Shown here: positions 1-64,000 of the stretch, piece after piece | How positions within the stretch are numbered: position 1 is the stretch's first letter | How the letters are laid out: the number at the start of each line of letters is the position of its first letter | Source of the DNA: Bacteroidales bacterium | GTDB taxonomy: Bacteria; Bacteroidota; Bacteroidia; Bacteroidales; VadinHA17 | Direction: 5' to 3' | Assembly: GCA_034522515.1 (NCBI GenBank) | Contig: JAXHLF010000029.1 | Span: 7,809 to 71,808, forward strand | Length of the DNA: 64,000 bases | The notes under the pieces: generated by a model | Databases searched by the model: none | What the model was told of the DNA's origin: nothing | What the model saw: only the letters and a program-made list of their open reading frames with translations | Position numbers and translations under genes: made by a program

Positions 1-789
1 CCGTAAGCCGGCCCCGGGGTACAGGAACTTGTTGCCTATCCTGTTGTCTGACCCGATCCCCTTCCTGACCATTGCCACGTCTGCCCCCACCTTCTCACAG
101 AGATTGGCTATCTCATTCATGAAGCTGATACGTGTTGCCAGCATGGCGTTGGCGGCGTACTTGGTCATCTCCGCAGAGGGGATATCCATGAAGATAACCC
201 TGAAGTTATTAAGCATCATGGGAGAGTAGAGTCTTGTCATCAGCTCCTTTGCCTTCTCATTTTCAACACCCACAACAACCCTGTCAGGGCGCATGAAGTC
301 ATCTATTGCCGCACCCTCCTTGAGGAATTCAGGATTGGAGGCAACGTCAAACTCTATCTCTCTGCCTCGCTTTTTGAGTTCTGCCTCTATTGTTCCCTTC
401 ACGAGTCGTGATGAGCCCACCGGGACTGTGCTTTTTGTTACAACGAGCAGGTATTTTTCCAGGTGTTTCCCTATCTCGCTTGCAACCGACAGCACATGGC
501 TCATGTCAGCGCTGCCGTCCTCACCGGGGGGCGTGCCGACAGCTATAAAAAGTATCTCCACATCGTTGAGGCTCTCCGTAAGGTCGGTCGAGAAGCGGAG
601 CCTGCCCGCTTTTATATTTCGTTGCACCAGGTCGTCAAGGCCGGGCTCATAGATGGGTATAATGCCTTTGTTGAGCTTATCGATCTTATCCGTGTTGGTG
701 TCAATGCAATAAACTATGGCGCCCAGCTCGGCGAAGCAGGCGCCGCTTACCAAACCGACGTAGCCGGTTCCGATGATGGAGATGTTCAT
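1..789 (-). CDS. ugd: UDP-glucose 6-dehydrogenase, N-terminal 263 codons (3' end lies beyond the window edge)
   Basis: The minus frame is open from the ATG at 789 to position 1. It is absent from the ORF track because there is no stop in the window. Hand translation [30 protein letters not shown]...[16 protein letters not shown]...KSTVPVGS...[14 protein letters not shown]... shows the GxGxxG Rossmann N-terminus and UDP-glucose/GDP-mannose dehydrogenase motifs. Confidence 0.9.
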
Positions 790-794
790 GTGAT

Positions 795-836
795 TAGTCT
801 TATAGTCTTAAAGTTGAAAGTCGAAAGTCGAAATGG
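795..836. repeat. Short period-7/8 'word' repeat (agtctta / gtcgaaa units)
   Basis: agtcttatagtcttaaagttgaaagtcgaaagtcgaaatgg lies between the ugd start and the orphan epimerase end. The same gtcgaaa/gtcagaa theme recurs at 21440-21475. Confidence 0.5.
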
Positions 837-837
837 C

Positions 838-936
838 TTAGACCTGAGGAAAGAGTTTGCAGATAATGTCTATAATCCGTTCGGCTGTGTGGCCGTCCCA
901 CAGGGGAGGGATGGCGCCTTTCTTCCAGTTGCCTGG
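838..936 (-). pseudogene. Orphan, diverged 3'-terminal fragment of UDP-GlcNAc 2-epimerase
   Basis: After the toxin stop (TAG 946-948) the same frame reads ...GNWKKGAIPPLWDGHTAERIIDIICKLFPQV* (TAA at 838-840). This is a second copy of the last ~30 codons of the epimerase ending at 1955 (...GGWKKGSIPPLWDGHTAERIIEIISGF*). Confidence 0.75.
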
Positions 937-945
937 TATAATGAC

Positions 946-1665
946 CTAAAGGCTCAGTGGTATCCCTCTCTCTATTGGAGTTTTACCTTCCCCCAGAGAA
1001 TTTGCCCTGCCGAGAAGAAAATCGTCTGCTATCTGTCTGACAGTACCGCGAAGTGATTCAAGATCAGGCGGTGCCAGGAGCCAGTTGACATTCTGAAACC
1101 ACTCCACAGGGAATAAGAGCAGTCTTTGCTCAACATCAAGTTCATTGATCACCACTCTTTGTTTGGCGTGATAAAATACTTCCGGCCAGCTGAAAGCATA
1201 GGCACCAGCTAAATGAAGTATGTCAAATATATCCTTGGGTTCATCACGGCCAACGATGGAGGTCAGTTTATTAGCCAGGATATTGAGGAGGTTATCCACG
1301 GTTCCGTACCTGTATTTCTGTGGCTTCCCCGCATAATAAGGCACATTATTTATCAACTCAACCTTGAGAGAAAAGTCTCCTTCCGTAATAAAGAACCGGG
1401 TATAATCTTCCGTAAAAAGTGACTGTTCAATATTTACGTGGAATTGTGATGTAATTCTATTTTTTATTTCTCCAACATACCCGGCATAGTGCGGATCACT
1501 ATTCACAAAAAAGTCAAGATCCTCGCTAACCCGGTGATTCAGATAAAATCTACCCAACGCAGTTCCGCCCGTCAGATAGAACGGATACTCCAAAGTTTGG
1601 AACCAGGAGAGGAACTTATCCTGCAACAGGTATAATTTCCTGTAATCTGTGTCTGACAAATTCAT
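946..1665 (-). CDS. AbiEii/AbiGii-family nucleotidyltransferase (type IV TA toxin, DUF1814-like)
   Basis: ORF track 946..1704. I prefer the ATG at 1665 (MNLSDTDYRKLY...); the TTG at 1704 is an alternative start. The motif YLTGGTALGRFYLNHRVSEDLDFF is typical of the AbiEii nucleotidyltransferase N-terminal region. The ORF is intact and visibly AT-richer than its flanks. Confidence 0.8.
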   Translation of the reverse strand: MNLSDTDYRKLYLLQDKFLSWFQTLEYPFYLTGGTALGRFYLNHRVSEDLDFFVNSDPHYAGYVGEIKNRITSQFHVNIEQSLFTEDYTRFFITEGDFSLKVELINNVPYYAGKPQKYRYGTVDNLLNILANKLTSIVGRDEPKDIFDILHLAGAYAFSWPEVFYHAKQRVVINELDVEQRLLLFPVEWFQNVNWLLAPPDLESLRGTVRQIADDFLLGRANSLGEGKTPIERGIPLSL

Positions 1666-1921
1666 ATTTTTCCCGTAATGAGGCAGACCTGAGTCTGCCA
1701 ACAACGCGGCTGGTGAGCAGTCTCTTTATATCATCGATTGTAAACACCTGAAGAAGGGTGAACCATGGATAGGTTTCAAGCATCCTTATAAAAAGCATCT
1801 CCCGAGTAAAGTGACCGGCACCTGCTTTTTCGCCTTTAAGAACAGACTCAATTTCATCAGGAGGGATATTATAATCCCAGCTGAGTTGTTTATATATCTT
1901 TATCCTTTCCTCGTGGTTCAT
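1616..1921 (-). CDS. Small protein upstream of and overlapping the AbiEii gene (putative cognate antitoxin)
   Basis: ORF track 1616..1945. The ATG at 1921 gives MNHEERIKIYKQLSWDYNIPPDEIESVLKGE.... Its 3' end overlaps the toxin start by ~50 nt, an operon arrangement typical of TA pairs. I cannot recognise a wHTH by eye. Confidence 0.55.
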   Translation of the reverse strand: MNHEERIKIYKQLSWDYNIPPDEIESVLKGEKAGAGHFTREMLFIRMLETYPWFTLLQVFTIDDIKRLLTSRVVGRLRSASLREKYEFVRHRLQEIIPVAG

Positions 1922-1954
1922 AATATTAACTGTAGAACGGGACAAAGATAATTA

Positions 1955-3069
1955 TTAAAAGCCGGAGATAATTTCAATTATTCGTTCGGCGGTGTGTCCG
2001 TCCCACAGGGGAGGGATGGAGCCTTTCTTCCATCCACCGGCCAGGAGCTTTTTCATTGCCGGGGCTATGGCATCAGGATGGGTGCCGAGAAGCTCATTGG
2101 TGCCCATTGTGACCGTCTCCGGCCGCTCGGTGCTGTTACGGAGGGTCATGCATGGGACGCCCATCACAGCTGGTCTCTTCGGTGATCCCACCCGAGTCAG
2201 TGATCACTGCCATGGAGTGTTCCACGAGATAATTGAACTCCAGATATCCCAGCGGCTCGGTGAGATGCAGGGATGTAAGACCTCCCTTCACCAGTGACCC
2301 GGCCGGGGAGGCAAAGGAGTCGATCACCTTGCGGGTGCGTGGATGCACCGGGAAGATAAGAGGCAGGCCGTCTGAACAGGATATTATCTCATTTAAAAGC
2401 CGGCTGAGGTTGGCCGGGTCATCTACATTATTGGGTCGGTGAAGGGTAAGTACGATATATGTCTTCGCCTTCAGATGGCATTGGTCCCATATGGCAGGTT
2501 GTCTGAAACGGGGGCGGCTGGCCAGGAGAGTGTCGATCATGGTGTTGCCGACAAAGAATATCCGGCTGTCATCCACGCCGCATTTCCTGAGATTATCATT
2601 TGCAGTTCCGGAGGTGGTGAAGAAGTAGTCAGTTATACTGTCCGTCACTATCCTGTTGATCTCTTCGGGCATGGTCATGTCACCCGATCTTATACCACCC
2701 TCGATATGTGCGACGGCTACCTGCATCTTTTTGGCGACAATGGCACAGGCCATTGTAGAGGTGACGTCGCCTACCACGATGCAGAGGTCCGGCTTTGACT
2801 GCATGAGCAGCTTCTCATATCCGAGCATAATCCCCGAGGTCTGTTCGGCCTGGGTTCCGCTGCCCACATTGAGGTTGACATCGGGCTCAGGTATGCCCAG
2901 CTCCCTGAAGAAGGTACCGCTCATCTTCGGGTCGTAGTGCTGCCCGGTATGCACCAGGCGGAATTTTATGGTTACGCCGCCCAGCCTTCCTTCTCTCGAT
3001 CTCCCTGATTATGGGAGCAATCTTCATGAAGTTGGGGCGGGCGCCGACAATGAGGTCAAGGATAACCAT
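1955..3069 (-). pseudogene. wecB: UDP-N-acetylglucosamine 2-epimerase (non-hydrolysing), two frame breaks (possibly sequencing errors)
   Basis: Three ORF pieces: 2887..3069 (MVILDLIVGARPNFMKIAPIIREIE), 2136..2954 (HTGQHYDPKMSGTFFRELGIPEPDVNL...DSGGITEE) and 1955..2191 (MGVPCMTLRNSTERPETVTMGTNELLG...). The breaks are near ~2960 and ~2165. Confidence 0.85.
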
Positions 3070-3070
3070 G

Positions 3071-3150
3071 GAGAAAGGTTAAAGGATAAAGGTTAAAGGA
3101 TAAAGGTTAAAGGATAAAGGTTAAAGGTTAAAGGATAAAGGAGAAAGGAG
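3071..3150. repeat. Period-7 tandem repeat (aaaggtt/aaaggat units)
   Basis: gagaaaggttaaaggataaaggttaaaggataaaggttaaagg... sits directly upstream of the wecB start. The same repeat type recurs at 35225-35297. Confidence 0.85.
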
Positions 3151-3165
3151 ATGATCAGGTGCAGG

Positions 3166-3801
3166 CTATTTGCCGAAGACGAGGCCGAGCTTCATGTTGA
3201 TGAATGAGTCCCTGTTGTGCGGAGAGGGGATGATATACTGTGTCAGCAGGCCAGTACTGAATGAGAGGTGTGTGCTCTTTGATACAGGGATGACAATGCC
3301 GAGCGCCGGATTCAGAAAAGCCCTGGATAACCCCTTGAAATCTTCAACGCTTAACAGAAAACCGCCGTCAGCCATAACGAAAAACTTGTTTTTCTGGCTA
3401 CCGATAAAGTAGCGCACGTCGCCAAATACCGGAAGCAACCAGCCTGTACCTGTCTCACCGAGGTTATACTGCAGGTAACCGACTCCCAGCCCGATGGCAA
3501 GGCCGTTGCCAAATCTCATGCCGTTGACGGTGGTGATGCCGATATGATTATTTGAATAGGGCACACTGACATCTTTCAACCCGATGCCATAAGTAACCTC
3601 CGTTGCGTTGTAATAGCCACCTGAAAAAAGAGAGACAGGCTGCGCAGAGGTGGAATACAGCTTGTGGCTTCGCCAGAAGTCCTGCTTGTGCTGCAGGAAC
3701 TGCACCTTGTCAAGATGCCAGCATCGCTCGGTTACTACCTGTGCGCCGGCATAGGATGCAAACAGCATCAGAACGGCGAGAACGGTGTAAAGTCTTTTCA
3801 T
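3166..3801 (-). CDS. Outer-membrane beta-barrel protein (small porin-like OMP)
   Basis: 211-aa intact ORF with signal peptide MKRLYTVLAVLMLFASYAGAQ, alternating beta-strand pattern, aromatic-rich sequence and C-terminal ...MKLGLVFGK. Confidence 0.7.
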   Translation of the reverse strand: MKRLYTVLAVLMLFASYAGAQVVTERCWHLDKVQFLQHKQDFWRSHKLYSTSAQPVSLFSGGYYNATEVTYGIGLKDVSVPYSNNHIGITTVNGMRFGNGLAIGLGVGYLQYNLGETGTGWLLPVFGDVRYFIGSQKNKFFVMADGGFLLSVEDFKGLSRAFLNPALGIVIPVSKSTHLSFSTGLLTQYIIPSPHNRDSFINMKLGLVFGK

Positions 3802-4023
3802 GATGGTCCTTTTATTGAGTGTGAATGACTTTGGGTTCTAATTTACGAATTATTATTTAGGTACCTGTTTAGCTTAATATATTTTTGCGAAAAATTACAG
3901 GAAACCTGCCTGAGCGGGCGGGGTCATGCAAACCGCGCCACTGCCCGGCGTGCGGAGAGATCAAAAAAGCTATCTGGTAAGCAATGAATTGCAGGTGTTC
4001 TGGACTGGTTGGGCCGCAGAGGC

Positions 4024-4567
4024 TTATTTACCCTTGAACTCAAACCCGAGCCTGAAGTTGATGAATGACTTGCGCTGGTGCGTGACTCCGGTGGTGACCA
4101 TCAGTCCCGTTGAAAATGTCACGGCCCTTCTCGGAGCTGCGACATATCGCACCCCCACTGATGGGTTGATGAAGACACGGGTGGCCTGCAGATCCTCAAA
4201 GTCGACCATTATGCCGCCGGCGCCGGCAACAAACGGCACAAGCTCCTGGGAGTTCATGCTCAGCCTGAAATCGAGAAAAAGAGGCATGAGCAACCCCTCA
4301 TTATGACTGTGCACCCCAATACCGGCTCCCGCCTTGATATTCCTGGTAAACTGGTACCCGGCCAGCGTTGTGATGCCGTAATAATACTGCGACAACTCAG
4401 TCTCAGTGGATGCCAGCCCTAATGCTCCGGTGAGCTCCGTAATGCTTATGAACCCCGGCCGCCAGTCGTAGTTTAGTGCCGGCGTCCTGGCTACTCGTTC
4501 ACGCGGTTGCGCCAGGAGGGTGGCAAAAGGTATTATCAGCAACAGTACAGATTAAAGATCGTTTCAT
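4024..4567 (-). CDS. Outer-membrane beta-barrel protein, paralog of 4645..5196 (one frame break in the signal peptide)
   Basis: ORF track 4024..4542. The ATG at 4567 in a neighbouring frame gives MKRSLICTV, which joins LLIIPFATLLAQ to form a signal peptide. It shares TPALNYDWRPGFISITELTG...YYYGI...AGYQFTRNIKAG with the next gene. Confidence 0.65.
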
Positions 4568-4644
4568 TCGGGTATTTTCAGCTAATGGGTGATTAAACCG
4601 CGGCAGTCACGTGTTGTTACTCCGGGCAGCCTTGCTTTGCGCTT

Positions 4645-5196
4645 TTACCGGTTCTCCTTAAACTTAAATTCAGCCCCCAGCCTGAAGTTGAGGAATGAGT
4701 GGCGTGACCCGCCTCCTGACATGGACATCACCCCCGCGGAGAGTGATATACCGGTGCGGTTTGCGACCACCCACTTCACACATGCCGAGGGATTGATATA
4801 CATCCAAACCTTGCGTTCAGGGTCTCCGAAGTTCAGTGCCACACCGCCTACTGCCGAGAGGAAAGGCACAAACTCCTGAGCGTTCAGGCTGAACCTGGCG
4901 TCAGCGTAAACCGGGAACATTGTCTCATCATTATGTATGTGAACCCCGACACCTATTCCGGCCTTGATGTTGCGTGTAAACTGGTACCCGGCCATGGTAT
5001 TGATACCGTAGTAATACTTTGCATAGGGGACTGCGGTGGTACCGAGGCCCGGTCCACCGGTCAGTTCGGTTATACTGATAAACCCCGGCCGCCAGTCGTA
5101 GTTCAACGCCGGTGTATCTGCAATACGTTCTTCAGGCTGTGCCAACGCCGTACCAGCTAATATGGCCAGCAACAGGAGAGTAAGCTTTGTTCTCAT
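4645..5196 (-). CDS. Outer-membrane beta-barrel protein, paralog of 4024..4567
   Basis: 183-aa intact ORF with signal MRTKLTLLLLAILAGTALAQ and a C-terminal ...FLNFRLGAEFKF beta-barrel-like end. Confidence 0.7.
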   Translation of the reverse strand: MRTKLTLLLLAILAGTALAQPEERIADTPALNYDWRPGFISITELTGGPGLGTTAVPYAKYYYGINTMAGYQFTRNIKAGIGVGVHIHNDETMFPVYADARFSLNAQEFVPFLSAVGGVALNFGDPERKVWMYINPSACVKWVVANRTGISLSAGVMSMSGGGSRHSFLNFRLGAEFKFKENR

Positions 5197-5233
5197 GAAA
5201 ATTCATTTTATCTTAAGTTCTAACGTCAGAAGG

Positions 5234-7682
5234 TCAGTCGTTAGTATAATAGCCTGACGACTTTCCTCCTCCTTTGGCGTAGTAGTTGCCAGGGTCATAG
5301 TAGCGGCTGCCGTAGCCCAGTGAGTATCCGTAACGCAAGCCGTAGCCGTAATATCCCGCTGCTGAAATGTCATTTACGAGAAGTGCAATATTGGCCATCT
5401 CACCCTTGCGGTAGATCTCGTCAAGCAGCTGCACCGAGCCGCGGGTGGTGTATCTCTGCCGCACAACAAAAAGGGTGACGTTGGCAAGCTGGCTGAGCAG
5501 CAGGGCATCGGTGACTATCCCTACAGGCGGAGTGTCAATGATGACAGTGTCAAACTCATTCCTTGCCCTGGCAATGAACTCTGCCATCTTCGGCGAGCCG
5601 ATAAGCTCGGCAGGATTGGGAGGCACCGGTCCCGACGGAGCAAACCAGAGATTTTCTATCTCCGTGGGACTTATGACCTCTTCAAATGTAGCTCCGCCGC
5701 TCAGGTACTGGCTCATGCCGTGTCCGTTGCCGGCCTTCAGTATGGCGTGCACGCGGGGCTTGCGGAGGTCAAGCCCTACAATGAGCACCTTCTTGTTCAT
5801 CATGGAGATGATGGTTGCGAGGTTGACCGATATAAAAGTCTTGCCCTCGCCGCTGACGGGTGAGCTGACAACTATAACAGGGCACTTTGGTCTGCCCGGT
5901 ATAGAAGGCAAGTGAGGTACGCACCGCTCTGAAGCTCTCCGCCAGCGTGCTGCCGGGTTTTTCGGCAACAGGGTCCTCAACGTGGTATTCGGAGTGGCTT
6001 ATGTAACCGATGATCGGCGCCCTGGTGAGATGCTCGATATCATGCCTGCCTATGATCTTGTTGTTAAACAGGTCGAAGATGACTATAAGCGCCATGGGAA
6101 CCATCAGTCCGAGCAGTATGGCAACCAGGTAGTTCTTCATAGTTTTCGGCCTGATCAGAAGGCTGTTGTGTACTTCTGCCAGGTCAATCGTCCGGTTGTC
6201 AGTAATGGTAGAAGCCTGGGCTATACCGGCCTCGGCGCGGCGCTCGAGGAGGATAGGTGTAGACCGAGTTGTTAAGGTCGAATTTTCGCTGTATCCCTAT
6301 CAGTCGTCTTTCAGTTCCCGGCAGTCGTCCCAGATCCTTCTCTGCGACAGTGATACGGCTGTCAAGAGTATTGAGGGTAAGTTTCAGCTGGTTGATTGAG
6401 CTTGTCACATTTTCATGCAGTGCTGCCCGTGCATCATCAAGCTTCTGGTCCATCAGCTGGACCTGGGGCAGATCATCCCTGACAGTGAAATGAAACCTGC
6501 CTGCGCTGCTGCTGAAGTCTGGAAAACTCCTCAACAAGCTTTACCAGGACGGGATCAGTGACACCCATCACGCTTGGTGAAATGATGCTCTCACCCTCCT
6601 CACGCGCATTGAGATAGTCAAGCAGATATTCATTAATACTGCATCTGGAGTCCCAGCAGATTCTTCTCTCCCTCAAGTTTTTCGAGTTTCTGCAGGACGA
6701 GAGTGCCCTCGAGGGTGAGATCGACAAACCTGTTGTCGAGTCTGAAGCTTTCCATCTTGCTCTCCGCCAGTGTCAGAGAATCTGAGATCAGGCCAAGCTG
6801 CGCCTCTATAAACTCAATTGTCAAATTTGCCGCCCTGTTCTTCCAGTCAAGACCCTGCTGGATATACAAATCCATCAGGGTATTCAGATAGTCAGTCCCC
6901 TGCTGCGGGGAGTAACCGTCAAACGAGAGTGTAAAGACTGAGGCATACTCCTTGACCGGTTCCACCTTCAGGCTGGAGCGATAGGCGTTTGTCAGAGCGG
7001 GGTGCGATTCAAACCACACCAGCCACCGTTTGGTCTTACCGTTAATAGCTTTGGTGCTGTCACGCGGCGCAATGACAAAGTTGAAGCCTGCCTGTGTAAA
7101 GGGCTCGCCAAGGTGGTATTCCCTGTCGGAGTCCGGTGCGCCGGACGCAACATCTGTTTCGCGGTTTTCATTCCACCGGGCCAGCGCCTCATTATCAATC
7201 TCAACGGTATAAGCGCCTGAATCCCTGAAACGGAGAGTCACCGGTACTCCCTCCGGCTGCTCTTCATTTAGTTTCGTGATGACAAAAGGCGATGTCTTGT
7301 AGGTACGCTGTCCCTGGATACCGTTACGTTGTACCGGGATGTATGCTATCTGGGTCTCGGGCATCTCCTTAATGACCCGGGAGTTGAGAGTGTACGACTG
7401 CAGTATGGCCACCTCGTCGTCGAGGTTGGGGTAAGGGTTATAGATGTTGCTTGCAAAGATCTGCTCCATGTTGGCAATGGCGCCGGTCGACTGCTGCTCC
7501 TTGATCAGGAGGGTACTGCTGACACTGTAGGCTTTCTGCGAGTAGCGGTTGAAGACATATGCGATACTCAGGGCCAGGAACAGTGCCACGGCTATCCAGA
7601 GCCAGTTGCTGATGAAAAGTGAGACATAGCGCATGAGGTCAATGTCGTCTGAGGGGGGGGCAGGCTTTTTAGTACTTTCCAT
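5234..7682 (-). pseudogene. Wzc/GumC-type polysaccharide co-polymerase + BY tyrosine kinase, copy 1 (about 4 frame breaks)
   Basis: Pieces are 6633..7682 (Wzz-like N-terminal domain with TM), 6473..6727, 6199..6537, 5769..6140 and 5234..5980. The last piece carries a P-loop SSPVSGEGKTFISVNLA, DTPP, and the Tyr-rich tail YYGYGLRYGYSLGYGSRYYDPGNYY. Confidence 0.8.
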
Positions 7683-7728
7683 AATTTGGTGATTGAAGGC
7701 TATTGGGAAATGTTTTAGTCTGAAGGGG

Positions 7729-7830
7729 GTCGGCAGTCAGAAGTCGGCAGTCGGCAGCAGCGAATTTGCGATTGGCGATTTGCGAATTGCGATCAGGGAA
7801 CAATGAAATTGCGATTTGCGAATTGCGAGC
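7729..7830. repeat. Period-7/8 'word' repeats (gtcggca units, then gcgaatt/gcgattt units)
   Basis: gtcggcagtcagaagtcggcagtcggcagcagcgaatttgcgattggcgatttgcgaattgcga...gcgatttgcgaattgcgagc lies upstream of Wzc copy 1. Confidence 0.8.
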
Positions 7831-8120
7831 AGGCTATAATTTTTGCTCCTGATCTGATGATCAGATATTTGTGTTTTGATAATCCTCCGGTTGGTCAGTC
7901 ACATCGGGTTGAGTGCCTAACAATCTTAAGGTCAGTTAAATAAAACGTGAGCCGATCAGTGGTTAATGGCTCTTATATTATGTCAATACTTCCCCTTAGA
8001 TTTACTGCCGCCCTGAGGCGGATTAGATTGCCAAATATAGGTAAAATTTGATTTATGTTTATCCTTCCACAATAGAGAAAATCTTGTAACAGGGCGGCTG
8101 GCAGGCAGTAGGCAGTAGTC

Positions 8121-8203
8121 AATAGAGGGGCGAGCGTTAACAAATGACCCGTTGGGTCATTTGAGTGTAGCAGCCAGTTTGCAGGGAGGGCAGTATGCAG
8201 TAG
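8121..8203 (+). repeat. ~85-nt hairpin-containing interspersed repeat, copy A
   Basis: aatagaggggcgagcgttaacaaatgacccgttgggtcatttgagtgtagcagccagtttgcagggagggcagtatgcagtag, with a 9-bp hairpin at 8142-8162. Related copies are at 21478-21560 (+), 26580-26663 (-), and a partial copy at 16537-16592. Confidence 0.85.
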
Positions 8204-8216
8204 TGAATCGCTTCTG

Positions 8217-10647
8217 TCATTCCTCTGTGTAATATGATCCCGCACCGTCACGTGCCCCCTTGCCGTACGAGGTGTGGCCGTAGTACTTGTAACCGTAGTT
8301 GTAGCCGTAGGAGTAGCCCATGGTGTACCCGTAACGGAGTCCGTAACCGTAGTAGCCCGACATGGAGATGTCATTGACGATGATGCCGGGGTTCTTGATC
8401 TCCTTGTTCCGGTAGATCTCATCAATCAGATGGAGGGTGCTGCGGGCACTGTAACGCTGCCTGACAACAAACAGTGTCACATCAGCCCTCTGTGCCAGCA
8501 GGAGGGCATCGGTGACCACCGCCGCCGGGGGGGTGTCAATGATGATATAGTCGAACTCCTTGCGGGCTTTTTCCAGGAATTCGGTCATGGCCTTGCGCTC
8601 AATCAGCTCGGAGGGGTTGGGCGGGATGGGGCCCGATGAGACAAACCAGAGGTTCTCTATCTCGGTCTTCTGTACCACCTGCTCGAACTTGCTGTTGCCG
8701 CTGAGGTAGGTGCTCATCCCCACCGAATGGTCGAGGCTGAGTATCTTGTTTATCCTCGGCTTGCGCAGGTCGAGCCCCACCAGCAGCGTCTTGCGGCCGA
8801 GCATGGAGATGATGGCCGCGAGGTTCATCGCCACGAAGGTCTTGCCCTCGCCGCTGACGGTGGAGGTGACGGCAATCACCGCCGGCTGATCATCAGGGGT
8901 GAAGTACTTCAGCGAGGTGCGTATGCTGCGGAAGCTCTCGGCCAGGGTGCTGCCCGGCTTCTCAACGACGGGTACCTCGGAGTTGTAGGCGCTGTGGCTG
9001 ATGAAACCCAGGATGGGTGTTTTGGTCGCGCGCTCAATATCCTTCTTGTCGATGACCTTGTTGTTCATCAGGTCAATCAGTATTATTGCCAGCGCCGGCA
9101 GCAGCAGCCCGAGGATCAGCGCCATCATGTAGTTCTGCCGCGTCTTGGGCTTGATGCGCGCGGCATTGTAGGGCTCTGCCTTATCAATGATCTTGCTGTC
9201 CGATACCTTCGACGCCATAGCTATGCCCGCCTCCGCCCTTCGCTCAAGCAGGAAGTTGTAAACGGTGTTGTTGAGGTCGAAGTCGCGCTGAATCTGTATC
9301 AGCCGTCTCTCAGTCCCCGGCAGCCTGCCGAGCTGTTTCTCCACATCAGCAATGCGGCTTTCGACGTCGCCGACAGATATCTTCAGCTGGTTGATGCTGT
9401 TGGTGACGTTCTCCAGCAGCGCACTGCGCGCCTGCTCCACATTGCCGGTTATCAGGCTGGCGGCGGGGAGGTCGTCGCGAACCACAAACCCGAGCTGCTT
9501 CTGCTTCAGCTGCAGTTGCGACAGCTCCTCAACGAGACGTATCAGCATCGGGTCGCTGACACCCATCACGCTTGGTGACACTATCAGTCCGCTCTCATTG
9601 CGCGAGACGAGGTACTCCTTCAGGTACTCATAATACTGCATCTGCAGGTTGAGGGTGTTCTTCTCGTTCGCGTACCTCTCAAGGCGTTGCAACACCATGT
9701 TGCCCTCGGTGGTCAGGTCAACAAAACTGTTGTTCAGGCGGAACCGCTCCATATCATCCTCAGCGTTACTGAGTGAGTCGGAGATGAATCCCAGCTGTTC
9801 ATCGATGAACCTGATAGTGTTCTCCGCCGCCTCGTTCTTCCAATCGAGCCCCTGCTGCTTGTAGGTCTCCATGAGGGTGTTGAGGTAGTCAGCCTCCTGC
9901 TCCGGGACCAGTCCTGATATGGTTAGCGTCACCAGCGTGGCCTCCTCCTCTATGGGAGCCACGGAGAGTCGTGAGCGGTAGCTGTTGGCCAGCGCCGCAG
10001 GGGTGGTAATGTAGAAGTAGTATTTGTTCGATCCCCCCTCGGCGTAGGGAGAGGTGTCGCCGAAGCGCGGGGTAATGATGAAGTCGAAGCCAAACTTGTC
10101 AAAGTGCTCCCCAAAGCTGTGCTCCCCTTCGTAGTCATCGGCCTCGATGGTCATCTCGTATCTGTCTGCGGACAGGATTTTTATGTCGACCCTCTTCCCG
10201 GGCTGCGTACCTGACGGTGGCAGTGTCCCACTCCACCACGAAGGGCGAGCTGCGGTACATGCGGCTTTCGGCGATGCCTCTCTTGCCCACGGCAGTGTAC
10301 ACCACCGGGAACTCCTCCAGTTCATACATCACCTTATGGTTCAGGTCGAACGACTTGAGTATGCCGATCTCATTCCTGAGGTTCTGCCGTGCGCGAAAGA
10401 TGTCGCCGCCGGGTATGATCTTGTCCATCTCGGCATAGCCGCCTCCGTACTTCTCATCGTTGATAAGCATGGTACTCTGCACGGTATAGATCTCCTCACC
10501 CCACCTGTTGGCGCCATAGGCAATAGCCAGGGTAATGAGGAGAGCCCCGGCAAACCAGTACCAGTTGCTCAGGAAAAGTGAAAAATACCTCCGGAAGTCG
10601 ATGCCCTCGCTCTCAGGCAGGTAATAGTTCTGATCGTCGTTTTCCAT
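8217..10647 (-). CDS. Wzc/GumC-type polysaccharide co-polymerase + BY tyrosine kinase, copy 2 (one frame break near ~10215)
   Basis: ORFs 10135..10647 (N-terminus with TM) and 8217..10325. P-loop TSTVSGEGKTFVAMNLA, DTPP, and Tyr-rich tail SGYYGYGLRYGYTMGYSYGYNYGYKYYGHTSY. Collinear paralog of copy 1. Confidence 0.85.
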
Positions 10648-10663
10648 CAGGTGAACATATTAA

Positions 10664-11443
10664 TCATTCGAAGTAGTTGATCAGCAACAGGGTGGTGGTG
10701 ATGGTACTGGTGATAGCCACGAGGATGAAGCTGAATGTGGGAAGGTTAACGTTAAAGACCTTCTTCGGGTTAGGCTGTACAATCACCACGTCATTGGGGG
10801 TGATGAAATATGCCGGGGATGAGAGGAGGCTCTTGTCCTGCAGGTCAAGGTGATAAGTCAGGGTCTTGTCTCCCATGGGCCTGATCACCAGTATCTTTTC
10901 CTTTGTGCCGCCCTCGGATATGCCTCCGGCGCGACCAATTGCCTCCAGCACTGTGAGCTGGTCATTGTAGTTCACAAAGGTGCCCGGCATGCGAACTTCA
11001 CCAATAACCGTAAACTTATAGCTTAGAAGCCTCACCTCAACATAGGCATGGCGGAAGAGTGAGTCGACCTTTGCCTGGAAGAGATCGCGGACCTCGTAAA
11101 TTGTCATTCCTGAGACAGGCACCTTGCCAAACAGCGGCACTGTGACGATGCCCCCGGGATCAATACTGTATCCCAGGACATACTGTGACGCCTCGCTCTG
11201 GATATAGGTGGTGCTTACGCCGGAACGGTCGGAGAGCATCTCGGCAAGGCCTCCGTCGGGTGTCTGTGCCTTTACGGAAACGTACAGGATATCGCGGGGC
11301 TGGATCCTATAATCGGGTATATCCATCGGGAAATAATCCTCACCCCCCGTCTCAGGAAGGTTGTTAAGATAGGAGAGCTCCTCCTGTGTTGAGCATGAGG
11401 CTGCGATAATGATGAGTGCAATGAGGGGGAATATTTTTTTCAT
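10664..11443 (-). CDS. Wza-type polysaccharide export outer-membrane lipoprotein
   Basis: 259-aa intact ORF with lipobox ...IIIAASCSTQ. The sequence reads as a Poly_export/SLBB-like protein (YRIQPRDILYVSV...VTVPLFGKVPVSGMTIYEV...VIGEVRMPG...LTVLEAIGRAGG). Confidence 0.85.
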   Translation of the reverse strand: MKKIFPLIALIIIAASCSTQEELSYLNNLPETGGEDYFPMDIPDYRIQPRDILYVSVKAQTPDGGLAEMLSDRSGVSTTYIQSEASQYVLGYSIDPGGIVTVPLFGKVPVSGMTIYEVRDLFQAKVDSLFRHAYVEVRLLSYKFTVIGEVRMPGTFVNYNDQLTVLEAIGRAGGISEGGTKEKILVIRPMGDKTLTYHLDLQDKSLLSSPAYFITPNDVVIVQPNPKKVFNVNLPTFSFILVAITSTITTTLLLINYFE

Positions 11444-11514
11444 GATTATATATTAAATATAATTTTTTTTTCATATTTTTGGCGGAATATGGTTTTAGCC
11501 GGTGGAAAAGTTTA

Positions 11515-12209
11515 CTAAATATCCGAATTTTTATCGAGTTTACGCAGGGCATTGGTTTTTATATCGACGGTAAGGTTCATGCCGGGCTGGATGATGCGTA
11601 TGACCACCTTGTGCTTGCGTCCAACACGTATCAGTTCGCCGCGGAGGCCTGTCAGTGACCCGACGATCACCTCTACCATGTCGCCCTCGGCGTATACATC
11701 GGTGCTGAGCTCCACCTCGGCGTCGCTGCCGCAGAGGATGCGTAGGTTGGTGATCTGCGCCTCGGGTATGGGTACGGGTTTGCCCTGTATCATGATGAAC
11801 TTGACGACGCCGTCAGTCTTGCGCACGGTGAAATACTCCTTCGCGGTGACCTTCACGAAGACGTAAGAGCTGATCAGGGGTTTTTCAATAAGTTTCTTGC
11901 GGTCAGACCACTGGCGGAGGGTCTTCTGGAGGGGGAGGAAGGTCTCTATCTCGAGTTCATTGAGCCTGTCGTTGACTCGCTTCTCCGCCCTGGAGTTGGT
12001 ATAGACGGCGTACCAGGCTCTCTCCGGCTTTTTGGGTGCCGGGGTATCCTCCTTCGCGGGGGTATCTCTACATCACCGGAGTAACCTCACCAACCGGAGT
12101 ATCGCCCTGCACCTGGAGTCCTCCTTTACTCGGGGATGCCCTCCTCCGCCAGGGCATCCTCCTTTACGGGGGTTACCTCCATCATCGGCGGGGTCTGGTT
12201 GTCTTCCAT
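11515..12209 (-). CDS. UpxY-family (NusG-like) transcription antiterminator, with frame breaks in a repetitive N-terminal extension
   Basis: The core 11515-~12036 reads ...KKPERAWYAVYTNSRAEKRVNDRLNELEIETFLPLQKTLRQWSDRKKLIEKPLISSYVFVKV... followed by a KOW-like C-terminus (GDMVEVIVGSLTGLRGELIRV). There is no start codon in that frame. The ATG at 12209 (MEDNQTPPMMEVTPVKED...) begins a TP/KED repeat region in shifted frames. Confidence 0.75.
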
Positions 12210-12289
12210 TTATATCTATTGGTCGCCGGAATCATCGATGATTTGGCAGTAGTTAATAGGCGATAGGCAATCGTGGGAACAGTCGGCAT

Positions 12290-14063
12290 CCGGCAGTCTG
12301 AATCCAGGACGATGCCGCCGCTGAAGGTGGTGGTCTGGCCGTAGAGATGCGCCGGGATCTGCAGTTCATTGTGGCCCTCAACATTACAGAAAGTCAGTGA
12401 GGCATTTACCTGCACTCCGCCGGTGATGAGGTAGCCGGCCTCGAATCCCGTGGCCACATTACTCCACTCAATGGTCTCAAGATAAGGCAAGCCAACCCTA
12501 TTGCCCCCGATGCTCTGGTAATCGGGTCCCCGCTCAGACCACTCGTGCCAGAGGCGGAGAGTCATCGCCCTGACCGGCTTGTAATCGAGTGCCAGGTCCC
12601 AGTTACGGCTGTTGTCCACGGAGCCAGTGGCCCATATTGAACCCCTGGTTCTCGTAGGTGGTCACCGGCACAATATGCTGGAACGTGAGGGGATAGGTGA
12701 AGGTGCACTCTGCAGTGAACCAGAGGTTGGGCAGGAAACTGAAGTTACCGGTGCGGAGCACCTTCCGCGAGGAAGAAATTGTAATCGTCAGTGGTGAACC
12801 TCTTCGTGGACAGCTCATCGATAAAGAGGGTGCCGTAGAGGTGCAGGTGCCTTATGTTGTTCGAGCTGATGTCAATGAACATCTGCGAGTTGCTGTTGTC
12901 GATGCCGGAGTTGAGGCCATGATCCACCGACTTGTAGAAGAATATTGGCATCAGGTAGTAGGGGGCGATAGCGCTGGGATCTGACCATATTATGCTGTTT
13001 GCCTATCGAGGTGTATGCAGTCGTGGGAACAGGCCTGAAGGTGGGCGGTAGGGCTCGTGGCTATGTATTTTGTGTGGTAGACCTCTCGGTACTCGTCGAC
13101 CATATGCATTCGGTGAGTCCAGTATGAGCGGGTGGAGTCGACCACCATCGATGTAAGCCATCCGTAGAGCCATGTCATCTCCGCCCATCGGACCGGTTTG
13201 AGGTGAAGCTTCAGCTGCATGAACGACGGCGCCCTGCCCGAGAGGATGTTCGTTCCGGCATAGCCGCTGCCCCACACCGGGGCGTCTTTCAGGAAGGAGA
13301 CATCGCCCCACCGCCACATGTAGCTTGCGCCCCCGGTCATCTCCGAAAAGTCGGTGCCGCCTTCTTGATGTGTCCTCCGTGCTCTCCGTGGTTAAGGATT
13401 TAAGGGCACTGCCAAGGAGAGGATCCTGATGGTTGTCCTGCAGAGCCGCGAAGAACGCCAGCCTGCCGTAGCTTCCATAGATCTTCGCGCCGTTCTTCCA
13501 ACTTATGGTACTGTTTGCGCGACGCCGTCGAAAGTCACGGAGGCGTCAGTGGTTAGTACCGCCCGTATCCCAGTATCGGCGAGACAGTCAGGCTGAAAAG
13601 GGAGTCGCGGTACTGTGCCGTGGCCGGATTATACAGCAGCTTAAGCTTGCCTTCACCCTCTGCCGGACGTGAGTGGCGAAGCCAGAAGCCGAGCTCCTTC
13701 TGTTGGCGGGTGGTGAGGGTTTTCCTGACGCCAGTTGCCGGACCGGCGCCAGTCTCCGCGGCCTCGTTCCCTCTTCGAGGTAAGTCCTTCACTCCTTGTG
13801 CCGTGCTCCGCCGACTCTTCGCACGCGGATATCCTTGCCCTGCACGCATCTGCCTCCGTCAGTTTTTGCCTGATAATCAGTCCGGCTGTATGGCTTTAAC
13901 AGCACTGTTCAAGGTCAATCATGCCGTCGCCTGCCAGCTCATCGAGAAAGAGGTAAACAGACTTGTCAGTGACAGGTTCGGGGATAGTCTGAGAATGAGA
14001 TGTAATGCCGCAACACAATAAGAGTAGTGTTAATAAAGTTTGTATGTATGTTGAATAGTTCAT
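12290..14063 (-). pseudogene. Capsule-assembly Wzi-like outer-membrane protein, heavily frame-disrupted
   Basis: The ATG at 14063 gives MNYSTYIQTLLTLLLLCCGITSHSQTIPEPVTDKSVYLFLDELAGDGMIDL, followed in a shifted frame by ..KPYSR... Later pieces are 13553..13849, 12990..13340 (WGSGYAGTNILSGRAPSFMQLKL), 12745..12951, 12603..12818 and 12182..12619. The 3' end is approximate. Confidence 0.55.
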
Positions 14064-14078
14064 CTTTTGGACCTTTCA

Positions 14079-14086
14079 CAAAGATA
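14079..14086 (-). promoter_or_regulatory. Bacteroidota -7 promoter box (TATCTTTG on the minus strand)
   Basis: caaagata on the plus strand equals TATCTTTG on the minus strand, matching TAnnTTTG. It lies 16 nt upstream of the Wzi-like ATG (14063), so it may be the capsule-operon promoter. Confidence 0.4.
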
Positions 14087-14133
14087 ACGGTTGAAGGAGA
14101 TTTGCAGTATTCTGTCGATAAACAAAGGGGGAA

Positions 14134-15657
14134 ATGAATAAAAGCCGGTTCCGGGTATACACAATTACTGCTGACATTATCATTCTGACGGTAGCATATG
14201 TCATGATGACGATGCTCAAGCCAGCGGGGGTCAAGCAATATATACCTTCTCATCTTACGTTCTTTCTGGTCCTCGCACTGCTGTGGATCATTGTCTCGGT
14301 CATAAGCGGCAAGATAGGCCGCGGGAAGATCGTCAATCTGCGCACCCTTCTTGTTCACGTGCTCACCGCCAACCTGATTGCGACGAGTTTTTCCGCCCTG
14401 TTGCTTTTCGCCCTGCGCGACCTGGGTTATTCAAGGCAGGTGGTGTTTGGAACGGCTATCACGGCCACTCTGCTGGAGCTGGCTTTCGGGGCTGTCTATA
14501 TGGCCTTCAGGAGGGCGCCGCTGCTGCAGCCTGCCCCTGCAAAGCTGACGGAGCGTGACCTGGTAGCCCGGTCGCAGCGTGCCATTGACAACGATATCAC
14601 TCCCGATCCTCAGCTGACGATTCGGCTCCAGGAGGGATGCTCACGCGAGCGGGCCGAGACACTGTCGTCGATGGTGAGCAGCGGTGAGCAAACACGGCTG
14701 GCGATAGTCTCAACATCCGAAGCCTTTAACATACAGAACCTCGAACAGGACGCATACACCTGCATCATCAACCTGAAGCCCATGAACAACATCAGGGGGC
14801 TGGACCAGTTCCTTGACAGGGTCAATGCACGACTGACGGGTGACGGCATTTTTCTCTGTTCGGTGGAGACGCTCGAGCAGCGTGCGCGCCGTCTGCGGAA
14901 AAAATATTCATCCCTGGTCTATTATTTCATTGCCATACCCGATTTTCTGTTCCTTCGTGTTGCACCCCGCCTGCGCATCACGCAGGGGCCTATCTCGGAT
15001 GATCGATCACCGGAGCGAGCCAACCCGCCCTTCTCGAGAGCGGAGGTGCTCGGGCGGCTCTGTCGCGCCGGCTTCACCATCAGGCAGGAGAAATTTGCAG
15101 GCGACATGCTTTGTATCAAGGCACAGCGCAAGACAGACCCGGTACATGCCAACGGCAACGGGTACGGTCTGATCATTGCCCTCCCGCGGGTAGGGCGCGA
15201 CGGTGAGATATTCAATGTCTACAAGCTGCGCACCATGCATCCCTATTCCGAGTACATCCAGGATTATGTTTATGATCTTTACGACCTGGAGTCAGGCGGC
15301 AAGATGAACCACGATTTCCGTGTTACGTCCTGGGGCCGTTTTGCGCGGCGTGTCTGGCTCGATGAGCTGCCGATGATCGTCAATATCCTCAGGGGAGAGA
15401 TAAAGATTTTTGGCGTCAGGCCGCTGTCAAACCATTACTTCAATCTTTACGAGGATGACATCCGTGACCGGCGCATAAGGTACAAGCCCGGCCTTCTTCC
15501 GCCCTACTATGCTGACATGCCGGCAGGGCTGGAGGCTATACAGCACTCCGAGCTGAGGTATTTCGACTCATGGGATAAGAATCCCCTCGGCACTGATCTG
15601 CGCTATTTTGCCAGGAGTGTTTACAATATTGTTTTCAGGAGCGCCCGCTCGGCGTAA
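14134..15657 (+). CDS. Polyprenyl-phosphate glycosyl-1-phosphate transferase (WbaP-like initiating sugar transferase)
   Basis: 507-aa intact ORF with N-terminal TM segments and a C-terminal bacterial sugar-transferase domain (PRVGRDGEIFNVYKLRTM...RFARRVWLDELPMIVNILRGEIKIFGVRP). Confidence 0.85.
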   Translation: MNKSRFRVYTITADIIILTVAYVMMTMLKPAGVKQYIPSHLTFFLVLALLWIIVSVISGKIGRGKIVNLRTLLVHVLTANLIATSFSALLLFALRDLGYSRQVVFGTAITATLLELAFGAVYMAFRRAPLLQPAPAKLTERDLVARSQRAIDNDITPDPQLTIRLQEGCSRERAETLSSMVSSGEQTRLAIVSTSEAFNIQNLEQDAYTCIINLKPMNNIRGLDQFLDRVNARLTGDGIFLCSVETLEQRARRLRKKYSSLVYYFIAIPDFLFLRVAPRLRITQGPISDDRSPERANPPFSRAEVLGRLCRAGFTIRQEKFAGDMLCIKAQRKTDPVHANGNGYGLIIALPRVGRDGEIFNVYKLRTMHPYSEYIQDYVYDLYDLESGGKMNHDFRVTSWGRFARRVWLDELPMIVNILRGEIKIFGVRPLSNHYFNLYEDDIRDRRIRYKPGLLPPYYADMPAGLEAIQHSELRYFDSWDKNPLGTDLRYFARSVYNIVFRSARSA

Positions 15658-15740
15658 GCCTGCCGAGGTCTTAGGGTCTGATGTCACAAGGATCCGATTG
15701 GCCTATAGTATGAGGTTTGGAAGCTGTGACAGAGATGCGG

Positions 15741-16022
15741 CTATTTTTCTGCCAACTCCCAATAACCATATTTATCACTGCCAATCCTTCTTAATTTACC
15801 CGATTGCTTTAACTTATCAAGATCACGTAATATAGTTCTTCTTGTCACTTTCATACTCTCAGCCATTTTCCCGACTGTAATTGACGGGGTTTGCCTGATT
15901 AGTTTCACTAAAGATTCCATCCGGTCTTCAGTGACATCTTCAGTGACATCTTCAGTGACATCTTCAGTGACATCTTCAGTGACATCGCCTAAGTCACCGT
16001 TATCATATCCACCAAAAAGCAA
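15741..16022 (-). CDS. Orphan winged-helix ORF with (DVTE)5 repeat, probably a C-terminal remnant of a larger HTH/ATPase-type regulator
   Basis: 93-aa ORF with a TTG start. ...SLVKLIRQTPSITVGKMAESMKVTRRTILRDLDKLKQSGKLRRIGSDKYGYWEL resembles the C-terminal wHTH of divergent-AAA/Schlafen-type regulators. AT-richer region. Confidence 0.4.
   Translation of the reverse strand: MLFGGYDNGDLGDVTEDVTEDVTEDVTEDVTEDRMESLVKLIRQTPSITVGKMAESMKVTRRTILRDLDKLKQSGKLRRIGSDKYGYWELAEK
15925..15986. repeat. 12-bp tandem repeat x5 (tcttcagtgaca)
   Basis: Five perfect head-to-tail units encode DVTE x5 on the minus strand. Confidence 0.9.
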
Positions 16023-16087
16023 AAGGCCACAGACTGCAAAAGCTGTGACCTCAATACTTTATGCTTTTGACTTTACGGACCTTCAGC

Positions 16088-16465
16088 CTATTTCTGCTTC
16101 AGCTTGGCCTCCATGCTGAGGGTGGCGTGGGGGACGGCGCGGAGACGCTCCTTGCTGATGAGCTTCCCTGTCTCACGGCAGACACCGTAAGTCTTGTTCT
16201 CTATTCGTACCAGTGCCGCCTGCAGGTGCTGGATGAACTTCAGCTGACGCTGTGCCAGCCTGCCGGCCTCCTCCTTTGACAGTGTTGTGGCTCCCTCTTC
16301 CAGTACCTTGAAGGTGGGGGAGGTGTCCATGGTATCATTGTTATCCTCATGGGTGATGCTTGCCTTGAGAACATCGTAGTCTTTCCTTGCCTTGTCGAGT
16401 TTGGCCATGATTATCTGCCTGAACTCAACCAGGTCCTCGTCCGTGTATCTTGTCTTTTCTGCCAT
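16088..16465 (-). CDS. DksA/TraR-family C4 zinc-finger regulator
   Basis: ORF 16088..16519; the likely start is the ATG at 16465 (MAEKTRYTDEDLVEFRQIIMAKL...). The C-terminus ...IENKTYGVCRETGKLISKERLRAVPHATLSMEAK matches the DksA/TraR-family pattern. Confidence 0.8.
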   Translation of the reverse strand: MAEKTRYTDEDLVEFRQIIMAKLDKARKDYDVLKASITHEDNNDTMDTSPTFKVLEEGATTLSKEEAGRLAQRQLKFIQHLQAALVRIENKTYGVCRETGKLISKERLRAVPHATLSMEAKLKQK

Positions 16466-16490
16466 GGCTACCGGTGTTAGAATTATGCCG

Positions 16491-16498
16491 CAAATGTA
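16491..16498 (-). promoter_or_regulatory. -7 promoter box (TACATTTG on the minus strand)
   Basis: caaatgta on the plus strand; 26 nt upstream of the dksA-like ATG. Confidence 0.4.
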
Positions 16499-16536
16499 AT
16501 ACAAAATATGATATGTCATGCAATATAATTGAGAGG

Positions 16537-16592
16537 CAATAGAGGGGCGAGCGTTAAGTCCCGAAATGGTATGTCGGGACAGCGAAGTGGCC
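16537..16592 (+). repeat. Partial/variant copy D of the hairpin repeat family
   Basis: It has the same 5' module caatagaggggcgagcgttaag but a different hairpin (gtcccga aatggtatg tcgggac, 16558-16580), followed by agcgaagtggcc. Confidence 0.6.
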
Positions 16593-16607
16593 TGGTTGAA
16601 GGTGTGA

Positions 16608-17736
16608 TTAAATGATCTGTTCCATATCCATTTTCAGAAATTCATGCCAGGGGATACCTTTCTCACCGATTAACATCACCCCGGCATGAGGATATTCTCG
16701 CCTGAAAGCCTCCAACCCTGATCTTCCTCGAACAACACCGCTCTTCACCTCCAATGCAAGGATCTCCTCGCCTCTGGCAAGAACGAAATCCACCTCCTTA
16801 TTTCCCATTCTCCAGTAATAAAGTGAATAAAATCCCTTAATCTGTCCGTCCAGCAGGTGTGCGCCTACTGCTGATTCCACGTTCCTTCCCCACCGGTGAG
16901 GTGGCTTTCATTCTAAAACCTCTGTCGGACGAGCTCATAAGGGCTGTGTTGTGCACCATGAATTTAGGACTCGACGCGCGTTGCCTGACAATGCTGCCTG
17001 AGTACTTTTCGATGCCTGAAAGCAATCCGGCTGAGCCGAGGAGCGACAGGTAATGAGACAGGGTAGTGGTGTTCCCGTCCTAACTACCGATACCTTGGTC
17101 TTACAGTTCCATCCCGATACCTACTCCCAGTCATGGGTATAGTTTCACCCTGGTGTAATATGGAAATGCTTGTTTCCACCAGTGAATCGGTAATATACCG
17201 CTTCCATCTCCTTTCATCCTCCACCAGCACCGCCGACCCGGGATATCCGCCAAACCATACATATTGCTCCGGGCTCCATCCAAAAGCCTTCTGCATCTCA
17301 GGCATTGTCCAATGGCCCATATATGTAACCTCAAACCTTCCGGCAAGTGACTCCGTGAGGCCCTTTTGAATCAGGAGCCTTGATGAACCCGAAATAATAA
17401 CCTTCAGTGGGATTTTATTCATGGAATCCTCATCCCAGAGCTTCTTGACGATCTCACTCAGTTCCATTTTCGCACCTCATCTATAGCAGACAAGTCCGCT
17501 GCACCTTCAAGGAGGATACTCAGGCGCGCCGCCTCCCAGTGTTTCTCTATCCATGCCTCCCCGGAAAAACCCGCACCGTCAGCTGAGATGTATTGCGAAG
17601 GAATTCTCAGTCTCTTAAGCAGTTGACTAACCATCGTGGTTTTGCCTACCTGCCGCGGGCCGGCGATTACCTGGATGAAGTTTCTTCCTTCTTTCATCCT
17701 TGACTCAATCTTCTCTATAACAGGCCGTTGGAACAT
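16608..17736 (-). pseudogene. AAA ATPase with C-terminal DUF4143/PD-(D/E)xK-like domain, frame-disrupted
   Basis: Pieces are 17458..17736 (P-loop IAGPRQVGKTT), 17084..17467, 16837..17025 and 16608..16880 (...NKEVDFVLARGEEILALEVKSG..., a nuclease-fold-like motif). Confidence 0.7.
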
Positions 17737-17848
17737 GTTTACGATTTTTACTCATAATATTGAGTAAAATTACTCAATATATCTAGTAAATGCAAATCTT
17801 TATTCGGGGCAGCAAGCAATAATTGTGGAGATCTGAAGGTGATGTTTG

Positions 17849-17920
17849 AGGGTCGGAGGGTCGGAGGGTCGGAGCGTCAGAGGGTCTGAGCGTCAGAGGA
17901 TCGGAGGGTCTGAAGGTTGG
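17849..17920. repeat. Period-8 'word' repeat (gggtcgga / gggtctga / gcgtcaga units)
   Basis: gggtcggagggtcggagggtcggagcgtcagagggtctgagcgtcagaggatcggagggtctgaaggttgg. Confidence 0.8.
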
Positions 17921-17991
17921 AATAATTAACGATGGGTGGTAATTCCTTTTGACCTTAAGACTTTAGCCTTTCAGACCTTTAGACTTTTCCT

Positions 17992-17999
17992 TATCTTTG
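17992..17999 (+). promoter_or_regulatory. -7 promoter box TATCTTTG upstream of ileS
   Basis: Matches TAnnTTTG; 25 nt upstream of the ileS ATG (18024). Confidence 0.45.
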
Positions 18000-18023
18000 C
18001 AGGCTGAAAAATAGCAGGTTAAT

Positions 18024-21000
18024 ATGTCGAAGAGATTTCCCGAATACAAGGGTCTTGACCTCCCGAAACTGAACAGCGAGGTGCTGAAGATGTGGGATGA
18101 AAACAACACCTTCCACAGGTCGCTCCGCAGCCGCGACGGCAAGGGCGAATTCATCTTCTACGAGGGTCCCCCCTCCGCCAACGGCATGCCCGGAATACAT
18201 CACGTCATGTCACGCGCCATCAAGGACGCCATCTGCCGCTACAAGACACTGCAGGGCTACGAGGTGAAGCGCAAGGCGGGATGGGACACGCACGGCCTGC
18301 CCGTCGAACTGGGTGTGGAGAAGTCGCTGGGAATCACCAAGGAAGACATCGGCACTAAGATCTCCGTCGATGAATACAACGCCGCATGCCGCAAGGATGT
18401 GATGAAGTATACCGATGCGTGGGAGGATCTGACCCGCCACATGGGATACTGGATCGACATGGATAACCCGTACGTCACCTACGATAACAGGTACATCGAG
18501 ACGCTCTGGTGGCTGCTCAGGGAGCTCTACAGGAAGGGGCTGCTCTACGAGGGCTACACCATTCAGCCCTTCTCTCCCGCCGCCGGCACCGGCCTCAGCT
18601 CGCACGAGCTCAACATGCCGGGCTGCTACCGCGATGTGAAGGACACCACATGCATCGCTCTCTTCAGCGTGATACGAAATGATAAGTCGAAGTTCCTCTT
18701 CAGCGGCATCGACACCGAGGGAGTGAAGATCATGGCATGGACCACCACGCCGTGGACGCTCCCCTCCAACACCGCCCTGGCAGTGGGACCGGAGATCAAA
18801 TATGCCAGGGTAACGACTACCAATCCATATACCTCGGAACGCATCACCGTTATTCTGGCCGAGGAGCTCATACCGGTGATCTTCGCTCCCGACAAAAAGC
18901 TGGAATACACCGTCAACGGTACATACAAAGGCTCTCAGCTTAAAGGAATCGATTACGAGCAGCTCATCGACTGGGTCAATCCCGGCGAGGGCGCCTTCCG
19001 CGTCATCACCGGCGACTTTGTCACCACCGTCGACGGAACAGGTATAGTTCATATCGCTCCCACCTTCGGCGCCGACGACTACCGCGCCGGGCGCGAGCAT
19101 GGCATCCCGCCGCTGCTGGTGCTGATGTCCGACGGCTTCCAGGGACCGCTGGTGGACCGCCGCGGCCGCATGGTGCCGCTCGGCGATCTTGACCAGGCCT
19201 TCATCGCCACGCAGGTCAACACCCACACCTACGCTCCCTTTGCCGGCCGCTATGTCAAGAACGAATATGACGAGACCCTGACAGAGGCCGATGCCACCCT
19301 CGATGTTGACATCGCAGTGATGCTCAAGCAGGCGGGGAAGGCCTTCCGCATAGAGAAGCAGATCCATAACTACCCGCACTGCTGGCGCACCGACAAGCCC
19401 GTGCTCTATTACCCGCTCGACTCGTGGTTCATCACGACCACCGCGCTGCGCGACCGCATGATCGAGCTGAACAACACCATCAACTGGAAGCCCGAGAGCA
19501 CCGGCACGGGACGCTTCGGCAAGTGGCTCGAGAACCTGGTCGACTGGAACCTGTCGCGCTCGCGCTACTGGGGCACGCCGCTGCCTATCTGGATGACCGA
19601 GGACCGCCAGGAGGAGATATGCATCGGGTCGGTGGCCGAACTGAAGATCGAGATAACCCGTAGCATCGATGCGGGCTACATGACACGCAACCCGCTTGAG
19701 AATTTCGTCGAGGGCGACAACAGTCTGGAGAACTACTCGCTGCTCGACCTGCACCGTCCGTATGTTGATGACATCATCCTTGTCAGCAAGACCGGCAGGC
19801 CGATGAAGCGCGAGACCGACCTGATAGACGTATGGTTCGACTCCGGCGCGATGCCCTATGCGCAGGCACACTACCCGTTCGAGAACAAGGAGAAGTTTTC
19901 CGAACGTTTCCCGGCAGACTACATCGCCGAGGGTGTCGACCAGACACGCGGGTGGTTCTTCACCCTCCATGCCATCGCCACGATGATATCCGATTCGGTA
20001 TCGTATAAAAATATCATATCCAACGGCCTGGTGCTCGACAAGAACGGCAACAAGATGTCTAAGCGCCTCGGCAACGCCGTCGACCCGTTCAGCACCATCG
20101 ACCAGCACGGCTCCGACGCCCTGAGATGGTACATGCTCACCAACGCACAGCCGTGGGATAACCTTCGCTTCGATATATCAGGAGTGGAGGAGGTGAAGCG
20201 CAAGTTCTTCGGTACCCTTTATAACACCTACTCGTTCTTCGCGCTGTATGCCAACGTCGACGGCTTCACAGGGAGCGAGCCGCAGGTGCCCATGGAGCGC
20301 AGGCCCGAGATAGACCGCTGGATCATCTCGCTGCTGAACACCCTGATAAAGGAGGTGACCGAACGCTACGATGACTATGACCTCACCCCGGCCGGTCGCG
20401 CTATTTCGGATTTTGTGACGGAGAACCTCTCTAACTGGTACGTGCGCCTCAACCGCAAGAGGTACTGGGGCGGAGGGCTCGATGAGGACAAGCTCTCGGC
20501 ATACCAGACGCTCTACACATGCCTTGAGACCGTTGCCATCCTGGCATCGCCCATGATACCTTTCTTCACTGACCGCATCTTCACCGACCTCAACTCGGTG
20601 AGCTTGAAACACAGCGAGGGTTCGGTTCATCTGGCGGCCTTCCCGTCCTACGATAAGAAGCTGATAGACAAGGCTCTGGAGGAGAGGATGGAGATAGCCC
20701 AGAAGATGTCGTCGATGATACTTGCCCTGCGCCGCCGGGTGAACATACGCGTGCGCCAGCCGCTGGCGAAGATCATGGTGCCCTCCTCCGACAAGCATTT
20801 CCGGAAGAGCTTCGAGGCTGGTCAAAGCCGCTGGTACTGGCCGAGGTTAATGTCAGGGAGGTCGAATATGTTGACGACACCTCCGGCATGCTCATACGCA
20901 AGGTGAAGCCCAACTTCAAGCTGCTGGGGCCGCGGTTCGGGAAGAACATGAAGGAGGGGGGAGCCGCTATACTGGCGCTGACACAGGCCGAGATTGCAGC

Positions 21001-21445
21001 CTTTGAGAAGAGCGGCAGTCATGAGCTGCTGCTCTCCGGCGAGACTTATACTATCACCTCTGCCGAGGTGGAGATTATTTCGGAGGATATCCCCGGGTGG
21101 CTTGTTGCCAACGAGGGGAGGCTGACCGTGGCTCTCGACATCACCGTCACGGAGGAGCTGCTGCATGAGGGCATCGCACGTGAGTTCGTGAACCGCATTC
21201 AGAACATACGTAAGGAGAGCGGGTTTGAGGTGACCGACAAGATCAGGGTGGTCATCGAGGATCTGCCGTTTGTCTCTGCTGCCGTGAAGAAGCACTCTGA
21301 ATACATAGCCTCGCAGACGCTGGCGCTGGAGATCACGCTTGCACCCGGTTCTGCCATTACCGGTTCCGCCACCCTCTCTTCCCCCGGCACCCGGGAGATA
21401 GACATAGAGGAGCAGATAGTGAGGGTTCTTGTAGAAAAAGTCTGA
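18024..21445 (+). CDS. ileS: Isoleucine--tRNA ligase (one frame break near ~20815-20890)
   Basis: ORFs 18024..20906 (960 aa; ...PPSANGMPGIHHV..., KMSKRLGN) and 20888..21445 (C-terminal domain). The two join if one indel is assumed near FRKSFEA|VK.... Confidence 0.95.
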
Positions 21446-21477
21446 AAGTCAGAAAGTCGAAAGTCAGACAGTAGGGA

Positions 21478-21560
21478 GTAGAGGGGCGAGCGAAAAGTAA
21501 TGACCCTTTGAGTCATTGGAGCAGCCAGCTTGCAGGGGAGGGCAGTAGGCAGCAGGCAGT
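21478..21560 (+). repeat. Hairpin repeat family, copy B (preceded by gtcagaa/gtcgaaa word repeat at 21440-21475)
   Basis: gtagaggggcgagcgaaaagtaatgaccctttgagtcattggagcagccagcttgcaggggagggcagtaggcagcaggcagt sits immediately after the ileS stop. Confidence 0.8.
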
Positions 21561-21660
21561 TTGATACTCGGACGCTGGAGGAGGATCAATCCCGTACACG
21601 AAGTGTCGGGAAGGAGATTAGGGTTGCAGTATTGTAGATCAGGATAAACTAATATTGTTC

Positions 21661-22971
21661 TCAGATATCCTCCAGCGAGAATGATTTGTAATCGATCTGG
21701 TAATCCCCCAGCTTGTTAACCAGGTTTTGAGCACTTCTCCGCAAAACCGCAGGTCTGAAGCTTTCTTTCTTCATCTTTACCTCACCAATGAGGACTCTCC
21801 TGTTCATCTCATCAAGAGCTACGATGTCAATCTCATTGCGGTTCCCTTTTTCCCAATAGCTGCCTACAGATGTGTAATCGCCACTCATAGCAATTTTCTC
21901 CTTCAAATATTTCTCAAGGAAAATTCCGCTCCAGGTACTGAAATCACGTTTGATGATATCCTTAACGTATTTGTAGTTACCAATCTCCAGTGCCCCGCGG
22001 TACTTATATACAAAACGGAACCAGAATGTCAGAAAATTATCATCAATGGCGTACTTCTGTATTCTACCTCCCGGTTTTGCGAGCACAGGTCTTACACTCC
22101 TTATCAACATATATTTCTTCTCCAGTTTATCGATATGTCCGCCGATATCCTTCTGCAAAACAGATTCTATCTCGGGTCTCGATGTTTTTGATGAAGAAAT
22201 GAGTGACAGAATTGAAAAATAAGTACTGTAATCCTTTCCGAATTCTTCAATCAGGACATTTTTCCCTTCTTCGAGAAGCAATGAGTTCTCTCTGAATATT
22301 TCATCAATCATCCCTGAAAGAGTATACTTTCCTTTATCAAAGAAGAGCTCAACATATCGTGCAGCACCTCCGGTAATCGTATAGAAGGCAAGTATATCGG
22401 TGTTTTTGGCTTCCGGGAAGTGATCAGTCAGTAAGTTTTTTACGACATTGACAGTAAACGGCCTGAGATAAATACGTTCATTGGCACGTCCAAATAATGG
22501 TTCTTTTTCATTCTCAAAAATCTCTTTCATCATAGAATAAACAGAGCCGCATAGGACCAGATTCATTCTTGCCCTGGACTTATGCACGTCCCACAGCTTC
22601 TGAATTTCCCCAAAAACCGATTTATTCACATTCAAGAACTCCTGGAATTCATCAATAACAAGAGTGAAGGGCTTGCTCTCCGACAGTACAATAAGGTACT
22701 CAAAGAGGCGGGCAAAACTGCTGAATTCACCTAACACATTGAGATTGAGTGCACGATTGATCTCCTCAATGAAATCCTGACATAACAATATCTCACTCTT
22801 TCTGACAACAAATAGATAGAGAAAGGGATAATCCTCAAATGCCTTGATAGTCAAAGTCGTTTTGCCAATCCTCCGACGGCCGGTAATGACAGTCATCATA
22901 GCAGACCCTTCAGCTCTTTTTCTAATCTCTTCAAGCAGCTCCAACTCGCTCTCGCGGTCAATGAATTTCAT
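21661..22971 (-). CDS. ATPase (Arch_ATPase-like P-loop) with C-terminal DUF234/PD-(D/E)xK-like domain
   Basis: ORF 21661..23082; the likely start is the ATG at 22971 (MKFIDRESELELLEEIRK...). P-loop ITGRRRIGKTTL; C-terminus ...NEIDIVALDEMNRRVLIGEVKMKK. Intact and clearly AT-richer than ileS/ribE. Confidence 0.8.
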   Translation of the reverse strand: MKFIDRESELELLEEIRKRAEGSAMMTVITGRRRIGKTTLTIKAFEDYPFLYLFVVRKSEILLCQDFIEEINRALNLNVLGEFSSFARLFEYLIVLSESKPFTLVIDEFQEFLNVNKSVFGEIQKLWDVHKSRARMNLVLCGSVYSMMKEIFENEKEPLFGRANERIYLRPFTVNVVKNLLTDHFPEAKNTDILAFYTITGGAARYVELFFDKGKYTLSGMIDEIFRENSLLLEEGKNVLIEEFGKDYSTYFSILSLISSSKTSRPEIESVLQKDIGGHIDKLEKKYMLIRSVRPVLAKPGGRIQKYAIDDNFLTFWFRFVYKYRGALEIGNYKYVKDIIKRDFSTWSGIFLEKYLKEKIAMSGDYTSVGSYWEKGNRNEIDIVALDEMNRRVLIGEVKMKKESFRPAVLRRSAQNLVNKLGDYQIDYKSFSLEDI

Positions 22972-22994
22972 ACCCTTTCTTTTGTAATACAATA

Positions 22995-23002
22995 CAAAGT
23001 TA
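22995..23002 (-). promoter_or_regulatory. -7 promoter box (TAACTTTG on the minus strand)
   Basis: caaagtta on the plus strand; 24 nt upstream of the ATPase ATG (22971). Confidence 0.4.
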
Positions 23003-23066
23003 ATATATTTATCGTAACGTTTATTACTGTAACGGCGGTTACTGTAAATTGTTTTATTACATTTAG

Positions 23067-23074
23067 TATCTTTG
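23067..23074 (+). promoter_or_regulatory. -7 promoter box TATCTTTG upstream of ribE
   Basis: 23 nt upstream of the ATG at 23097. Confidence 0.45.
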
Positions 23075-23096
23075 CCGGGCAATTAAATATATCAGC

Positions 23097-23705
23097 ATGT
23101 TTTCAGGAATAGTAGAGGAAGCCGCGCCGGTGGTGCGGATAGAAAAGGAAAAGGACAACATCCATATAACCATGCGGTGTTCATTCGCCGGCGAGCTGAA
23201 GATCGACCAGAGTGTGTCGCACAACGGCGTTTGCCTTACCGTGGTGAAGAGGGAGGGCGACACCTACACCGTGACCGCCATCCGCGAGACACTTGACAAG
23301 ACCAACCTGGGTTTGCTCAAGCCGGGCGACAAGGTCAACCTGGAACGGAGCACCCGCCTCGACGGTCGTCTCGACGGCCACATGGTGCAGGGTCATGTTG
23401 ACCTTACCGCCACCTGCACCTCGGTGCGCGAGGCGGAGGGGTCATGGTATTACACCTTTGAATACGAACCAACCTCACCTGAACATATCACCGTTGAGAA
23501 GGGATCTGCCAGCGTCAACGGCGTCAGCCTGACGGTTGTGAACTCAAAGGACAGATCGTTTGAGGTGGCCATCATTCCCTTCACCTGGGAGGTGACCAAC
23601 TTCCACCAGATCAAGGCGGGGACGGTTGTCAATATTGAGTTTGACATCCTTGGCAAATACATTGCGAAGATAGTACGGCAAATACTTTCTAATGAGAGTA
23701 AATAG
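23097..23705 (+). CDS. ribE: Riboflavin synthase (alpha chain)
   Basis: 202-aa intact ORF. MFSGIVEE...SVSHNGVCLTV...GHMVQGHVD...SASVNGVSLTVV shows the duplicated lumazine-binding repeat. Confidence 0.9.
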   Translation: MFSGIVEEAAPVVRIEKEKDNIHITMRCSFAGELKIDQSVSHNGVCLTVVKREGDTYTVTAIRETLDKTNLGLLKPGDKVNLERSTRLDGRLDGHMVQGHVDLTATCTSVREAEGSWYYTFEYEPTSPEHITVEKGSASVNGVSLTVVNSKDRSFEVAIIPFTWEVTNFHQIKAGTVVNIEFDILGKYIAKIVRQILSNESK

Positions 23706-23917
23706 GTCGTAGACCTTCAAGTATTGTAGCGATGCGGGATATTCACCCGACCCATAGGTCGTAGACCTTCAGGTGTTGTAGCATTGTAGCATGGAGGGCC
23801 ACCACATCAACCCTCCGGCCTCCCCGCCGAGAGGTCGTGGAATATGCATGTAAAATGCATAAAATTTGCTTTCATTTCTATTTTGCACTATTTTGTTGCA
23901 TAAAGAAACAAAATAGG

Positions 23918-24343
23918 GTGAATTTCATTGAATTCAGAACACGGATGTTTCCTTTGGCCTGTTAATACAGTTGGTGCCCAACCTTGATACGGTGGACCAG
24001 GGGGGATTGATACTGAGGAGGGATTCCGTGGCCCTTTCGATACCCCCTCTTTTTGAGATGATCCCTGAGGGGTGACAGGATCACGTTCCTCCCTAAAACC
24101 GCCTCCTTGTCCTCTGTACTGATCGAATGTGTTGGATCCTCAAGTGCTCTTTTTATTTCCACCCAAAGGGATTTTAGATTTTTTATTACGCTTTCTATAA
24201 TGACTACAAAATGAGGACACGCTTGATGATTATTTATGAGTGAAGAGCTGGACAAGGGATCTGCTTCTCGAATACTCCTTCAGGATCAAGAGCAATGCAC
24301 TGGATAAAAGAATCAAACTGCTTTTTAAGAAGCTATGCCGTAT
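23918..24343 (+). pseudogene. AbiEi-like antitoxin remnant (shortened and frame-disrupted)
   Basis: The GTG at 23918 gives VNFIEFRTRMFPLAC*. Later frames give ...EYSFRIKSNALDKRIKLLFKK... and an ...SYAV* end overlapping the toxin ATG as ATGA. The region is shorter than a full AbiEi gene. Confidence 0.5.
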
Positions 24344-25076
24344 GATACAAATTAAAGACCTCCAAAATTATTATCCTCCGCTGGTACGTGATGATCCCAA
24401 TTTCAAGAGGTACATGCTGAAGGAATATATCCAACTTCTGATTCTTGACTACCTGTCGGCCACTGCCTGGATAAAAAAAATCACACTTATCGGTGGAACA
24501 TGCCTGCGTCTTCTAAAGGGCATAGACAGGTTCTCTGAGGATATCGACTTCGATTGCAAGGATTTATCAAAGGAGGAGTTTTTAAGGATGACCGATGATA
24601 TCATCAGACTTCTTCTGCGAAATGGCTTTAATGTCGAGCCAAGGGACAAAGAGAGCACCGCAAAGGCTGCCGTAGGTCCATTTCCCGGCTTGTTATTTGA
24701 TCAGGGCTGACAGGTCCGACCGTGAAGAGCGTTTCCTGATCAGAGTCGAAAGCCACGACCAGAACTTCATTACAGTCCGGTTCTGGCAAACGTCAGGATT
24801 ACAGGGTTTGTGTGCGATCATCCTATGTGCTATGAAGATCTCCGCCATGCTTGAAAGGCAGAAGGGGCGAGATTTAGTGCAATGTCCTCCGGCCAGACCG
24901 CCCCGGATTTTTCTCTTTGAAAGTATCTGGTCCGAAGATCAAGGAAGCGTGGAAAAAAACTAAAAATCGATCTGACAAAAAAGAGCAGGGATTTTGAGCA
25001 CCTGCTGTTTAACAGGGATAATAGCCTCCGCATACTGCGTGTAGGCGAGTTTTTCCGGGAGATGATTAAACCATAG
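24342..25076 (+). pseudogene. AbiEii/AbiGii-family nucleotidyltransferase toxin, frame-disrupted
   Basis: MIQIKDLQNYYPPLV...ITLIGGTCLRLLKGIDRFSEDIDFDCKD... (within ORF 24240..24710), then shifted pieces ...EERFLIRVES... KISAMLERQKGRDL... and ...KSRDFEHLLFNRDNSLRILRVGEFFREMIKP* (stop 25074-25076). Confidence 0.7.
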
Positions 25077-25239
25077 GTCGCAGGGATCAGGCAGCAGGCA
25101 ATAGGGAAGATTAATCCCTCTTCAAAGACCCTTCCACCACCCCGATAATATATATTAAATGTTGTAGAAAAAAATGATTGCCTCAACCCATAGGTCGTAG
25201 ACCTTTCAGTATTGTAGGATTGTAGGATGGAACAATTTG

Positions 25240-25247
25240 TATCTTTG
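25240..25247 (+). promoter_or_regulatory. -7 promoter box TATCTTTG upstream of ubiX
   Basis: 16 nt upstream of the ATG at 25263. Confidence 0.4.
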
Positions 25248-25262
25248 CATTTCCAAAGGGTT

Positions 25263-25841
25263 ATGAATAGGAGAAAGATTATAGTTGCTATTACCGGTGC
25301 CAGCGGGGCGGTGTACGCCCTGAAGCTGCTGGAGCGGCTGCGCTCGCTGCCTGAACCCCCTGCAGAGGTGGCGGTCATATTCACGGGCAACGCCGAAGAG
25401 ATCATGCTCTACGAGACCGGCGCCGGGTACACTCCTGACGGAACCGAAAAGCTATGGAACAACCAGGACTTCAACGCGCCATTTGCCTCCGGATCATCAT
25501 CATATGACACCATGATCATCTGTCCGGCCTCTATGGGGATGGTAGGGCGCATCGCCCACGGTGTCTCCGACGACCTCATCACCCGGGCGGCAGACGTGAT
25601 GCTGAAGGAGCGCCGCCGACTGATACTGGTACCCCGCGAGACCCCCTACAGCCTCATCCATATCACCAACATGAAGCTGCTGACGGAGGCCGGCGCAATC
25701 ATCTGTCCCGCCACACCCTCCTTCTACAGCCGTCCGCAGACGATAGACGAGCTTGTCATGACAGTCATCGACAGGGTGGTGGCGCTGGCAGGATTTAACA
25801 TCGACACTTACCGGTGGAACGAAGAGGATCACAAAAAGTGA
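25263..25841 (+). CDS. ubiX: UbiX-family flavin prenyltransferase
   Basis: ORF 25227..25841; the likely start is MNRRKIIVAITGASGAVYALKLLERL.... ...MIICPASMGMVGRIAHGVSDDLITRAADVMLKERRRLILVPRETP is characteristic of the family. Confidence 0.85.
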   Translation: MNRRKIIVAITGASGAVYALKLLERLRSLPEPPAEVAVIFTGNAEEIMLYETGAGYTPDGTEKLWNNQDFNAPFASGSSSYDTMIICPASMGMVGRIAHGVSDDLITRAADVMLKERRRLILVPRETPYSLIHITNMKLLTEAGAIICPATPSFYSRPQTIDELVMTVIDRVVALAGFNIDTYRWNEEDHKK

Positions 25842-25991
25842 TAAATTCATTTGCCGGCTCCTGCCGGTAGAAAATGAATTACTAACCACAAGTGCACTAT
25901 AGATTATGACAGTTCCCAAAAGACCGGAACAGTGTCCGCAGGAACCCGGAAAACAGAATTAACGCATAAAGCATAAAACTAACACAGCCCA

Positions 25992-26438
25992 TTGGAACAG
26001 CAAGGACTTCACAAACGAATAAAATCGCTTTTCCGGAGGCATCACGTGCTGAGCATCGCCACGGTCAGTGAGCGAGGACCGTGGTGCGCCTCGTGCTTCT
26101 ATGCATGGGATGAGGAGAACAACACGCTGGTCATCACCACCGACCCGGCCACCAGGCACGGGGCGGAATTCCGCAGCAACCCGCAGGTGGCCGGTACCAT
26201 CGCCCTCGAGACAATGCGCGTTGGCCGCATCCGGGGCGCTCAGTTCACCGGCGTCATCAGCGAGCCGGAAGGCGACGAGCTGGCCCGCGCCCGCAAAATC
26301 TATCTCCGCCGCTTCCCCTACGCCGCACTTGTTGAGCTTCACATCTGGGTCATAACCCTCAATCTTATTAAGCTTACAGACAACCGTTTAGGTTTCGGAA
26401 AGAAAATAATATGGGATTCAAACCCACAGGATAATTAG
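25992..26438 (+). CDS. Pyridoxamine 5'-phosphate oxidase-fold protein (YhbP-like)
   Basis: 148-aa ORF with a TTG start. ...HHVLSIATVSERGPWCASCFYAWDEENNTLVITTDPATRHG...IRGAQFTGV... reads as YhbP/UPF0306-like. Confidence 0.65.
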   Translation: MEQQGLHKRIKSLFRRHHVLSIATVSERGPWCASCFYAWDEENNTLVITTDPATRHGAEFRSNPQVAGTIALETMRVGRIRGAQFTGVISEPEGDELARARKIYLRRFPYAALVELHIWVITLNLIKLTDNRLGFGKKIIWDSNPQDN

Positions 26439-26579
26439 TATAGTCTATCTTTCAAATTGCTTTTTCCATAAAGCAATTATTCTGGTTTTTTGCTTTTTCC
26501 ATAAAGCATTTTTGTGTCTTTAATCATCACTTATCCTATCTATAATGCTGTAATATATCCTGGCTAAATGTTGCCAACA

Positions 26580-26663
26580 CTACTCCCTACTGCCCTTCCC
26601 TGCAATCTGGCTGCTTCGCTAAAATGACCCGCCGGGTCATTTTCTAACGCTTGCCCCTCTATT
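26580..26663 (-). repeat. Hairpin repeat family, copy C (inverted orientation)
   Basis: The reverse complement reads aatagaggggcaagcgttagaaaatgacccggcgggtcattttagcgaagcagccagattgcagggaagggcagtagggagtag. It lies directly upstream of dnaG. Confidence 0.85.
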
Positions 26664-26673
26664 CCCTTTTTAC

Positions 26674-26681
26674 TAACTTTG
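26674..26681 (+). promoter_or_regulatory. -7 promoter box TAACTTTG upstream of dnaG
   Basis: It ends 7 nt before the ATG at 26688, which would imply a very short leader. Weak call. Confidence 0.3.
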
Positions 26682-26687
26682 AACTCC

Positions 26688-28631
26688 ATGATCGACCACT
26701 CCACCATAGAACGAATCTTCGACGCTGCCCAGATAACTGACGTGGTGCAGGAGTTCGTGTCGCTCAAGCGAAGAGGGGTCAACATGCTGGGCCTCTGTCC
26801 TTTTCATAACGAGAAGACCCCCTCCTTCACCGTCTCCCCCGCCAAGGGCATCTTCAAGTGCTTCGGATGCGGCAAGGGCGGCAACGCCGTCAACTTCATC
26901 ATGGAGCACGAGCACCTCTCGTACCCCGAGGCGCTCCGATGGCTGGCGAAGAAATACCACATAGAGGTGGAGGAGAAGGAGGTCACCCCCGAGGAGATCG
27001 CCAAGCAGAACGAGCGCGAGAGCATGCTCGTCGTCACCCAGTACGCTGCGCGCCAGTTCACTGAAAACCTCTTCCACGGCCACGAGGGGATGGCGCTGGG
27101 CCTCTCCTACTTCCGTGAGCGCGGCTTCGCTGACGCTGTCCTGCGAAAGTTCGAGGTAGGCTACTGCAACGAGAAGCGCGATGACTTCACGCAGAAGGCC
27201 GTTGCGGCAGGCTACCGCAGCGAGTACCTGGTAGCCAGCGGCCTGACGATAGACAGGGAGGGTTACCTCTTCGACCGCTTCGCCGGCCGCATCATGTTCC
27301 CCATCCACTCGCTCTCAGGGCAGGTGCTGGGTTTCGGCGGCCGCATCATCAAAACAGACGCTAAGGCAGCCAAGTACGTCAACACCCCCGAGACGGAGAT
27401 ATACCACAAGAGCCGTATCGTCTACGGCATCTTCCAGGCGCGGCAGGCCATCATCAAGGAGGACCGCTGCTACCTCGTGGAGGGCTACACCGACGTCCTC
27501 TCCATGCACGAGTCCGGCGTCGAGAACGTCGTCGCCAGCTCCGGCACCGCCCTGACACAGGAGCAGATACGCCTCATCAAGCGCTTCACCCCCAACATCA
27601 CCATGCTCTACGACGGCGATCCTGCCGGCGTTAAAGCCTCGGTGAGAGGCACCGACATGGTGCTCGAGGAGGGCATGAACGTGCGCATCGTCATGCTCCC
27701 CGGGGGCGAAGACCCCGACTCCTACTCCAAAAAGGTCTCCGAGGAGGAGTTCAAACGCTACCTCAAAGAGAACGAGACCGACTTCATACGGTTCAAGACC
27801 AGCCTCCTTCTTGATGAGGCGCAGAGCGATCCCGTCAGACGTGCCAACCTGGTGCGCGAGGTGGTGCGCTCCATAGCCGTCATCCCCGACCAGATCACCC
27901 GCACCGTCTATGTCAAGGAGTGCAGCATGCAGCTCTCCATGCCCGAGGAGGTGGTCCTCGACGAGGTGCTGAAGCTGCGAAAGCAGCAGAGCTTCCGCGA
28001 CCGTAACGCGTGGCCCGCGCAGGATGCCCTGGTGAGCCCGCAGACACAGGCGCCCAGACAGCAGAGGAAGAAGGAAGAGACATCACACTACTCCGAGCAG
28101 GAGATCCTGCGTCTCCTCATACGCTACGGCTCCGTGGTGCTGTCACGCGTCACCGACAGGGAGACAGGCACGGAGACCATCACCACCGTCGCCGACTATA
28201 TTATCTCACAGATAACGGAGGATGAGCTGGAGTTCGAAAACCCGGTCTTCGCTTTGATCTTTTCCGAGATAAAATTCATCGTGTCACAGGGCCTCGTCCC
28301 CGGCGACAGGCACTTTGTGCATCATGCCGACCCGGTCATCAGCGCCATCGCCGTAGACATGCTTACGGAGCAGTACACCCTAAGCCGCATATGGAACTCA
28401 CGCGGTGCATACGTCGAGACCGAGGATATGAAGCTGAAGGAGATCGTTCCCGACTCGGTCCTTAAGTTCAAGAGCGACAAGATCAAGGTGATGCAGAAGG
28501 AGCTGCGCAGGGCTATGACGGAGGCGGCGGGTGACGACGGGAAGATATCCGAGCTCCAGGAGAGGTACAAGACGATGACCTCGCTCCAGAAAAAAATTTC
28601 CACGGGACTGGGTGGCCGTATAGTATTATAA
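26688..28631 (+). CDS. dnaG: DNA primase
   Basis: ORF 26679..28631; the ATG at 26688 gives MIDHSTIERIFDAAQITDVVQEFVSLKRRG. Zinc ribbon CPFHNEKTPSFTVSPAKGIFKCFGCGKGG; TOPRIM region LVEGYTDVLSMHESG...MLYDGDPAG. Intact. Confidence 0.95.
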   Translation: MIDHSTIERIFDAAQITDVVQEFVSLKRRGVNMLGLCPFHNEKTPSFTVSPAKGIFKCFGCGKGGNAVNFIMEHEHLSYPEALRWLAKKYHIEVEEKEVTPEEIAKQNERESMLVVTQYAARQFTENLFHGHEGMALGLSYFRERGFADAVLRKFEVGYCNEKRDDFTQKAVAAGYRSEYLVASGLTIDREGYLFDRFAGRIMFPIHSLSGQVLGFGGRIIKTDAKAAKYVNTPETEIYHKSRIVYGIFQARQAIIKEDRCYLVEGYTDVLSMHESGVENVVASSGTALTQEQIRLIKRFTPNITMLYDGDPAGVKASVRGTDMVLEEGMNVRIVMLPGGEDPDSYSKKVSEEEFKRYLKENETDFIRFKTSLLLDEAQSDPVRRANLVREVVRSIAVIPDQITRTVYVKECSMQLSMPEEVVLDEVLKLRKQQSFRDRNAWPAQDALVSPQTQAPRQQRKKEETSHYSEQEILRLLIRYGSVVLSRVTDRETGTETITTVADYIISQITEDELEFENPVFALIFSEIKFIVSQGLVPGDRHFVHHADPVISAIAVDMLTEQYTLSRIWNSRGAYVETEDMKLKEIVPDSVLKFKSDKIKVMQKELRRAMTEAAGDDGKISELQERYKTMTSLQKKISTGLGGRIVL

Positions 28632-28679
28632 GGATATCGAAATGATCTTTTTCTTAACTTGTGAAAAATTTCTGCTGTC

Positions 28680-29582
28680 ATGAGACAAATCCTTACTGTC
28701 GTTATTACTTTTTGTGCGATGACCCTGTTCATCACATCATGTAATAGAACAGACAAGGGCTCCAACATACCCGTTCCGGTCTTTTCGACGCACCATCCTG
28801 AAATCCCCGATAAGAGTAAAAATATCAGGGAGATATACTACGGCCTCATGACGCCGGTGGAGGTGTGCAACATCTTCGAGAGGCTCGGCATAAGGTACAA
28901 TGACACCATCATCCTTCCCTCCGCGAACCGCGACCTGTACATGAGCAGCTACAAGGCCGCCATGAACCTCGGCGTCTACGGCGTCGACATGGGTTACATG
29001 AAGCTCTTCGGGGTGAACAGGCAGACTGTCAGCTATTTCAGCACCATACAGACCCTCAGCGAACGACTGAACATGCCCGACACCTTTCTATCCGATGCCA
29101 TCAGGGGGCTCGATGCAGATATCAGCGATGCCGATTCGCTCACCGGGCTGATGAATGACGCTTACGAAAAGATCGACAGCCATCTGCGGCTGGAAGGCAG
29201 CGAGGGAACGCTGGGACTGATGCTCATGGGCGGATGGATCGAGGCCATGTACCTCGCCACACAGCTGACCTATGACCCTGCCAATCCCGACCCCCAGGTG
29301 GTTGGAAAGATAGCCGAGCAGAAGTATTCGCTTATCTCGCTGCTCAGCTTCATGAAGAACTATTATGATGACCCCATGGTTGTCTTTTACACCAAGAAAC
29401 TGAAGTACCTCAATCGCTGGTTTGATACATTCGAGATCTATTATCAACCGGGGGATGTCTCCGTTGACACTGTCCGGCAGGTGATCACCACCACGGGGAC
29501 AGAGATGACCGTCACCGTGGGTACGCTGAACGAGATACGCGATTATGTGGCGAAGCTCCGGGCCGAGATCACTGCTGTCTGA
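28680..29582 (+). CDS. Hypothetical lipoprotein
   Basis: 300-aa intact ORF with signal/lipobox MRQILTVVITFCAMTLFITSCNRTD. I recognise no family. Confidence 0.65.
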   Translation: MRQILTVVITFCAMTLFITSCNRTDKGSNIPVPVFSTHHPEIPDKSKNIREIYYGLMTPVEVCNIFERLGIRYNDTIILPSANRDLYMSSYKAAMNLGVYGVDMGYMKLFGVNRQTVSYFSTIQTLSERLNMPDTFLSDAIRGLDADISDADSLTGLMNDAYEKIDSHLRLEGSEGTLGLMLMGGWIEAMYLATQLTYDPANPDPQVVGKIAEQKYSLISLLSFMKNYYDDPMVVFYTKKLKYLNRWFDTFEIYYQPGDVSVDTVRQVITTTGTEMTVTVGTLNEIRDYVAKLRAEITAV

Positions 29583-29634
29583 ACAACCTTATGTGGCGAA
29601 GCTCCGGGCTGAGATCACTGCTGTCTGAACAACC
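29543..29634. repeat. 46-bp direct tandem duplication covering the last 13 codons and stop of the lipoprotein gene
   Basis: ttatgtggcgaagctccgggc(c/t)gagatcactgctgtctgaacaacc occurs twice head-to-tail (29543-29588 and 29589-29634) with one mismatch. Confidence 0.9.
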
Positions 29635-29649
29635 TGAAAAAAATATATC

Positions 29650-32600
29650 ATGAACCGTCGTCTTCTCATTGCAACGGCTGTCATTGCCGTCATCGTCATG
29701 TCATGCGGAAAAGGGAAACAGCTTGCCGACACCGCCGCCATCTCCCCTGCCGTCACCATCATTGACAAGGGTTTCAGTAAGTTTATCTCAGCTTACACCA
29801 CGGGCACCGTGCAGGCGCTGGGAACGGTGCAGGTGGTCTTCACCCCGGAGTTTGCCGCCACCATAGACCGCACCCGCACACAGGGACTCTTCTCCTTCAA
29901 TCCGGCCATAAAGGGAACAACAGAGTGGGCCGATGACATCACGCTGATCTTCAAGCCCTCCAAACCCTTGTCGTCCGGCACGTCATTCCAGGGCACCCTC
30001 GACCTGAGCAAGCTGGGGCAGGTGGAGGAGCGCTTCCGCTTCTTCCCTCTTGTCTTCCGCACCCTTGAGAAGAACTTCACCGTCAACATCAACCCCGTCA
30101 CTGTTGACCTTCCCGACGGAAACACCTACACGCTGACCGGCACAGTGGTCACTTCCGACCATATTGACAAAGCCGAGGTCGAAAAGTACCTCACCGCCCG
30201 TGTCGGAAGGCGTGATGAGAAGATCATATGGGATCATGAAAACAATAACATCCACACCTTCACCATTGAAAAGATACGCAGAGCGAAGGAAGAGAATGAG
30301 CTCACGATTGCATGGAACGGCACCGCCTACGGTATTAAAACGAAGGGCGATCTCAGCGTCACCATCCCCGCCGAGGGAGTCTTCAGCGTCACCAACATAA
30401 AGATCAATACTGGCGACAGCAAGAGCATCGAGATCTTCTTCTCAGACCTGCTCGATGCAGGGAATGAGCTTGACGGGATGGTCACCACGGATCCCGTCCA
30501 TCCGCTCTCTGTCAGTGCCGAGGGCAACAAGCTGCTTGTCATCCCGGGCGAAAATATCGTCAGGGGTGGTGGAGGTGACAGTCGACGGCTCGCTCCGCAA
30601 CAGCCGCGGTCAGCGGCTCGGCGAGCCGGTAAAGAGAAGCATCAGCTTCAATCCTGTTGCGCCGGGTATACGGTCCGCAGGCCGCGGGGTCATCATGCCC
30701 TCGTCGGGCAGCCTGGTCTTCCCCTTCCTGGCGGCCAACCTAAGCGCCGTTGATCTCACCATTATCAAGATCTTTGAGAACAACCTGCCTTATTTCCTTC
30801 AGCAGAACAGCATGGGCGATGCGTATGACTACGAGAGCGCCATCAGGCAGTTCGGGAGGCCTGTCTGGCGCGGCCGCATCGACCTCGCCAGCGGCGCCGG
30901 CTTCGACCCGAATAAATACAACCTCTTCACCATCGACCTTGCCAATTATATCGAGCCCGAGCAGGGAATACTCTATCGCATTGAGCTGGGCATGCGCCCC
31001 TCATACTCGCTTTTCCCCTGCACCGGCGATCGCAAGCCCTCGAGGTACGAGGAGATGCTTGAGCTGGCCGACCTCGACCGGCCCTGGGAGGGTTCTGACG
31101 ACTACTATTCGCTCTCGGAAGAAGGTCTGTTCTGCGATTGTGCCTACAACTGGCGCGAGAACCAGAACCCCTGCAGCGATGCCTGTTGCGGTGCCGACAA
31201 GAAGCTGATCAGCAACATACTTGCCTCTGACCTTGGCATGGTAGCCAAGAGCGGCAGTGACAACAACCTCCGTATCTTCATCAGGGATCTGCGGACGGCA
31301 GAGCCCGTCGAGGCCGCCACTGTTGAGATCTACGACTACCAGATGCAGTCGATGGGGTCTGTCACCACCGACAAGTCAGGCATAGCCGCCCTCCCCTGCC
31401 CGCGAAAACCCTTCCTGGTGATAGCGCGAAAGGAGAAGAACCGCAACTATCTCTCGCTGCAGGACGGGACCGCCCTCTCAATGAGCTCCTTCGATGTGTC
31501 AGGTGAGTCGCCGCAGGATGGCATCAGGGCGTTCATCTTCACCGAACGCGATGTCAGGCGTCCGGGTGACACCATCTATGTGGGGCTGATAGTCCGCGAT
31601 GCGGGAAGCGGCCTCCCGGCCGGTCACCCCGTTCACTTCGAGCTTTACAACACTAAAGGACAGAGGATAGACGAACAGGTTACCACGCTGAACGACAAGG
31701 GTTTCCTAACATTTACATCTGTCACCTCCGGCGATGCCGAGACGGGTAACTACCGTGCCCAGGTACGTATCGGCGCAGCCACCTTCACGAAGATCATCAA
31801 GGTGGAGACAGTCAAACCGAACAGACTGAGGATTAAGCTTGACTTTGCTGATGCCGTTGCCGGAGGAGATAATAAGGCGATGCGCGGTGCGATGAAGGTC
31901 ACCTGGCTGAACGGCACCACGGCACGCGACATGAAGTCGACCGTAGATCTGCTGTTAAGACCCGTGAAGACCACCTTTGACAAGTACGGGCAGTATAACT
32001 TCGATGACCCTGCCACACAGTTCTGGTTTGACAGCCAGACGGTCTTCGAGGGCAATATCAACAGCTCGGGCGAGGCTGTGGTCACCTTCTCTCCTGACGA
32101 TGAGCTACAGGCTCCAGGGATGCTAAGCGCCATTTACACCACCAGGGTGTTCGAGAAGGGCGGCGACGCCAGCATAAACCAGACGGTTGTTCCCTATGCG
32201 CCTTACCCCGCGTTTGTGGGGATGAATATTCCCGCCCTGGGAGCTACTGGTCGTATCCTGTTTACCGACCGTCCCAACGAGGTCCGTCTGGTTACGGTAG
32301 ACAAGAACGGCAAGCCCGTCCGCAGCGAGGTGGAGATCAATGTCTACAAGCTCGACTACCGCTGGTGGTGGGAGTCGGATGACGAGTACCTGGGGTCATA
32401 TATCTCACGCGGACGCAACAATAACATTTTTACCGAAACGATCACCACCGCCGCCGGCGAGGGTAAGGTCTCTTTCAGTGTCGACAAGCAGCAGTGGGGG
32501 CGCTACCTTGTTCGTGCCACACTGCCCTCGGGACACTCCACCGGCATGATAGTGCTGGTCGACTGGCCGTGGGACTACGGTATGAAGCCCGGTGGCAACG

Positions 32601-35215
32601 ACGGCGCCAGCCTCCTGCAGCTGAACACCGAAAAAGGAGAGGTGCAGCGTGGGTGATGAGATAGTGCTTCACCTTCCCCGCACCGCGAGAACGGGCGCGC
32701 CGTCATCACGATTGAGAACAGCACGGGGCTTCTCGACATCAAGGAGGTGAACACGCAGGCAGGCAACACGGAGGTGAAGGTCACGGCCACGAAGGCCATG
32801 GCACCCCAACGCCTATCTCTATGTGACCATGCTGCAGCCGCACTCGCAGACGGTCAATGACGCGCCGATCAAGTTCTACGGAGTCATCCCGGTGATGGTT
32901 GAAGACCCCTCTTCCAAACTTACTCCCGGTGATAACCATGCCTGACCAGATAAGGTCAAGGCAGGAGGTTGAGATAAAGATTGAGGAGCAGAACAGGCAG
33001 GAGATGACATACACCCTTGCCGTGGTGGATGAGGGACTGCTTGACCTGACGGGATTCCGGACACCGGATCCGTGGAAGTGGTACTTCGTCAAGCATGCGC
33101 TGGGGGTGAAGACATGGGATCTGTATGACATTGTCTTCGGCGCCCTTGGAGGCAAGCTGGGTGAGGCCTTCGTTTTCGGCAGCGGAGGCGGCGGTGGACC
33201 AGAGCAGACAGGGGCACGGCGGTTTGAGCCGGTGGTCAGGGTTCATCGGACCCTGTACCCTGGCTCCTGGCAAGACCGGGACACATAAGATCAGGCTGCC
33301 GCAGTACACCGGAAGGGTCAGGGTTGACGTTCAACCCCGCCGGTCGCGGTCTGACTCAGGCTCCGCTGAAAAGAGCGTCGTGGTCTCCGACCCCGCTGAT
33401 GATACTGGCAACGGTCCCCCGCGTGCTGTCGCCTGGCGACCGGGTGGCGCTGCCGGTGACCGTTTTTGCACAGAAGAAGGAGATCAGCGAGGTTAATGTC
33501 ACTGCCACCGGCAATGAGATGATCTCATTCACACAGGCTGCCGGCTCCGTCAGGTTCACGGAGCCCGGCGACAAGGACCTGGAGCTCCTGTTCAATACGG
33601 CTCAGCAGCCGGGCAAGGCAGTCATTAATGTCAGGGCCGAAGGTGGCGGCGAGAGCGCATCGTACGACATGGAGGTACAGGTACGTACGCCGAATCCGCC
33701 CGAGCGTCGCGCCGAAACCAGTACAGCTTCTCCGGGCGAAAAATAAAAAAAGAGCTTCACACCATTCGGCATTGCAGGTACGGCATCGGCCCTCGTGGAG
33801 GTCTTCTAAGGTGCCCCTCAGTGAACCTGTCGCGGCGGCTCCGTTCGGCTCACCTCCTTCCCCCACGGTTGCACCGAGCAGATAACCTCGGCAGCCTTCC
33901 CGCAGATCTATCTCCCTGACCTGCTCGGATCGAGTCTTCCCGATCCTGCCCTTGTGCGCAACAACGTGCAGGAGGCGCTGCGCAGCATCGCCTCGCGTCA
34001 GATCTCATCAGGGGCTCTCACACTGTGGCCTGGCAGCTCATATCCCGACGACTGGGTGACATCGTATGCCGGCCACTTCGCCATTGAGGCACAGAAGGCA
34101 GGCTACACGCTTCCGGCGGGGTTCATGAGCAAATGGACAGCTTATCAGCGTGCCACCGCCTCAGCATGGAGGTACCAGCCGCAGTACCGTTACACTGCCA
34201 ATGACCAGGCCTACAGGCTCTTCACCATGGCTCTCGCCGGCGCTCCCGACAAGGGGGCCGGTGAACCGCATGCGCGAGGTGACCGACCTGCCCTCGCTGG
34301 CACGGTGGTTCCTCGCGGCACCCCTGCGCCACCACTGGCCGGCCCGAGGTGGCTCAGAGCCTAGCACCGACGTCAGGAACCTGAAGAGCGAGGAAGAGTT
34401 TAGGTGGTACTGCGGCAGCGCCCTAAGGACCAGTCAATCATCCTCTATACGCTGACAACCAGTAGGCAACACCGCAGAGGCACTCGACCTGCTTAAGGAG
34501 GTGGCCGCCTCGCTAGCCGTGACAGCTGGTACAGCACCGAGAACAAGGCATGGGGACTGTTTGCATATGAACTTCAGCAAGAAGATGAAAGGCGATAACG
34601 GGCGAGCCGGATAAAGGTCTACTTGAGCTTGCAACGGGAAGAAGGAGAAGCTGACCGCGGATGAGGGCGGCATCATGGAGAAACCTGGCACCGGTGGCAT
34701 CGAACAGGCTGGTAGTTCAACGAGAGCGACAAGCCGGTGTTCGTAATTTTTTACCGAGCAGGGCGTGCCAGTGAGTGCCGACATGACCGTGACCGAGGAA
34801 TAACCTGACGATGAAGGTCGACTATATGGATATGGAGCAGAAGCCCGTGGATGTGTCATCACTGCCAGCGGGGACAAGCTTCATGATGCTGGTGAGTGTC
34901 ACCAACACCACCTTCCGGCAGATCAGGAACCTGGCGCTGACGAAGATGGTGCCCTCGGGATGGGAGATACAGAACACACGACTGTTTGAGGCCGGGTTGC
35001 CTGTGAAGGAGGGGACGTATGACTACCGCGACTTCCGTGATGACAGGGTCTATACCTATTTCAGCCTTACTCCTGGTGAGACAAAGAAGTTCTTCATCAT
35101 ACTCACAGCGTCATACCGCGGCACCTACTCGATGCCTGCAGTAGTATGCGAGGCGATGTATGATGAGGGTGTCGCGGCGCACAGTCAGGGATTTGCTGTG
35201 GAAGTCAGGAAGTAG
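29650..35215 (+). pseudogene. Alpha-2-macroglobulin-family lipoprotein (YfhM-like, thioester type), many frame breaks
   Basis: Lipobox MNRRLLIATAVIAVIVMSCGK. Pieces are 29650..30753, 30455..32656, 32899..33288, 33324..33746, 33954..34364 and 34811..35215, plus short bridging frames. The thioester motif GCTEQ is encoded at 33870-33881 (tgc acc gag cag). Confidence 0.85.
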
Positions 35216-35224
35216 ACAGGTAGG

Positions 35225-35297
35225 GGATAAAGGTAAAAGGATAAAGGTTAAAGGATAAAGGTTAAAGGTTAAAGGTATAAAGGTATAAAGGATAAAG
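35225..35297. repeat. Period-7 tandem repeat (aaaggtt/aaaggat/aaaggta units), same type as 3071-3150
   Basis: ggataaaggtaaaaggataaaggttaaaggataaaggttaaaggttaaaggtataaaggtataaaggataaag, between the A2M stop and pbpC. Confidence 0.85.
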
Positions 35298-35358
35298 TTT
35301 GTGGCAGCAGGGGGTAGGCAGCGAAAGTGAAGTCTGAGCCTGAAAATACTTTTCAGAG

Positions 35359-37930
35359 TTGCCGACAGCATGCATAATCTGCGTCCTGGCAGCACCTATG
35401 CCCTCCTTCGATACGCCGTTGTCAACGGTTGTGGAGGCCGCCGACGGCACGTTGCTTGGCGCACGTGTTGCCGGAGACGGGCAGTGGCGTTTCCCTCCGC
35501 CCGACAGCCTGCCGCAGAAGTATGTCATGTGCCTCGTGGACTATGAGGACAGGTACTTCCGCTGGCACCCCGGTGTTAATCCTATTGCCGTCTTTAAGGC
35601 GCTGACGGATAACATCAGGCCGGGGGAGCCCGTCCGCGGCGGAAGCACCCCTATCACCATGCAGGTGGCCCGACTGGCACGGGGTAATCCTGACCGGACA
35701 TACGCGGGTAAGATTATTGAGATGTTCTCTGCCCGTAAAGCTCGAGCTGTTCCGTTCCAAATATGCCATACTGACCCTTTATGCCGCCAACGCTCCCTTC
35801 GGAGGCAACACCGTTGGTCTGGAAGCTGCGGCATGGAGATATAACGGTCGCGGCACCGATGACATGACATGGGCCGAGGCGGCTACGCTGGCGGTGCTTC
35901 CCAACGCACCTTCATTGATTTACCCCGGGCGCAATTCTGAACGGCTTCGGCAGAAGAGAGACAGGTTGCTGCTGACGCTGGCAGAGAGGGGTCATATTGA
36001 CAGTCTCACCTGCTCGCTGGCAATGAGTGAGCCCTTACCCGGGGCAGCTGTGCCCATGCCCGCGCTTGCTCCGCATCTCACCAGCCGCTTGTGGGCAGCC
36101 CACCGGATGGTTTACGCTGCTCCGGGTACGGCGGAGGCCGGCGAAGCAAGATTCCGAAAAGAGAAGACAGGTGAGGTCGGAGCACGGAAAGTAAAGACCG
36201 GCAATGCCGGATCAGAGAAAACACGAGGCGTGGACTACAGAGTTAACAGGGTGAGGACCACCATTGACCCAGCATTGCAGAAAGAGGTAGCGGAGCTTGT
36301 GGACAGGCACCAGGCAGCGCTGGAAGGCAACATGATACATAACGCCGCCGCCCTGGTGGTGGAGGTGGGGTCAGGTCATGTGGTGGCATATGCCGGCAAC
36401 AGCACCCTCTCCGACACCACCGGCAGGCATGGACGCGATGTGGACATGATCATGGCGCCGCGCAGCACGGGCAGCATCATGAAACCGTTTCTCTACGCGG
36501 GGCTGCTCTCTTCGGGCATGATGCTGCCCAACGCTCTCATCGCCGACATACCCACCCGGTTCCAGGGGTTTCGTCCCGAGAACTCCGACTTCACCTACAG
36601 CGGCGCCGTGCCTGCCGGTGACGCCCTGGCCCGTTCGCTCAATATCCCTGCCGTGCGCATGCTCCAGATGCTCGAGGAGGAGAGGTTCCTGAACCAGCTG
36701 CAACGGATGGGCTTTACCACCTTTGACAAGCCTGCCTCACATTACGGTCTCTCGCTCATCCTCGGCGGCGGCGAGGCCAGCCTCTGGGAGCTGGCAGGGG
36801 CCTATGCTTCGATGGCGAGGGTACTTAATTTCAGTCTCCCGTCTTCAATCTCAGGTGCGCAGTTTGAGGCTACGGCGCAGGAGGAGTCTCAATCCCAACC
36901 ACGAAGTGAGTCGGGACAGCAGTTTGAAACGGTCAGTACAGCTGGGTGGCACATGCCGGTGGTGGTTCAGTCGGTAGTCAGATCGGGCAAGAGGCAAGAG
37001 GACAGCAGGCAGCAGGAAGGCAGGAAGATCGATCCGGCTCTTACCCCGGCAGCCATCTGGCTGACCTACGAGGCTCTCCGAAGGGTCAACAGGCCTGAGA
37101 CGGAGACGGGGTGGCAGTATTTCGGGAGCGCGCCGGAGGTGGCATGGAAGACAGGCACCAGCTTCGGCTTCCGCGATGCATGGGCCATAGGCACCACCCC
37201 CACTCACGTGGTTGCGGTGTGGTTGGGCAACGCCGACGGCGAGGGGGAGGCCCGGACTCTCGGGCATCACCTCGGCGGCGCCGCTGCTCTTCGACATCCT
37301 GAGGCTGCTGCAGCCTGCCTCCGGCACATGGTTCGCCCGACCCGAAGAGGGGATGACCCTCACCGAGGTGTGCGCCGCCAGCGGCTTCAGAGCCGGTCCC
37401 GACTGCACAGAGAGGCGTGAAGAGTGGGTGCCGGAAGAGGGGCTGCGCAGCGACGCCTGCCCCTGGCATACAGTTCATAGACCTCGATACAGCGAGGAGT
37501 GCAGGGTTAACATCTCCTGCTCCGCTCCCGGAGAAATGGTCAGCCGCTCCTGGTTTGTGCTACCCCCGCAATGGAGTATTACTACCGCATGGTAACCCCT
37601 CCTACCCGGACACTCCCCCCGTCTGGTGCCGCTGTTCTCGACGACATAAAGGTACCCCGCTGATGAAGTTCCATCTACCTCCCACGCGATGCCCGCCGCA
37701 TCTTCATCCCCCGCAGCCTCCAGGGAAAACTGATGTCGATGCTCCCCGAGATAGCCCACCGCAGGAATAACGCGGTGGTTTACTGGCACCTCGATGACAG
37801 GTACATCGGGATGACCAGGCATATGCACCAGACGGAACTGCAGGTCAGAGAGGGGGACGTGTGCTCGTTATCCATCAATGAAAAAGGATTTGCAGTATCC
37901 CGCAAGTTTTTCTGCATTGGCACGTTGTGA
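35359..37930 (+). pseudogene. pbpC: Penicillin-binding protein 1C (transglycosylase/transpeptidase), several frame breaks
   Basis: Pieces are 35359..35844 (YEDRYFRWHPGVNP...GGSTPITMQVARL), 35717..37420 (LYAANAPFGGNTVGLEAAAWRY...SIMKPFLYAGLL...WKTGTSFGFRDAWAIG), 37212..37595 and 37733..37930. It is collinear with E. coli PbpC as I recall it. Confidence 0.85.
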
Positions 37931-37999
37931 TGCGACAGAAAAGGAAATTAAATTATTTTTACCACTGCAAAACAATCCCAACCAATCGGGAAAGTGATA

Positions 38000-39528
38000 A
38001 GTCTATTGTCGGGAGGTTTACTTTCAGCGCATACTCGCGGGCAATGCCTTTACCAGGTACAAGGATGTATTTGACCAGGCTGGCTTTGCCATAATGCTCA
38101 TCGACAACAAAACCAACAGGTTCATCAAGGTGAACCATGCTGCTGCCAAACCTTCGGCTACACCGAGGAGGAGCTCCCGGAGAAGATGACTCCACTCGAT
38201 CTCTCCACCGAACCGGAAGAGGACAGGCGAAATATCGGCAAGGAGAGCCGAAAGCGCCATTGTAAGACCCTCCCGGCGCAAGGACAGAAAGATCATTATC
38301 GTCAAGGTTCAGACCGTCACTCCGACCGCTTCCAGTGTGAGCCTCGTCAGTGATGTCACAGAGGAGTACCGCATCAGGCGTGCACTGGAGATGAATAACG
38401 AAACGTATAAGGGAGGCTGCAGTTAATTGGCCGTTTCGGCTGGTGGGAAGTACCGTCCGGAAACGAATATGTCCATGGGTTCGGAAGAGATTTAGAGAAT
38501 ATATAACGACGAAATCTCAAGTCTCTCTCACTTCCCAGGACAACATCTCATACACTCACCCGGAAGACAGGTCATACCTTATATCGGCCATTGAGGAGGC
38601 GATGGGAGAAGAAGGAGTCCTACTCCATGACATCCCGGATCATCACCCGAAGGGAAATGTAAAGGCCATCACGATCAACGCCTCGGTCAAGTATGATGAG
38701 AACGGCAGAATGCTCTACCGTTACGGGACATGCCAGGATATCACCAGACGCAAAGGATCATGGATGACCTGATTGCCGCACGGCGTCGGGCCGAAAGATT
38801 CTGACAGGCTGAAGACAACCTTCCTTGCGAACTTCAGCCATGCAAATTCGCGGCCCGCTCAATGCGATGCTGGGCTTACCTGAATATTTTCACCTCAATG
38901 AACGCGACAGAGACGGAAAAAAGAAGAAATGGTGAAGCTTTATCGAAGTTAACTCGCAGCGTCTGCTTTCGTCTTATCAATGACGTGATTCCAATCTATT
39001 CCACATAAAGAGCGACAGCGTGGAGATAGAGTACACCAACTTAAGGGTCAACGGGTTCATAAAATCGATGGCATCGTCGTTCGCCTATGAGCTGGAGGCG
39101 GCAGGAAAGAAGAAATATTGAAGATTACCTCTGTTGTTGAAGAAAACAAAAATGCTGTATATCAATATATTGACGAGCTGCGACTGACCCAAATCATCAG
39201 CAACCTGGTGAGCAACGCCATCAAGAACCCCGCAGAAGAGGAGATCGAATACCGGTACAGGATCTCGAGATCAGATAACAGGTACACGATAACCTCCTTT
39301 GTAAGCAACACGGAACGGGGCATTGAGCCTGACAGGCTTAATGACATTTTCCTCCCGTTCGTGCAGTACTGGGCTGAGGATCGTGCCCAAGGTTCAGGGT
39401 GCCGGTCTGGGGCTGGCTATATGCAGGCGCCTGACCGAGCTGATGAAGGGGCGCATATGGGTGGAGTCGCTGCCAAAAAGGGTTCATCGTTTTTATTCTC
39501 GTTCAGCACTCCGGTGATGATCGAGTGA
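38000..39528 (+). pseudogene. Cytoplasmic PAS-domain sensor histidine kinase, heavily frame-disrupted (5' boundary approximate)
   Basis: PAS-like stretches occur in mixed frames (GFAIMLIDNKTNRFIKVN..., 38443..38772). The H-box reads RLKTTFLANFSHAIRGPLNAMLG near 38810-38880. ORF 39118..39528 plus an alternate frame give the HATPase N/G boxes (LTQIISNLVSNAIKN; GAGLGLAICRRLTELMKGRIWVES). Confidence 0.6.
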
Positions 39529-39612
39529 TTTTAAAAATTCAAAATTTGTTTATCTTTGTCCCCGCCCGTAACATCAGCCCCGGTAGGTTTAGTCCTCCAG
39601 CCGGCGGATGAC

Positions 39613-39698
39613 GGGCGATAAGGAACGTTGCACCTCGGTGGGTTTAGAGCTCTTGTTTGACAGGCGAGAGGTCACTGGTTGGATTCCAGTACGCCCCA
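39613..39698 (+). tRNA. tRNA-Val(GAC)-like gene with a non-canonical 5' half (possible pseudo-tRNA or error-damaged tRNA)
   Basis: Canonical parts are the D-arm-like cctc-ggtgggttta-gagc, anticodon stem cttgt/gcgag with loop ttGACag (anticodon 39659-39661), variable loop aggtc, and T-arm actgg-ttggatt-ccagt. Anomalies are an ~11-nt extra segment between the acceptor (gggcgat) and the D-stem, G instead of C in the T-loop, and a 3' acceptor strand acgcccc that lacks one base to pair with gggcgat. Confidence 0.4.
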
Positions 39699-39711
39699 CG
39701 AAAATTCAGAG

Positions 39712-39733
39712 AACCGCTTAACGCGGTTTTTTT
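39712..39733 (+). terminator. Intrinsic terminator hairpin (aaccgc-ttaac-gcggtt) plus T7 run
   Basis: It lies 13 nt after the tRNA-like 3' end. On the opposite strand it sits at the end of the SPOR gene. Confidence 0.6.
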
Positions 39734-40230
39734 ATTGAATAGACCCATGCATCAGGATTAACGGTCTTTCTGACGGACGGGAGGGTGGCGCCGGCCTCCT
39801 CCGGTGATGAGTAACTGCCGTAACTGATACAAGATCCATATCCCTACAGCATTGGAGGAAGTATTATAATATCAGCATCGTAATCGCTTGTATATTTTTA
39901 GTTTGTCCGTTTGAGCCTGGCCGATGTCACTGAAGCTTGCCACGATAAGGTAGTAAGCACCGCCGTGTCCCGGGGTAACCTTTTCTTCTGAGGGTACAAC
40001 CGTTTCTGACAGAGCGCCTGCACCTGAGGATGCCTCAGTCTCCGCCGGAGCCTCTGCCTCCATTTATCCGGTTCCAGGATAGCCTCATCAACAATATTTG
40101 TTTCAGCAACGGGATTAGCGGCAACGGCCGGATAGATGCCAATGCCGATATCAGGGTCAGGCATAAAATTGTTCGCCCAGAAGTATAGGATAAAAAAGAG
40201 GATGGCGCTTATCGGAGCAAATTTCTTCAT
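39732..40230 (-). pseudogene. SPOR-domain protein (N-terminal membrane anchor), frame breaks; 3' end approximate
   Basis: ORF 39898..40230 (MKKFAPISAILFFILYFWANN...) and 39872..40063 (...GGAYYLIVASFSDIGQAQ...). Shifted frames downstream read GYDADII... and YGSYSSPEEAGATLPSVRKTVNPDAWVY, completing a SPOR fold. Confidence 0.6.
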
Positions 40231-40602
40231 CAGATCATATTAAGCATTCTCAAAGAAATACCCGGAGACATCTTCCGATCACCCAGATGCATGGCGGCAT
40301 GTGTACAGGGTCAAATTTATGTCAGAATAAATCCGCATTCAAATTTATTTATCAACGGTATCCCAATATTTAAACTCCTAAGGGGTATAAATTGTTTGAT
40401 CAACACACCTTTTTCTGCCATACTTAATGCTCTGCGCGCATTGGATTCCCCGAACACCGAAGGTCTTTAACAACCAACTGATCAACGATGCTTTTTAATG
40501 TCTTGCATATTCAATCTATTTCCAGGTGACAACGCTGATAATGAAGCAACAAAAGAGGGAAGTGCCGGGCCGGCGGTGAGGATGTCCACAACCTGCCGGC
40601 CT

Positions 40603-40718
40603 CCGCCGGCAGCTGCGTATATGTCCATGCACGTCAACGCCGATGCGTACGGCATCCGCCAGCAGCTGCGTATATGCCCATGCACGTTGACGCCGATGCG
40701 TACCGGCATCCGCCGGCG
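40603..40718. repeat. ~54-bp tandem repeat x2.2 just upstream of the sensor-kinase start
   Basis: ccgcc(g/a)gcagctgcgtatatg(t/c)ccatgcacgt(c/t)(a/g)acgccgatgcgtac(c)ggcat is repeated at 40603-40655 and 40656-40709, with a partial third unit. Confidence 0.85.
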
Positions 40719-40727
40719 ACTCTGCTC

Positions 40728-43603
40728 ATGGCAAAGCATATCATCCCCGCATTGTTTCTTTCGTGTTGCTCATGCTTGCAGCCCTGTCCGCCAGCCTGAC
40801 TTCGCCTGCCCAGACCTACCCTTACCGTGAGTACACCATCGATGACGGCTTGCCACAGTCGGAATCGATGGCCTTCTTCCAGGACAGCCGGGGGTTATCT
40901 GGGTCCGCACCCCGCAACGGCCTGGCGCGTTTTGACGGGCAAACCTTTATCCCTTACCTGCGCAAGGACGGTCTGCCTTCAAACATAGTGACACGCGTGA
41001 TTGAGGACCGCGCCGGTACCATCTGGGCAGTTACTTCAAACGGACTTGCCAGGTTCAACGGGAGGAATTTTAAAAGCTACCCGGTGCCCGACTCTCTCAG
41101 AATAAAAAACATGGGCTTTGGTTGCGATCTGGGCGACACGGCAACCTTCCTGCTCTCCGGCTCCTTTGAAACAGAACAGCGACAAGATCCTGCTGTTCAG
41201 GAAAGGCAAATACTATGATTTTGCATTATGGCAGCCGGTCCTTTCCGGAAAAGCACTTGCTCCCGCAGCCTTTGACACCCGGGACTCCGCACTCTATCTT
41301 TTAAGCACCGGATTCAGGAGGTTTACAAGCTTCTTAATGAAACACTTACCCTTATTCATGAAGGGCCGGTGACAAAAGTTACGATTACTGAGGATGGTCC
41401 TCTGTTTATTAATGAAGCTTATGAAAATGAAGTCAGGTACTGCAATGCTTGAGACGGGGGCAGGCGGCTTAATCCCGGACATCACAGACAGAGAGGGCAC
41501 CTCCTGGGTTAGAACAGAGAGCCGTATCTTCAGGCTGATATCCGATGCATTCATTGAATATGACAGGGAGAACGGCCTGCCTGAAAACACATGGGCGCTC
41601 GCAGCTGACCCGTCAGGCGGACTCTGGACAGGCTCAATCAACGGTGAACTTAAATATTTCAACGGCCATCAATTCATCGAAAGAAATGAATACCTCCGGC
41701 TCTATGATTCTCCTCCGGCTTTCTATCGCGGCAGCACAACCCTCTCCAACGGCGAGGTTTGGTTCTCAACAAATGTAGGAGTGCTTATCTGGGACGGGAA
41801 GAGCTTCAGAAAGCTTGACCTGCTTCCGGAACCTCTCCAGATCTGCATCATCTATGAGGATCCGGTCAACGGGAAGATACTCATCGGCTCAGATAAGGGC
41901 CTCTTTATCATCAAAGAGGGCATGAAGGTGACACACTACCCGCAGATGTCGTGGCTTGACTACGGAATCCCCGAAGGCATTGTGCGCGACCACGACGGCA
42001 ACTACTGGATCGCCGGGCACTAGGGCATTGTTTACTTTGACGGCAAGGATTTCGTACCCTTCCGTTCCGCTCCTGCGCCGGTAGAGATGGTTTGGGAGTG
42101 GTATGTGATTATATGGGTAACATCTGGAGCGCAGGATCAGACGGATTATTCATCTGCGACCCGGACGAACCGGTATTCTATAAAGGCACTGCCTAATGAA
42201 ATCAACCTCCCCGCCAACGTCATACGTGACCTGGGAGACAAAAGGCTCCTCACTGGCCGGATGACGGATATCTGCATCATTGACCTTGAGAAATATTACT
42301 CCGGGCAGCCCGACTATTATTCAATCATCGGCCGCAGCAGGGGATTCACGGGCAACGACTGCCAGGACAACGGCATTGCCAGGGATGCCGGCGGAAAATG
42401 GTGGATCCTTTCCTCGGACAAACTCATCCGTTTTGATCCCGAAAAAATAGTCAAAAACGAGTACCCGCCGATGAGCCATCTTACGCTCGTTGAGTTCCCC
42501 GGTGACACCTCAGACTGGGTTACGGCCATTGACAGCTCCCTCTATTATGAAAAGGAGGAGCAAGCTGACCACATCCAGGGAAGGCAGAACAGCATCAGGA
42601 TAAGCTATACCGGCATCTCAACCAGAAACCCCGAGGATGTGACTTTCAGGTACCGGATGAAAGGCCTCGGCGATACCTGGTCAAAGAGAACCAAAGAGCG
42701 TTCGGGTGCTCTACACCGACCTCCCTCCCGGCAAATACATCTTTGAAGTAAGTGCCATCAATGCCGACGGCGTGGCCTCGGAGGAGCCCGACACGCTTGA
42801 GTATCAATGTTGTTCCCACATTCCTGCAGTCGCTCTTTGCCCGTATAATGTTGACTCGTTGCTGGCACTGGCCCTCGTTATTTTTCTCTCGATGCAGATC
42901 CGCAGGAGCGTTCTTGAACGAAAGATCGAAACCTGCCCGGCAGCAGGCTGAGAGCTACCGGCTGCAGCTGAATTCAGTGATAAAGCAGTTTGACCCGCAC
43001 TTCACCTTCAATGCCGTCACCTCAGTGGGCTCACTCATCATGAAAGGGGAAAAGGAGAAGGCCTACAACTATTTCATCAAGCTCTCAAACCTCCTTCGCT
43101 CCATCATCTCTGACAGTACTGTCCTGCTCAAGCCCCTGGAGCAGGAGCTGGAGTTTGTGACACGTTACTGCGAACTGCAGAAGCTCCGCTTCGGCAGCCG
43201 GTTTGATTACACCATCACCGTGAGGGAAGATGTAGATATTAAGGCCCCCGTACCCAAGATGATCATCCAGTCGTTCGCTGAAAACGCCATCGAGCACGGT
43301 CTCGAAAACAAAGAAGGGGCAAGGGATCATGGAGGTAATTGTAGCCAGCAGGGAAGAGGGTATAGATCTTATAGTGAGTGATAACGGCATTGGAAGAGCT
43401 GCCGCCTCAGAGCTGCAGACAGGGGGGGCCGGCACCGGACTGAAAAATATAGCCAGCATAATTGAGACAATGAACAGGGCCAACAAGAGAAGATCACCTT
43501 TGCGCTTAAGGATCTGTACAATAACGGAAAAGCAGCCGGAACAGAGGTGAAGGTGTTCCTTCCGCATAACTATTCCCTGGATTTCCCGTATGACAGCATA
43601 TAA
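40728..43603 (+). pseudogene. Sensor kinase: signal peptide + two-component-regulator propeller repeats + Y_Y_Y + LytS/YehU-type His_kinase/HATPase, many frame breaks
   Basis: The ATG at 40728 (MAKHIIPALFLS) joins 40763.. (LLMLAALSASLTSPAQ). Pieces are 40763..41218, 41394..42023 and 42087..42746 (propeller-like GL..N.V repeats), 42706..42951 (Y_Y_Y-like) and 42752..43381 (FDPHFTFNAVTSVGSLI...LEFVTRYCELQKLRFGSRF). The end is ...GTEVKVFLPHNYSLDFPYDSI* at ~43603. Confidence 0.75.
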
Positions 43604-43629
43604 GCTGAAGGACATAAAAAGATCACCAT

Positions 43630-44393
43630 ATGAATGACCGGAAAATCAGGACGATGATCGTTGAAGATGAGCAGGAGGCCCTCGAACTGCTGGCAGCATT
43701 GCTGGATGGCCACAGGCCTTGCCACAGTCGTAGCATCAACTTCCGATCCCTACGAAGCAGTTGACCTCCTCAACAGCCATGATCCTGACATGCTTTTCCT
43801 GGACATCCGGATGCCGGGGATGTCGGGATTTGATATCCTGAACGAACTGCGCCGGCTGAACACGGCGAGTCCTCATGTGGTTTTCACCACGGCCCACGAC
43901 GAGTATGCGATAAAGGCTTTTGACTATGCCGCCTTCGATTACCTGCTCAAGCCCATTGATCCGGACCGTCTTCTGGAGACCCTTCAGCGGTTCAGGCACT
44001 AACGAGCAAAAAGGTGAAGCCGAGCGTTCAGAGGCCCTTTTTGGCAATGAAAGGATACTTATCTTCAGGGGTGTTACAGGGGTGATATTCATTGACCCGG
44101 ACGATGTTATGTTCATCACCGCCGACGGGAATTACTCCAATTTTAATTTCGACTCCGGGAGAGATTGAGACGGGTGACAGCCCTCTCGGGTCCGTTGAGC
44201 CACACCTGGGAAAGCTGTTCTTCAGAACAGGGCGGGTCATGCATCGTCAACACCACATACCTTGCACGCATTGACCTGAAGCAGATGCAGTGCGTATTCA
44301 TCAGGGAGGACAAGGAATTCAGCTGCGAGATCTCGCGTAGACAAGGTGAAGCAGCTCATGGATCACATGAAAAGACGCATCACGGAAATCTAA
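43630..44393 (+). pseudogene. LytTR-family response regulator, frame breaks
   Basis: The ATG at 43630 gives MNDRKIRTMIVEDEQEALELL. ORF 43661..44002 carries the receiver domain (DMLFLDIRMPGMSGFDIL...FDYLLKPID). LytTR pieces are at 43920..44168 and 44165..44446, and a shifted frame ends ...QVKQLMDHMKRRITEI* at 44393. Confidence 0.75.
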
Positions 44394-44670
44394 ATATTAA
44401 AGTCATCAGCCAGTGTACACCTCAATACAGTCCTTCCGTACATTAGATGCACCCTTTCATACAATGGAGTCATCAAATTCCTTTGAGTTGCAATTTATTT
44501 GTGCAATATTTGGGCCAACAAGACTTTTATAAGAAGGCAGAAAAGGGTTTTAAGTAGAAGGAATTGACAGGTGGTTCTTCCCCCATTTTCCTGTCAGGCC
44601 ACACAGATCAACGATGCCCAACGCATCAATTTGAGGTCTGTGTGGCGGCGTTTTAGAGGGTACCGGTTAT

Positions 44671-44870
44671 TCCCCTCTCCCCCCCCCCCAGATTTTTCCC
44701 CCTCTCCTCTCCCCCAGATTTTTCCCCCCCTCTTTACCCCCCAAAGCTACCCCCTCTTCCTCGCCCCCAGATTCCCCCCCCTCCACCACCCACAGCTATT
44801 TCCCCTCTTCCCCCACTATTTCCCCTCTTCATCCCCAACTATTTTCTCTCTTCTCCCCCATTTCGATCTT
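44671..44870. repeat. C/T-rich (minus-strand polypurine) degenerate tandem array, ~8-9 units of 19-27 bp
   Basis: Units resemble cccccagatttttccccctctcctct / cccccagatttttccccccctcttta / ccccactatttcccctcttcat.... The array lies at or just past the 3' end of fucosidase 1. Confidence 0.75.
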
Positions 44871-46300
44871 CATCACCCAGACATGGTCCGAGGGCGGGTT
44901 CTTTCTCACCTGATGCGGCACTGTCACACGGTAAATGAGTCTCTTCCGTTTTGCCAGCTGCACTTTGTTCCGGAACCCAGCACCGAGACCCTTGATCCTG
45001 CCGGAAGAGTCAGTCCCCTCATCGTCGCCGAGGAAGGCATTTTCTCACCCTCGCCGGCCATATAGAAAAGATACATCACCTCATCTCCCTTGCTGTTGAT
45101 ACACACCTTGCCATCTTTGTAGGGGGCCATGGCCCTGGTGCCGTATATCGCTTCGCCGTTGATCTTTCATCCACTTTCCCATCTCATTGAGCAGTGTGTA
45201 TGCCCCTTCAGGCCATGTTCCGTCAGGTGCCGGGCCTATGTTCAGAAGAAGGTTTCCGCCCTTGACAACTATATCTACCAGCAGTTGAACAGCCTCCCGT
45301 CCTGACATGAACTTAGGGTCAGGCACCCAGGCCCATCCGCCGCCGGCAATAATGCACGACTCCCACGGGATATGGCAGCGCCTCTGACGGCACCCTGTTC
45401 TCAGGGGTGAGATAATTCTGATTCTTTCCATAAACTGCACGGTCAACCACTATCATCCCGGGTTGCTTTTCCCTCACTTTCGCAACCAGCTCATCCATCC
45501 GTATATCCTGGCTCTGTGTGCGTACAAACCTGTGGGGAGGGAGACATAAGATACTCCCTCTCCTCCTCCTGGCTCATCTTCCGCACCCATCCGCCCGTCA
45601 AGCCAGAGGATATCTACCTTGCCGTAATCGCCGCCGGCGAGCTCCATGATCTGACCATGGGTGAACTCCACGAATTTTTCCCACCGCTCGGGATAATTTA
45701 TTGATATTGTCGTTCACATTGCGGTCGGGGGTGGCGAAGTTGGGCCACCAGTAGTTTTCGTTGTGCCAGTCGGGCTTGGAGAAATATGCCCCTGTCCAGA
45801 AGCCCTGCTCCCTGAAGGCGCCAAACACCTCCTTCGTCACGTTCGCCCGAGGGGTTTACGCTGAAGGGACACCCCGGGTCAGTGATCTTATAGTCAGTGA
45901 GCCTTGTGTCAAACATCGAAAAGCCGTCGTGGTGCTTGGTGGTGAAAACAACATACTTCATCCCGGCGTTCTTTGCCGCGGCGGCCCACTTTTCAGGATT
46001 GAACCCGACGGGGTTAAAGCTCATTTTAAGAGCTTCGTACTGCTTCTTGTACTCCATATAATCAGGATTTTTCCTCCGGCACCAGTCCTCATCCTCGGCG
46101 CAGATCGACCATGATTCTACAATTCCCCACTGGCTGTAGGGGCCCCAGTGCATCAGCAGCCCGAATTTCAGATCCTGCCACTGTTCCAGCTTCTGCAGGA
46201 CAAGTGGGTCTGTCTCGGGAACATATCTCTCATCATGCTCCTGGGCCGACAGAGGGGGCATGAGGCCCGCTATAAGCAGCATTATTAAATATCTTTTCAT
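44829..46300 (-). pseudogene. GH29 alpha-L-fucosidase 1, several frame breaks; 3' end approximate
   Basis: Pieces are 45698..46300 (signal MKRYLIMLLIAGLMPPLSAQ; FGLLMHWGPYSQWG; TKHHDGFSMFDT), 45598..45840, 45474..45671, 45081..45446 (GGNLLLNIGPAPDGTWPE) and 44924..45130. Confidence 0.8.
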
Positions 46301-46393
46301 ATCGCAAGGTATTTACTGAATACGATCTGATTCCTGGGTGAAGAAATCTGACCCGGATATCGTCCTGGTTTTGTCTGTGGTTGTGCTCTTTCT

Positions 46394-47821
46394 TTAGCTC
46401 GTCGTCCCGGGGCGACTGGTTATTCCGTTTTCAGCTTCCCGTCGAGGGAGAGGCCTATGACTGTCATCTTCTTCATCAAGCACCTCTTCGGGCACCTTTA
46501 TGAAGTAGACTCCGGCATGGCTGCTCCACCATGGCCTGAGATATTCCTTCGCCTCCAGGGTGGTGCCATTACCTACCACGAAGGCCTTGTTTATCCTGTT
46601 CTTTACTCCCTCGAGCATCAGCTCACCTGCGCCGTCACCGGCGAAAAAGAGAGATACTGTTGTGCTGTAAGGACTCATGGTTGAGGGACCCGCGAAGTGT
46701 CCGTCTGGCAGTCCTGCCCGGGTGCCGTATATCGCCTGGCTGTGCTTTGTGGTCCAGCGGCCCAGCTCCTTCAGCACCTCAGCCTGCTCGTCGGGTATGG
46801 TGCCGTCAGCCTTTGGCCCGATGTAGAGCAACAGGTTGCCGCCCATGCCGATGCACTCGGCAAAGATGCGTATCACCTGCGCCGGGCTCTTGTAATTCCT
46901 GTCGTTGCCCTGGTAGCCCCATGAATCATTGATGGTCATGCAGAGCTCCCAGTGCTTATCCTGCGGCCTCCTTGTCGGCAGTCCCTGTTCAGGAGTGGCA
47001 TAATCGCCGTAGCCTGCCAGCCGCGAGTTGATTATTGCCGAGGGATTATAATCAAGTATCATCCTGCGTATCTCCGGTGCCCTCCATTGTGCGGCGCCCT
47101 GTTCCCAGTCGCCGTCAAACCAGTAGAGGTCAGGACGGAACTCAGTGCCAAGCTCGGTTATCTGTCCGTGGTTGAACTTGACAAAACGCTCCCAGCGCAG
47201 TGAATCGGCCGTATAGCGTTTAACACTCTTCGTCATGTTTGGATAGTCGGGATGTGACCAGTCGAGCAGCGAATAATAGAGCCCCACCTTCAGTCCCGCC
47301 TCCCTCAGCGCCTTCACGAACGGTTTTACCAGGTCACGGCCGGCGGGCGTTGTGTCAGCCACATTGAGACGGCTCAGCTCTGTATCCCACAGGGCCACCC
47401 CGTCATGGTGCTTTGATGTCAGCACGGCATAGCGTGCCCCGCTCTCCTTTATCAGTCCCGACCATCCCTCCGGGTCATAATCAGACGCGGTGAAACCCTG
47501 AAGCTGTTTCATATAGTCGTCATAGCTGATCAGCTCATTGAAGAATGACCACGATTCGTCAATGCCGTTTACCGCATATATACCCCAGTGGATGAATATC
47601 CCCAGCTTCGCATCTGCAAACCACTTCATGCGTTGGGCATCCGTCATCTGAGAAGCCTCCCGCGACACTGCATTATCCTGTCCCTGACCGGTCCCCCTCT
47701 CCCGCCTCCGCCTCCCTCTCCTATCTCCCCCCCCCCTCTCCCCTCTCCCAGCCTCACCAGCCTGGCCGGCTGACGTCATTAAAAAAAAAAATAGCAGAAC
47801 GGCCGTCATGAGCCGCCGCAA
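46394..47821 (-). CDS. GH29 alpha-L-fucosidase 2 (intact ORF; G/R/E-rich insert after the signal peptide)
   Basis: 475-aa ORF with a TTG at 47821 or an ATG at 47809. LGIFIHWGIYAV, SKHHDGVALWDT, GGNLLLYIGPKADGTIPDE. Confidence 0.85.
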   Translation of the reverse strand: MRRLMTAVLLFFFLMTSAGQAGEAGRGERGGGDRRGRRRRERGTGQGQDNAVSREASQMTDAQRMKWFADAKLGIFIHWGIYAVNGIDESWSFFNELISYDDYMKQLQGFTASDYDPEGWSGLIKESGARYAVLTSKHHDGVALWDTELSRLNVADTTPAGRDLVKPFVKALREAGLKVGLYYSLLDWSHPDYPNMTKSVKRYTADSLRWERFVKFNHGQITELGTEFRPDLYWFDGDWEQGAAQWRAPEIRRMILDYNPSAIINSRLAGYGDYATPEQGLPTRRPQDKHWELCMTINDSWGYQGNDRNYKSPAQVIRIFAECIGMGGNLLLYIGPKADGTIPDEQAEVLKELGRWTTKHSQAIYGTRAGLPDGHFAGPSTMSPYSTTVSLFFAGDGAGELMLEGVKNRINKAFVVGNGTTLEAKEYLRPWWSSHAGVYFIKVPEEVLDEEDDSHRPLPRREAENGITSRPGTTS

Positions 47822-47875
47822 AATTTTCTGTCACCAGCGTTCATTGTTTTTTTCTTCTGTAAAATTTATGAAAAG

Positions 47876-49010
47876 TCAAATCCGGAAATATAGGCCGGGG
47901 ACTCGGTAGAATTTATCCGTCTCCCCGGCAGCAAAGCCTGTGAACAGAGCATATACCAGTCCGGGTTTTGCGTTCAGCATCCTGTTCAGCGCACCCATCC
48001 GCCTGTTTGTCCTCAGAGTATCGTATAGACTGGAGTGATCATCAAGCCATGTGAGAGCGGTGTGGTAGCCCTCCTTCGCGCAGACCGCCTCGAACAGGTC
48101 GGGGAGAAGATCTTCGCTGCCCTTGCGGCAGTATATGGCATTAAGAATGATATACCTGAACTCTTCGGGCCTGAACAGCCTCCTGAACATGGGTGTGCGG
48201 GGCAGCACCTTCATCATCAGCCACCCCCCCACTCCGGGCACATTGACCACCCTGTACTGTGCCGGTATGGCTCTAACGCCTGCGACGATCTCCCCGTTTT
48301 TCCGAAGAACATAATACTTATGATCGTAAAACGAAAACTCATCCGTATAAAAGCAATAATCGCGATACTGTTCTTCAAGGAGGCGTGCCATTGCAGGCTC
48401 CTCCTCCGGCTTCAGGCGTGCGACAGAGGGATCAGGCTTCGGGTTGAACCTGCTGAAGGCTACAGTAAGGAATGAGCGTATATATTCGTATCCCGACTGG
48501 TTTACCATGTTCCTGGAACGCTCATTCTGGCTCTCAACATATGCATACATGACATGCGGCGTATCCTTCTCATATTCCTCTCCTGTAGCATGTTGCGGAT
48601 CCCTTATCAAAGAGAGGATCTTCTGCTTAAAGCTGTCTCCGGCCTGTGAGAGTTTCTCTCTCCTGCTGTCCGGAGTCCTCCCGGTCTGAAAGGCGCTCTG
48701 AATGGCAAGATAACGCAGATAGGAAGAGTCCACTGTGCCTCACTCCCCTGTTCAGTGTACTGCGCCGGCACACGCCGATTACTCCCTTCAGGCTGCTCTT
48801 CTTGTAGAGGGCCATGAAGGTGAGTCCGTCACCATAGGACTTAATCCTCTCCTCAGTGTTCAGCATGGAGTAGCGCATCCCGCCCTCGGACCCGAGAACA
48901 GTTTCCTTAAGCAGGGAAACTATCTCCTCGTCGGGTTTCCTGACCCTTCTTACCTCCAGTTTCTTATAGTCGATTATGTTTTTCCTGCTCCATAGTCTCC
49001 TGCGGTTCAT
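47876..49010 (-). CDS. Hypothetical protein (~375 aa, one frame break near ~48700); function unknown
   Basis: ORFs 48627..49010 ([23 protein letters not shown]...) and 47876..48733. The start ATG (49010) overlaps the ispD stop as ATGA. Confidence 0.6.
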
Positions 49011-49995
49011 TGTTTGAGCATCCTGACCAGCGTGTGTGCCACGGCCAGGTCCTCAGGTGTGGTTATCTTAATGTTCTCCCTGTTGCCGTGTGTGAGGTGT
49101 ATCTTCACTCCGGCTGCCTCCGCCACGGTGGCGTCATCAGTGAATGAGGGATCGAAGGGGCGGTCATATGCATTCATTATCAGGCTGCTCAGGAACACCT
49201 GCGGGTGTCTGTATCAGTCTGACCTCATTCCTCGGCAGCGGCCTGCTCTCATCACCTTCAATGATCCTGACCGAATCAGAAGGCTCGATAAATGGTATGG
49301 CCGTGCCAAACTCCTCAGCATCAGCATAGCAACGCCATATTGTGTCATGGCTCACCAGGGGCCTGACGCCGTCATGCACGGCCACCAGCGGTTCTCCGGT
49401 CACATGACCCGGTGGGTCCGCAGGCGACCATGTATCAGCATGCGCAGGCGCCCTGACCTCATCGTGCGCAGGGGCTCTGACCTCATCTTGCTCAGGCAAT
49501 CTTGTGTCCGGTGCCGCCTCGCCTGCCGGCGCCTCGCCTGCCGTCCGCCTCCTTCCCCTCTCTTTTTCTTCTTCCTCTTTCTCCCCTCTCCCTCCCTCTC
49601 TCATGGGGAGCAGGCGCCCATGAAATCACCCCCTCCTCATATCTAGCTGCATCATGCGTCAGGCGCCCTGACCTCATCATGCGCAGCATCCCGGCCCGCC
49701 TGTCTGACCAGCTCCAGTCCTGCCCTGACCGAGTGGAATCTCTCCTCACCGCCGGCAGCCACAGTGTGGCCTATGCCGAATGAGTACTCCTTGACCAGGC
49801 TTCTCCCAGAGTGAATGATGTTCCGAAGGAAGAACAACGATTATCTCAATGGTGCTGTCGAAGGAGTGAAACCGTTCAAGGGTATGCATCAGCAGGAGCT
49901 TCCCCCTCAAGCAGGAGGAACTGCTTGGGGAGGGCCGATTGCATTCTCCGCCCGCTGCCACCGGCAACTATGATGCAATACTTTTTCACTCCCAT
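49007..49995 (-). pseudogene. ispD: 2-C-methyl-D-erythritol 4-phosphate cytidylyltransferase, interrupted by a ~300-bp repeat/polypurine insertion plus frame breaks
   Basis: The ATG at 49995 gives MGVKKYCIIVAGGSGRRMQSALPKQFLLLEG. Further pieces read ...LLLMHTLERFHSFDSTIEIIVVLPSEHHSLW..., ...GHTVAAGGEERFHSVRAGLELV, then [49399-49705 insertion], then ...PLVAVHDGVRPLVSHDTI...LIQTP... and 49007..49198 (...[33 protein letters not shown]). Confidence 0.8.
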
Positions 49996-50140
49996 ATCGA
50001 CTCGAATTAACCGCCAATGATCAACACTTTTACCGCCATATATCACACTTCCCACTCACATATCCCCATCAGCACCTACTTCACTCCCATCTAATACTAC
50101 GCCAAGATCAGCACCTTTTCACTCCGGTATATTAACAGAG

Positions 50141-50163
50141 AGGCCCATAACGGGCCTCTCCAG
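50141..50163. terminator. Strong hairpin just downstream of the acyl-CoA ligase stop
   Basis: gagaggccc-ataac-gggcctctc, a 9-bp GC-rich stem with no clear T-run. Confidence 0.4.
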
Positions 50164-50174
50164 TTCATTCCGAA

Positions 50175-51828
50175 CTATTGCTTCATATAGAGATAACGCT
50201 TGATGCTCTTCTTGGGCGTCTTGGCAAACTCCTCAGGATGGACCCTGAATTTAGTCACTGCCATGTAATCAGGCAGGCGGTTGTTCACATCCTTGCGGAT
50301 CTCATCGAGCGCCGCAGCAAGTCCCTCCTCACCTATGCCGGCAGTCCTGAGAGCCTCATAATCAGGATATACAAGGCCCACTAGCTTATCAGCTTCGGAG
50401 ATGACGATGGCCTCGGTTACATATTTGTGGTTGTTTATCAGCGATTCTATCTCTTCAGGATAGATATTCTTGCCCGAGGCGCCCAGCAGCATATCCTTGC
50501 TTCTTCCCTTGATATAAATATATCCGTCCTTGTCTATGACACCGAGGTCACCCGTATGCATCCAGCCATCCTCGTCAATCACATCCTTCGTAGCCTTCTC
50601 GTTCTTGTAGTAGCCAAGCATTACGTTGTCGCCACGGAGTATGATCTCCCCTACTATCTTTTCCGGGTCAGGCGAGTCTATCTTTACCTCAAGGGTATCA
50701 ACAGCCTTACCGCAGGAGGCGATCCTGGCTGTCTTCCACCCGTCATAGGCTATCAGCGGACCGCATTCGGTCATGCCGTATCCTATGGAGAAGCGCAGTC
50801 CGATCTTTTTGAAGAACTTCTCGGCGTCGGCATTGAATGCGGCCCCGCCGATGACCAGCTCCTTGAAGCGACCGCCGAAGCTGATTTCCAGCTTCTCACG
50901 AATTTTCCCGTAAAAAGAATCTTATTGATCCCCGGGACCTTCAGCATCGCCTTCATTGCAGGTTTGGAGATGACAGGAACCATTTTCTTCTTGTAAACCT
51001 TCTCTATCACAAGCGGAACAGAGAGGATCAGCCTGGGCCTTATCTCCTGAAAGGCCTGCAGGAGAATCTGCGGTGAGGGAGTCTTGGTGAGTATTGTTAT
51101 ATGACACCCGTAGGTAAAGGGGAAGAGAAACTCAAAAGCACATCCGTAGGTGTGTGCCAGCGGGAGGAAAGAGACGACGGGGTCACCCGGCTCCAGGGGC
51201 ATGTTATTCTGTGCATACCTGATGTTTGCTGCCAGGCTCCTGTGGGGAACCATCACACCTTTTGAGAAACCTGTGGTACCGGAGGTGTAACTGATAACGG
51301 CAAGCTGCTCATTGTCAACTCCGGAGAATTTGATGTCAGCCGGACCAAACTCCGGAAAGGTTTTACGGAAGTGGTCGTCAAGGTTCTTGTATATCTCAGG
51401 GAATTTATCTGACCGGCTCATGATCACTCAAAGGTATCAAGGCTGATGACACCTTCGATCTCTTTGATCTTCTCCGGGTCAAGCAGCTCCCAGATCTTGT
51501 CATCAATGAAAAGCATCTTTGAGTCGGAGTGGTTGATGATGTTGTGAAGGTCATCAGGCTTGAAGTCCGGCAGTATGGGAACAATGCACTGCACCATAGG
51601 TCACCACGGCAAGATACATGGCGCACCAGTTGGCAGAGTTCCTGCCCAGCAGGGCAATTTTATCGCCCTCAACAATTCCATATTCCCGAAAGACAATATG
51701 GTGTTTGACCATTACTTCAGCTATCTCTTTGTAGGTATAGCCCTTTTCACGGTAATTGGAAAGCGCCTCGATTTCCCAGTTCTTTCTTATGCTCTCTCAC
51801 ATAGGTGATAAATCGTTCCTTGATCATG
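50175..51828 (-). pseudogene. AMP-dependent synthetase/ligase (long-chain acyl-CoA ligase-like), frame breaks
   Basis: Pieces are 51405..51626 plus an upstream start MIKERFITYVREHKKE at ~51828, 50783..51427 (AMP-binding motif YTSGTTGFSKGVMVPHRSL) and 50175..50774 (...WMHTGDLGVIDKDGYIYIKGRSKDM...). Confidence 0.8.
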
Positions 51829-51888
51829 ATTTTGGAGTTTTTTCTGTTTTTATGTATAAATATAATCTTTAAAACTGAAGGCGATAAC

Positions 51889-52095
51889 ACTGTAAAGCAA
51901 AAGCACACGTGAAGAGTTGCTGTTCATTCATCAGTCGTATGGCAGGTCACAGCCAGTAAAGCAAAAGCACCGGCTAAGTGTTGTCTCTTAATTCATCAAT
52001 CGCATGGCCGGTCACAGCCCGCAAAGCGAAAGCACCGGCTAAGTGTTGTCTGTTCTTTCATCAATCGCATGGCCGGTCACAGTCTGTAGAGCAAA
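51889..52095. repeat. ~65-bp tandem repeat x3 plus a partial unit that overlaps the 3' end and stop of the membrane-protein gene
   Basis: Units are at 51889-51948, 51949-52013 and 52014-52078 (cacagcc(a/c)g(t/c)aaagc(a/g)aaagcaccggctaagtgttgtct...catcaatcgcatggccggt). The unit start recurs at 52079 (cacagtctgtagagcaaaagcaccg), which is the last ~8 codons plus the stop. Confidence 0.85.
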
Positions 52096-52469
52096 AGCAC
52101 CGTCAGGGCCATGATGAGATTAACCGCCGTAAAGACCATGTTATACCGTACTCTTTTAGCGCTGAAGCGGGTAATCTTTCTCGAGAATATGGCTGCTGTC
52201 GGAACAAACAGCACCACCAGGAATATGAAGAATTCCGGTCCGTCGAACACCTGGCTCACCCCTCCTCCCTGAGGCTGGCGAAATAGATTACGATCAGCAT
52301 CACCATGAGATACGAGGAGATAGCTGCCTTTAAGTGCCAGCGTGGAGAGGGGCCGGGAGTGATGAAGCTTGTGGGGTTTAAGGTAAGCGTATGCTATTGA
52401 GAACACAATCAGCGCGAAGAGGGCCCCGATAATATAACTCATCATCTCCGGAAAATTGTAGTTGCTCAT
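52077..52469 (-). CDS. Small integral membrane protein, unknown function
   Basis: 130-aa intact ORF with about three hydrophobic segments (MMSYIIGALFALIVFSIAYAYL..., FFIFLVVLFVPTAAIF..., VFTAVNLIMALTVLLLY). Confidence 0.55.
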   Translation of the reverse strand: MSNYNFPEMMSYIIGALFALIVFSIAYAYLKPHKLHHSRPLSTLALKGSYLLVSHGDADRNLFRQPQGGGVSQVFDGPEFFIFLVVLFVPTAAIFSRKITRFSAKRVRYNMVFTAVNLIMALTVLLLYRL

Positions 52470-52481
52470 TTACTGTTGCTA

Positions 52482-53460
52482 TTACTTATCCTGATCCAAC
52501 CCTGACCATACCAGTGAGCTTGCCCCGAGCACGGCAGCGTTCTGTGTGCTCAGTTCGGAAGGGAGGAGCTTCACCTTGTCACGGTAGATATGGAGCAGGT
52601 CTTTCTCCATATGCTCCTTTGCCGGCTCAAAGATAAGCTCCTTGGCCAGGGCCAGTCCTCCGAAGAGGAATATCGCCTCGGGATTGGTATGCGCCACCAC
52701 GTCGGCGAGCTTGAATCCCAGCATGGCACCCGTATGTTCAAAAGCCTCAAGGGCTATGGCGTCTCCGCGACGGGCGGCCTCATAGATCTTTTTTGAGTCG
52801 AGCTCCTCGAAGCTGAAGCGTCGCAGCTCGCTGTCATCAAGCTTGTCAGCCATTATCTTCAGCACCGTCCGTTTCAGTCCCGTGGCTGAGACATATGTCT
52901 CGAGGCACCCCTTGCGTCCGCACCCGCAGTCGCGGTTTGACATGCCCGGCCTGATGGAGGTGTGTCCGATCTCGCCTGCAAAACCGTCATGGCCGTAGAC
53001 AAGCTTGCCGTCAACGACAAACCCGCTGCCAAGGCCGGTGCCGAGGGTGATCACAACAAAGTTCTTCATCCCTCTGGCGCCTCCGTAGATCATCTCTCCC
53101 ACGGCGGCAGCGTTGGCGTCATTGGTGACAATAACCGGCAGGGAAGTGTGCCTGCTAAAGATCTCTGCCAGCGGAATTATCCCCTTCCATGGAAGATCGG
53201 CCGGGTACTCTATGGTTCCCTTGTTGATGTTTCCCATGGGGGCGCCGATGCCAAAACCAAGTATCTCAACCTCCCTGCCGATCCTTGTTGACAGTGATCA
53301 TCATCTTTTCATATAGGGCGGCAACAAACACCTCCGGCTCGTCATAGTGGGTTGTGACTATCTGATCCTCAGCCAGAATCTTACCAGCCCTGTCAACAAA
53401 TCCAAAGACAGTATTTGTGCCTCCTATGTCAATGCCGACCACTACCTTTTCCTTATTCAT
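52482..53460 (-). CDS. ROK-family sugar kinase (glucokinase-like) 1, one frame break near ~53250
   Basis: ORFs 53266..53460 (MNKEKVVVGIDIGGTNTVFGFVD) and 52482..53237 (TNDANAAAVGE...GHTSIRPGMSNRDCGCGRKGCLETYVSATG). Confidence 0.85.
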
Positions 53461-53552
53461 TGTAAAAATTAGAGTTAAACTATAAGTAAATATATTGTTT
53501 TGTTCAGACCGGTGAAAACAATGTCTTTCCGGGAAAATGATTTCAGATCTTC

Positions 53553-54576
53553 CTAAGCGGGAACATATTCATTTCCCACTTTCCTTGCCCTTGTCGGATG
53601 GTCAAGATCAATCTTCAGGGCGATACCGGTCTCTACCGAGTATGTTCCACCCTGCGGCAAGCTGAATGTACTCAGCGTACTCTCCTCCATCAGGGATAAC
53701 TATTGTCGGGAAAATGGTCTTTTCCTTAGCTATCGCGATGACATTGACCTCAGCCCCCTTCACGATGCACTCCATGAACTTGTCGTGGTCATGTTCGAAT
53801 GGATCGACCCATATCAGGACCTCATTTTTGTTCATCACCTCCTCTATGCCATGGAGGGCGAAAGTTCCCTCAAGGAAGGCCGACTTCTTCCTGGTGATCT
53901 CATTGGTCTTCAGGGCAAGCTCGGCGGCGACTCCGTTATCGCGTCCCGCAAAGTATATCATGTCGGCATTGCGGACCATGTCAATGATCTTTTTGTCAAT
54001 CCTGGCCGTCAGCACCTCTTCTGCCTGGTCAGCTGCCTTCTTGAGGCCGGTCATCTTCTCACCCGCGGAGATTACGCAGCAGGGAGTCGTAGAAAAGCGC
54101 CTGCTCCACCACCGACTTGGTAGCAGCGACGGCGTTCTCCTTGCCGCATTTCAGCACATGTGCTGCGTCGGCAAATTCCTCCAGCCTGGTGTTCGGGTTG
54201 GCTGTCAGGCCGAATATGGCATTATGCTTCTTCTTTTTCAGGGCGGTCACAAGGCGGATCACCTCTTTTGTCTGACCGGAGTTGGATGCGGCAAACACCA
54301 CGAAGTCGCGGAGATCGGCACTCCAGCGACTGGGTACAGCCCTCCGTCATCACGGGCAGAAGATCAATTCCTTCTTCAGGGACGAAAAGATGGCTCTCTT
54401 TGCCCGGGGAAGACCTTGCTGCTACCCTCACCTGTGAGGAAGAGTCCCTTTTTCGATTTGAAAGCCTTCAGGAAAGGAGCGGAGACTTCAGGTCTGAATG
54501 ACCTTATTATGCCTGGTGTTTCCATCATTTCGCGCACCAGGGCGAACTTGCTGTATTTTTTGTCGGTCAGATTCAT
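53553..54576 (-). pseudogene. SIS-domain sugar-phosphate isomerase/deaminase (AgaS/GlmS-C-like), frame breaks
   Basis: Pieces are 54376..54576 (MNLTDKKYSKFALVREMMETP...LFLTGEGSS), 54059..54301 (VFAASNSGQTKEVI...) and 53608..54054. A shifted C-terminus ends ...VETGIALKIDLDHPTRARKVGNEYVPA* at 53553. Confidence 0.7.
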
Positions 54577-54587
54577 GGACGGGGATG

Positions 54588-55357
54588 TTATTGTTTAACA
54601 ATGAATTCACTCAGGTGGCGCTGTATCTGCGGGTCTTTCTGGAAGCCGCCGCCGAGATGCTGCCAGTATACTTCAGCGTACTCCACTCCTGCTAATTTAC
54701 CATAGTTTTTGTTCCCCTCCAGCACGTAGCCGAAGAAATCGTCTATCCGGTGCATGTGCTTCATCAGCTCAAGCTGCGACAGATGCTTGCCCAGCATCTC
54801 TATCTTGGTGTCAACCACGCTGGTGACATCGACGAGAAAGTGGGGTGGTACGAGCTGTGAGCCGAGCGGGTCGCTCAGTGTCAGTGGTGAAGTATGGTAG
54901 AGAAGAGGTGTCACCTCCAGCGGTTTCTCCGGCACAGGCACCGGGTCAAGCGAGGCTACCATGGCTGCGGCCTCCACGATGGCCGCCGGTGGCCCGGTGG
55001 TCCGGATGGTAGTCGTTTGGCAGGTGTGTAAAGACGATGCCGGCCCTCACCTTTCGCATTAGTGATATTGTCTTCAGCCGCAGCTCCCGCGTGTCGATAG
55101 AGGGAGCCGTTAGTAGCACCCATGGTGTAATATTCGGCATCAAGTACGGCGGCGGCGGCCTTAGCCTCATCATATCTCACCCGCGCCGTCTCCTCCATGC
55201 TCATGTTGCATCCGCCCAGATCGCCTCCGGTCATTGTGGCTATCACAATACGGTATCCCCTGTCATGCAGGAACTTCAGCACCCCCGCGTTCCATGCCTC
55301 AGCATCATCGGGATGAGCGTTGATAGAGAGTGCTACCTTGTTGAATTCCGTTGCCAT
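54588..55357 (-). pseudogene. PIG-L/LmbE-family deacetylase, frame breaks
   Basis: ORF 54956..55357 (MATEFNKVALSINAHPDDAEAWNAG...IATMTGGDLG), with 54946..55173 and 54588..54977 supplying the rest (HPDHRATG...). Confidence 0.7.
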
Positions 55358-55368
55358 ACCTTATCGTT

Positions 55369-56580
55369 TTATTTTAATACCATTATCTTTTTAAGCTTCA
55401 CAAAATCAGGGAGGTCGCCTGTGAGTGGCTTCATATACCTCATGAAGGCGTCAGAGACGAAGTTGCCGGCGGCGTTGAAGTACTCTGCGGGCATGGGTCT
55501 GGCGGCGATGGCCACCTCGCTCAGCGGCACCTTTCCGAATGTCACCTCATAGGGGTCATCGGAGGTCCTGTCTATGCTTACCATGAATCCCGACTCTCCC
55601 CTCTCGGCCAGTCGTACAGCCTCGACTTAGCACCTGTAGGCCTCATCGAGTTCAAGCGGCAGCGACCTGACATAGTCGCTCATTATCAACGACTCCGTTA
55701 TCTGGAAAAACTCACCCCTGACGCCCGACTCCGACGAGATCATGCGGTGGAGTGTCAGCCCTACGCTGGCACCGCCCATGGCACCGAACTCGGTGTTGCT
55801 GAATGTGTCCTTCACCACCGAGGCGCTGACCGGGGAGCCGTCGGCATACCTTATACCCTCGCCGCAGACCACCGAGACCCAGCCGTATCTGGTGATGCAG
55901 TGTTCAACGTCCGCGAGGAACTGTTCCTTCACGAAGTGATGCTCGGGAGCGTATATCAGGTGGGGCGCATCATCCTCGTCACGCCTGGCAACGGCCGTTG
56001 CGGCGGCGAGCCATCCGGCATCACGGCCGATGGTCTGGTAGACAACAAACTGATCGACCTTCTTCATGTCGCGGGCCAGCATTCACCCTGCATCACGTTG
56101 AGAATATTGGACCATGCCGCCGATGCAAATCCCGCGGTGTGGTCAGTGCCAAAGAGGTCATTGTCAACCGTTTTCGGGATGCCGACACCCGTAGAGCTGC
56201 GTAGCCCCTGTCACGGCAATAGGACTCCACCCTGTGGATGGTATCCATCGTGTCATTCCCTCCTATAAGGAAGAAGTACCTCTTATATCATACTTTTCAG
56301 TATGGAAAGGATTCGGGGAAAATCCTCATCCTTGAGCTTGTGGCGTAATTGAGCCGAGGGCCGATGAGGGTGTACGGCGGAGGCACCGTATGATGTCGTC
56401 AGGTTGTGACCAGAGGTCAAAGAGCCACTCGTTCATGAATCCCTCGATGCCGTAGTTCATGCCATAGACACCTGAAATTATTCCCGAGGCCCGGGCGGCG
56501 GTGACCACTCCTGCAAGGCTTGAGTTTATAACTGATGTCGGACCGCCTGACTGGCCGATCACTGCATTGCCCTTCATCAT
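55369..56580 (-). pseudogene. 6-phosphofructokinase family (PPi/ATP-dependent), frame breaks
   Basis: Pieces are 56326..56580 (MMKGNAVIGQSGGPTSVINSSLAGVV), 55627..56082 (...VYQTIGRDAGWLAAATA...VVCGEGI...) and 55369..55584. Confidence 0.75.
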
Positions 56581-56643
56581 ATCTGTGCTATTTGAGAATT
56601 AGGTTTAAGAGTTGCTATTTTTATTTGTGACTGCGTCGCCAAA

Positions 56644-57363
56644 CTATGGATTTACCATGTGGGTTTCTGGTTGTGCCATCCGACTGGCGGAGCGGCGATT
56701 TATGAGCTTAAATGAACTTCCAGATTCCAAATTATTCGGACGGTGATAATCGGGCTTTTCAGTGCCTACCGGTTTCCAGGTCACAATCTGCGGGTTGCTC
56801 AGCTTGTCGCCGCACTTGCAGAATTTGGCCTTGAAGCTCCTGCCGGCCAGGGTGTCAATCTTCTGGCGGAAGAAAGTTTTAAGCGGGATGGCCACTGCCA
56901 GAGACCACCTTATGTCGCCGCTGATCTCTCTGAACAGATTCCCCGCCCATTGTGGTGAGGCGGCGGATGCCATCAACCACAGAGGTCTCTGCTCTTACGC
57001 TGTCATGTCCTTGGTGGCCCCATCCCATCAGCGCCGTGCCTATCGGGTTAAACTCGAAATTATAATAGATGCCGTCATCAGAGGGTGCGACGAAGAACTC
57101 GACGCACCAGTCTTTCGCATACCATCTCGTTGGTGCGGCTATCTCTCCGCCTTGACATCGGCCTTCCTCACGTAATATTTGATATAGATCTCATCGTTGT
57201 CGCCCAGGCAATATTGAACCTCACCTCAGGCTTGTAGGGAATGATTCCCAGTTAACCGTCTCTATAAGATGGCCCTCTCCAAGCTCATCAAGTCTGGCGG
57301 TGACCTCTTCCATGGAGGACTGGTCTTTTCAGTGTTCAGTCTTCTGACCTCTATGGTTCGCAT
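56644..57363 (-). pseudogene. Carbohydrate-binding family 9-like (DOMON-like) protein, frame breaks
   Basis: The ATG at 57363 gives MRTIEVRRLNTEK. Shifted frames read ...ETVNWESFPYKPEV..., ...DWCVEFFVAPSDDGIYYNFEFNPIGTALMGWG..., and ORF 56644..56976 (...FKAKFCKCGDKLSNPQIVTWKPVGTEKPDYHRP). The family call is from memory of CBM9_2-type motifs. Confidence 0.5.
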
Positions 57364-57400
57364 CTCTTCACTTTTAGTTAGTTCCGCTTCGAGAACAATC

Positions 57401-57570
57401 TCAGCTTTGACCCGCATCCTTCCGGATCAGTGCCGTCAATGCCAGTCTGTCTGTCAGCCTCGCGGTTGTCAGCTTTGACCCGCATCCTTCCGGAACAGTG
57501 CCGTCAATGCCAGCCTGTTTGTCAGCCCCGCTGTTGTCAGCTTTGACCCGCATCCTTCCAGATCAGTGCC
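57401..57570. repeat. 68-bp tandem repeat: two downstream copies plus the original that includes the last codons and stop of ROK kinase 2
   Basis: tcagctttgacccgcatccttcc(g/a)ga(t/a)cagtgccg... begins at 57401, 57469 and 57537. The copy at 57537 starts with the gene stop codon. Confidence 0.85.
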
Positions 57571-58495
57571 GAGGCGCCGAGTATCGCTGCGCGCGCTTCC
57601 GGCAGTCCTGACGGCATCACGGTGAATGTACCCCGGAATATTGGCTGAACAAGTTCGTCAGCATATCCTACCGGTTCAAAGACGGCATCACCTGCCTTTG
57701 TCAGTCCTCCGAACAGGAATATTGTTTCCGGGCTGGAGAAGATCACGGCGTTGGCTCTGCCCGAGTGCGATCATACGTGCTGTCTGGTCGAGGGCCTCGA
57801 TTGCGATGATGTCGCCGGCCGCCGCGGCCTCGGCCACTCTTCGCGAGGTTATCTCACTGCTCTTCAGGTCACGCAGTATGCTCTCCTCGCGGAGGTCGCT
57901 GAGCAGGGCGAGGACAGTGCGCACCAGCCCTGTGGCAGAGGCGTAGGTCTCCAGGCATCCGCGGCGGCCGCATCCGCAGATCCTGCCTCCCTCGGCAACG
58001 GTCACGCGACCAAGCTCACCGGCAAAACCGGTATGGCCATACACCACCTCACCGTCAACGACGATCCCGCTGCCGTCCCTATGCCCAGGGCCAGGACTTC
58101 AAAACGCTCTATGCCCTTTGCCGCTCCAAAGATCATCTCACCAAGGGCCGCGGCATTGGCATTGTTGGTTATCCTGGTCTTTAGTCCCGTTCGCCTCTCG
58201 GTCAGCATTACCAGCGGTATTATTCCCTTCCAACGGAGGTTCGGTGCTTACGTCAACGGTTCCCTTGTTGAAGTTGGCGTTGGGGCGCTCCAATGCTGAT
58301 GCCGGTAAGCGTCAGGTCATCATGGCCGGCAATCATCTCCTTCAGCTTAAGGTCAAGGGCTGTGACAAAGTCATCAGCAAAGGCATAATCGGGCGTGGAG
58401 AGCCTTCCCTCGGCATGGATCTCACCATCGCGGTCGACAAAACCGATGATTGTGTTTGTTCCTCCAATGTCTACTCCGGCTACTACTTCTTTCAT
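57537..58495 (-). pseudogene. ROK-family sugar kinase 2, frame breaks
   Basis: Pieces are 58253..58495 (MKEVVAGVDIGGTNTIIGFVD), 58002..58208 (NNANAAALGE), 57688..58047 (GHTGFAGELG...ICGCGRRGCLETYASATG) and 57537..57746. Confidence 0.8.
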
Positions 58496-58510
58496 ATTCT
58501 GCTCTCAGTT

Positions 58511-59907
58511 TAAACTTCTTTCAGCAGTTCTGGCCGGATCCTGTAGGCCTCAGCACCAGCTCCCCGAACAGCGTGTTGGGCCCAGGCAAACCACTTCCTG
58601 GTGTACTTTGTCGGGTCATTCCTTCATGACCAACTCATGCATGAAGCCTGGCTGCATGGGTGTTCCCTAATATCCTAGTGATGATATGATATCGTTATCG
58701 TTACTGGTGGTGAGAGCCCGTATGGCTTAGCTATCGGCCACCGCGGTTAGCCGGTGCTAAAAATTCGTACCCTACCGCTATATCCGGAGAAAGAAAAATT
58801 GCTTCTGCTCATACAAAGCTTCTGTACGGAGAGATAAAGCGGATCACTGCGGTCAATGGTTCCCAGGTAGGGCAGGCCCAGCAGGCTCGGCACGTTGGCA
58901 TCATCCATGAAATTGTAATTGTAGTAGCCGTCGGTCTCATAGGGGATGATCTCCCCGTGCTGCGGATGCAGTGCCCTGGCGTAAGTGGCGAGAGCAGCGT
59001 CAACCTCATCAGCCAGCCCGGCGGCGTCTCTGGCCAGCACCTCATCACGGGTAACGGATGTGGCAATCTCCGCCATCTGCCTGAGCGACTTCACCGCAAA
59101 AACAAACCTTCGAGGGAATGAGGAAAGGCCATATAGTTGCATCATCCGACGCCGGAAGATGGAGACGATCAGTCCGACAGGATCGACCGGGTTGCCAAGC
59201 CGCCGCCGGCTACAGTATCGGTCTGCCATCCTGTTACCCTCTGGAATCCCCCTTTTTTTTTTGGGTGCATGACTCGTCAAACACCGAGGTGTCACCGGTA
59301 GCCTTCCAGTAACCGTGAGCCAGCCTAAAAAAATCCCACAGAGAGTCTATCTCCCACTTGCGCTCATGAAGCTCGGGCTTCATGTCGGTGAGGTCATTCA
59401 TCCACTCTACTCTGTCCGGGACCGTCATTGAAGGCATTGGCATAATGCCCCAGAATGAATGCACTTTACCTGTCTGTTGATGACCCCGGCTATCAGATCC
59501 TTAAGGTTTGTGTTACGGCAGAAAGTGCGGCACAGACGGCCATACCTGTGCGGTGGAATCGCGGAGCCACATGGCGTTGATGTCACCCGTGATGACGAAT
59601 GTGTCGGGCCTGTTATCCCTGACGGAGAAGTTAACGGGTAGTGTCAAGCGTGTTCGGGAAGCAGTTGCCAAAGAGCCATGCCAGTTGGCTGTCGCCGACA
59701 GATGACTCTATCTCCCTGATGGTCTCCTCCATCACCTTGCTGCGGAACCTGCGCAACCTGGGCGCGGGGCCTGTTGGAAGTCCACCTGGCTGCCCTGCCT
59801 GTTGAGAATGCCGGAAAAGCCGCGGATGCCGGGAATGCATTAACGCCGGCAGAGATGGCGGCACCTGCCACCGCGGTGTTTCTGATGAACCTGCGACGCG
59901 TTGACAT
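58511..59907 (-). pseudogene. GH125-family (DUF1237) exo-alpha-1,6-mannosidase-like protein with Tat-type signal, frame breaks
   Basis: 59644..59907 (MSTRRRFIRNTAVAGAAISAGVNAF...) and 59631..59864 (...LAWLFGNCFPNTLDTT). Further pieces are 59234..59464 and 58747..59295 (...IIPYETDGYYNYNFMDDANVPSLLGLPYLG...). A shifted C-terminus ends ...NTLFGELVL...ELLKEV* at 58511. Confidence 0.65.
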
Positions 59908-59951
59908 CGGATTATCTCTTTATTGCCGGTTTATTCCTGATTGAAACATCC

Positions 59952-61719
59952 TTACTGTACATTAACCCAGATCCCAGTCCTGGTTCCAGCGCCCCAGTTG
60001 ATCTTCACCTCCAGCTCGCCGGGAAAACACGAAACAGGCTCGGGGATTTCTGAGAAGGCTGAAGTCGCCTGTCGTCCCATACCATATCTTGAGTCGAGGT
60101 CATAGATCGCCTTAAGCCTGTAGCGTCCTTTGTCAAGAAGCGGGAAGGTGATATCGCCGGGGCTCCTGACATATTCCTCCCTGACGACCTTTTCCTTTTC
60201 GGCAAGCAGCTGCACGATTACATTTCCCGCATAGCCCGACAGTTTTGCCCTGATACTTCCGTAATCTTCTTCGGTGGCGACGGCAAACCTGTAATTCGTT
60301 GAATCGGTTACATTTCCATAGATATCCCTGAAGGAGCCTCCCATACAGACGAGGGAATATGTACCGCCGGGTATCAGCGGAGCCTTCATCATCAAATTTC
60401 TGCAGTGGTGCTGTCACTGATAAATTCAAAGTTCAACTCCGTTCTGACCGTATCGATGGTCTGAATGAGCGTTATAAGTGAAGTGTCAGGGTCAGCCAGC
60501 GGAACTGCTGACCTGAAGTATGGTTCAGCTCCGGGTCTTATCTTTCCGATAAGATTTGTGGTCAGCGTCAGCGCCGGGGCTCTGCCGGCACCTCCCCGCG
60601 GAGTAGCAGGCTTTGTATACCGGAGGTTGAGCGTGTCGGTTCTGGCAATGACGGTGCCGGTGCTGTCAGTGAAGGGATAGGTAAGCAAAGCCTCTATCAG
60701 ATCACGTCCGTAAACCTCAGGGTCGGTGATCCAGATCATGAAGGTGTCACGGGCGGCATTGTTTTCCATGTACCATGATTGCGGCGGAGGATCGGTAAAA
60801 GAATTGAAACCTAACCTGTGTCTGTTGGCAGCGCCAGCCCGAAGCCCACTGACCAGGCGCTCCTCCTGTCGTAGAACCCGAGGTACTGCTTCCATGGCTC
60901 CTGCTGGAAGGCATATAACCCAATTGATGCCGAAAAGGAAGATATTCGGTTTGGTTGTCTCAGTGGCAGTGGCAGGTTTATACTTTATCGAGTTAGGCAC
61001 GACGGAACAGTATCTCCTCCGGGGTGATATGGATGAGCGAATCACAGAAGGCAAATATCTCGTCATCAATATCGTACAGTCTGTTCCCGTTAAGGTCCTG
61101 AACTGCAAAGAGCCTGTAATGGCCGGGCTTAATGTTGTTTATCATGAAACCGCCTGACGGGTCGGGACGCGAAATATAAGCCGGAAGGAGTTTACGCGGT
61201 GCGGTATCAGAGAGGTTGGAATACATCATGACCATGACATCTTCCACTGTCTCCAGGCTGGCGGCGTCGTAAACACATTGCCCGTAAGAGAGAGGAAGTC
61301 GAGCACGGTACCGGTAGAAAAGACATACTGGTAGTTCGGAATGGGATTGTTCTCGTCATTGTCGCGTATGGCGTCCTGAAAGTAAAAGGTGTAGGTGGTG
61401 CGGTCTGCCAGCTCCTCATCCCATGTCACCAGCAGGCTTTTTCCCTTTAGTCTGATATTCCGTTTTGTCGCCAGGGGAGGCGATACCATGAACTTCTCGG
61501 TTATCCGGTCAAGCACGACGAACTCGTCAAATGTGATTGCGAACTCGATTATCCGTAAGAAGGACTGTACCATTCTCCGGCTGGCTCTTAAGGCTTACCC
61601 GGAGGGTCGGTGTCTTTAGGTCCGCCTGATGGCGAGCTTATCTTGGGGCATGACAATATAAACAGCATGATCAAGGCCGTTGCGCCCAGCCTGCCTGATA
61701 TGTAACTCCCGCGATCCAC
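59952..61719 (-). pseudogene. Ig-like (Big_5-type) domain lipoprotein, frame breaks
   Basis: The GTG at 61719 is inferred from the better-preserved mirror copy (...RLGATALIMLFILSCAK). Pieces are 61226..61573 (FAITFDEFVVLDRITEKFMVSPPL...YTFYFQDAIRDN), 60993..61247, 60392..61108 and 59952..60395. Confidence 0.65.
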
Positions 61720-61818
61720 CGCTTACAAACTTACATCAAATTTTGTTAAGTAAATAAGATGGGCGGCATGCGCAACCGATACTTTATACCGGATAAGTTT
61801 TCCTGTCACTTTTTTATT

Positions 61819-61826
61819 TAATTTTG
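61819..61826 (+). promoter_or_regulatory. -7 promoter box TAATTTTG upstream of lgt
   Basis: Matches TAnnTTTG; 20 nt upstream of the ATG at 61846. Confidence 0.4.
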
Positions 61827-61845
61827 TGTTCCATACACAATACCT

Positions 61846-62235
61846 ATGGAGCTTCAGATAATTCCGTGAAATGTTGATCCGGAGATCTTCCGGATCGGCA
61901 ACTTTGCCGTGAGATGGTACGGCCTCCTCTTCGCATCCGGATTTGTATTCGGATATTACATCATGAGGAACATCTTCAAAAATGAGGGAATGGGCGATGA
62001 GACCCTGGACAGGCTCACAGTCTATGTTGCCATTGGAACAATTGTCGGCGCCAAGCTGCGTCACTGCCTGTTCTATGAGCTGGCCTATTACCTTGCTAAC
62101 CCGTTGGAGATACTAAAGGTATGGCATGGTGGATTAGCCAGCCACGGGACAGCCATAAGGATCCCGCTGGCACTGTGGCTTTTTTCCAGGAAAGAGAAAA
62201 AACCGTTCATATGGGCCATTGACCGCGTAGTGAGC
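61846..62235 (+). CDS. lgt: Prolipoprotein diacylglyceryl transferase, 5' part only (sequence ends at the adapter junction)
   Basis: MELQIIP(*)NVDPEIFRIGNFAVRWYGLLFASGFVFGYYI...LKVWHGGLASHG... (ORF 61909..62253). The reading frame runs straight into adapter sequence at ~62236. Confidence 0.8.
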
Positions 62236-62238
62236 AAA

Positions 62239-62290
62239 GCAATACGTAACTGAACGAAGAGATCGAACAGTTACGTATTTTCTTGCTCAC
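62239..62290. other. Oxford Nanopore ligation-adapter remnants (bottom strand, then 3' part of the top strand) at the axis of the inverted duplication
   Basis: 62239-62259 reads GCAATACGTAACTGAACGAAG, which is 21 of the 22 nt of the ONT Y-adapter bottom strand GCAATACGTAACTGAACGAAGT. 62262-62287 (atcgaacagttacgtattttcttgct) is an error-containing ...TTCGTTCAGTTACGTATTGCT, the top-strand 3' end. Confidence 0.9.
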
Positions 62291-62673
62291 TACGCGGTCA
62301 ATGGCCCAGATGAATGGCTTAGCTCTTTCCTGGAAAAAAGCCACAGTGCCAGTGGGATACCTATGGCTGCCCCGTGGCTGGCCAATCCACCATGCCATAC
62401 CTTCAGTATCTCCAACGGGTTAGCAAGGTAATAGGCCGGCTCATAGAACAGGCAGTGACCCAGCCTGGCGCCGACAATTGTTCCAATGGCAACATATACC
62501 GTGAGCCTGTCCAGGGTCTCATCGCCCAGCCCCTCATTTTTGAAGATGTTCCTCAGGATGTAATATCCGAATACAAATCCGGATGCGAAGAGGAGGCCGT
62601 ACCATCTCACGGCAAAGTTGCCGATCCGGAAGATCTCCGGATCAACATTCCACGGAATTACCTGAAGCTCCAT
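62290..62673 (-). CDS. lgt: Artefactual reverse-complement copy of the lgt 5' part
   Basis: ORF MELQVIPWNVDPEIFRIGNFAVRWYGLLFASGFVFGYYI... mirrors 61846-62235 with scattered substitutions and indels. Confidence 0.7.
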   Translation of the reverse strand: MELQVIPWNVDPEIFRIGNFAVRWYGLLFASGFVFGYYILRNIFKNEGLGDETLDRLTVYVAIGTIVGARLGHCLFYEPAYYLANPLEILKVWHGGLASHGAAIGIPLALWLFSRKELSHSSGPLTA

Positions 62674-62799
62674 AGGTATTGTGTATGGAATACAAAATTA
62701 ATTAAAAAAGTCACAGGGAAGCTTATCCGGTATAAAGTATGGGTTGCGCATGCCGCCCATCTTATTTACTTAACAAAATTTGATGTAAGTTTGTAAGCG

Positions 62800-64000
62800 G
62801 TGGATCGCGGGAGTTACATATCAGGCAGGCTGGGCGCAACGGCCCTGATCATGCTGTTTATATTGTCATGTGCCAAGATAAGCTCGCCATCAGGCGGACC
62901 TAAAGACACCGACCCTCCGGTAGTCCTTAAGAGCCAGCCGGAGAATGGTACGGTCCTTTTTACAGATAATGAGTTCGCAATCACATTTGACGAGTTCGTC
63001 GTGCTTGACCGGATAACCGAGAAGTTCATGGTATCGCCTCCCCTTGCCAGAAAACCGGATATCAGACTGAAGGGAAAAAGCCTGCCGGTGACATGGGATG
63101 AGGAGCTGGCAGACAGTACCACCTATACCTTTTACTTTCAGGACGCCATACGCGACAATAACGAGAACAATCCCATTCCGAACTACCAGTATGTCTTTTC
63201 TACCGGTACCGTGCTCGACTCCCTCTCTCTTACGGGCAATGTGTTTGACGCCGCCAGCCTCGAGACAGTGGAGGATGTCATGGTCATGATGTATTCCAAT
63301 CTCTCTGATACTGCACCGCGTAAACTCCTTCCGGCATATATTTCGCGTCCCAACCCGTCAGGCGGTTTCATGATAAACAACATCAAGCCCGGTCATTACA
63401 GGCTCTTTGCAGTTAAGGACCTTAACGGGAACAGACTGTACGATCTTGATGACGAGATATTTGCCTTCTGTGATTCGCTCATCCATATCACCCCGGAGGA
63501 GTACTATTCCGTCGTGCCTGACTCGATAAAGTATAAACCTGCCACTGCCACTGAGACAACCAAACCGGATATCTTCCTTTTCGGCATCCATCGGTTATAT
63601 GCCTTCCAGCAGGAGCCATGGAAGCAGTACCTCAGGTTCTCCGACAGGAGGAGCGCCTGGTCAGTGGGCTTCGGGCTGGCGCTGCCAACAGACACAGGTC
63701 AGGTTTCAATCTCTTTTACCGATGCTCCGCCGCAATCATGGTACATGGAAAACAATGCCGCCCGTGACACCTTCATGATCTGGATCACTGACCCTGAGGT
63801 TTACGGACGTGATCTGATAGAGGCTCTGCTTACCTATCCCTTCACTGACAGCACCGGCACCGTCATTGCCAGAACCGACACGCTCAACCTCCGGTATACA
63901 AAGCCTGCTACTCCGCGGGGAGGTGCCGGCAGAGCCCCGGCGCTGACGCTGACCACAAATCTTATCGGAAAGATAAGACCCGGAGCTGAACCATACTTCA
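62800..64000 (+). CDS. Artefactual reverse-complement copy of the Ig-like lipoprotein gene (runs to the window end)
   Basis: The GTG at 62800 gives VDRGSYISGRLGATALIMLFILSCAKISSPSGGPKDTDPPVVLKSQPENGTVLFTDNEFAITFDEFVVLD.... It mirrors 61719 down to 60514. Confidence 0.7.
   Translation, partial: MDRGSYISGRLGATALIMLFILSCAKISSPSGGPKDTDPPVVLKSQPENGTVLFTDNEFAITFDEFVVLDRITEKFMVSPPLARKPDIRLKGKSLPVTWDEELADSTTYTFYFQDAIRDNNENNPIPNYQYVFSTGTVLDSLSLTGNVFDAASLETVEDVMVMMYSNLSDTAPRKLLPAYISRPNPSGGFMINNIKPGHYRLFAVKDLNGNRLYDLDDEIFAFCDSLIHITPEEYYSVVPDSIKYKPATATETTKPDIFLFGIHRLYAFQQEPWKQYLRFSDRRSAWSVGFGLALPTDTGQVSISFTDAPPQSWYMENNAARDTFMIWITDPEVYGRDLIEALLTYPFTDSTGTVIARTDTLNLRYTKPATPRGGAGRAPALTLTTNLIGKIRPGAEPYF

Follow-up and report, generated by a model that had tools for sequence, protein, structure and literature searches.

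Long inserts are known in the IspD of Plasmodium, and lineage-specific low-complexity loop insertions occur in housekeeping enzymes. Canonical bacterial IspD, as represented by the enzymes of E. coli (PDB code 1I52) and B. subtilis (PDB code 5DDT), matches the Pfam family PF01128 over the whole protein and is marked by conserved AGGxGxRM, KQF, HDGxRP and TDD motifs. Both features are shared by the gene described here. On the technical side, ligation libraries are known to yield inverted-repeat chimeric reads (PMC13141652).

The window, by which we mean the whole 64,000-nucleotide stretch of Bacteroidales DNA that was analysed, carries an ispD gene on its minus strand which, as written, has no uninterrupted reading frame. 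The original prediction described it as split by an insertion of about 300 bp, made of direct repeats around a polypurine core. It is very likely that the gene as written combines a real, repeat-built linker of IspD with nanopore artefacts superimposed on it in this copy. The features of the gene and of its linker are as follows.

49007-49995, minus strand: ispD as written, with five frame changes and one in-frame TGA (Pfam match to both halves; open reading frame fragments)
49392-49705, minus strand: linker, from the helix ending ...RAGLELV to the strand PLVAVHDGVRP (alignment with the intact protein P0001 and homologues)
49441-49497, minus strand: tandem 24-nt coding repeats (APAHDEVR units), 2.4 copies (TRF; in frame in P0001)
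49660-49686, minus strand: third copy of the 24-nt unit (AAHDEVRAP), 96% identical to the reference copy and present in P0001

The assignment to IspD was borne out by Pfam matches to both halves of the gene: the N-terminal piece matches PF01128 profile positions 3-102 (E 1.4e-16) and the C-terminal piece positions 93-220 (E 2.3e-23), and together the two window pieces cover the profile across the whole domain. The stops said to lie in the segment are also there, as a TGA at 49652-49654 accompanied by two frame changes within the linker. IspD was further thought to read normally outside the insert, which is not the case: the frame shifts at three further points, near 49910, 49800 and 49205, at each of which the window has a single-base insertion not shared by the syntenic related loci L036 and L001. 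A promoter and terminator scan of 48.9-50.3 kb returned nothing above chance.

All three motif copies noticed in ispD were found, one exact (49442-49463), one with two mismatches (49466-49487) and one with three (49657-49678), where none is expected by chance; the motif had been taken as 22 nt long, and the true unit according to TRF is 24 nt. The end of the linker, placed at 49399 in the original prediction, is at 49392, with PLVAV beginning at 49391.

A search with the conceptual IspD product against 5.8 billion proteins returned as its best match P0001 (MDZ7636164.1), an intact 288-residue IspD which has an uninterrupted reading frame and carries the HDEVRAP units in frame. Its linker is 195 nt (65 aa) long, as against about 314 nt in the window, and about 195 of these ~314 nt are real lineage-specific linker. 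The idea of a tolerated in-frame insertion blurred by indels thus holds for roughly two thirds of the segment. One repeat unit is unlike between the two copies of the gene (AHADTWSP vs AHDEARAP).

The same search matched thousands of IspD proteins of uncultured Bacteroidales, many of them 240-298 residues long vs about 225. Their surplus length always falls at one point in the alignment, between ...RAGLxxV and ...LVAxHDGVRP: 52 of 110 close homologues have 10-61 extra linker residues at this exact site, and the other 58 have fewer than 10. Across the 110 homologues the linkers are unrelated in sequence and of low complexity, with much G, A, E, D and P and, in many cases, internal repeats. The nearest homologues have HDE(A/V)R-type repeats in common, and related repeats of the HDE type are present in P0002-P0006. 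The long-linker homologues were drawn from NCBI, JGI, ENA and Logan assemblies. The site is similarly unstable in independent assemblies, among them a locus with a 66-residue IspD linker (L043), one in which a tandem duplication of the linker extends into the conserved strand (L004) and an Illumina scaffold with a gap exactly in the linker (L046). A JGI metagenome scan with the linker peptide found no relative. In the nanopore MAG MFD00905.bin.1.61 (L036:10001-10800), a one-base deletion frameshifts ispD just after its own, shorter linker.

These orthologues speak to two other accounts of the segment. The first is that the whole stretch of ~300 nt, repeats too, is an assembly artefact and that the true loop is short as in E. 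coli IspD. The contig is demonstrably of poor quality, but the IspD of the second copy has the repeats in frame, and long linkers occupy this site in dozens of independent assemblies, Illumina ones among them; we regard this account as extremely unlikely. The second account holds that a small mobile element of MITE type, with direct repeats on either side of a core, inserted recently and disrupted the gene. It takes its appeal from the fact that the repeats flank a compositionally distinct core. However, the flanking repeats are in-frame coding units, found also in P0001 and, as HDE-type repeats, in related IspDs, and orthologues in relatives carry a long linker at the very site of the supposed insertion, an outcome that the original prediction itself had named as counting against it. 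The signs expected of a MITE were looked for and not found: there are no terminal inverted repeats or target-site duplication (the best inverted arms are 12-13 nt, internal and away from the ends), no further copies in the 64 kb, where the 22-nt motif occurs in ispD only, no comparable purine-rich tract in 864 kb of relatives apart from one borderline case, and no empty site in orthologues. The junction between native sequence and purine-rich core was likewise unmatched in a JGI metagenome scan. A mobile element can be practically dismissed.

In the B. subtilis structure (5ddt) no residues correspond to the linker, which is in its entirety an insertion relative to that enzyme. In the AlphaFold model of P0001, which is of moderate quality overall (mean pLDDT 62.6), pLDDT is below 50 for residues 112-158 and averages 31-45 over residues 111-160, a low stretch that falls between the helix of residues 85-108 and the strand of residues 163-168. 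The linker is accordingly modelled, and here predicted, as a disordered segment between conserved elements. It is a genuine but ordinary feature: a hypervariable, low-complexity surface loop of a Rikenellaceae-like lineage. In the organism it would comprise about 65 residues, encoded by 24-nt tandem units (APAHDEVR and variants) that are read in frame. Such a linker could grow and change through replication slippage and unequal exchange between units, and would presumably be tolerated because it is disordered and distant from the catalytic motifs. It shows how far a loop can drift in an essential housekeeping enzyme of an uncultured Bacteroidales lineage.

The remaining third of the segment is best understood from the contig itself. 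The contig to which the window belongs is a nanopore fold-back with two mirror copies of one locus: it is self-reverse-complementary about an axis, and a sequencing adapter lies at that axis.

60514-64000, no strand assigned: visible part of the inverted duplication (self reverse complement, 95.2% identity over 3495 nt)
62238-62286, plus strand: fold-back axis, the end of the ONT ligation adapter (AGCAATACGTAACTGAACGAA) followed by part of the start adapter (CAGTTACGTATT..GCT) (sequence match)

The first arm runs to about 62257 and the second begins at 62258. With the ONT adapter sequences as quoted in the Porechop_ABI preprint, the adapter end sequence matches at 21 of 21 positions (62238-62258), where no such match is expected. 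Fourteen of 20 translations of window open reading frames are exactly proteins MDZ7636062-MDZ7636149 of one 105,495-bp MAG contig, in an order that follows the window coordinates. P0001 (MDZ7636164) and a fucosidase, P0266 (MDZ7636166), are encoded on this same contig, beyond the window and in reverse gene order; the protein accessions (159, 164, 166) indicate that genes beyond the window keep to the mirrored order. Some 43 kb at the end of the deposited 105-kb MAG contig is a duplicate of earlier sequence.

The window arm carries a much heavier load of errors than its counterparts. We compared 18.7 kb of the window (41480-60150) with the syntenic relatives L036 and L001, which are about 86% identical to it, and counted 83 window-private one-base indels, namely 56 insertions (41 of them beside an identical base) and 27 deletions, vs 6-7 private one-base indels in each of the related MAGs. 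In the stretch where both arms are visible, six surplus single bases were counted in arm 1 and one in arm 2, and a 401-residue open reading frame that arm 2 preserves in full is broken into three pieces in arm 1. The accession numbers point to about 33 annotated protein fragments in arm 1, vs about 17 for the same ~16 kb of arm 2. Nearly every gene in the 41-62 kb region is broken, including those for an acyl-CoA ligase, a glmS-like protein, pfk, lgt and a second fucosidase. Far less damage is seen before about 41 kb, where DnaG is intact, as is IleRS over 2.8 kb; since long genes elsewhere are intact, the density of errors must be uneven. Genome-wide pseudogenisation in a reduced symbiont was considered and rejected in view of the adapter, the mirror copy with its intact genes and the homopolymer-type nature of the indels.

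Besides single-base changes, the window arm contains longer blocks of its own.

49506-49599, minus strand: 94-nt block without counterpart in P0001, in which ...WAPAPHE and TRLPEQ... are uninterrupted
49624-49650, minus strand: G/A-rich block of ~25 nt (containing AGATATGAGGAGGGGGTGA), not in P0001 (protein alignment)
49998-50130, minus strand: 133-nt insertion directly upstream of the ispD start, window-only, not in L036 or L001
47691-47758, minus strand: purine-rich tract encoding GRGERGGGDRRGRRRRERGT, in the N-terminal linker of an alpha-L-fucosidase (composition; comparison with P0266)
44670-44860, minus strand: 189-nt G/A-rich insertion at the 3' end of another, frameshifted fucosidase (precise insertion relative to L036 and L001)

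The C/T-rich core described in the original prediction exists as such: within 49532-49607 the pyrimidine content of 40-nt windows is 90% or more, and the core reads EGGRGEKEEEEKERGRRR on the gene strand. The 94-nt block with which it overlaps consists of a purine-rich core (~49549-49599) and a G+C-rich 15-nt tandem (49515-49543), and its length is of the form 3n+1, which therefore changes the frame. Across this site P0001 reads ...WAPAPHE followed directly by TRLPEQDEVRAP..., and the block was found in no IspD of the 5.8-billion-protein search. It is a probable read artefact. The smaller linker block was delimited (49624-49650) by protein alignment rather than by DNA of the second arm. Next to it are an in-frame TGA (49652-49654) and, near 49659, an extra A. 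Judged from the annotated protein P0001, the second arm should lack both the 94-nt and the ~25-nt block.

Outside the linker, the 133-nt insertion consists of four degenerate copies of the native ispD start region; when its units were scored against the native 48 nt, the observed score was reached by 2-14 of 500 shuffles per unit. In the alpha-L-fucosidase, the block encoding GRGERGGGDRRGRRRRERGT is 60 nt (20 aa) long, at a site that follows the signal peptide, and it is also missing in relatives. The fucosidase P0266 of the second arm reads AGQAGEASGQGQD, without the GRGERGGGDRRGRRRRERGT segment, and has a normal C-terminus, so that the second arm, as far as this annotated protein indicates, would lack the 60-nt block as well. 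The 189-nt insertion is made of about eight degenerate units of 21-27 nt, the first two of which resemble the adjoining native sequence. There are thus five private insertions in the window arm, four of them G/A-rich and one a run of degenerate neighbour copies. Those of the two fucosidases lie on the same strand as ispD and within 5 kb of it, and neither is present in relatives. Purine-rich tracts occur at three loci in the window vs one borderline tract in the 864 kb of the 53 related loci obtained by genome scan, none of them from this species; counted with both linker blocks and the stutter run, the three loci amount to five blocks.

Units within the insertion arrays are only ~70-80% alike, while the arms are 95% identical. 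As arrays this young would be expected to have more similar units, read stutter fits better than real duplication, and we infer that the blocks arose by stutter. The lengths of three of the four G/A-rich blocks are divisible by three or nearly so (189, 60 and about 24 nt; chance about 0.1), which is weakly suggestive of real coding insertions. We nevertheless consider it very unlikely that the G/A-rich blocks are real, that is, recent, purine-biased and roughly in-frame expansions gained by the strain through error-prone, strand-specific slippage or template switching. On that reading, the several expansions would lie on one strand within 5 kb, at permissive coding sites (the IspD loop, the fucosidase linker after the signal peptide and a C-terminal tail). 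Taken over all such scenarios, a real, strain-specific origin of the blocks has a small probability.

The differences between the arms allow a further reading. Here the inverted duplication would be genuine, or a second strain would be present, and the window ispD would be a decaying pseudogene with real purine-rich expansions, the intact copy being the functional one. That an intact second ispD exists would suit this, as would the lengths of the 189- and 60-nt blocks, which are multiples of three. The arm differences are moreover dominated by substitutions (73 vs 8 indels in 1.7 kb) and partially enriched in synonymous changes (25 of 63, vs about a quarter expected from random error, an intermediate value in the codon-position test); because they are substitution-heavy and synonymous-enriched, the arms may partly represent two strains, and some strain variation may be mixed into the differences seen in the sequence. 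Yet a sequencing adapter sits precisely at the axis, the arms being separated by only about 15 nt, and nearly all genes at 41-62 kb are broken in the same manner, by homopolymer-type single-base indels. The low similarity of units in supposedly young insertions does not suit a pseudogene either, given arms that are 95% identical, and the blocks are found in no relatives (neither L036 nor L001 has them, and the 53 loci hold the single borderline tract). We judge this reading unlikely.

The stops, frameshifts and purine-rich core of the window ispD are most likely nanopore sequencing and assembly errors. An assembly or basecalling artefact was among the options first put forward; it applies to these features, which belong to the poor fold-back arm only, and fails for the repeat linker. 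A template-complement read that had not been split, and that still carried its adapters, was built into the assembly, and this chimeric read placed the same locus in the contig twice, as mirror copies. The window arm would have retained the read errors. These are single-base indels, for the most part extended homopolymers, together with junk insertions that are G/A-rich or resemble stutter, and they would account for the core, the stop and the frameshifts in ispD. If read errors were retained in the window arm in this way, ispD is almost certainly intact in the organism. The repeat-rich IspD loop seems to be error-prone in long-read assemblies generally.

Several other tandem arrays were seen in the window. 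A 7/14-nt unit (GGATAAAGGTTAAA) forms near-identical arrays of 5-11 copies at two intergenic sites that lie far apart, 3070-3149 and 35225-35297. Short intergenic arrays are found at 17848-17921, 21437-21472, 7729-7828 and 15925-15986, their types being GAGGGTCG x9, AAAGTCAG x4.6, runs of GTCGGCA and ATTTGCG, and a perfect 12-nt unit x5.2. Longer tandem repeats of 46-68 nt, with 2-3 copies each, are located at 51892-52102, 57401-57571, 40596-40714 and 29543-29635; a 60-nt part of the repeat at 51892-52102 is window-only in comparison with L036 and L001.

Two practical points follow for users of these data. The deposited MAG contig contains an adapter-bearing fold-back, one arm of which is full of frameshifts and junk insertions, and this should be flagged as a matter of quality. 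Apparent gene disruptions and odd repeats at ~41-62 kb of the window are not to be trusted as they stand.

The two components of the locus each have a known counterpart. As in nanopore template-complement chimeric reads, there is an inverted self-copy at the contig end, with adapter end and start sequences at the junction, and the quality of one arm falls far below that of the other. Unlike plain chimeric reads, this one is fixed in a deposited MAG contig, where it has been annotated as genes, and it is known from the assembly alone. The linker, for its part, resembles loop inserts of the Plasmodium type in being in frame, disordered and fast-evolving and in lying between conserved secondary-structure elements, with the catalytic motifs kept. 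It differs from the Plasmodium IspD inserts in its bacterial host, an environmental member of the Bacteroidales near Rikenellaceae, in being much shorter (0-61 residues), in varying in length between close relatives and in being built here of 8-residue units. Whereas solved IspD enzymes have essentially no residues at this site, the present lineage has up to 61.

Follow-up and report, generated by a model that had tools for sequence, protein, structure and literature searches.

An apparent palindrome at the end of a Bacteroidales contig is very probably an unsplit nanopore read retained by the assembler

The window analysed here (the whole stretch of Bacteroidales DNA, 64,000 nt) ends in a long palindrome, in which a lipoprotein gene and the 5' part of lgt are present twice in opposite orientations and lgt stops at the axis. 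The question raised by this locus is whether such an arrangement exists in the genome or was made on the way to the assembly. We propose that the last 3.5 kb of the window are a technical nanopore fold-back retained by the assembler and not a biological palindrome, and we assign to this reading a probability of about 95%.

The inverted repeat and the genes in its arms

The initial annotation had described the segments 60514-62235 and 62290-64000 as reverse complements of each other, and this was borne out by three kinds of comparison, which place the arms at 60514-62233/38 and 62283/87-64000 with approximately 95.5% identity. The repeat search of the window returned collinear inverted blocks (60514-62196 against 62323-64000) that are 95-99% complementary, together with a 58-nt inverted block that spans the axis. 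Gapped global alignment of 60514-62238 with the reverse complement of 62286-64000 gave 1646 matches, 68 substitutions and 12 indel columns (95.4% identity), and BLAST aligned the arms in the inverted orientation over 1725 nt at 95.6% identity. The arm length of 1.7 kb is a lower bound, as the repeat reaches the final base of the window, 64000. No second long inverted repeat was found in the 64-kb window, and an Rfam scan of the window gave no matches. The arms and their genes are as follows:

60514-62233, + strand: left (proximal) arm, collinear with the rest of the contig, error-rich, with the lipoprotein gene, the divergent intergenic region and the lgt 5' part
within 60514-62233, - strand: left copy of the Big_5 Ig-like lipoprotein gene, start GTG at 61719, about two thirds of the gene
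61846-62233, + strand: left copy of the lgt 5' part, ATG at 61846, LGT (PF01790) profile positions 12-117 of 240
62287-64000, + strand: right (distal) arm, reverse complement of the left arm, very probably an artefactual fold-back, running past the window end; the more accurate copy
62290-62673, - strand: right copy of the lgt 5' part, LGT (PF01790) profile positions 1-104 of 240
62800-64000, + strand: right copy of the Big_5 (PF13205) Ig-like lipoprotein gene, start GTG at 62800, with a Big_5 profile match

The gene content is common to both arms, as had been claimed. The N-terminal part of LGT is encoded in each of them, and the match to PF01790 ends at profile position about 104-117 of 240 in both. 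The left copy of lgt contains an in-frame TGA where the homologues (P0001-P0014) have Trp, and it stops at the fragment end; the right copy, compared with the homologues, retains the conserved residues, apart from a frameshift within the ~40 nt nearest the axis. The right copy of the lipoprotein gene continues after its start for 399 further codons without a stop or a frameshift until it is cut by the window end, and tblastn aligns it in one frame over 411 aa; full-length homologues have about 599 aa, and the best homologue, P0121, is 92% identical to the right copy. The left copy requires at least 6 frame changes and matches the protein of the right copy in several frames. The peptides quoted earlier to illustrate the divergence of the copies were found as well, ARLGHCLFYEPAYY in the right arm and AKLRHCLFYELAYY in the left one.

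Hairpin ends and long inverted repeats are known from replicons of bacteria and phages, and the end of the window could be taken for a genuine inverted duplication or palindrome (a hairpin telomere, or the product of replication-template switching) in which adapter-like bases occur by chance. However, such a structure would halve the essential gene lgt at LGT profile position about 110 of 240, and the sequence of the axis also argues against it.

Adapter sequence at the axis

Between the arms there is an adapter-derived spacer of about 45-50 nt, and the axis is wholly accounted for by the bottom and top strands of the Y-adapter, with the bottom strand followed by an 8-nt garble and then by a part of the top strand:

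62234-62238, + strand: GCAAA, ambiguous, either the end of the genomic insert with a dA tail or the first adapter bases called with a stutter
62239-62260, + strand: ONT ligation-adapter bottom strand, GCAATACGTAACTGAACGAAGT, 21/22 match
62263-62279, + strand: 3' part of the ONT adapter top strand (adapter positions 9-25 of 28), TCGAACAGTTACGTATT against TCGTTCAGTTACGTATT, 15/17 match

The bottom strand had been proposed for 62239-62259, where it is indeed present as an exact 21-mer, with 1 mismatch over the 22 nt that end at 62260. The adapter sequence agrees with the Porechop_ABI preprint, which gives AATGTACTTCGTTCAGTTACGTATTGCT for read starts and GCAATACGTAACTGAACGAAGT for read ends. None of 100 shuffles produced a match at ≤3 mismatches, and the calculated chance expectation of a 21/22 match to the synthetic 22-mer is ~5e-7 per 64 kb on both strands. 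The damaged end of the top strand, also noted earlier, is represented by the 15/17 local match, with a miscalled leader before it and a garbled GCT after it (62280-62286); the full 28-nt top strand has no match at ≤3 mismatches. The score of the local alignment, 13, was reached by none of 5000 random 40-nt windows of the contig. These values are hard to reconcile with a biological palindrome, as is the position of the first match exactly at the axis, with a match to the other, complementary strand of the adapter right beside it.

The same adapter-adapter junction was found at 15 further places in public contigs (MAG, metagenome and IMG/VR), with the layout of a complete bottom strand, a garble and CAGTTACGTATT (GCT), preceded by an A. 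An A directly 5' of the bottom adapter (GCAAT) is thus found at 16/16 junctions, i.e. in the window and at the 15 public ones, which fits dA-tailing. In the window, homologues predict Ile-Val after GTAGTG (DRVVIVVAL), and Ser-Lys is read at 62234-62238. The order of complete bottom strand, garble and 3' top strand corresponds to the + orientation of the 15 public junctions; since the two adapter strands are complementary to each other, a + read direction deduced from this layout is suggestive only.

Most of the other public junctions join unrelated flanks (L005, L007-L010, L012, L014-L017). In one IMG/VR contig, a 3.56-kb segment with 100% identity to the right end of phage lambda has such a junction on either side. 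This segment matches ONT's DCS control DNA. The recurrence of the motif around lambda DNA in another contig is a further argument against a biological origin of the axis. In an unrelated Bryobacterales MAG (L004) the contig folds back too, with inverted arms of 2.1 kb that are 90% identical and a junction located 2161 nt from the contig end.

The fold-back could in principle have been formed physically before sequencing, by snap-back ligation during end repair, as an amplification palindrome, or by ligation of adapter-bearing ends. A library-preparation origin is favoured for many ONT fold-backs (Heinz et al., PMC12870357), and whole-genome amplification is known to make palindromic long reads (Pacasus preprint, bioRxiv 10.1101/173872). 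However, in hairpin and amplification chimeras genomic DNA is fused to genomic DNA with nothing between, and library-preparation fold-backs are typically devoid of an adapter at the axis, where the window has an adapter pair. Moreover, the top-strand 5' leader is garbled or missing at 16/16 junctions, which is typical of the start of a read. We therefore regard a physical fold-back as very unlikely, and a failed split of one read as the probable cause.

A common breakpoint and the true continuation of lgt

From 58510 to 62233 the window is collinear with a related Bacteroidales contig, L001. Positions 62233 and 62287 both map to L001:6389, and the homology resumes at 62287 running backwards; the precision of this breakpoint is about ±5 nt, the reference L001 being only about 70-73% identical. 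The initial annotation had named a comparison with related genomes as a check. In three relatives (L001, L002 and L003) the arrangement of Big_5 and lgt is the same, lgt continues uninterrupted in 3/3, and the palindrome is present in none, with no inverted repeat of ≥40 nt found in any of the three. In L001, lgt includes LGT profile positions 169-231, and its 3' part is followed by the genes for TetR, IF-2B (MtnA-like), a class II aldolase and a hydrolase. Neither the lgt 3' part nor these four L001 genes have a tblastn match in the window. By megablast, none of the 12 loci L001-L012 proved to be the window's own contig, and six ORFs of the window, taken with starts that may deviate from the recorded gene calls, gave no exact match at the protein level.

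The view that the truncation of lgt is unreal is therefore supported by the adapter pair at the axis of the palindrome, by the common breakpoint, by the lgt gene that continues in the collinear relatives and by the missing downstream genes, all of which are observed directly, as well as by the dA base; the sequence from the adapter onward does not represent genome topology. Three relatives that have no inverted repeat and are collinear past the axis leave little room for a genuine palindrome, which we consider so improbable as to be effectively refuted.

The common breakpoint bears also on a concatenation chimera of two molecules, in which the second would by chance have come from this very locus and from its other strand. 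Most public adapter-adapter junctions do have unrelated flanks, as expected for two molecules. However, in the window the flanks are 95.6% identical and inverted, unlike those of L005, L007-L010, L012 and L014-L017, which argues against a chimera of unrelated molecules. Moreover, both arms end within about 1-5 nt of each other (L001:6389), a coincidence that is vanishingly unlikely for randomly sheared fragments, and a chimera of two molecules is accordingly most improbable.

The unsplit template/complement chimera proposed in the initial annotation is supported by the adapter pair at the axis, the common breakpoint and the palindrome-free relatives, and its origin may be envisaged as follows. 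An adapter-ligated double-stranded Bacteroidales fragment would have had one end inside lgt. The first strand would have been read 5' to 3' to the fragment end and then out via the ligated bottom-strand adapter, and the complementary strand of the same duplex, with its own top-strand adapter, would have entered the same pore straight after. If the signals remained unsplit, one read would have resulted, composed of strand 1, an A, the bottom adapter, the miscalled leader, the 3' part of the top adapter and strand 2. With the middle adapters left in before assembly, this chimeric read, presumably the single one to support the junction, could have been used to extend the contig back over itself, and the outcome would be an apparent palindrome with lgt "truncated" at its axis. 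Later consensus or polishing may then have acted unequally on the arms, leaving the proximal one raw-like and the distal one clean.

Adapters in the middle of reads are the target of Porechop middle-adapter detection, of duplex-tools split_on_adapter and of Dorado read splitting. Splitting at middle adapters is standard preprocessing (PMC13323052), and the concatenation chimeras with mid-read adapters have a junction identical to that of the window, with CAGTTACGTATT (GCT) after a short garble; what sets the window and L004 apart is that a single molecule supplies both flanks, as its two strands. Fold-back reads constitute about 0.55-0.6% of ONT genomic reads (Heinz, Meyerson & Li 2026, PMC12870357), and an earlier hypothesis on such reads is attributed there, by citation, to Soneson et al. 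They resemble the present case in that a locus is read and then read again on the other strand, the breakpoint coinciding with the end of the fragment (PMC12870357). On the other hand, fewer than half of the fold-back/chimeric artefact reads had >11 bp between the halves (PMC12870357), whereas the window retains an adapter pair of 45-50 nt, which makes it the un-split-read subtype, and the artefact is here found in an assembled contig, not just in a read. The palindromes from whole-genome amplification (Pacasus, bioRxiv 10.1101/173872) are likewise artificial palindromic long reads that corrupt assemblies, but they form physically, during amplification, and lack sequencing adapters at the axis.

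With hairpin telomeres and inverted duplications the window shares only the appearance of the dot-plot; its axis contains synthetic adapter DNA, and the structure lacks a counterpart in the relatives and disrupts an essential gene. ONT Duplex relies on the complement following the template through the same pore. The same succession of strands is used in ONT 2D and 1D2 (PMC12870357). In all these procedures it is deliberate and the pair is collapsed to a consensus, whereas in the window it was written head-to-tail as one strand; furthermore, 2D employs a hairpin adapter, and here a Y-adapter pair is found.

Unequal arms and the use of the contig

Two earlier statements held only in part. The "raw-read quality" ascribed to this part of the contig applies to the left arm and to roughly 57.5-62.2 kb, but not to the right arm with its uninterrupted 399-codon frame. 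The right arm also sides with the homologues at about 18/22 discordant residues. Frameshifts occur across the whole window (Pfam checks show frame breaks throughout), and according to the tiling of ORFs scored by codon usage the coding pieces become shorter from about 48 kb on, without a sharp step. The idea that the whole 62-kb left part is the overhang of a single raw read was considered and rejected, since open frames of 963, 751, 703 and 667 codons are incompatible with the arm indel rate of about 4 per kb. The homopolymer context gave no explanation of the indels between the arms.

Among the coding substitutions that distinguish the arms, 25/57 are synonymous, compared to 15.6 ± 3.3 expected (P about 0.005), an excess not expected from read error alone on a single molecule, so that random read errors do not account for all of the differences. 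In their present form in the contig, the arms are accordingly unlikely to be just the two raw halves of one read, and at least one of them has probably been rewritten by consensus or polishing. The excess would suit two molecules from different strains, but it is explained equally well by polishing; under the single-molecule reading that we prefer, it requires an extra consensus or polishing step with reads from a slightly different strain.

On a naive model the proximal arm should be polished and the distal overhang raw, and the opposite is observed. In both fold-back contig ends (n=2, the window and the unrelated L004) the distal arm, which according to the adapter layout is the strand read second, keeps longer intact reading frames than the proximal one. 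That this inequality is systematic rather than accidental is a tentative suggestion, which we consider rather unlikely. If it proves reproducible, it could possibly be caused by winner-takes-all placement of reads during the polishing of inverted duplications, which would starve one copy, or by a real difference of accuracy between the first and the second strand of unsplit pairs; it would then provide a simple in-silico flag for fold-back ends, and trimming of the "overhang" would throw away the better copy.

This qualifies the advice to discard everything to the right of ~62236, which is correct inasmuch as that sequence is not genome topology, but the right arm is the better copy and should first be used to correct the left one. 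The remedy is to repair the left arm from the right arm and then to cut at about 62233-62238. If the artefact is left in, the assembly shows a palindrome and a contig end that are false, lgt looks truncated when it is not, and the lipoprotein gene appears twice; the region may then pass for a structural variant, for a hairpin telomere or for a pseudogene. The presence of the junction motif in public MAG, metagenome and IMG/VR contigs makes a scan for it useful for database hygiene.

There is no biological novelty in the palindrome, and the value of the finding lies in quality control only. It reveals that the reads were assembled without prior splitting at middle adapters. It also shows the contig to be a long-read assembly rich in indels, in which gene calls across the window consequently need frameshift-aware handling.

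The inverted repeat and the adapter DNA at its axis

The window ends in an inverted repeat, in which a repeat search paired 60514-62196 with 62323-64000 in six collinear inverted blocks of 95-99% complementarity and found a 58-nt inverted block straddling the axis. When 60514-62238 was aligned with gaps against the reverse complement of 62286-64000, 1646 positions matched, 68 were substituted and 12 columns held indels (95.4% identity), and BLAST gave 95.6% over 1725 nt, in agreement with the initial annotation, which had described the arms as reverse complements with common gene content. The length of the repeat is a lower bound, as it extends to the final base of the window; the repeat search found no second comparable inverted repeat across the 64 kb.

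Features of the window end
60514-62233, left (proximal) arm: 5' part of lgt (Pfam LGT, profile ending at about position 104-117 of 240) and, divergent from it, a Big_5 Ig-like lipoprotein gene
62239-62260, plus strand: ONT adapter bottom strand
62263-62279, plus strand: part of the ONT adapter top strand
62287-64000, right (distal) arm: fold-back copy with the same two genes

According to the Porechop_ABI preprint, from which the sequences were taken, the ligation adapter is AATGTACTTCGTTCAGTTACGTATTGCT at read starts (top strand) and GCAATACGTAACTGAACGAAGT at read ends (bottom strand). The bottom strand agrees with 62239-62260 at 21 of 22 positions, the sole match in the window at no more than three mismatches, and shuffled sequences contained none at this threshold. 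No near-full-length match to the top strand was found in the window; local alignment of 62263-62279 (TCGAACAGTTACGTATT) with top-strand TCGTTCAGTTACGTATT gave 15/17 identities, a score reached by 0/5000 random 40-nt windows. The plus-strand order is insert, A, bottom strand, an 8-nt garble, the 3' part of the top strand, a garbled GCT and the opposite-strand insert, as expected where the read end of one strand runs directly into the read start of another. The earlier claim of a bottom strand followed by a damaged top strand is thus borne out, with both adapter sequences confirmed in the literature.

The fragment end and the course of lgt in relatives

The related contig L001 (ENA ERZ25039461 contig_114624, 342.7 kb) is collinear with window 58510-62233 at ~70-73% nucleotide identity, and the right arm restarts at 62287 from the identical L001 base, 6389, and then runs backwards. 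An ordinary chimera of two independently sheared molecules would not account for this, the chief objection being that such molecules would not end at one base; each arm is one strand of the same fragment. Homologous Lgt proteins have DRVVIVVAL at the point where the window has DRVVSK and then adapter. The probable fragment end is therefore at about 62232-62233, with GCAAA (62234-62238) possibly a stuttered call of the adapter start.

In L001, L002 (an NCBI metagenome-assembly contig) and L003 (a JGI metagenome contig), the Big_5 lipoprotein gene is divergent from lgt (3/3), lgt carries on past the axis position (3/3), and no inverted repeat of at least 40 nt was found in the loci (0/3). The second lgt piece of L001 covers LGT profile positions 169-231, and downstream lie TetR-family, IF-2B-family, aldolase and hydrolase genes; tblastn matched neither the 3' part of lgt nor these L001 genes anywhere in the window. 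As had been proposed, lgt is not genuinely truncated, since it continues in relatives free of the inverted repeat; the contig turns back on itself at a fragment end.

Fold-backs make up ~0.55-0.6% of ONT genomic reads, and un-split reads were earlier proposed as one cause of them (PMC12870357). Heinz et al. favoured a library-preparation origin for many fold-backs without intervening sequence (PMC12870357), whereas here the adapter pair is kept between the arms, and it is this retention that places the window fold-back in the un-split subtype. The 2D and 1D2 chemistries used such template-then-complement passage on purpose (PMC12870357). A single read would lie behind the junction, and the assembler would have extended the contig using that chimeric read. 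Splitting of reads at middle adapters is routine preprocessing (Porechop, duplex-tools split_on_adapter, Dorado >=0.5; PMC13323052). Given the adapter pair, the breakpoint shared at L001 base 6389 and the relatives without an inverted repeat, the original reading as an unsplit template/complement chimera, and not a biological palindrome, is supported.

Unequal arms and the quality of the contig

Among the coding substitutions between the arms (60514-64000), 25/57 are synonymous and 9/57 fall at second codon positions, against 15.6 +/- 3.3 (P ~0.005) and 19 (P ~0.002) expected if errors were random with an equal transition bias. Noise alone does not explain the arm differences; this synonymous excess and second-position deficit suggest that real strain polymorphism, not read error, accounts for some of the 4% divergence, and at least one arm seems to carry changes written in during consensus or polishing, from reads of a slightly different strain.

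In the right arm the lipoprotein gene (copy at 62800-64000) has a single frame that stays open for 399 codons (62803-63999), which aligns in a single frame with the L003 protein over 411 residues and is 92% identical to its closest homologue, P0121. The left copy (59900-61719) has at least 6 frame changes (about 6-10 breaks) and two premature stops. In a comparison with four homologues at the 22 non-synonymous lipoprotein differences, read by eye, the right-arm residue is the one shared at ~18 sites and the left-arm residue at 3, and the invariant W, GARLGHCLFYEPAYY and GAAIG of lgt are kept in the right arm and lost in the left. The right arm is the poorer copy only within the final ~40 nt of lgt adjoining the axis. 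The distal arm is the better one, the reverse of the prediction for a raw overhang on a polished body. Winner-takes-all read placement between the copies, which would need a distal arm reaching well past the window, and a true quality difference between read halves are candidate causes.

Split genes were recognized by consecutive ORF pieces matching consecutive parts of one Pfam family.

Genes with broken frames
16611-17751 (about 16.6-17.8 kb): AAA_14 ATPase, frame breaks far from the window end
30401-35212: alpha-2-macroglobulin (A2M), frame breaks far from the window end
49010-49840: IspD, split across frames
50178-51796: AMP-binding, split across frames
55630-56598: PFK, split across frames
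57540-58504: ROK kinase, 4 pieces
58750-59864: GH125, at least 4 pieces

Frame breaks span 1-62200, most densely about 57.5-62.2 kb. Because genes are split window-wide and yet frames of 600-960 codons are intact elsewhere, the contig is a long-read assembly rich in indels and uneven in quality, worst about 57.5-62.2 kb. The "raw-read quality" of the initial annotation fits that region and the left arm; it does not fit the right arm, which is not raw.

Four tandem duplications (units of 46-68 nt, 2-3.3 copies, 85-97% matches) may be of biological origin or may mark places where pieces of raw read were stitched together.

Tandem duplications
29543-29635: overlaps the 3' end of an ORF ending at 29582
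40596-40714
51892-52102: ~190 extra nt relative to L001
57401-57571: 68-nt repeat, overlaps the 3' end of the ROK gene

Relative to L001 2652-2663, window 57358-58510 holds a 1.15-kb insertion with a second, frameshifted ROK-family kinase gene and the 68-nt repeat, which may be genuine gene content or a mis-join. Two intergenic arrays 32 kb apart (3070-3149 and 35225-35297) share a 7/14-nt unit, GGATAAA / GGATAAAGGTTAAA, in ~10-11 copies; neither matches Rfam.

Adapter junctions in public contigs and repair of the window

Public collections were scanned for GCAATACGTAACTGAACGAAG, a 0-30 nt spacer and CAGTTACGTATT, with 1 match in 185,579 GTDB species genomes, 8 in metagenome contigs and 6 on 4 contigs of IMG/VR. 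The first, L004 (JAXHKT010000059.1, contig_1406_polypolish, a Bryobacterales MAG and GTDB representative), is an adapter-centred fold-back in an unrelated organism (locus 465-4820, junction 2619-2671), with 2.1-kb, 90% identical carA/carB arms; its junction is 2161 nt from the contig end. Its distal carA/carB frames are longer than the proximal ones, the same tendency as in the window; with n=2 the distal-arm advantage is an anecdote. The 14 metagenome and IMG/VR junctions have unrelated flanks (11), direct-repeat flanks (1) or lie at the stored-locus end (2).

In the IMG/VR "viral genome" L014 (IMGVR_UViG_3300049043_000188, 120.7 kb; locus 1292-4935), two junctions bracket a 3.56-kb segment 100% identical to the phage lambda right end, which matches ONT DCS control DNA; a third junction elsewhere makes this contig a concatenation chimera of several reads. 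L014 has the flank AGTGAACCGTAAGCA, ahead of the adapter, in common with the end of metagenome contig SCPP01001428.1 (L006). Five contigs of ENA assembly ERZ1370068 (L005, L007, L009, L010, L012) carry internal adapter-adapter junctions between unrelated sequences, which suggests assembly from reads without middle-adapter splitting.

At 16/16 junctions (the window and 15 public) an A precedes GCAAT, consistent with a dA tail, and the bottom strand is complete or near-complete, followed by a top strand that has its 5' part garbled or lacks it, which fits the start of a read. The comparison establishes the adapter-adapter motif as a technical signature with two subtypes, concatenation chimeras and fold-backs.

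In practice, 60514-62233 should be repaired using the right arm before about 62234 onward is removed (homology to L001 stops at 62233, close to the ~62236 first suggested), together with any mirror beyond the window, and gene calls throughout the window should be treated as frameshift-prone. The window end shows a technical artefact of a known kind, devoid of biological content.
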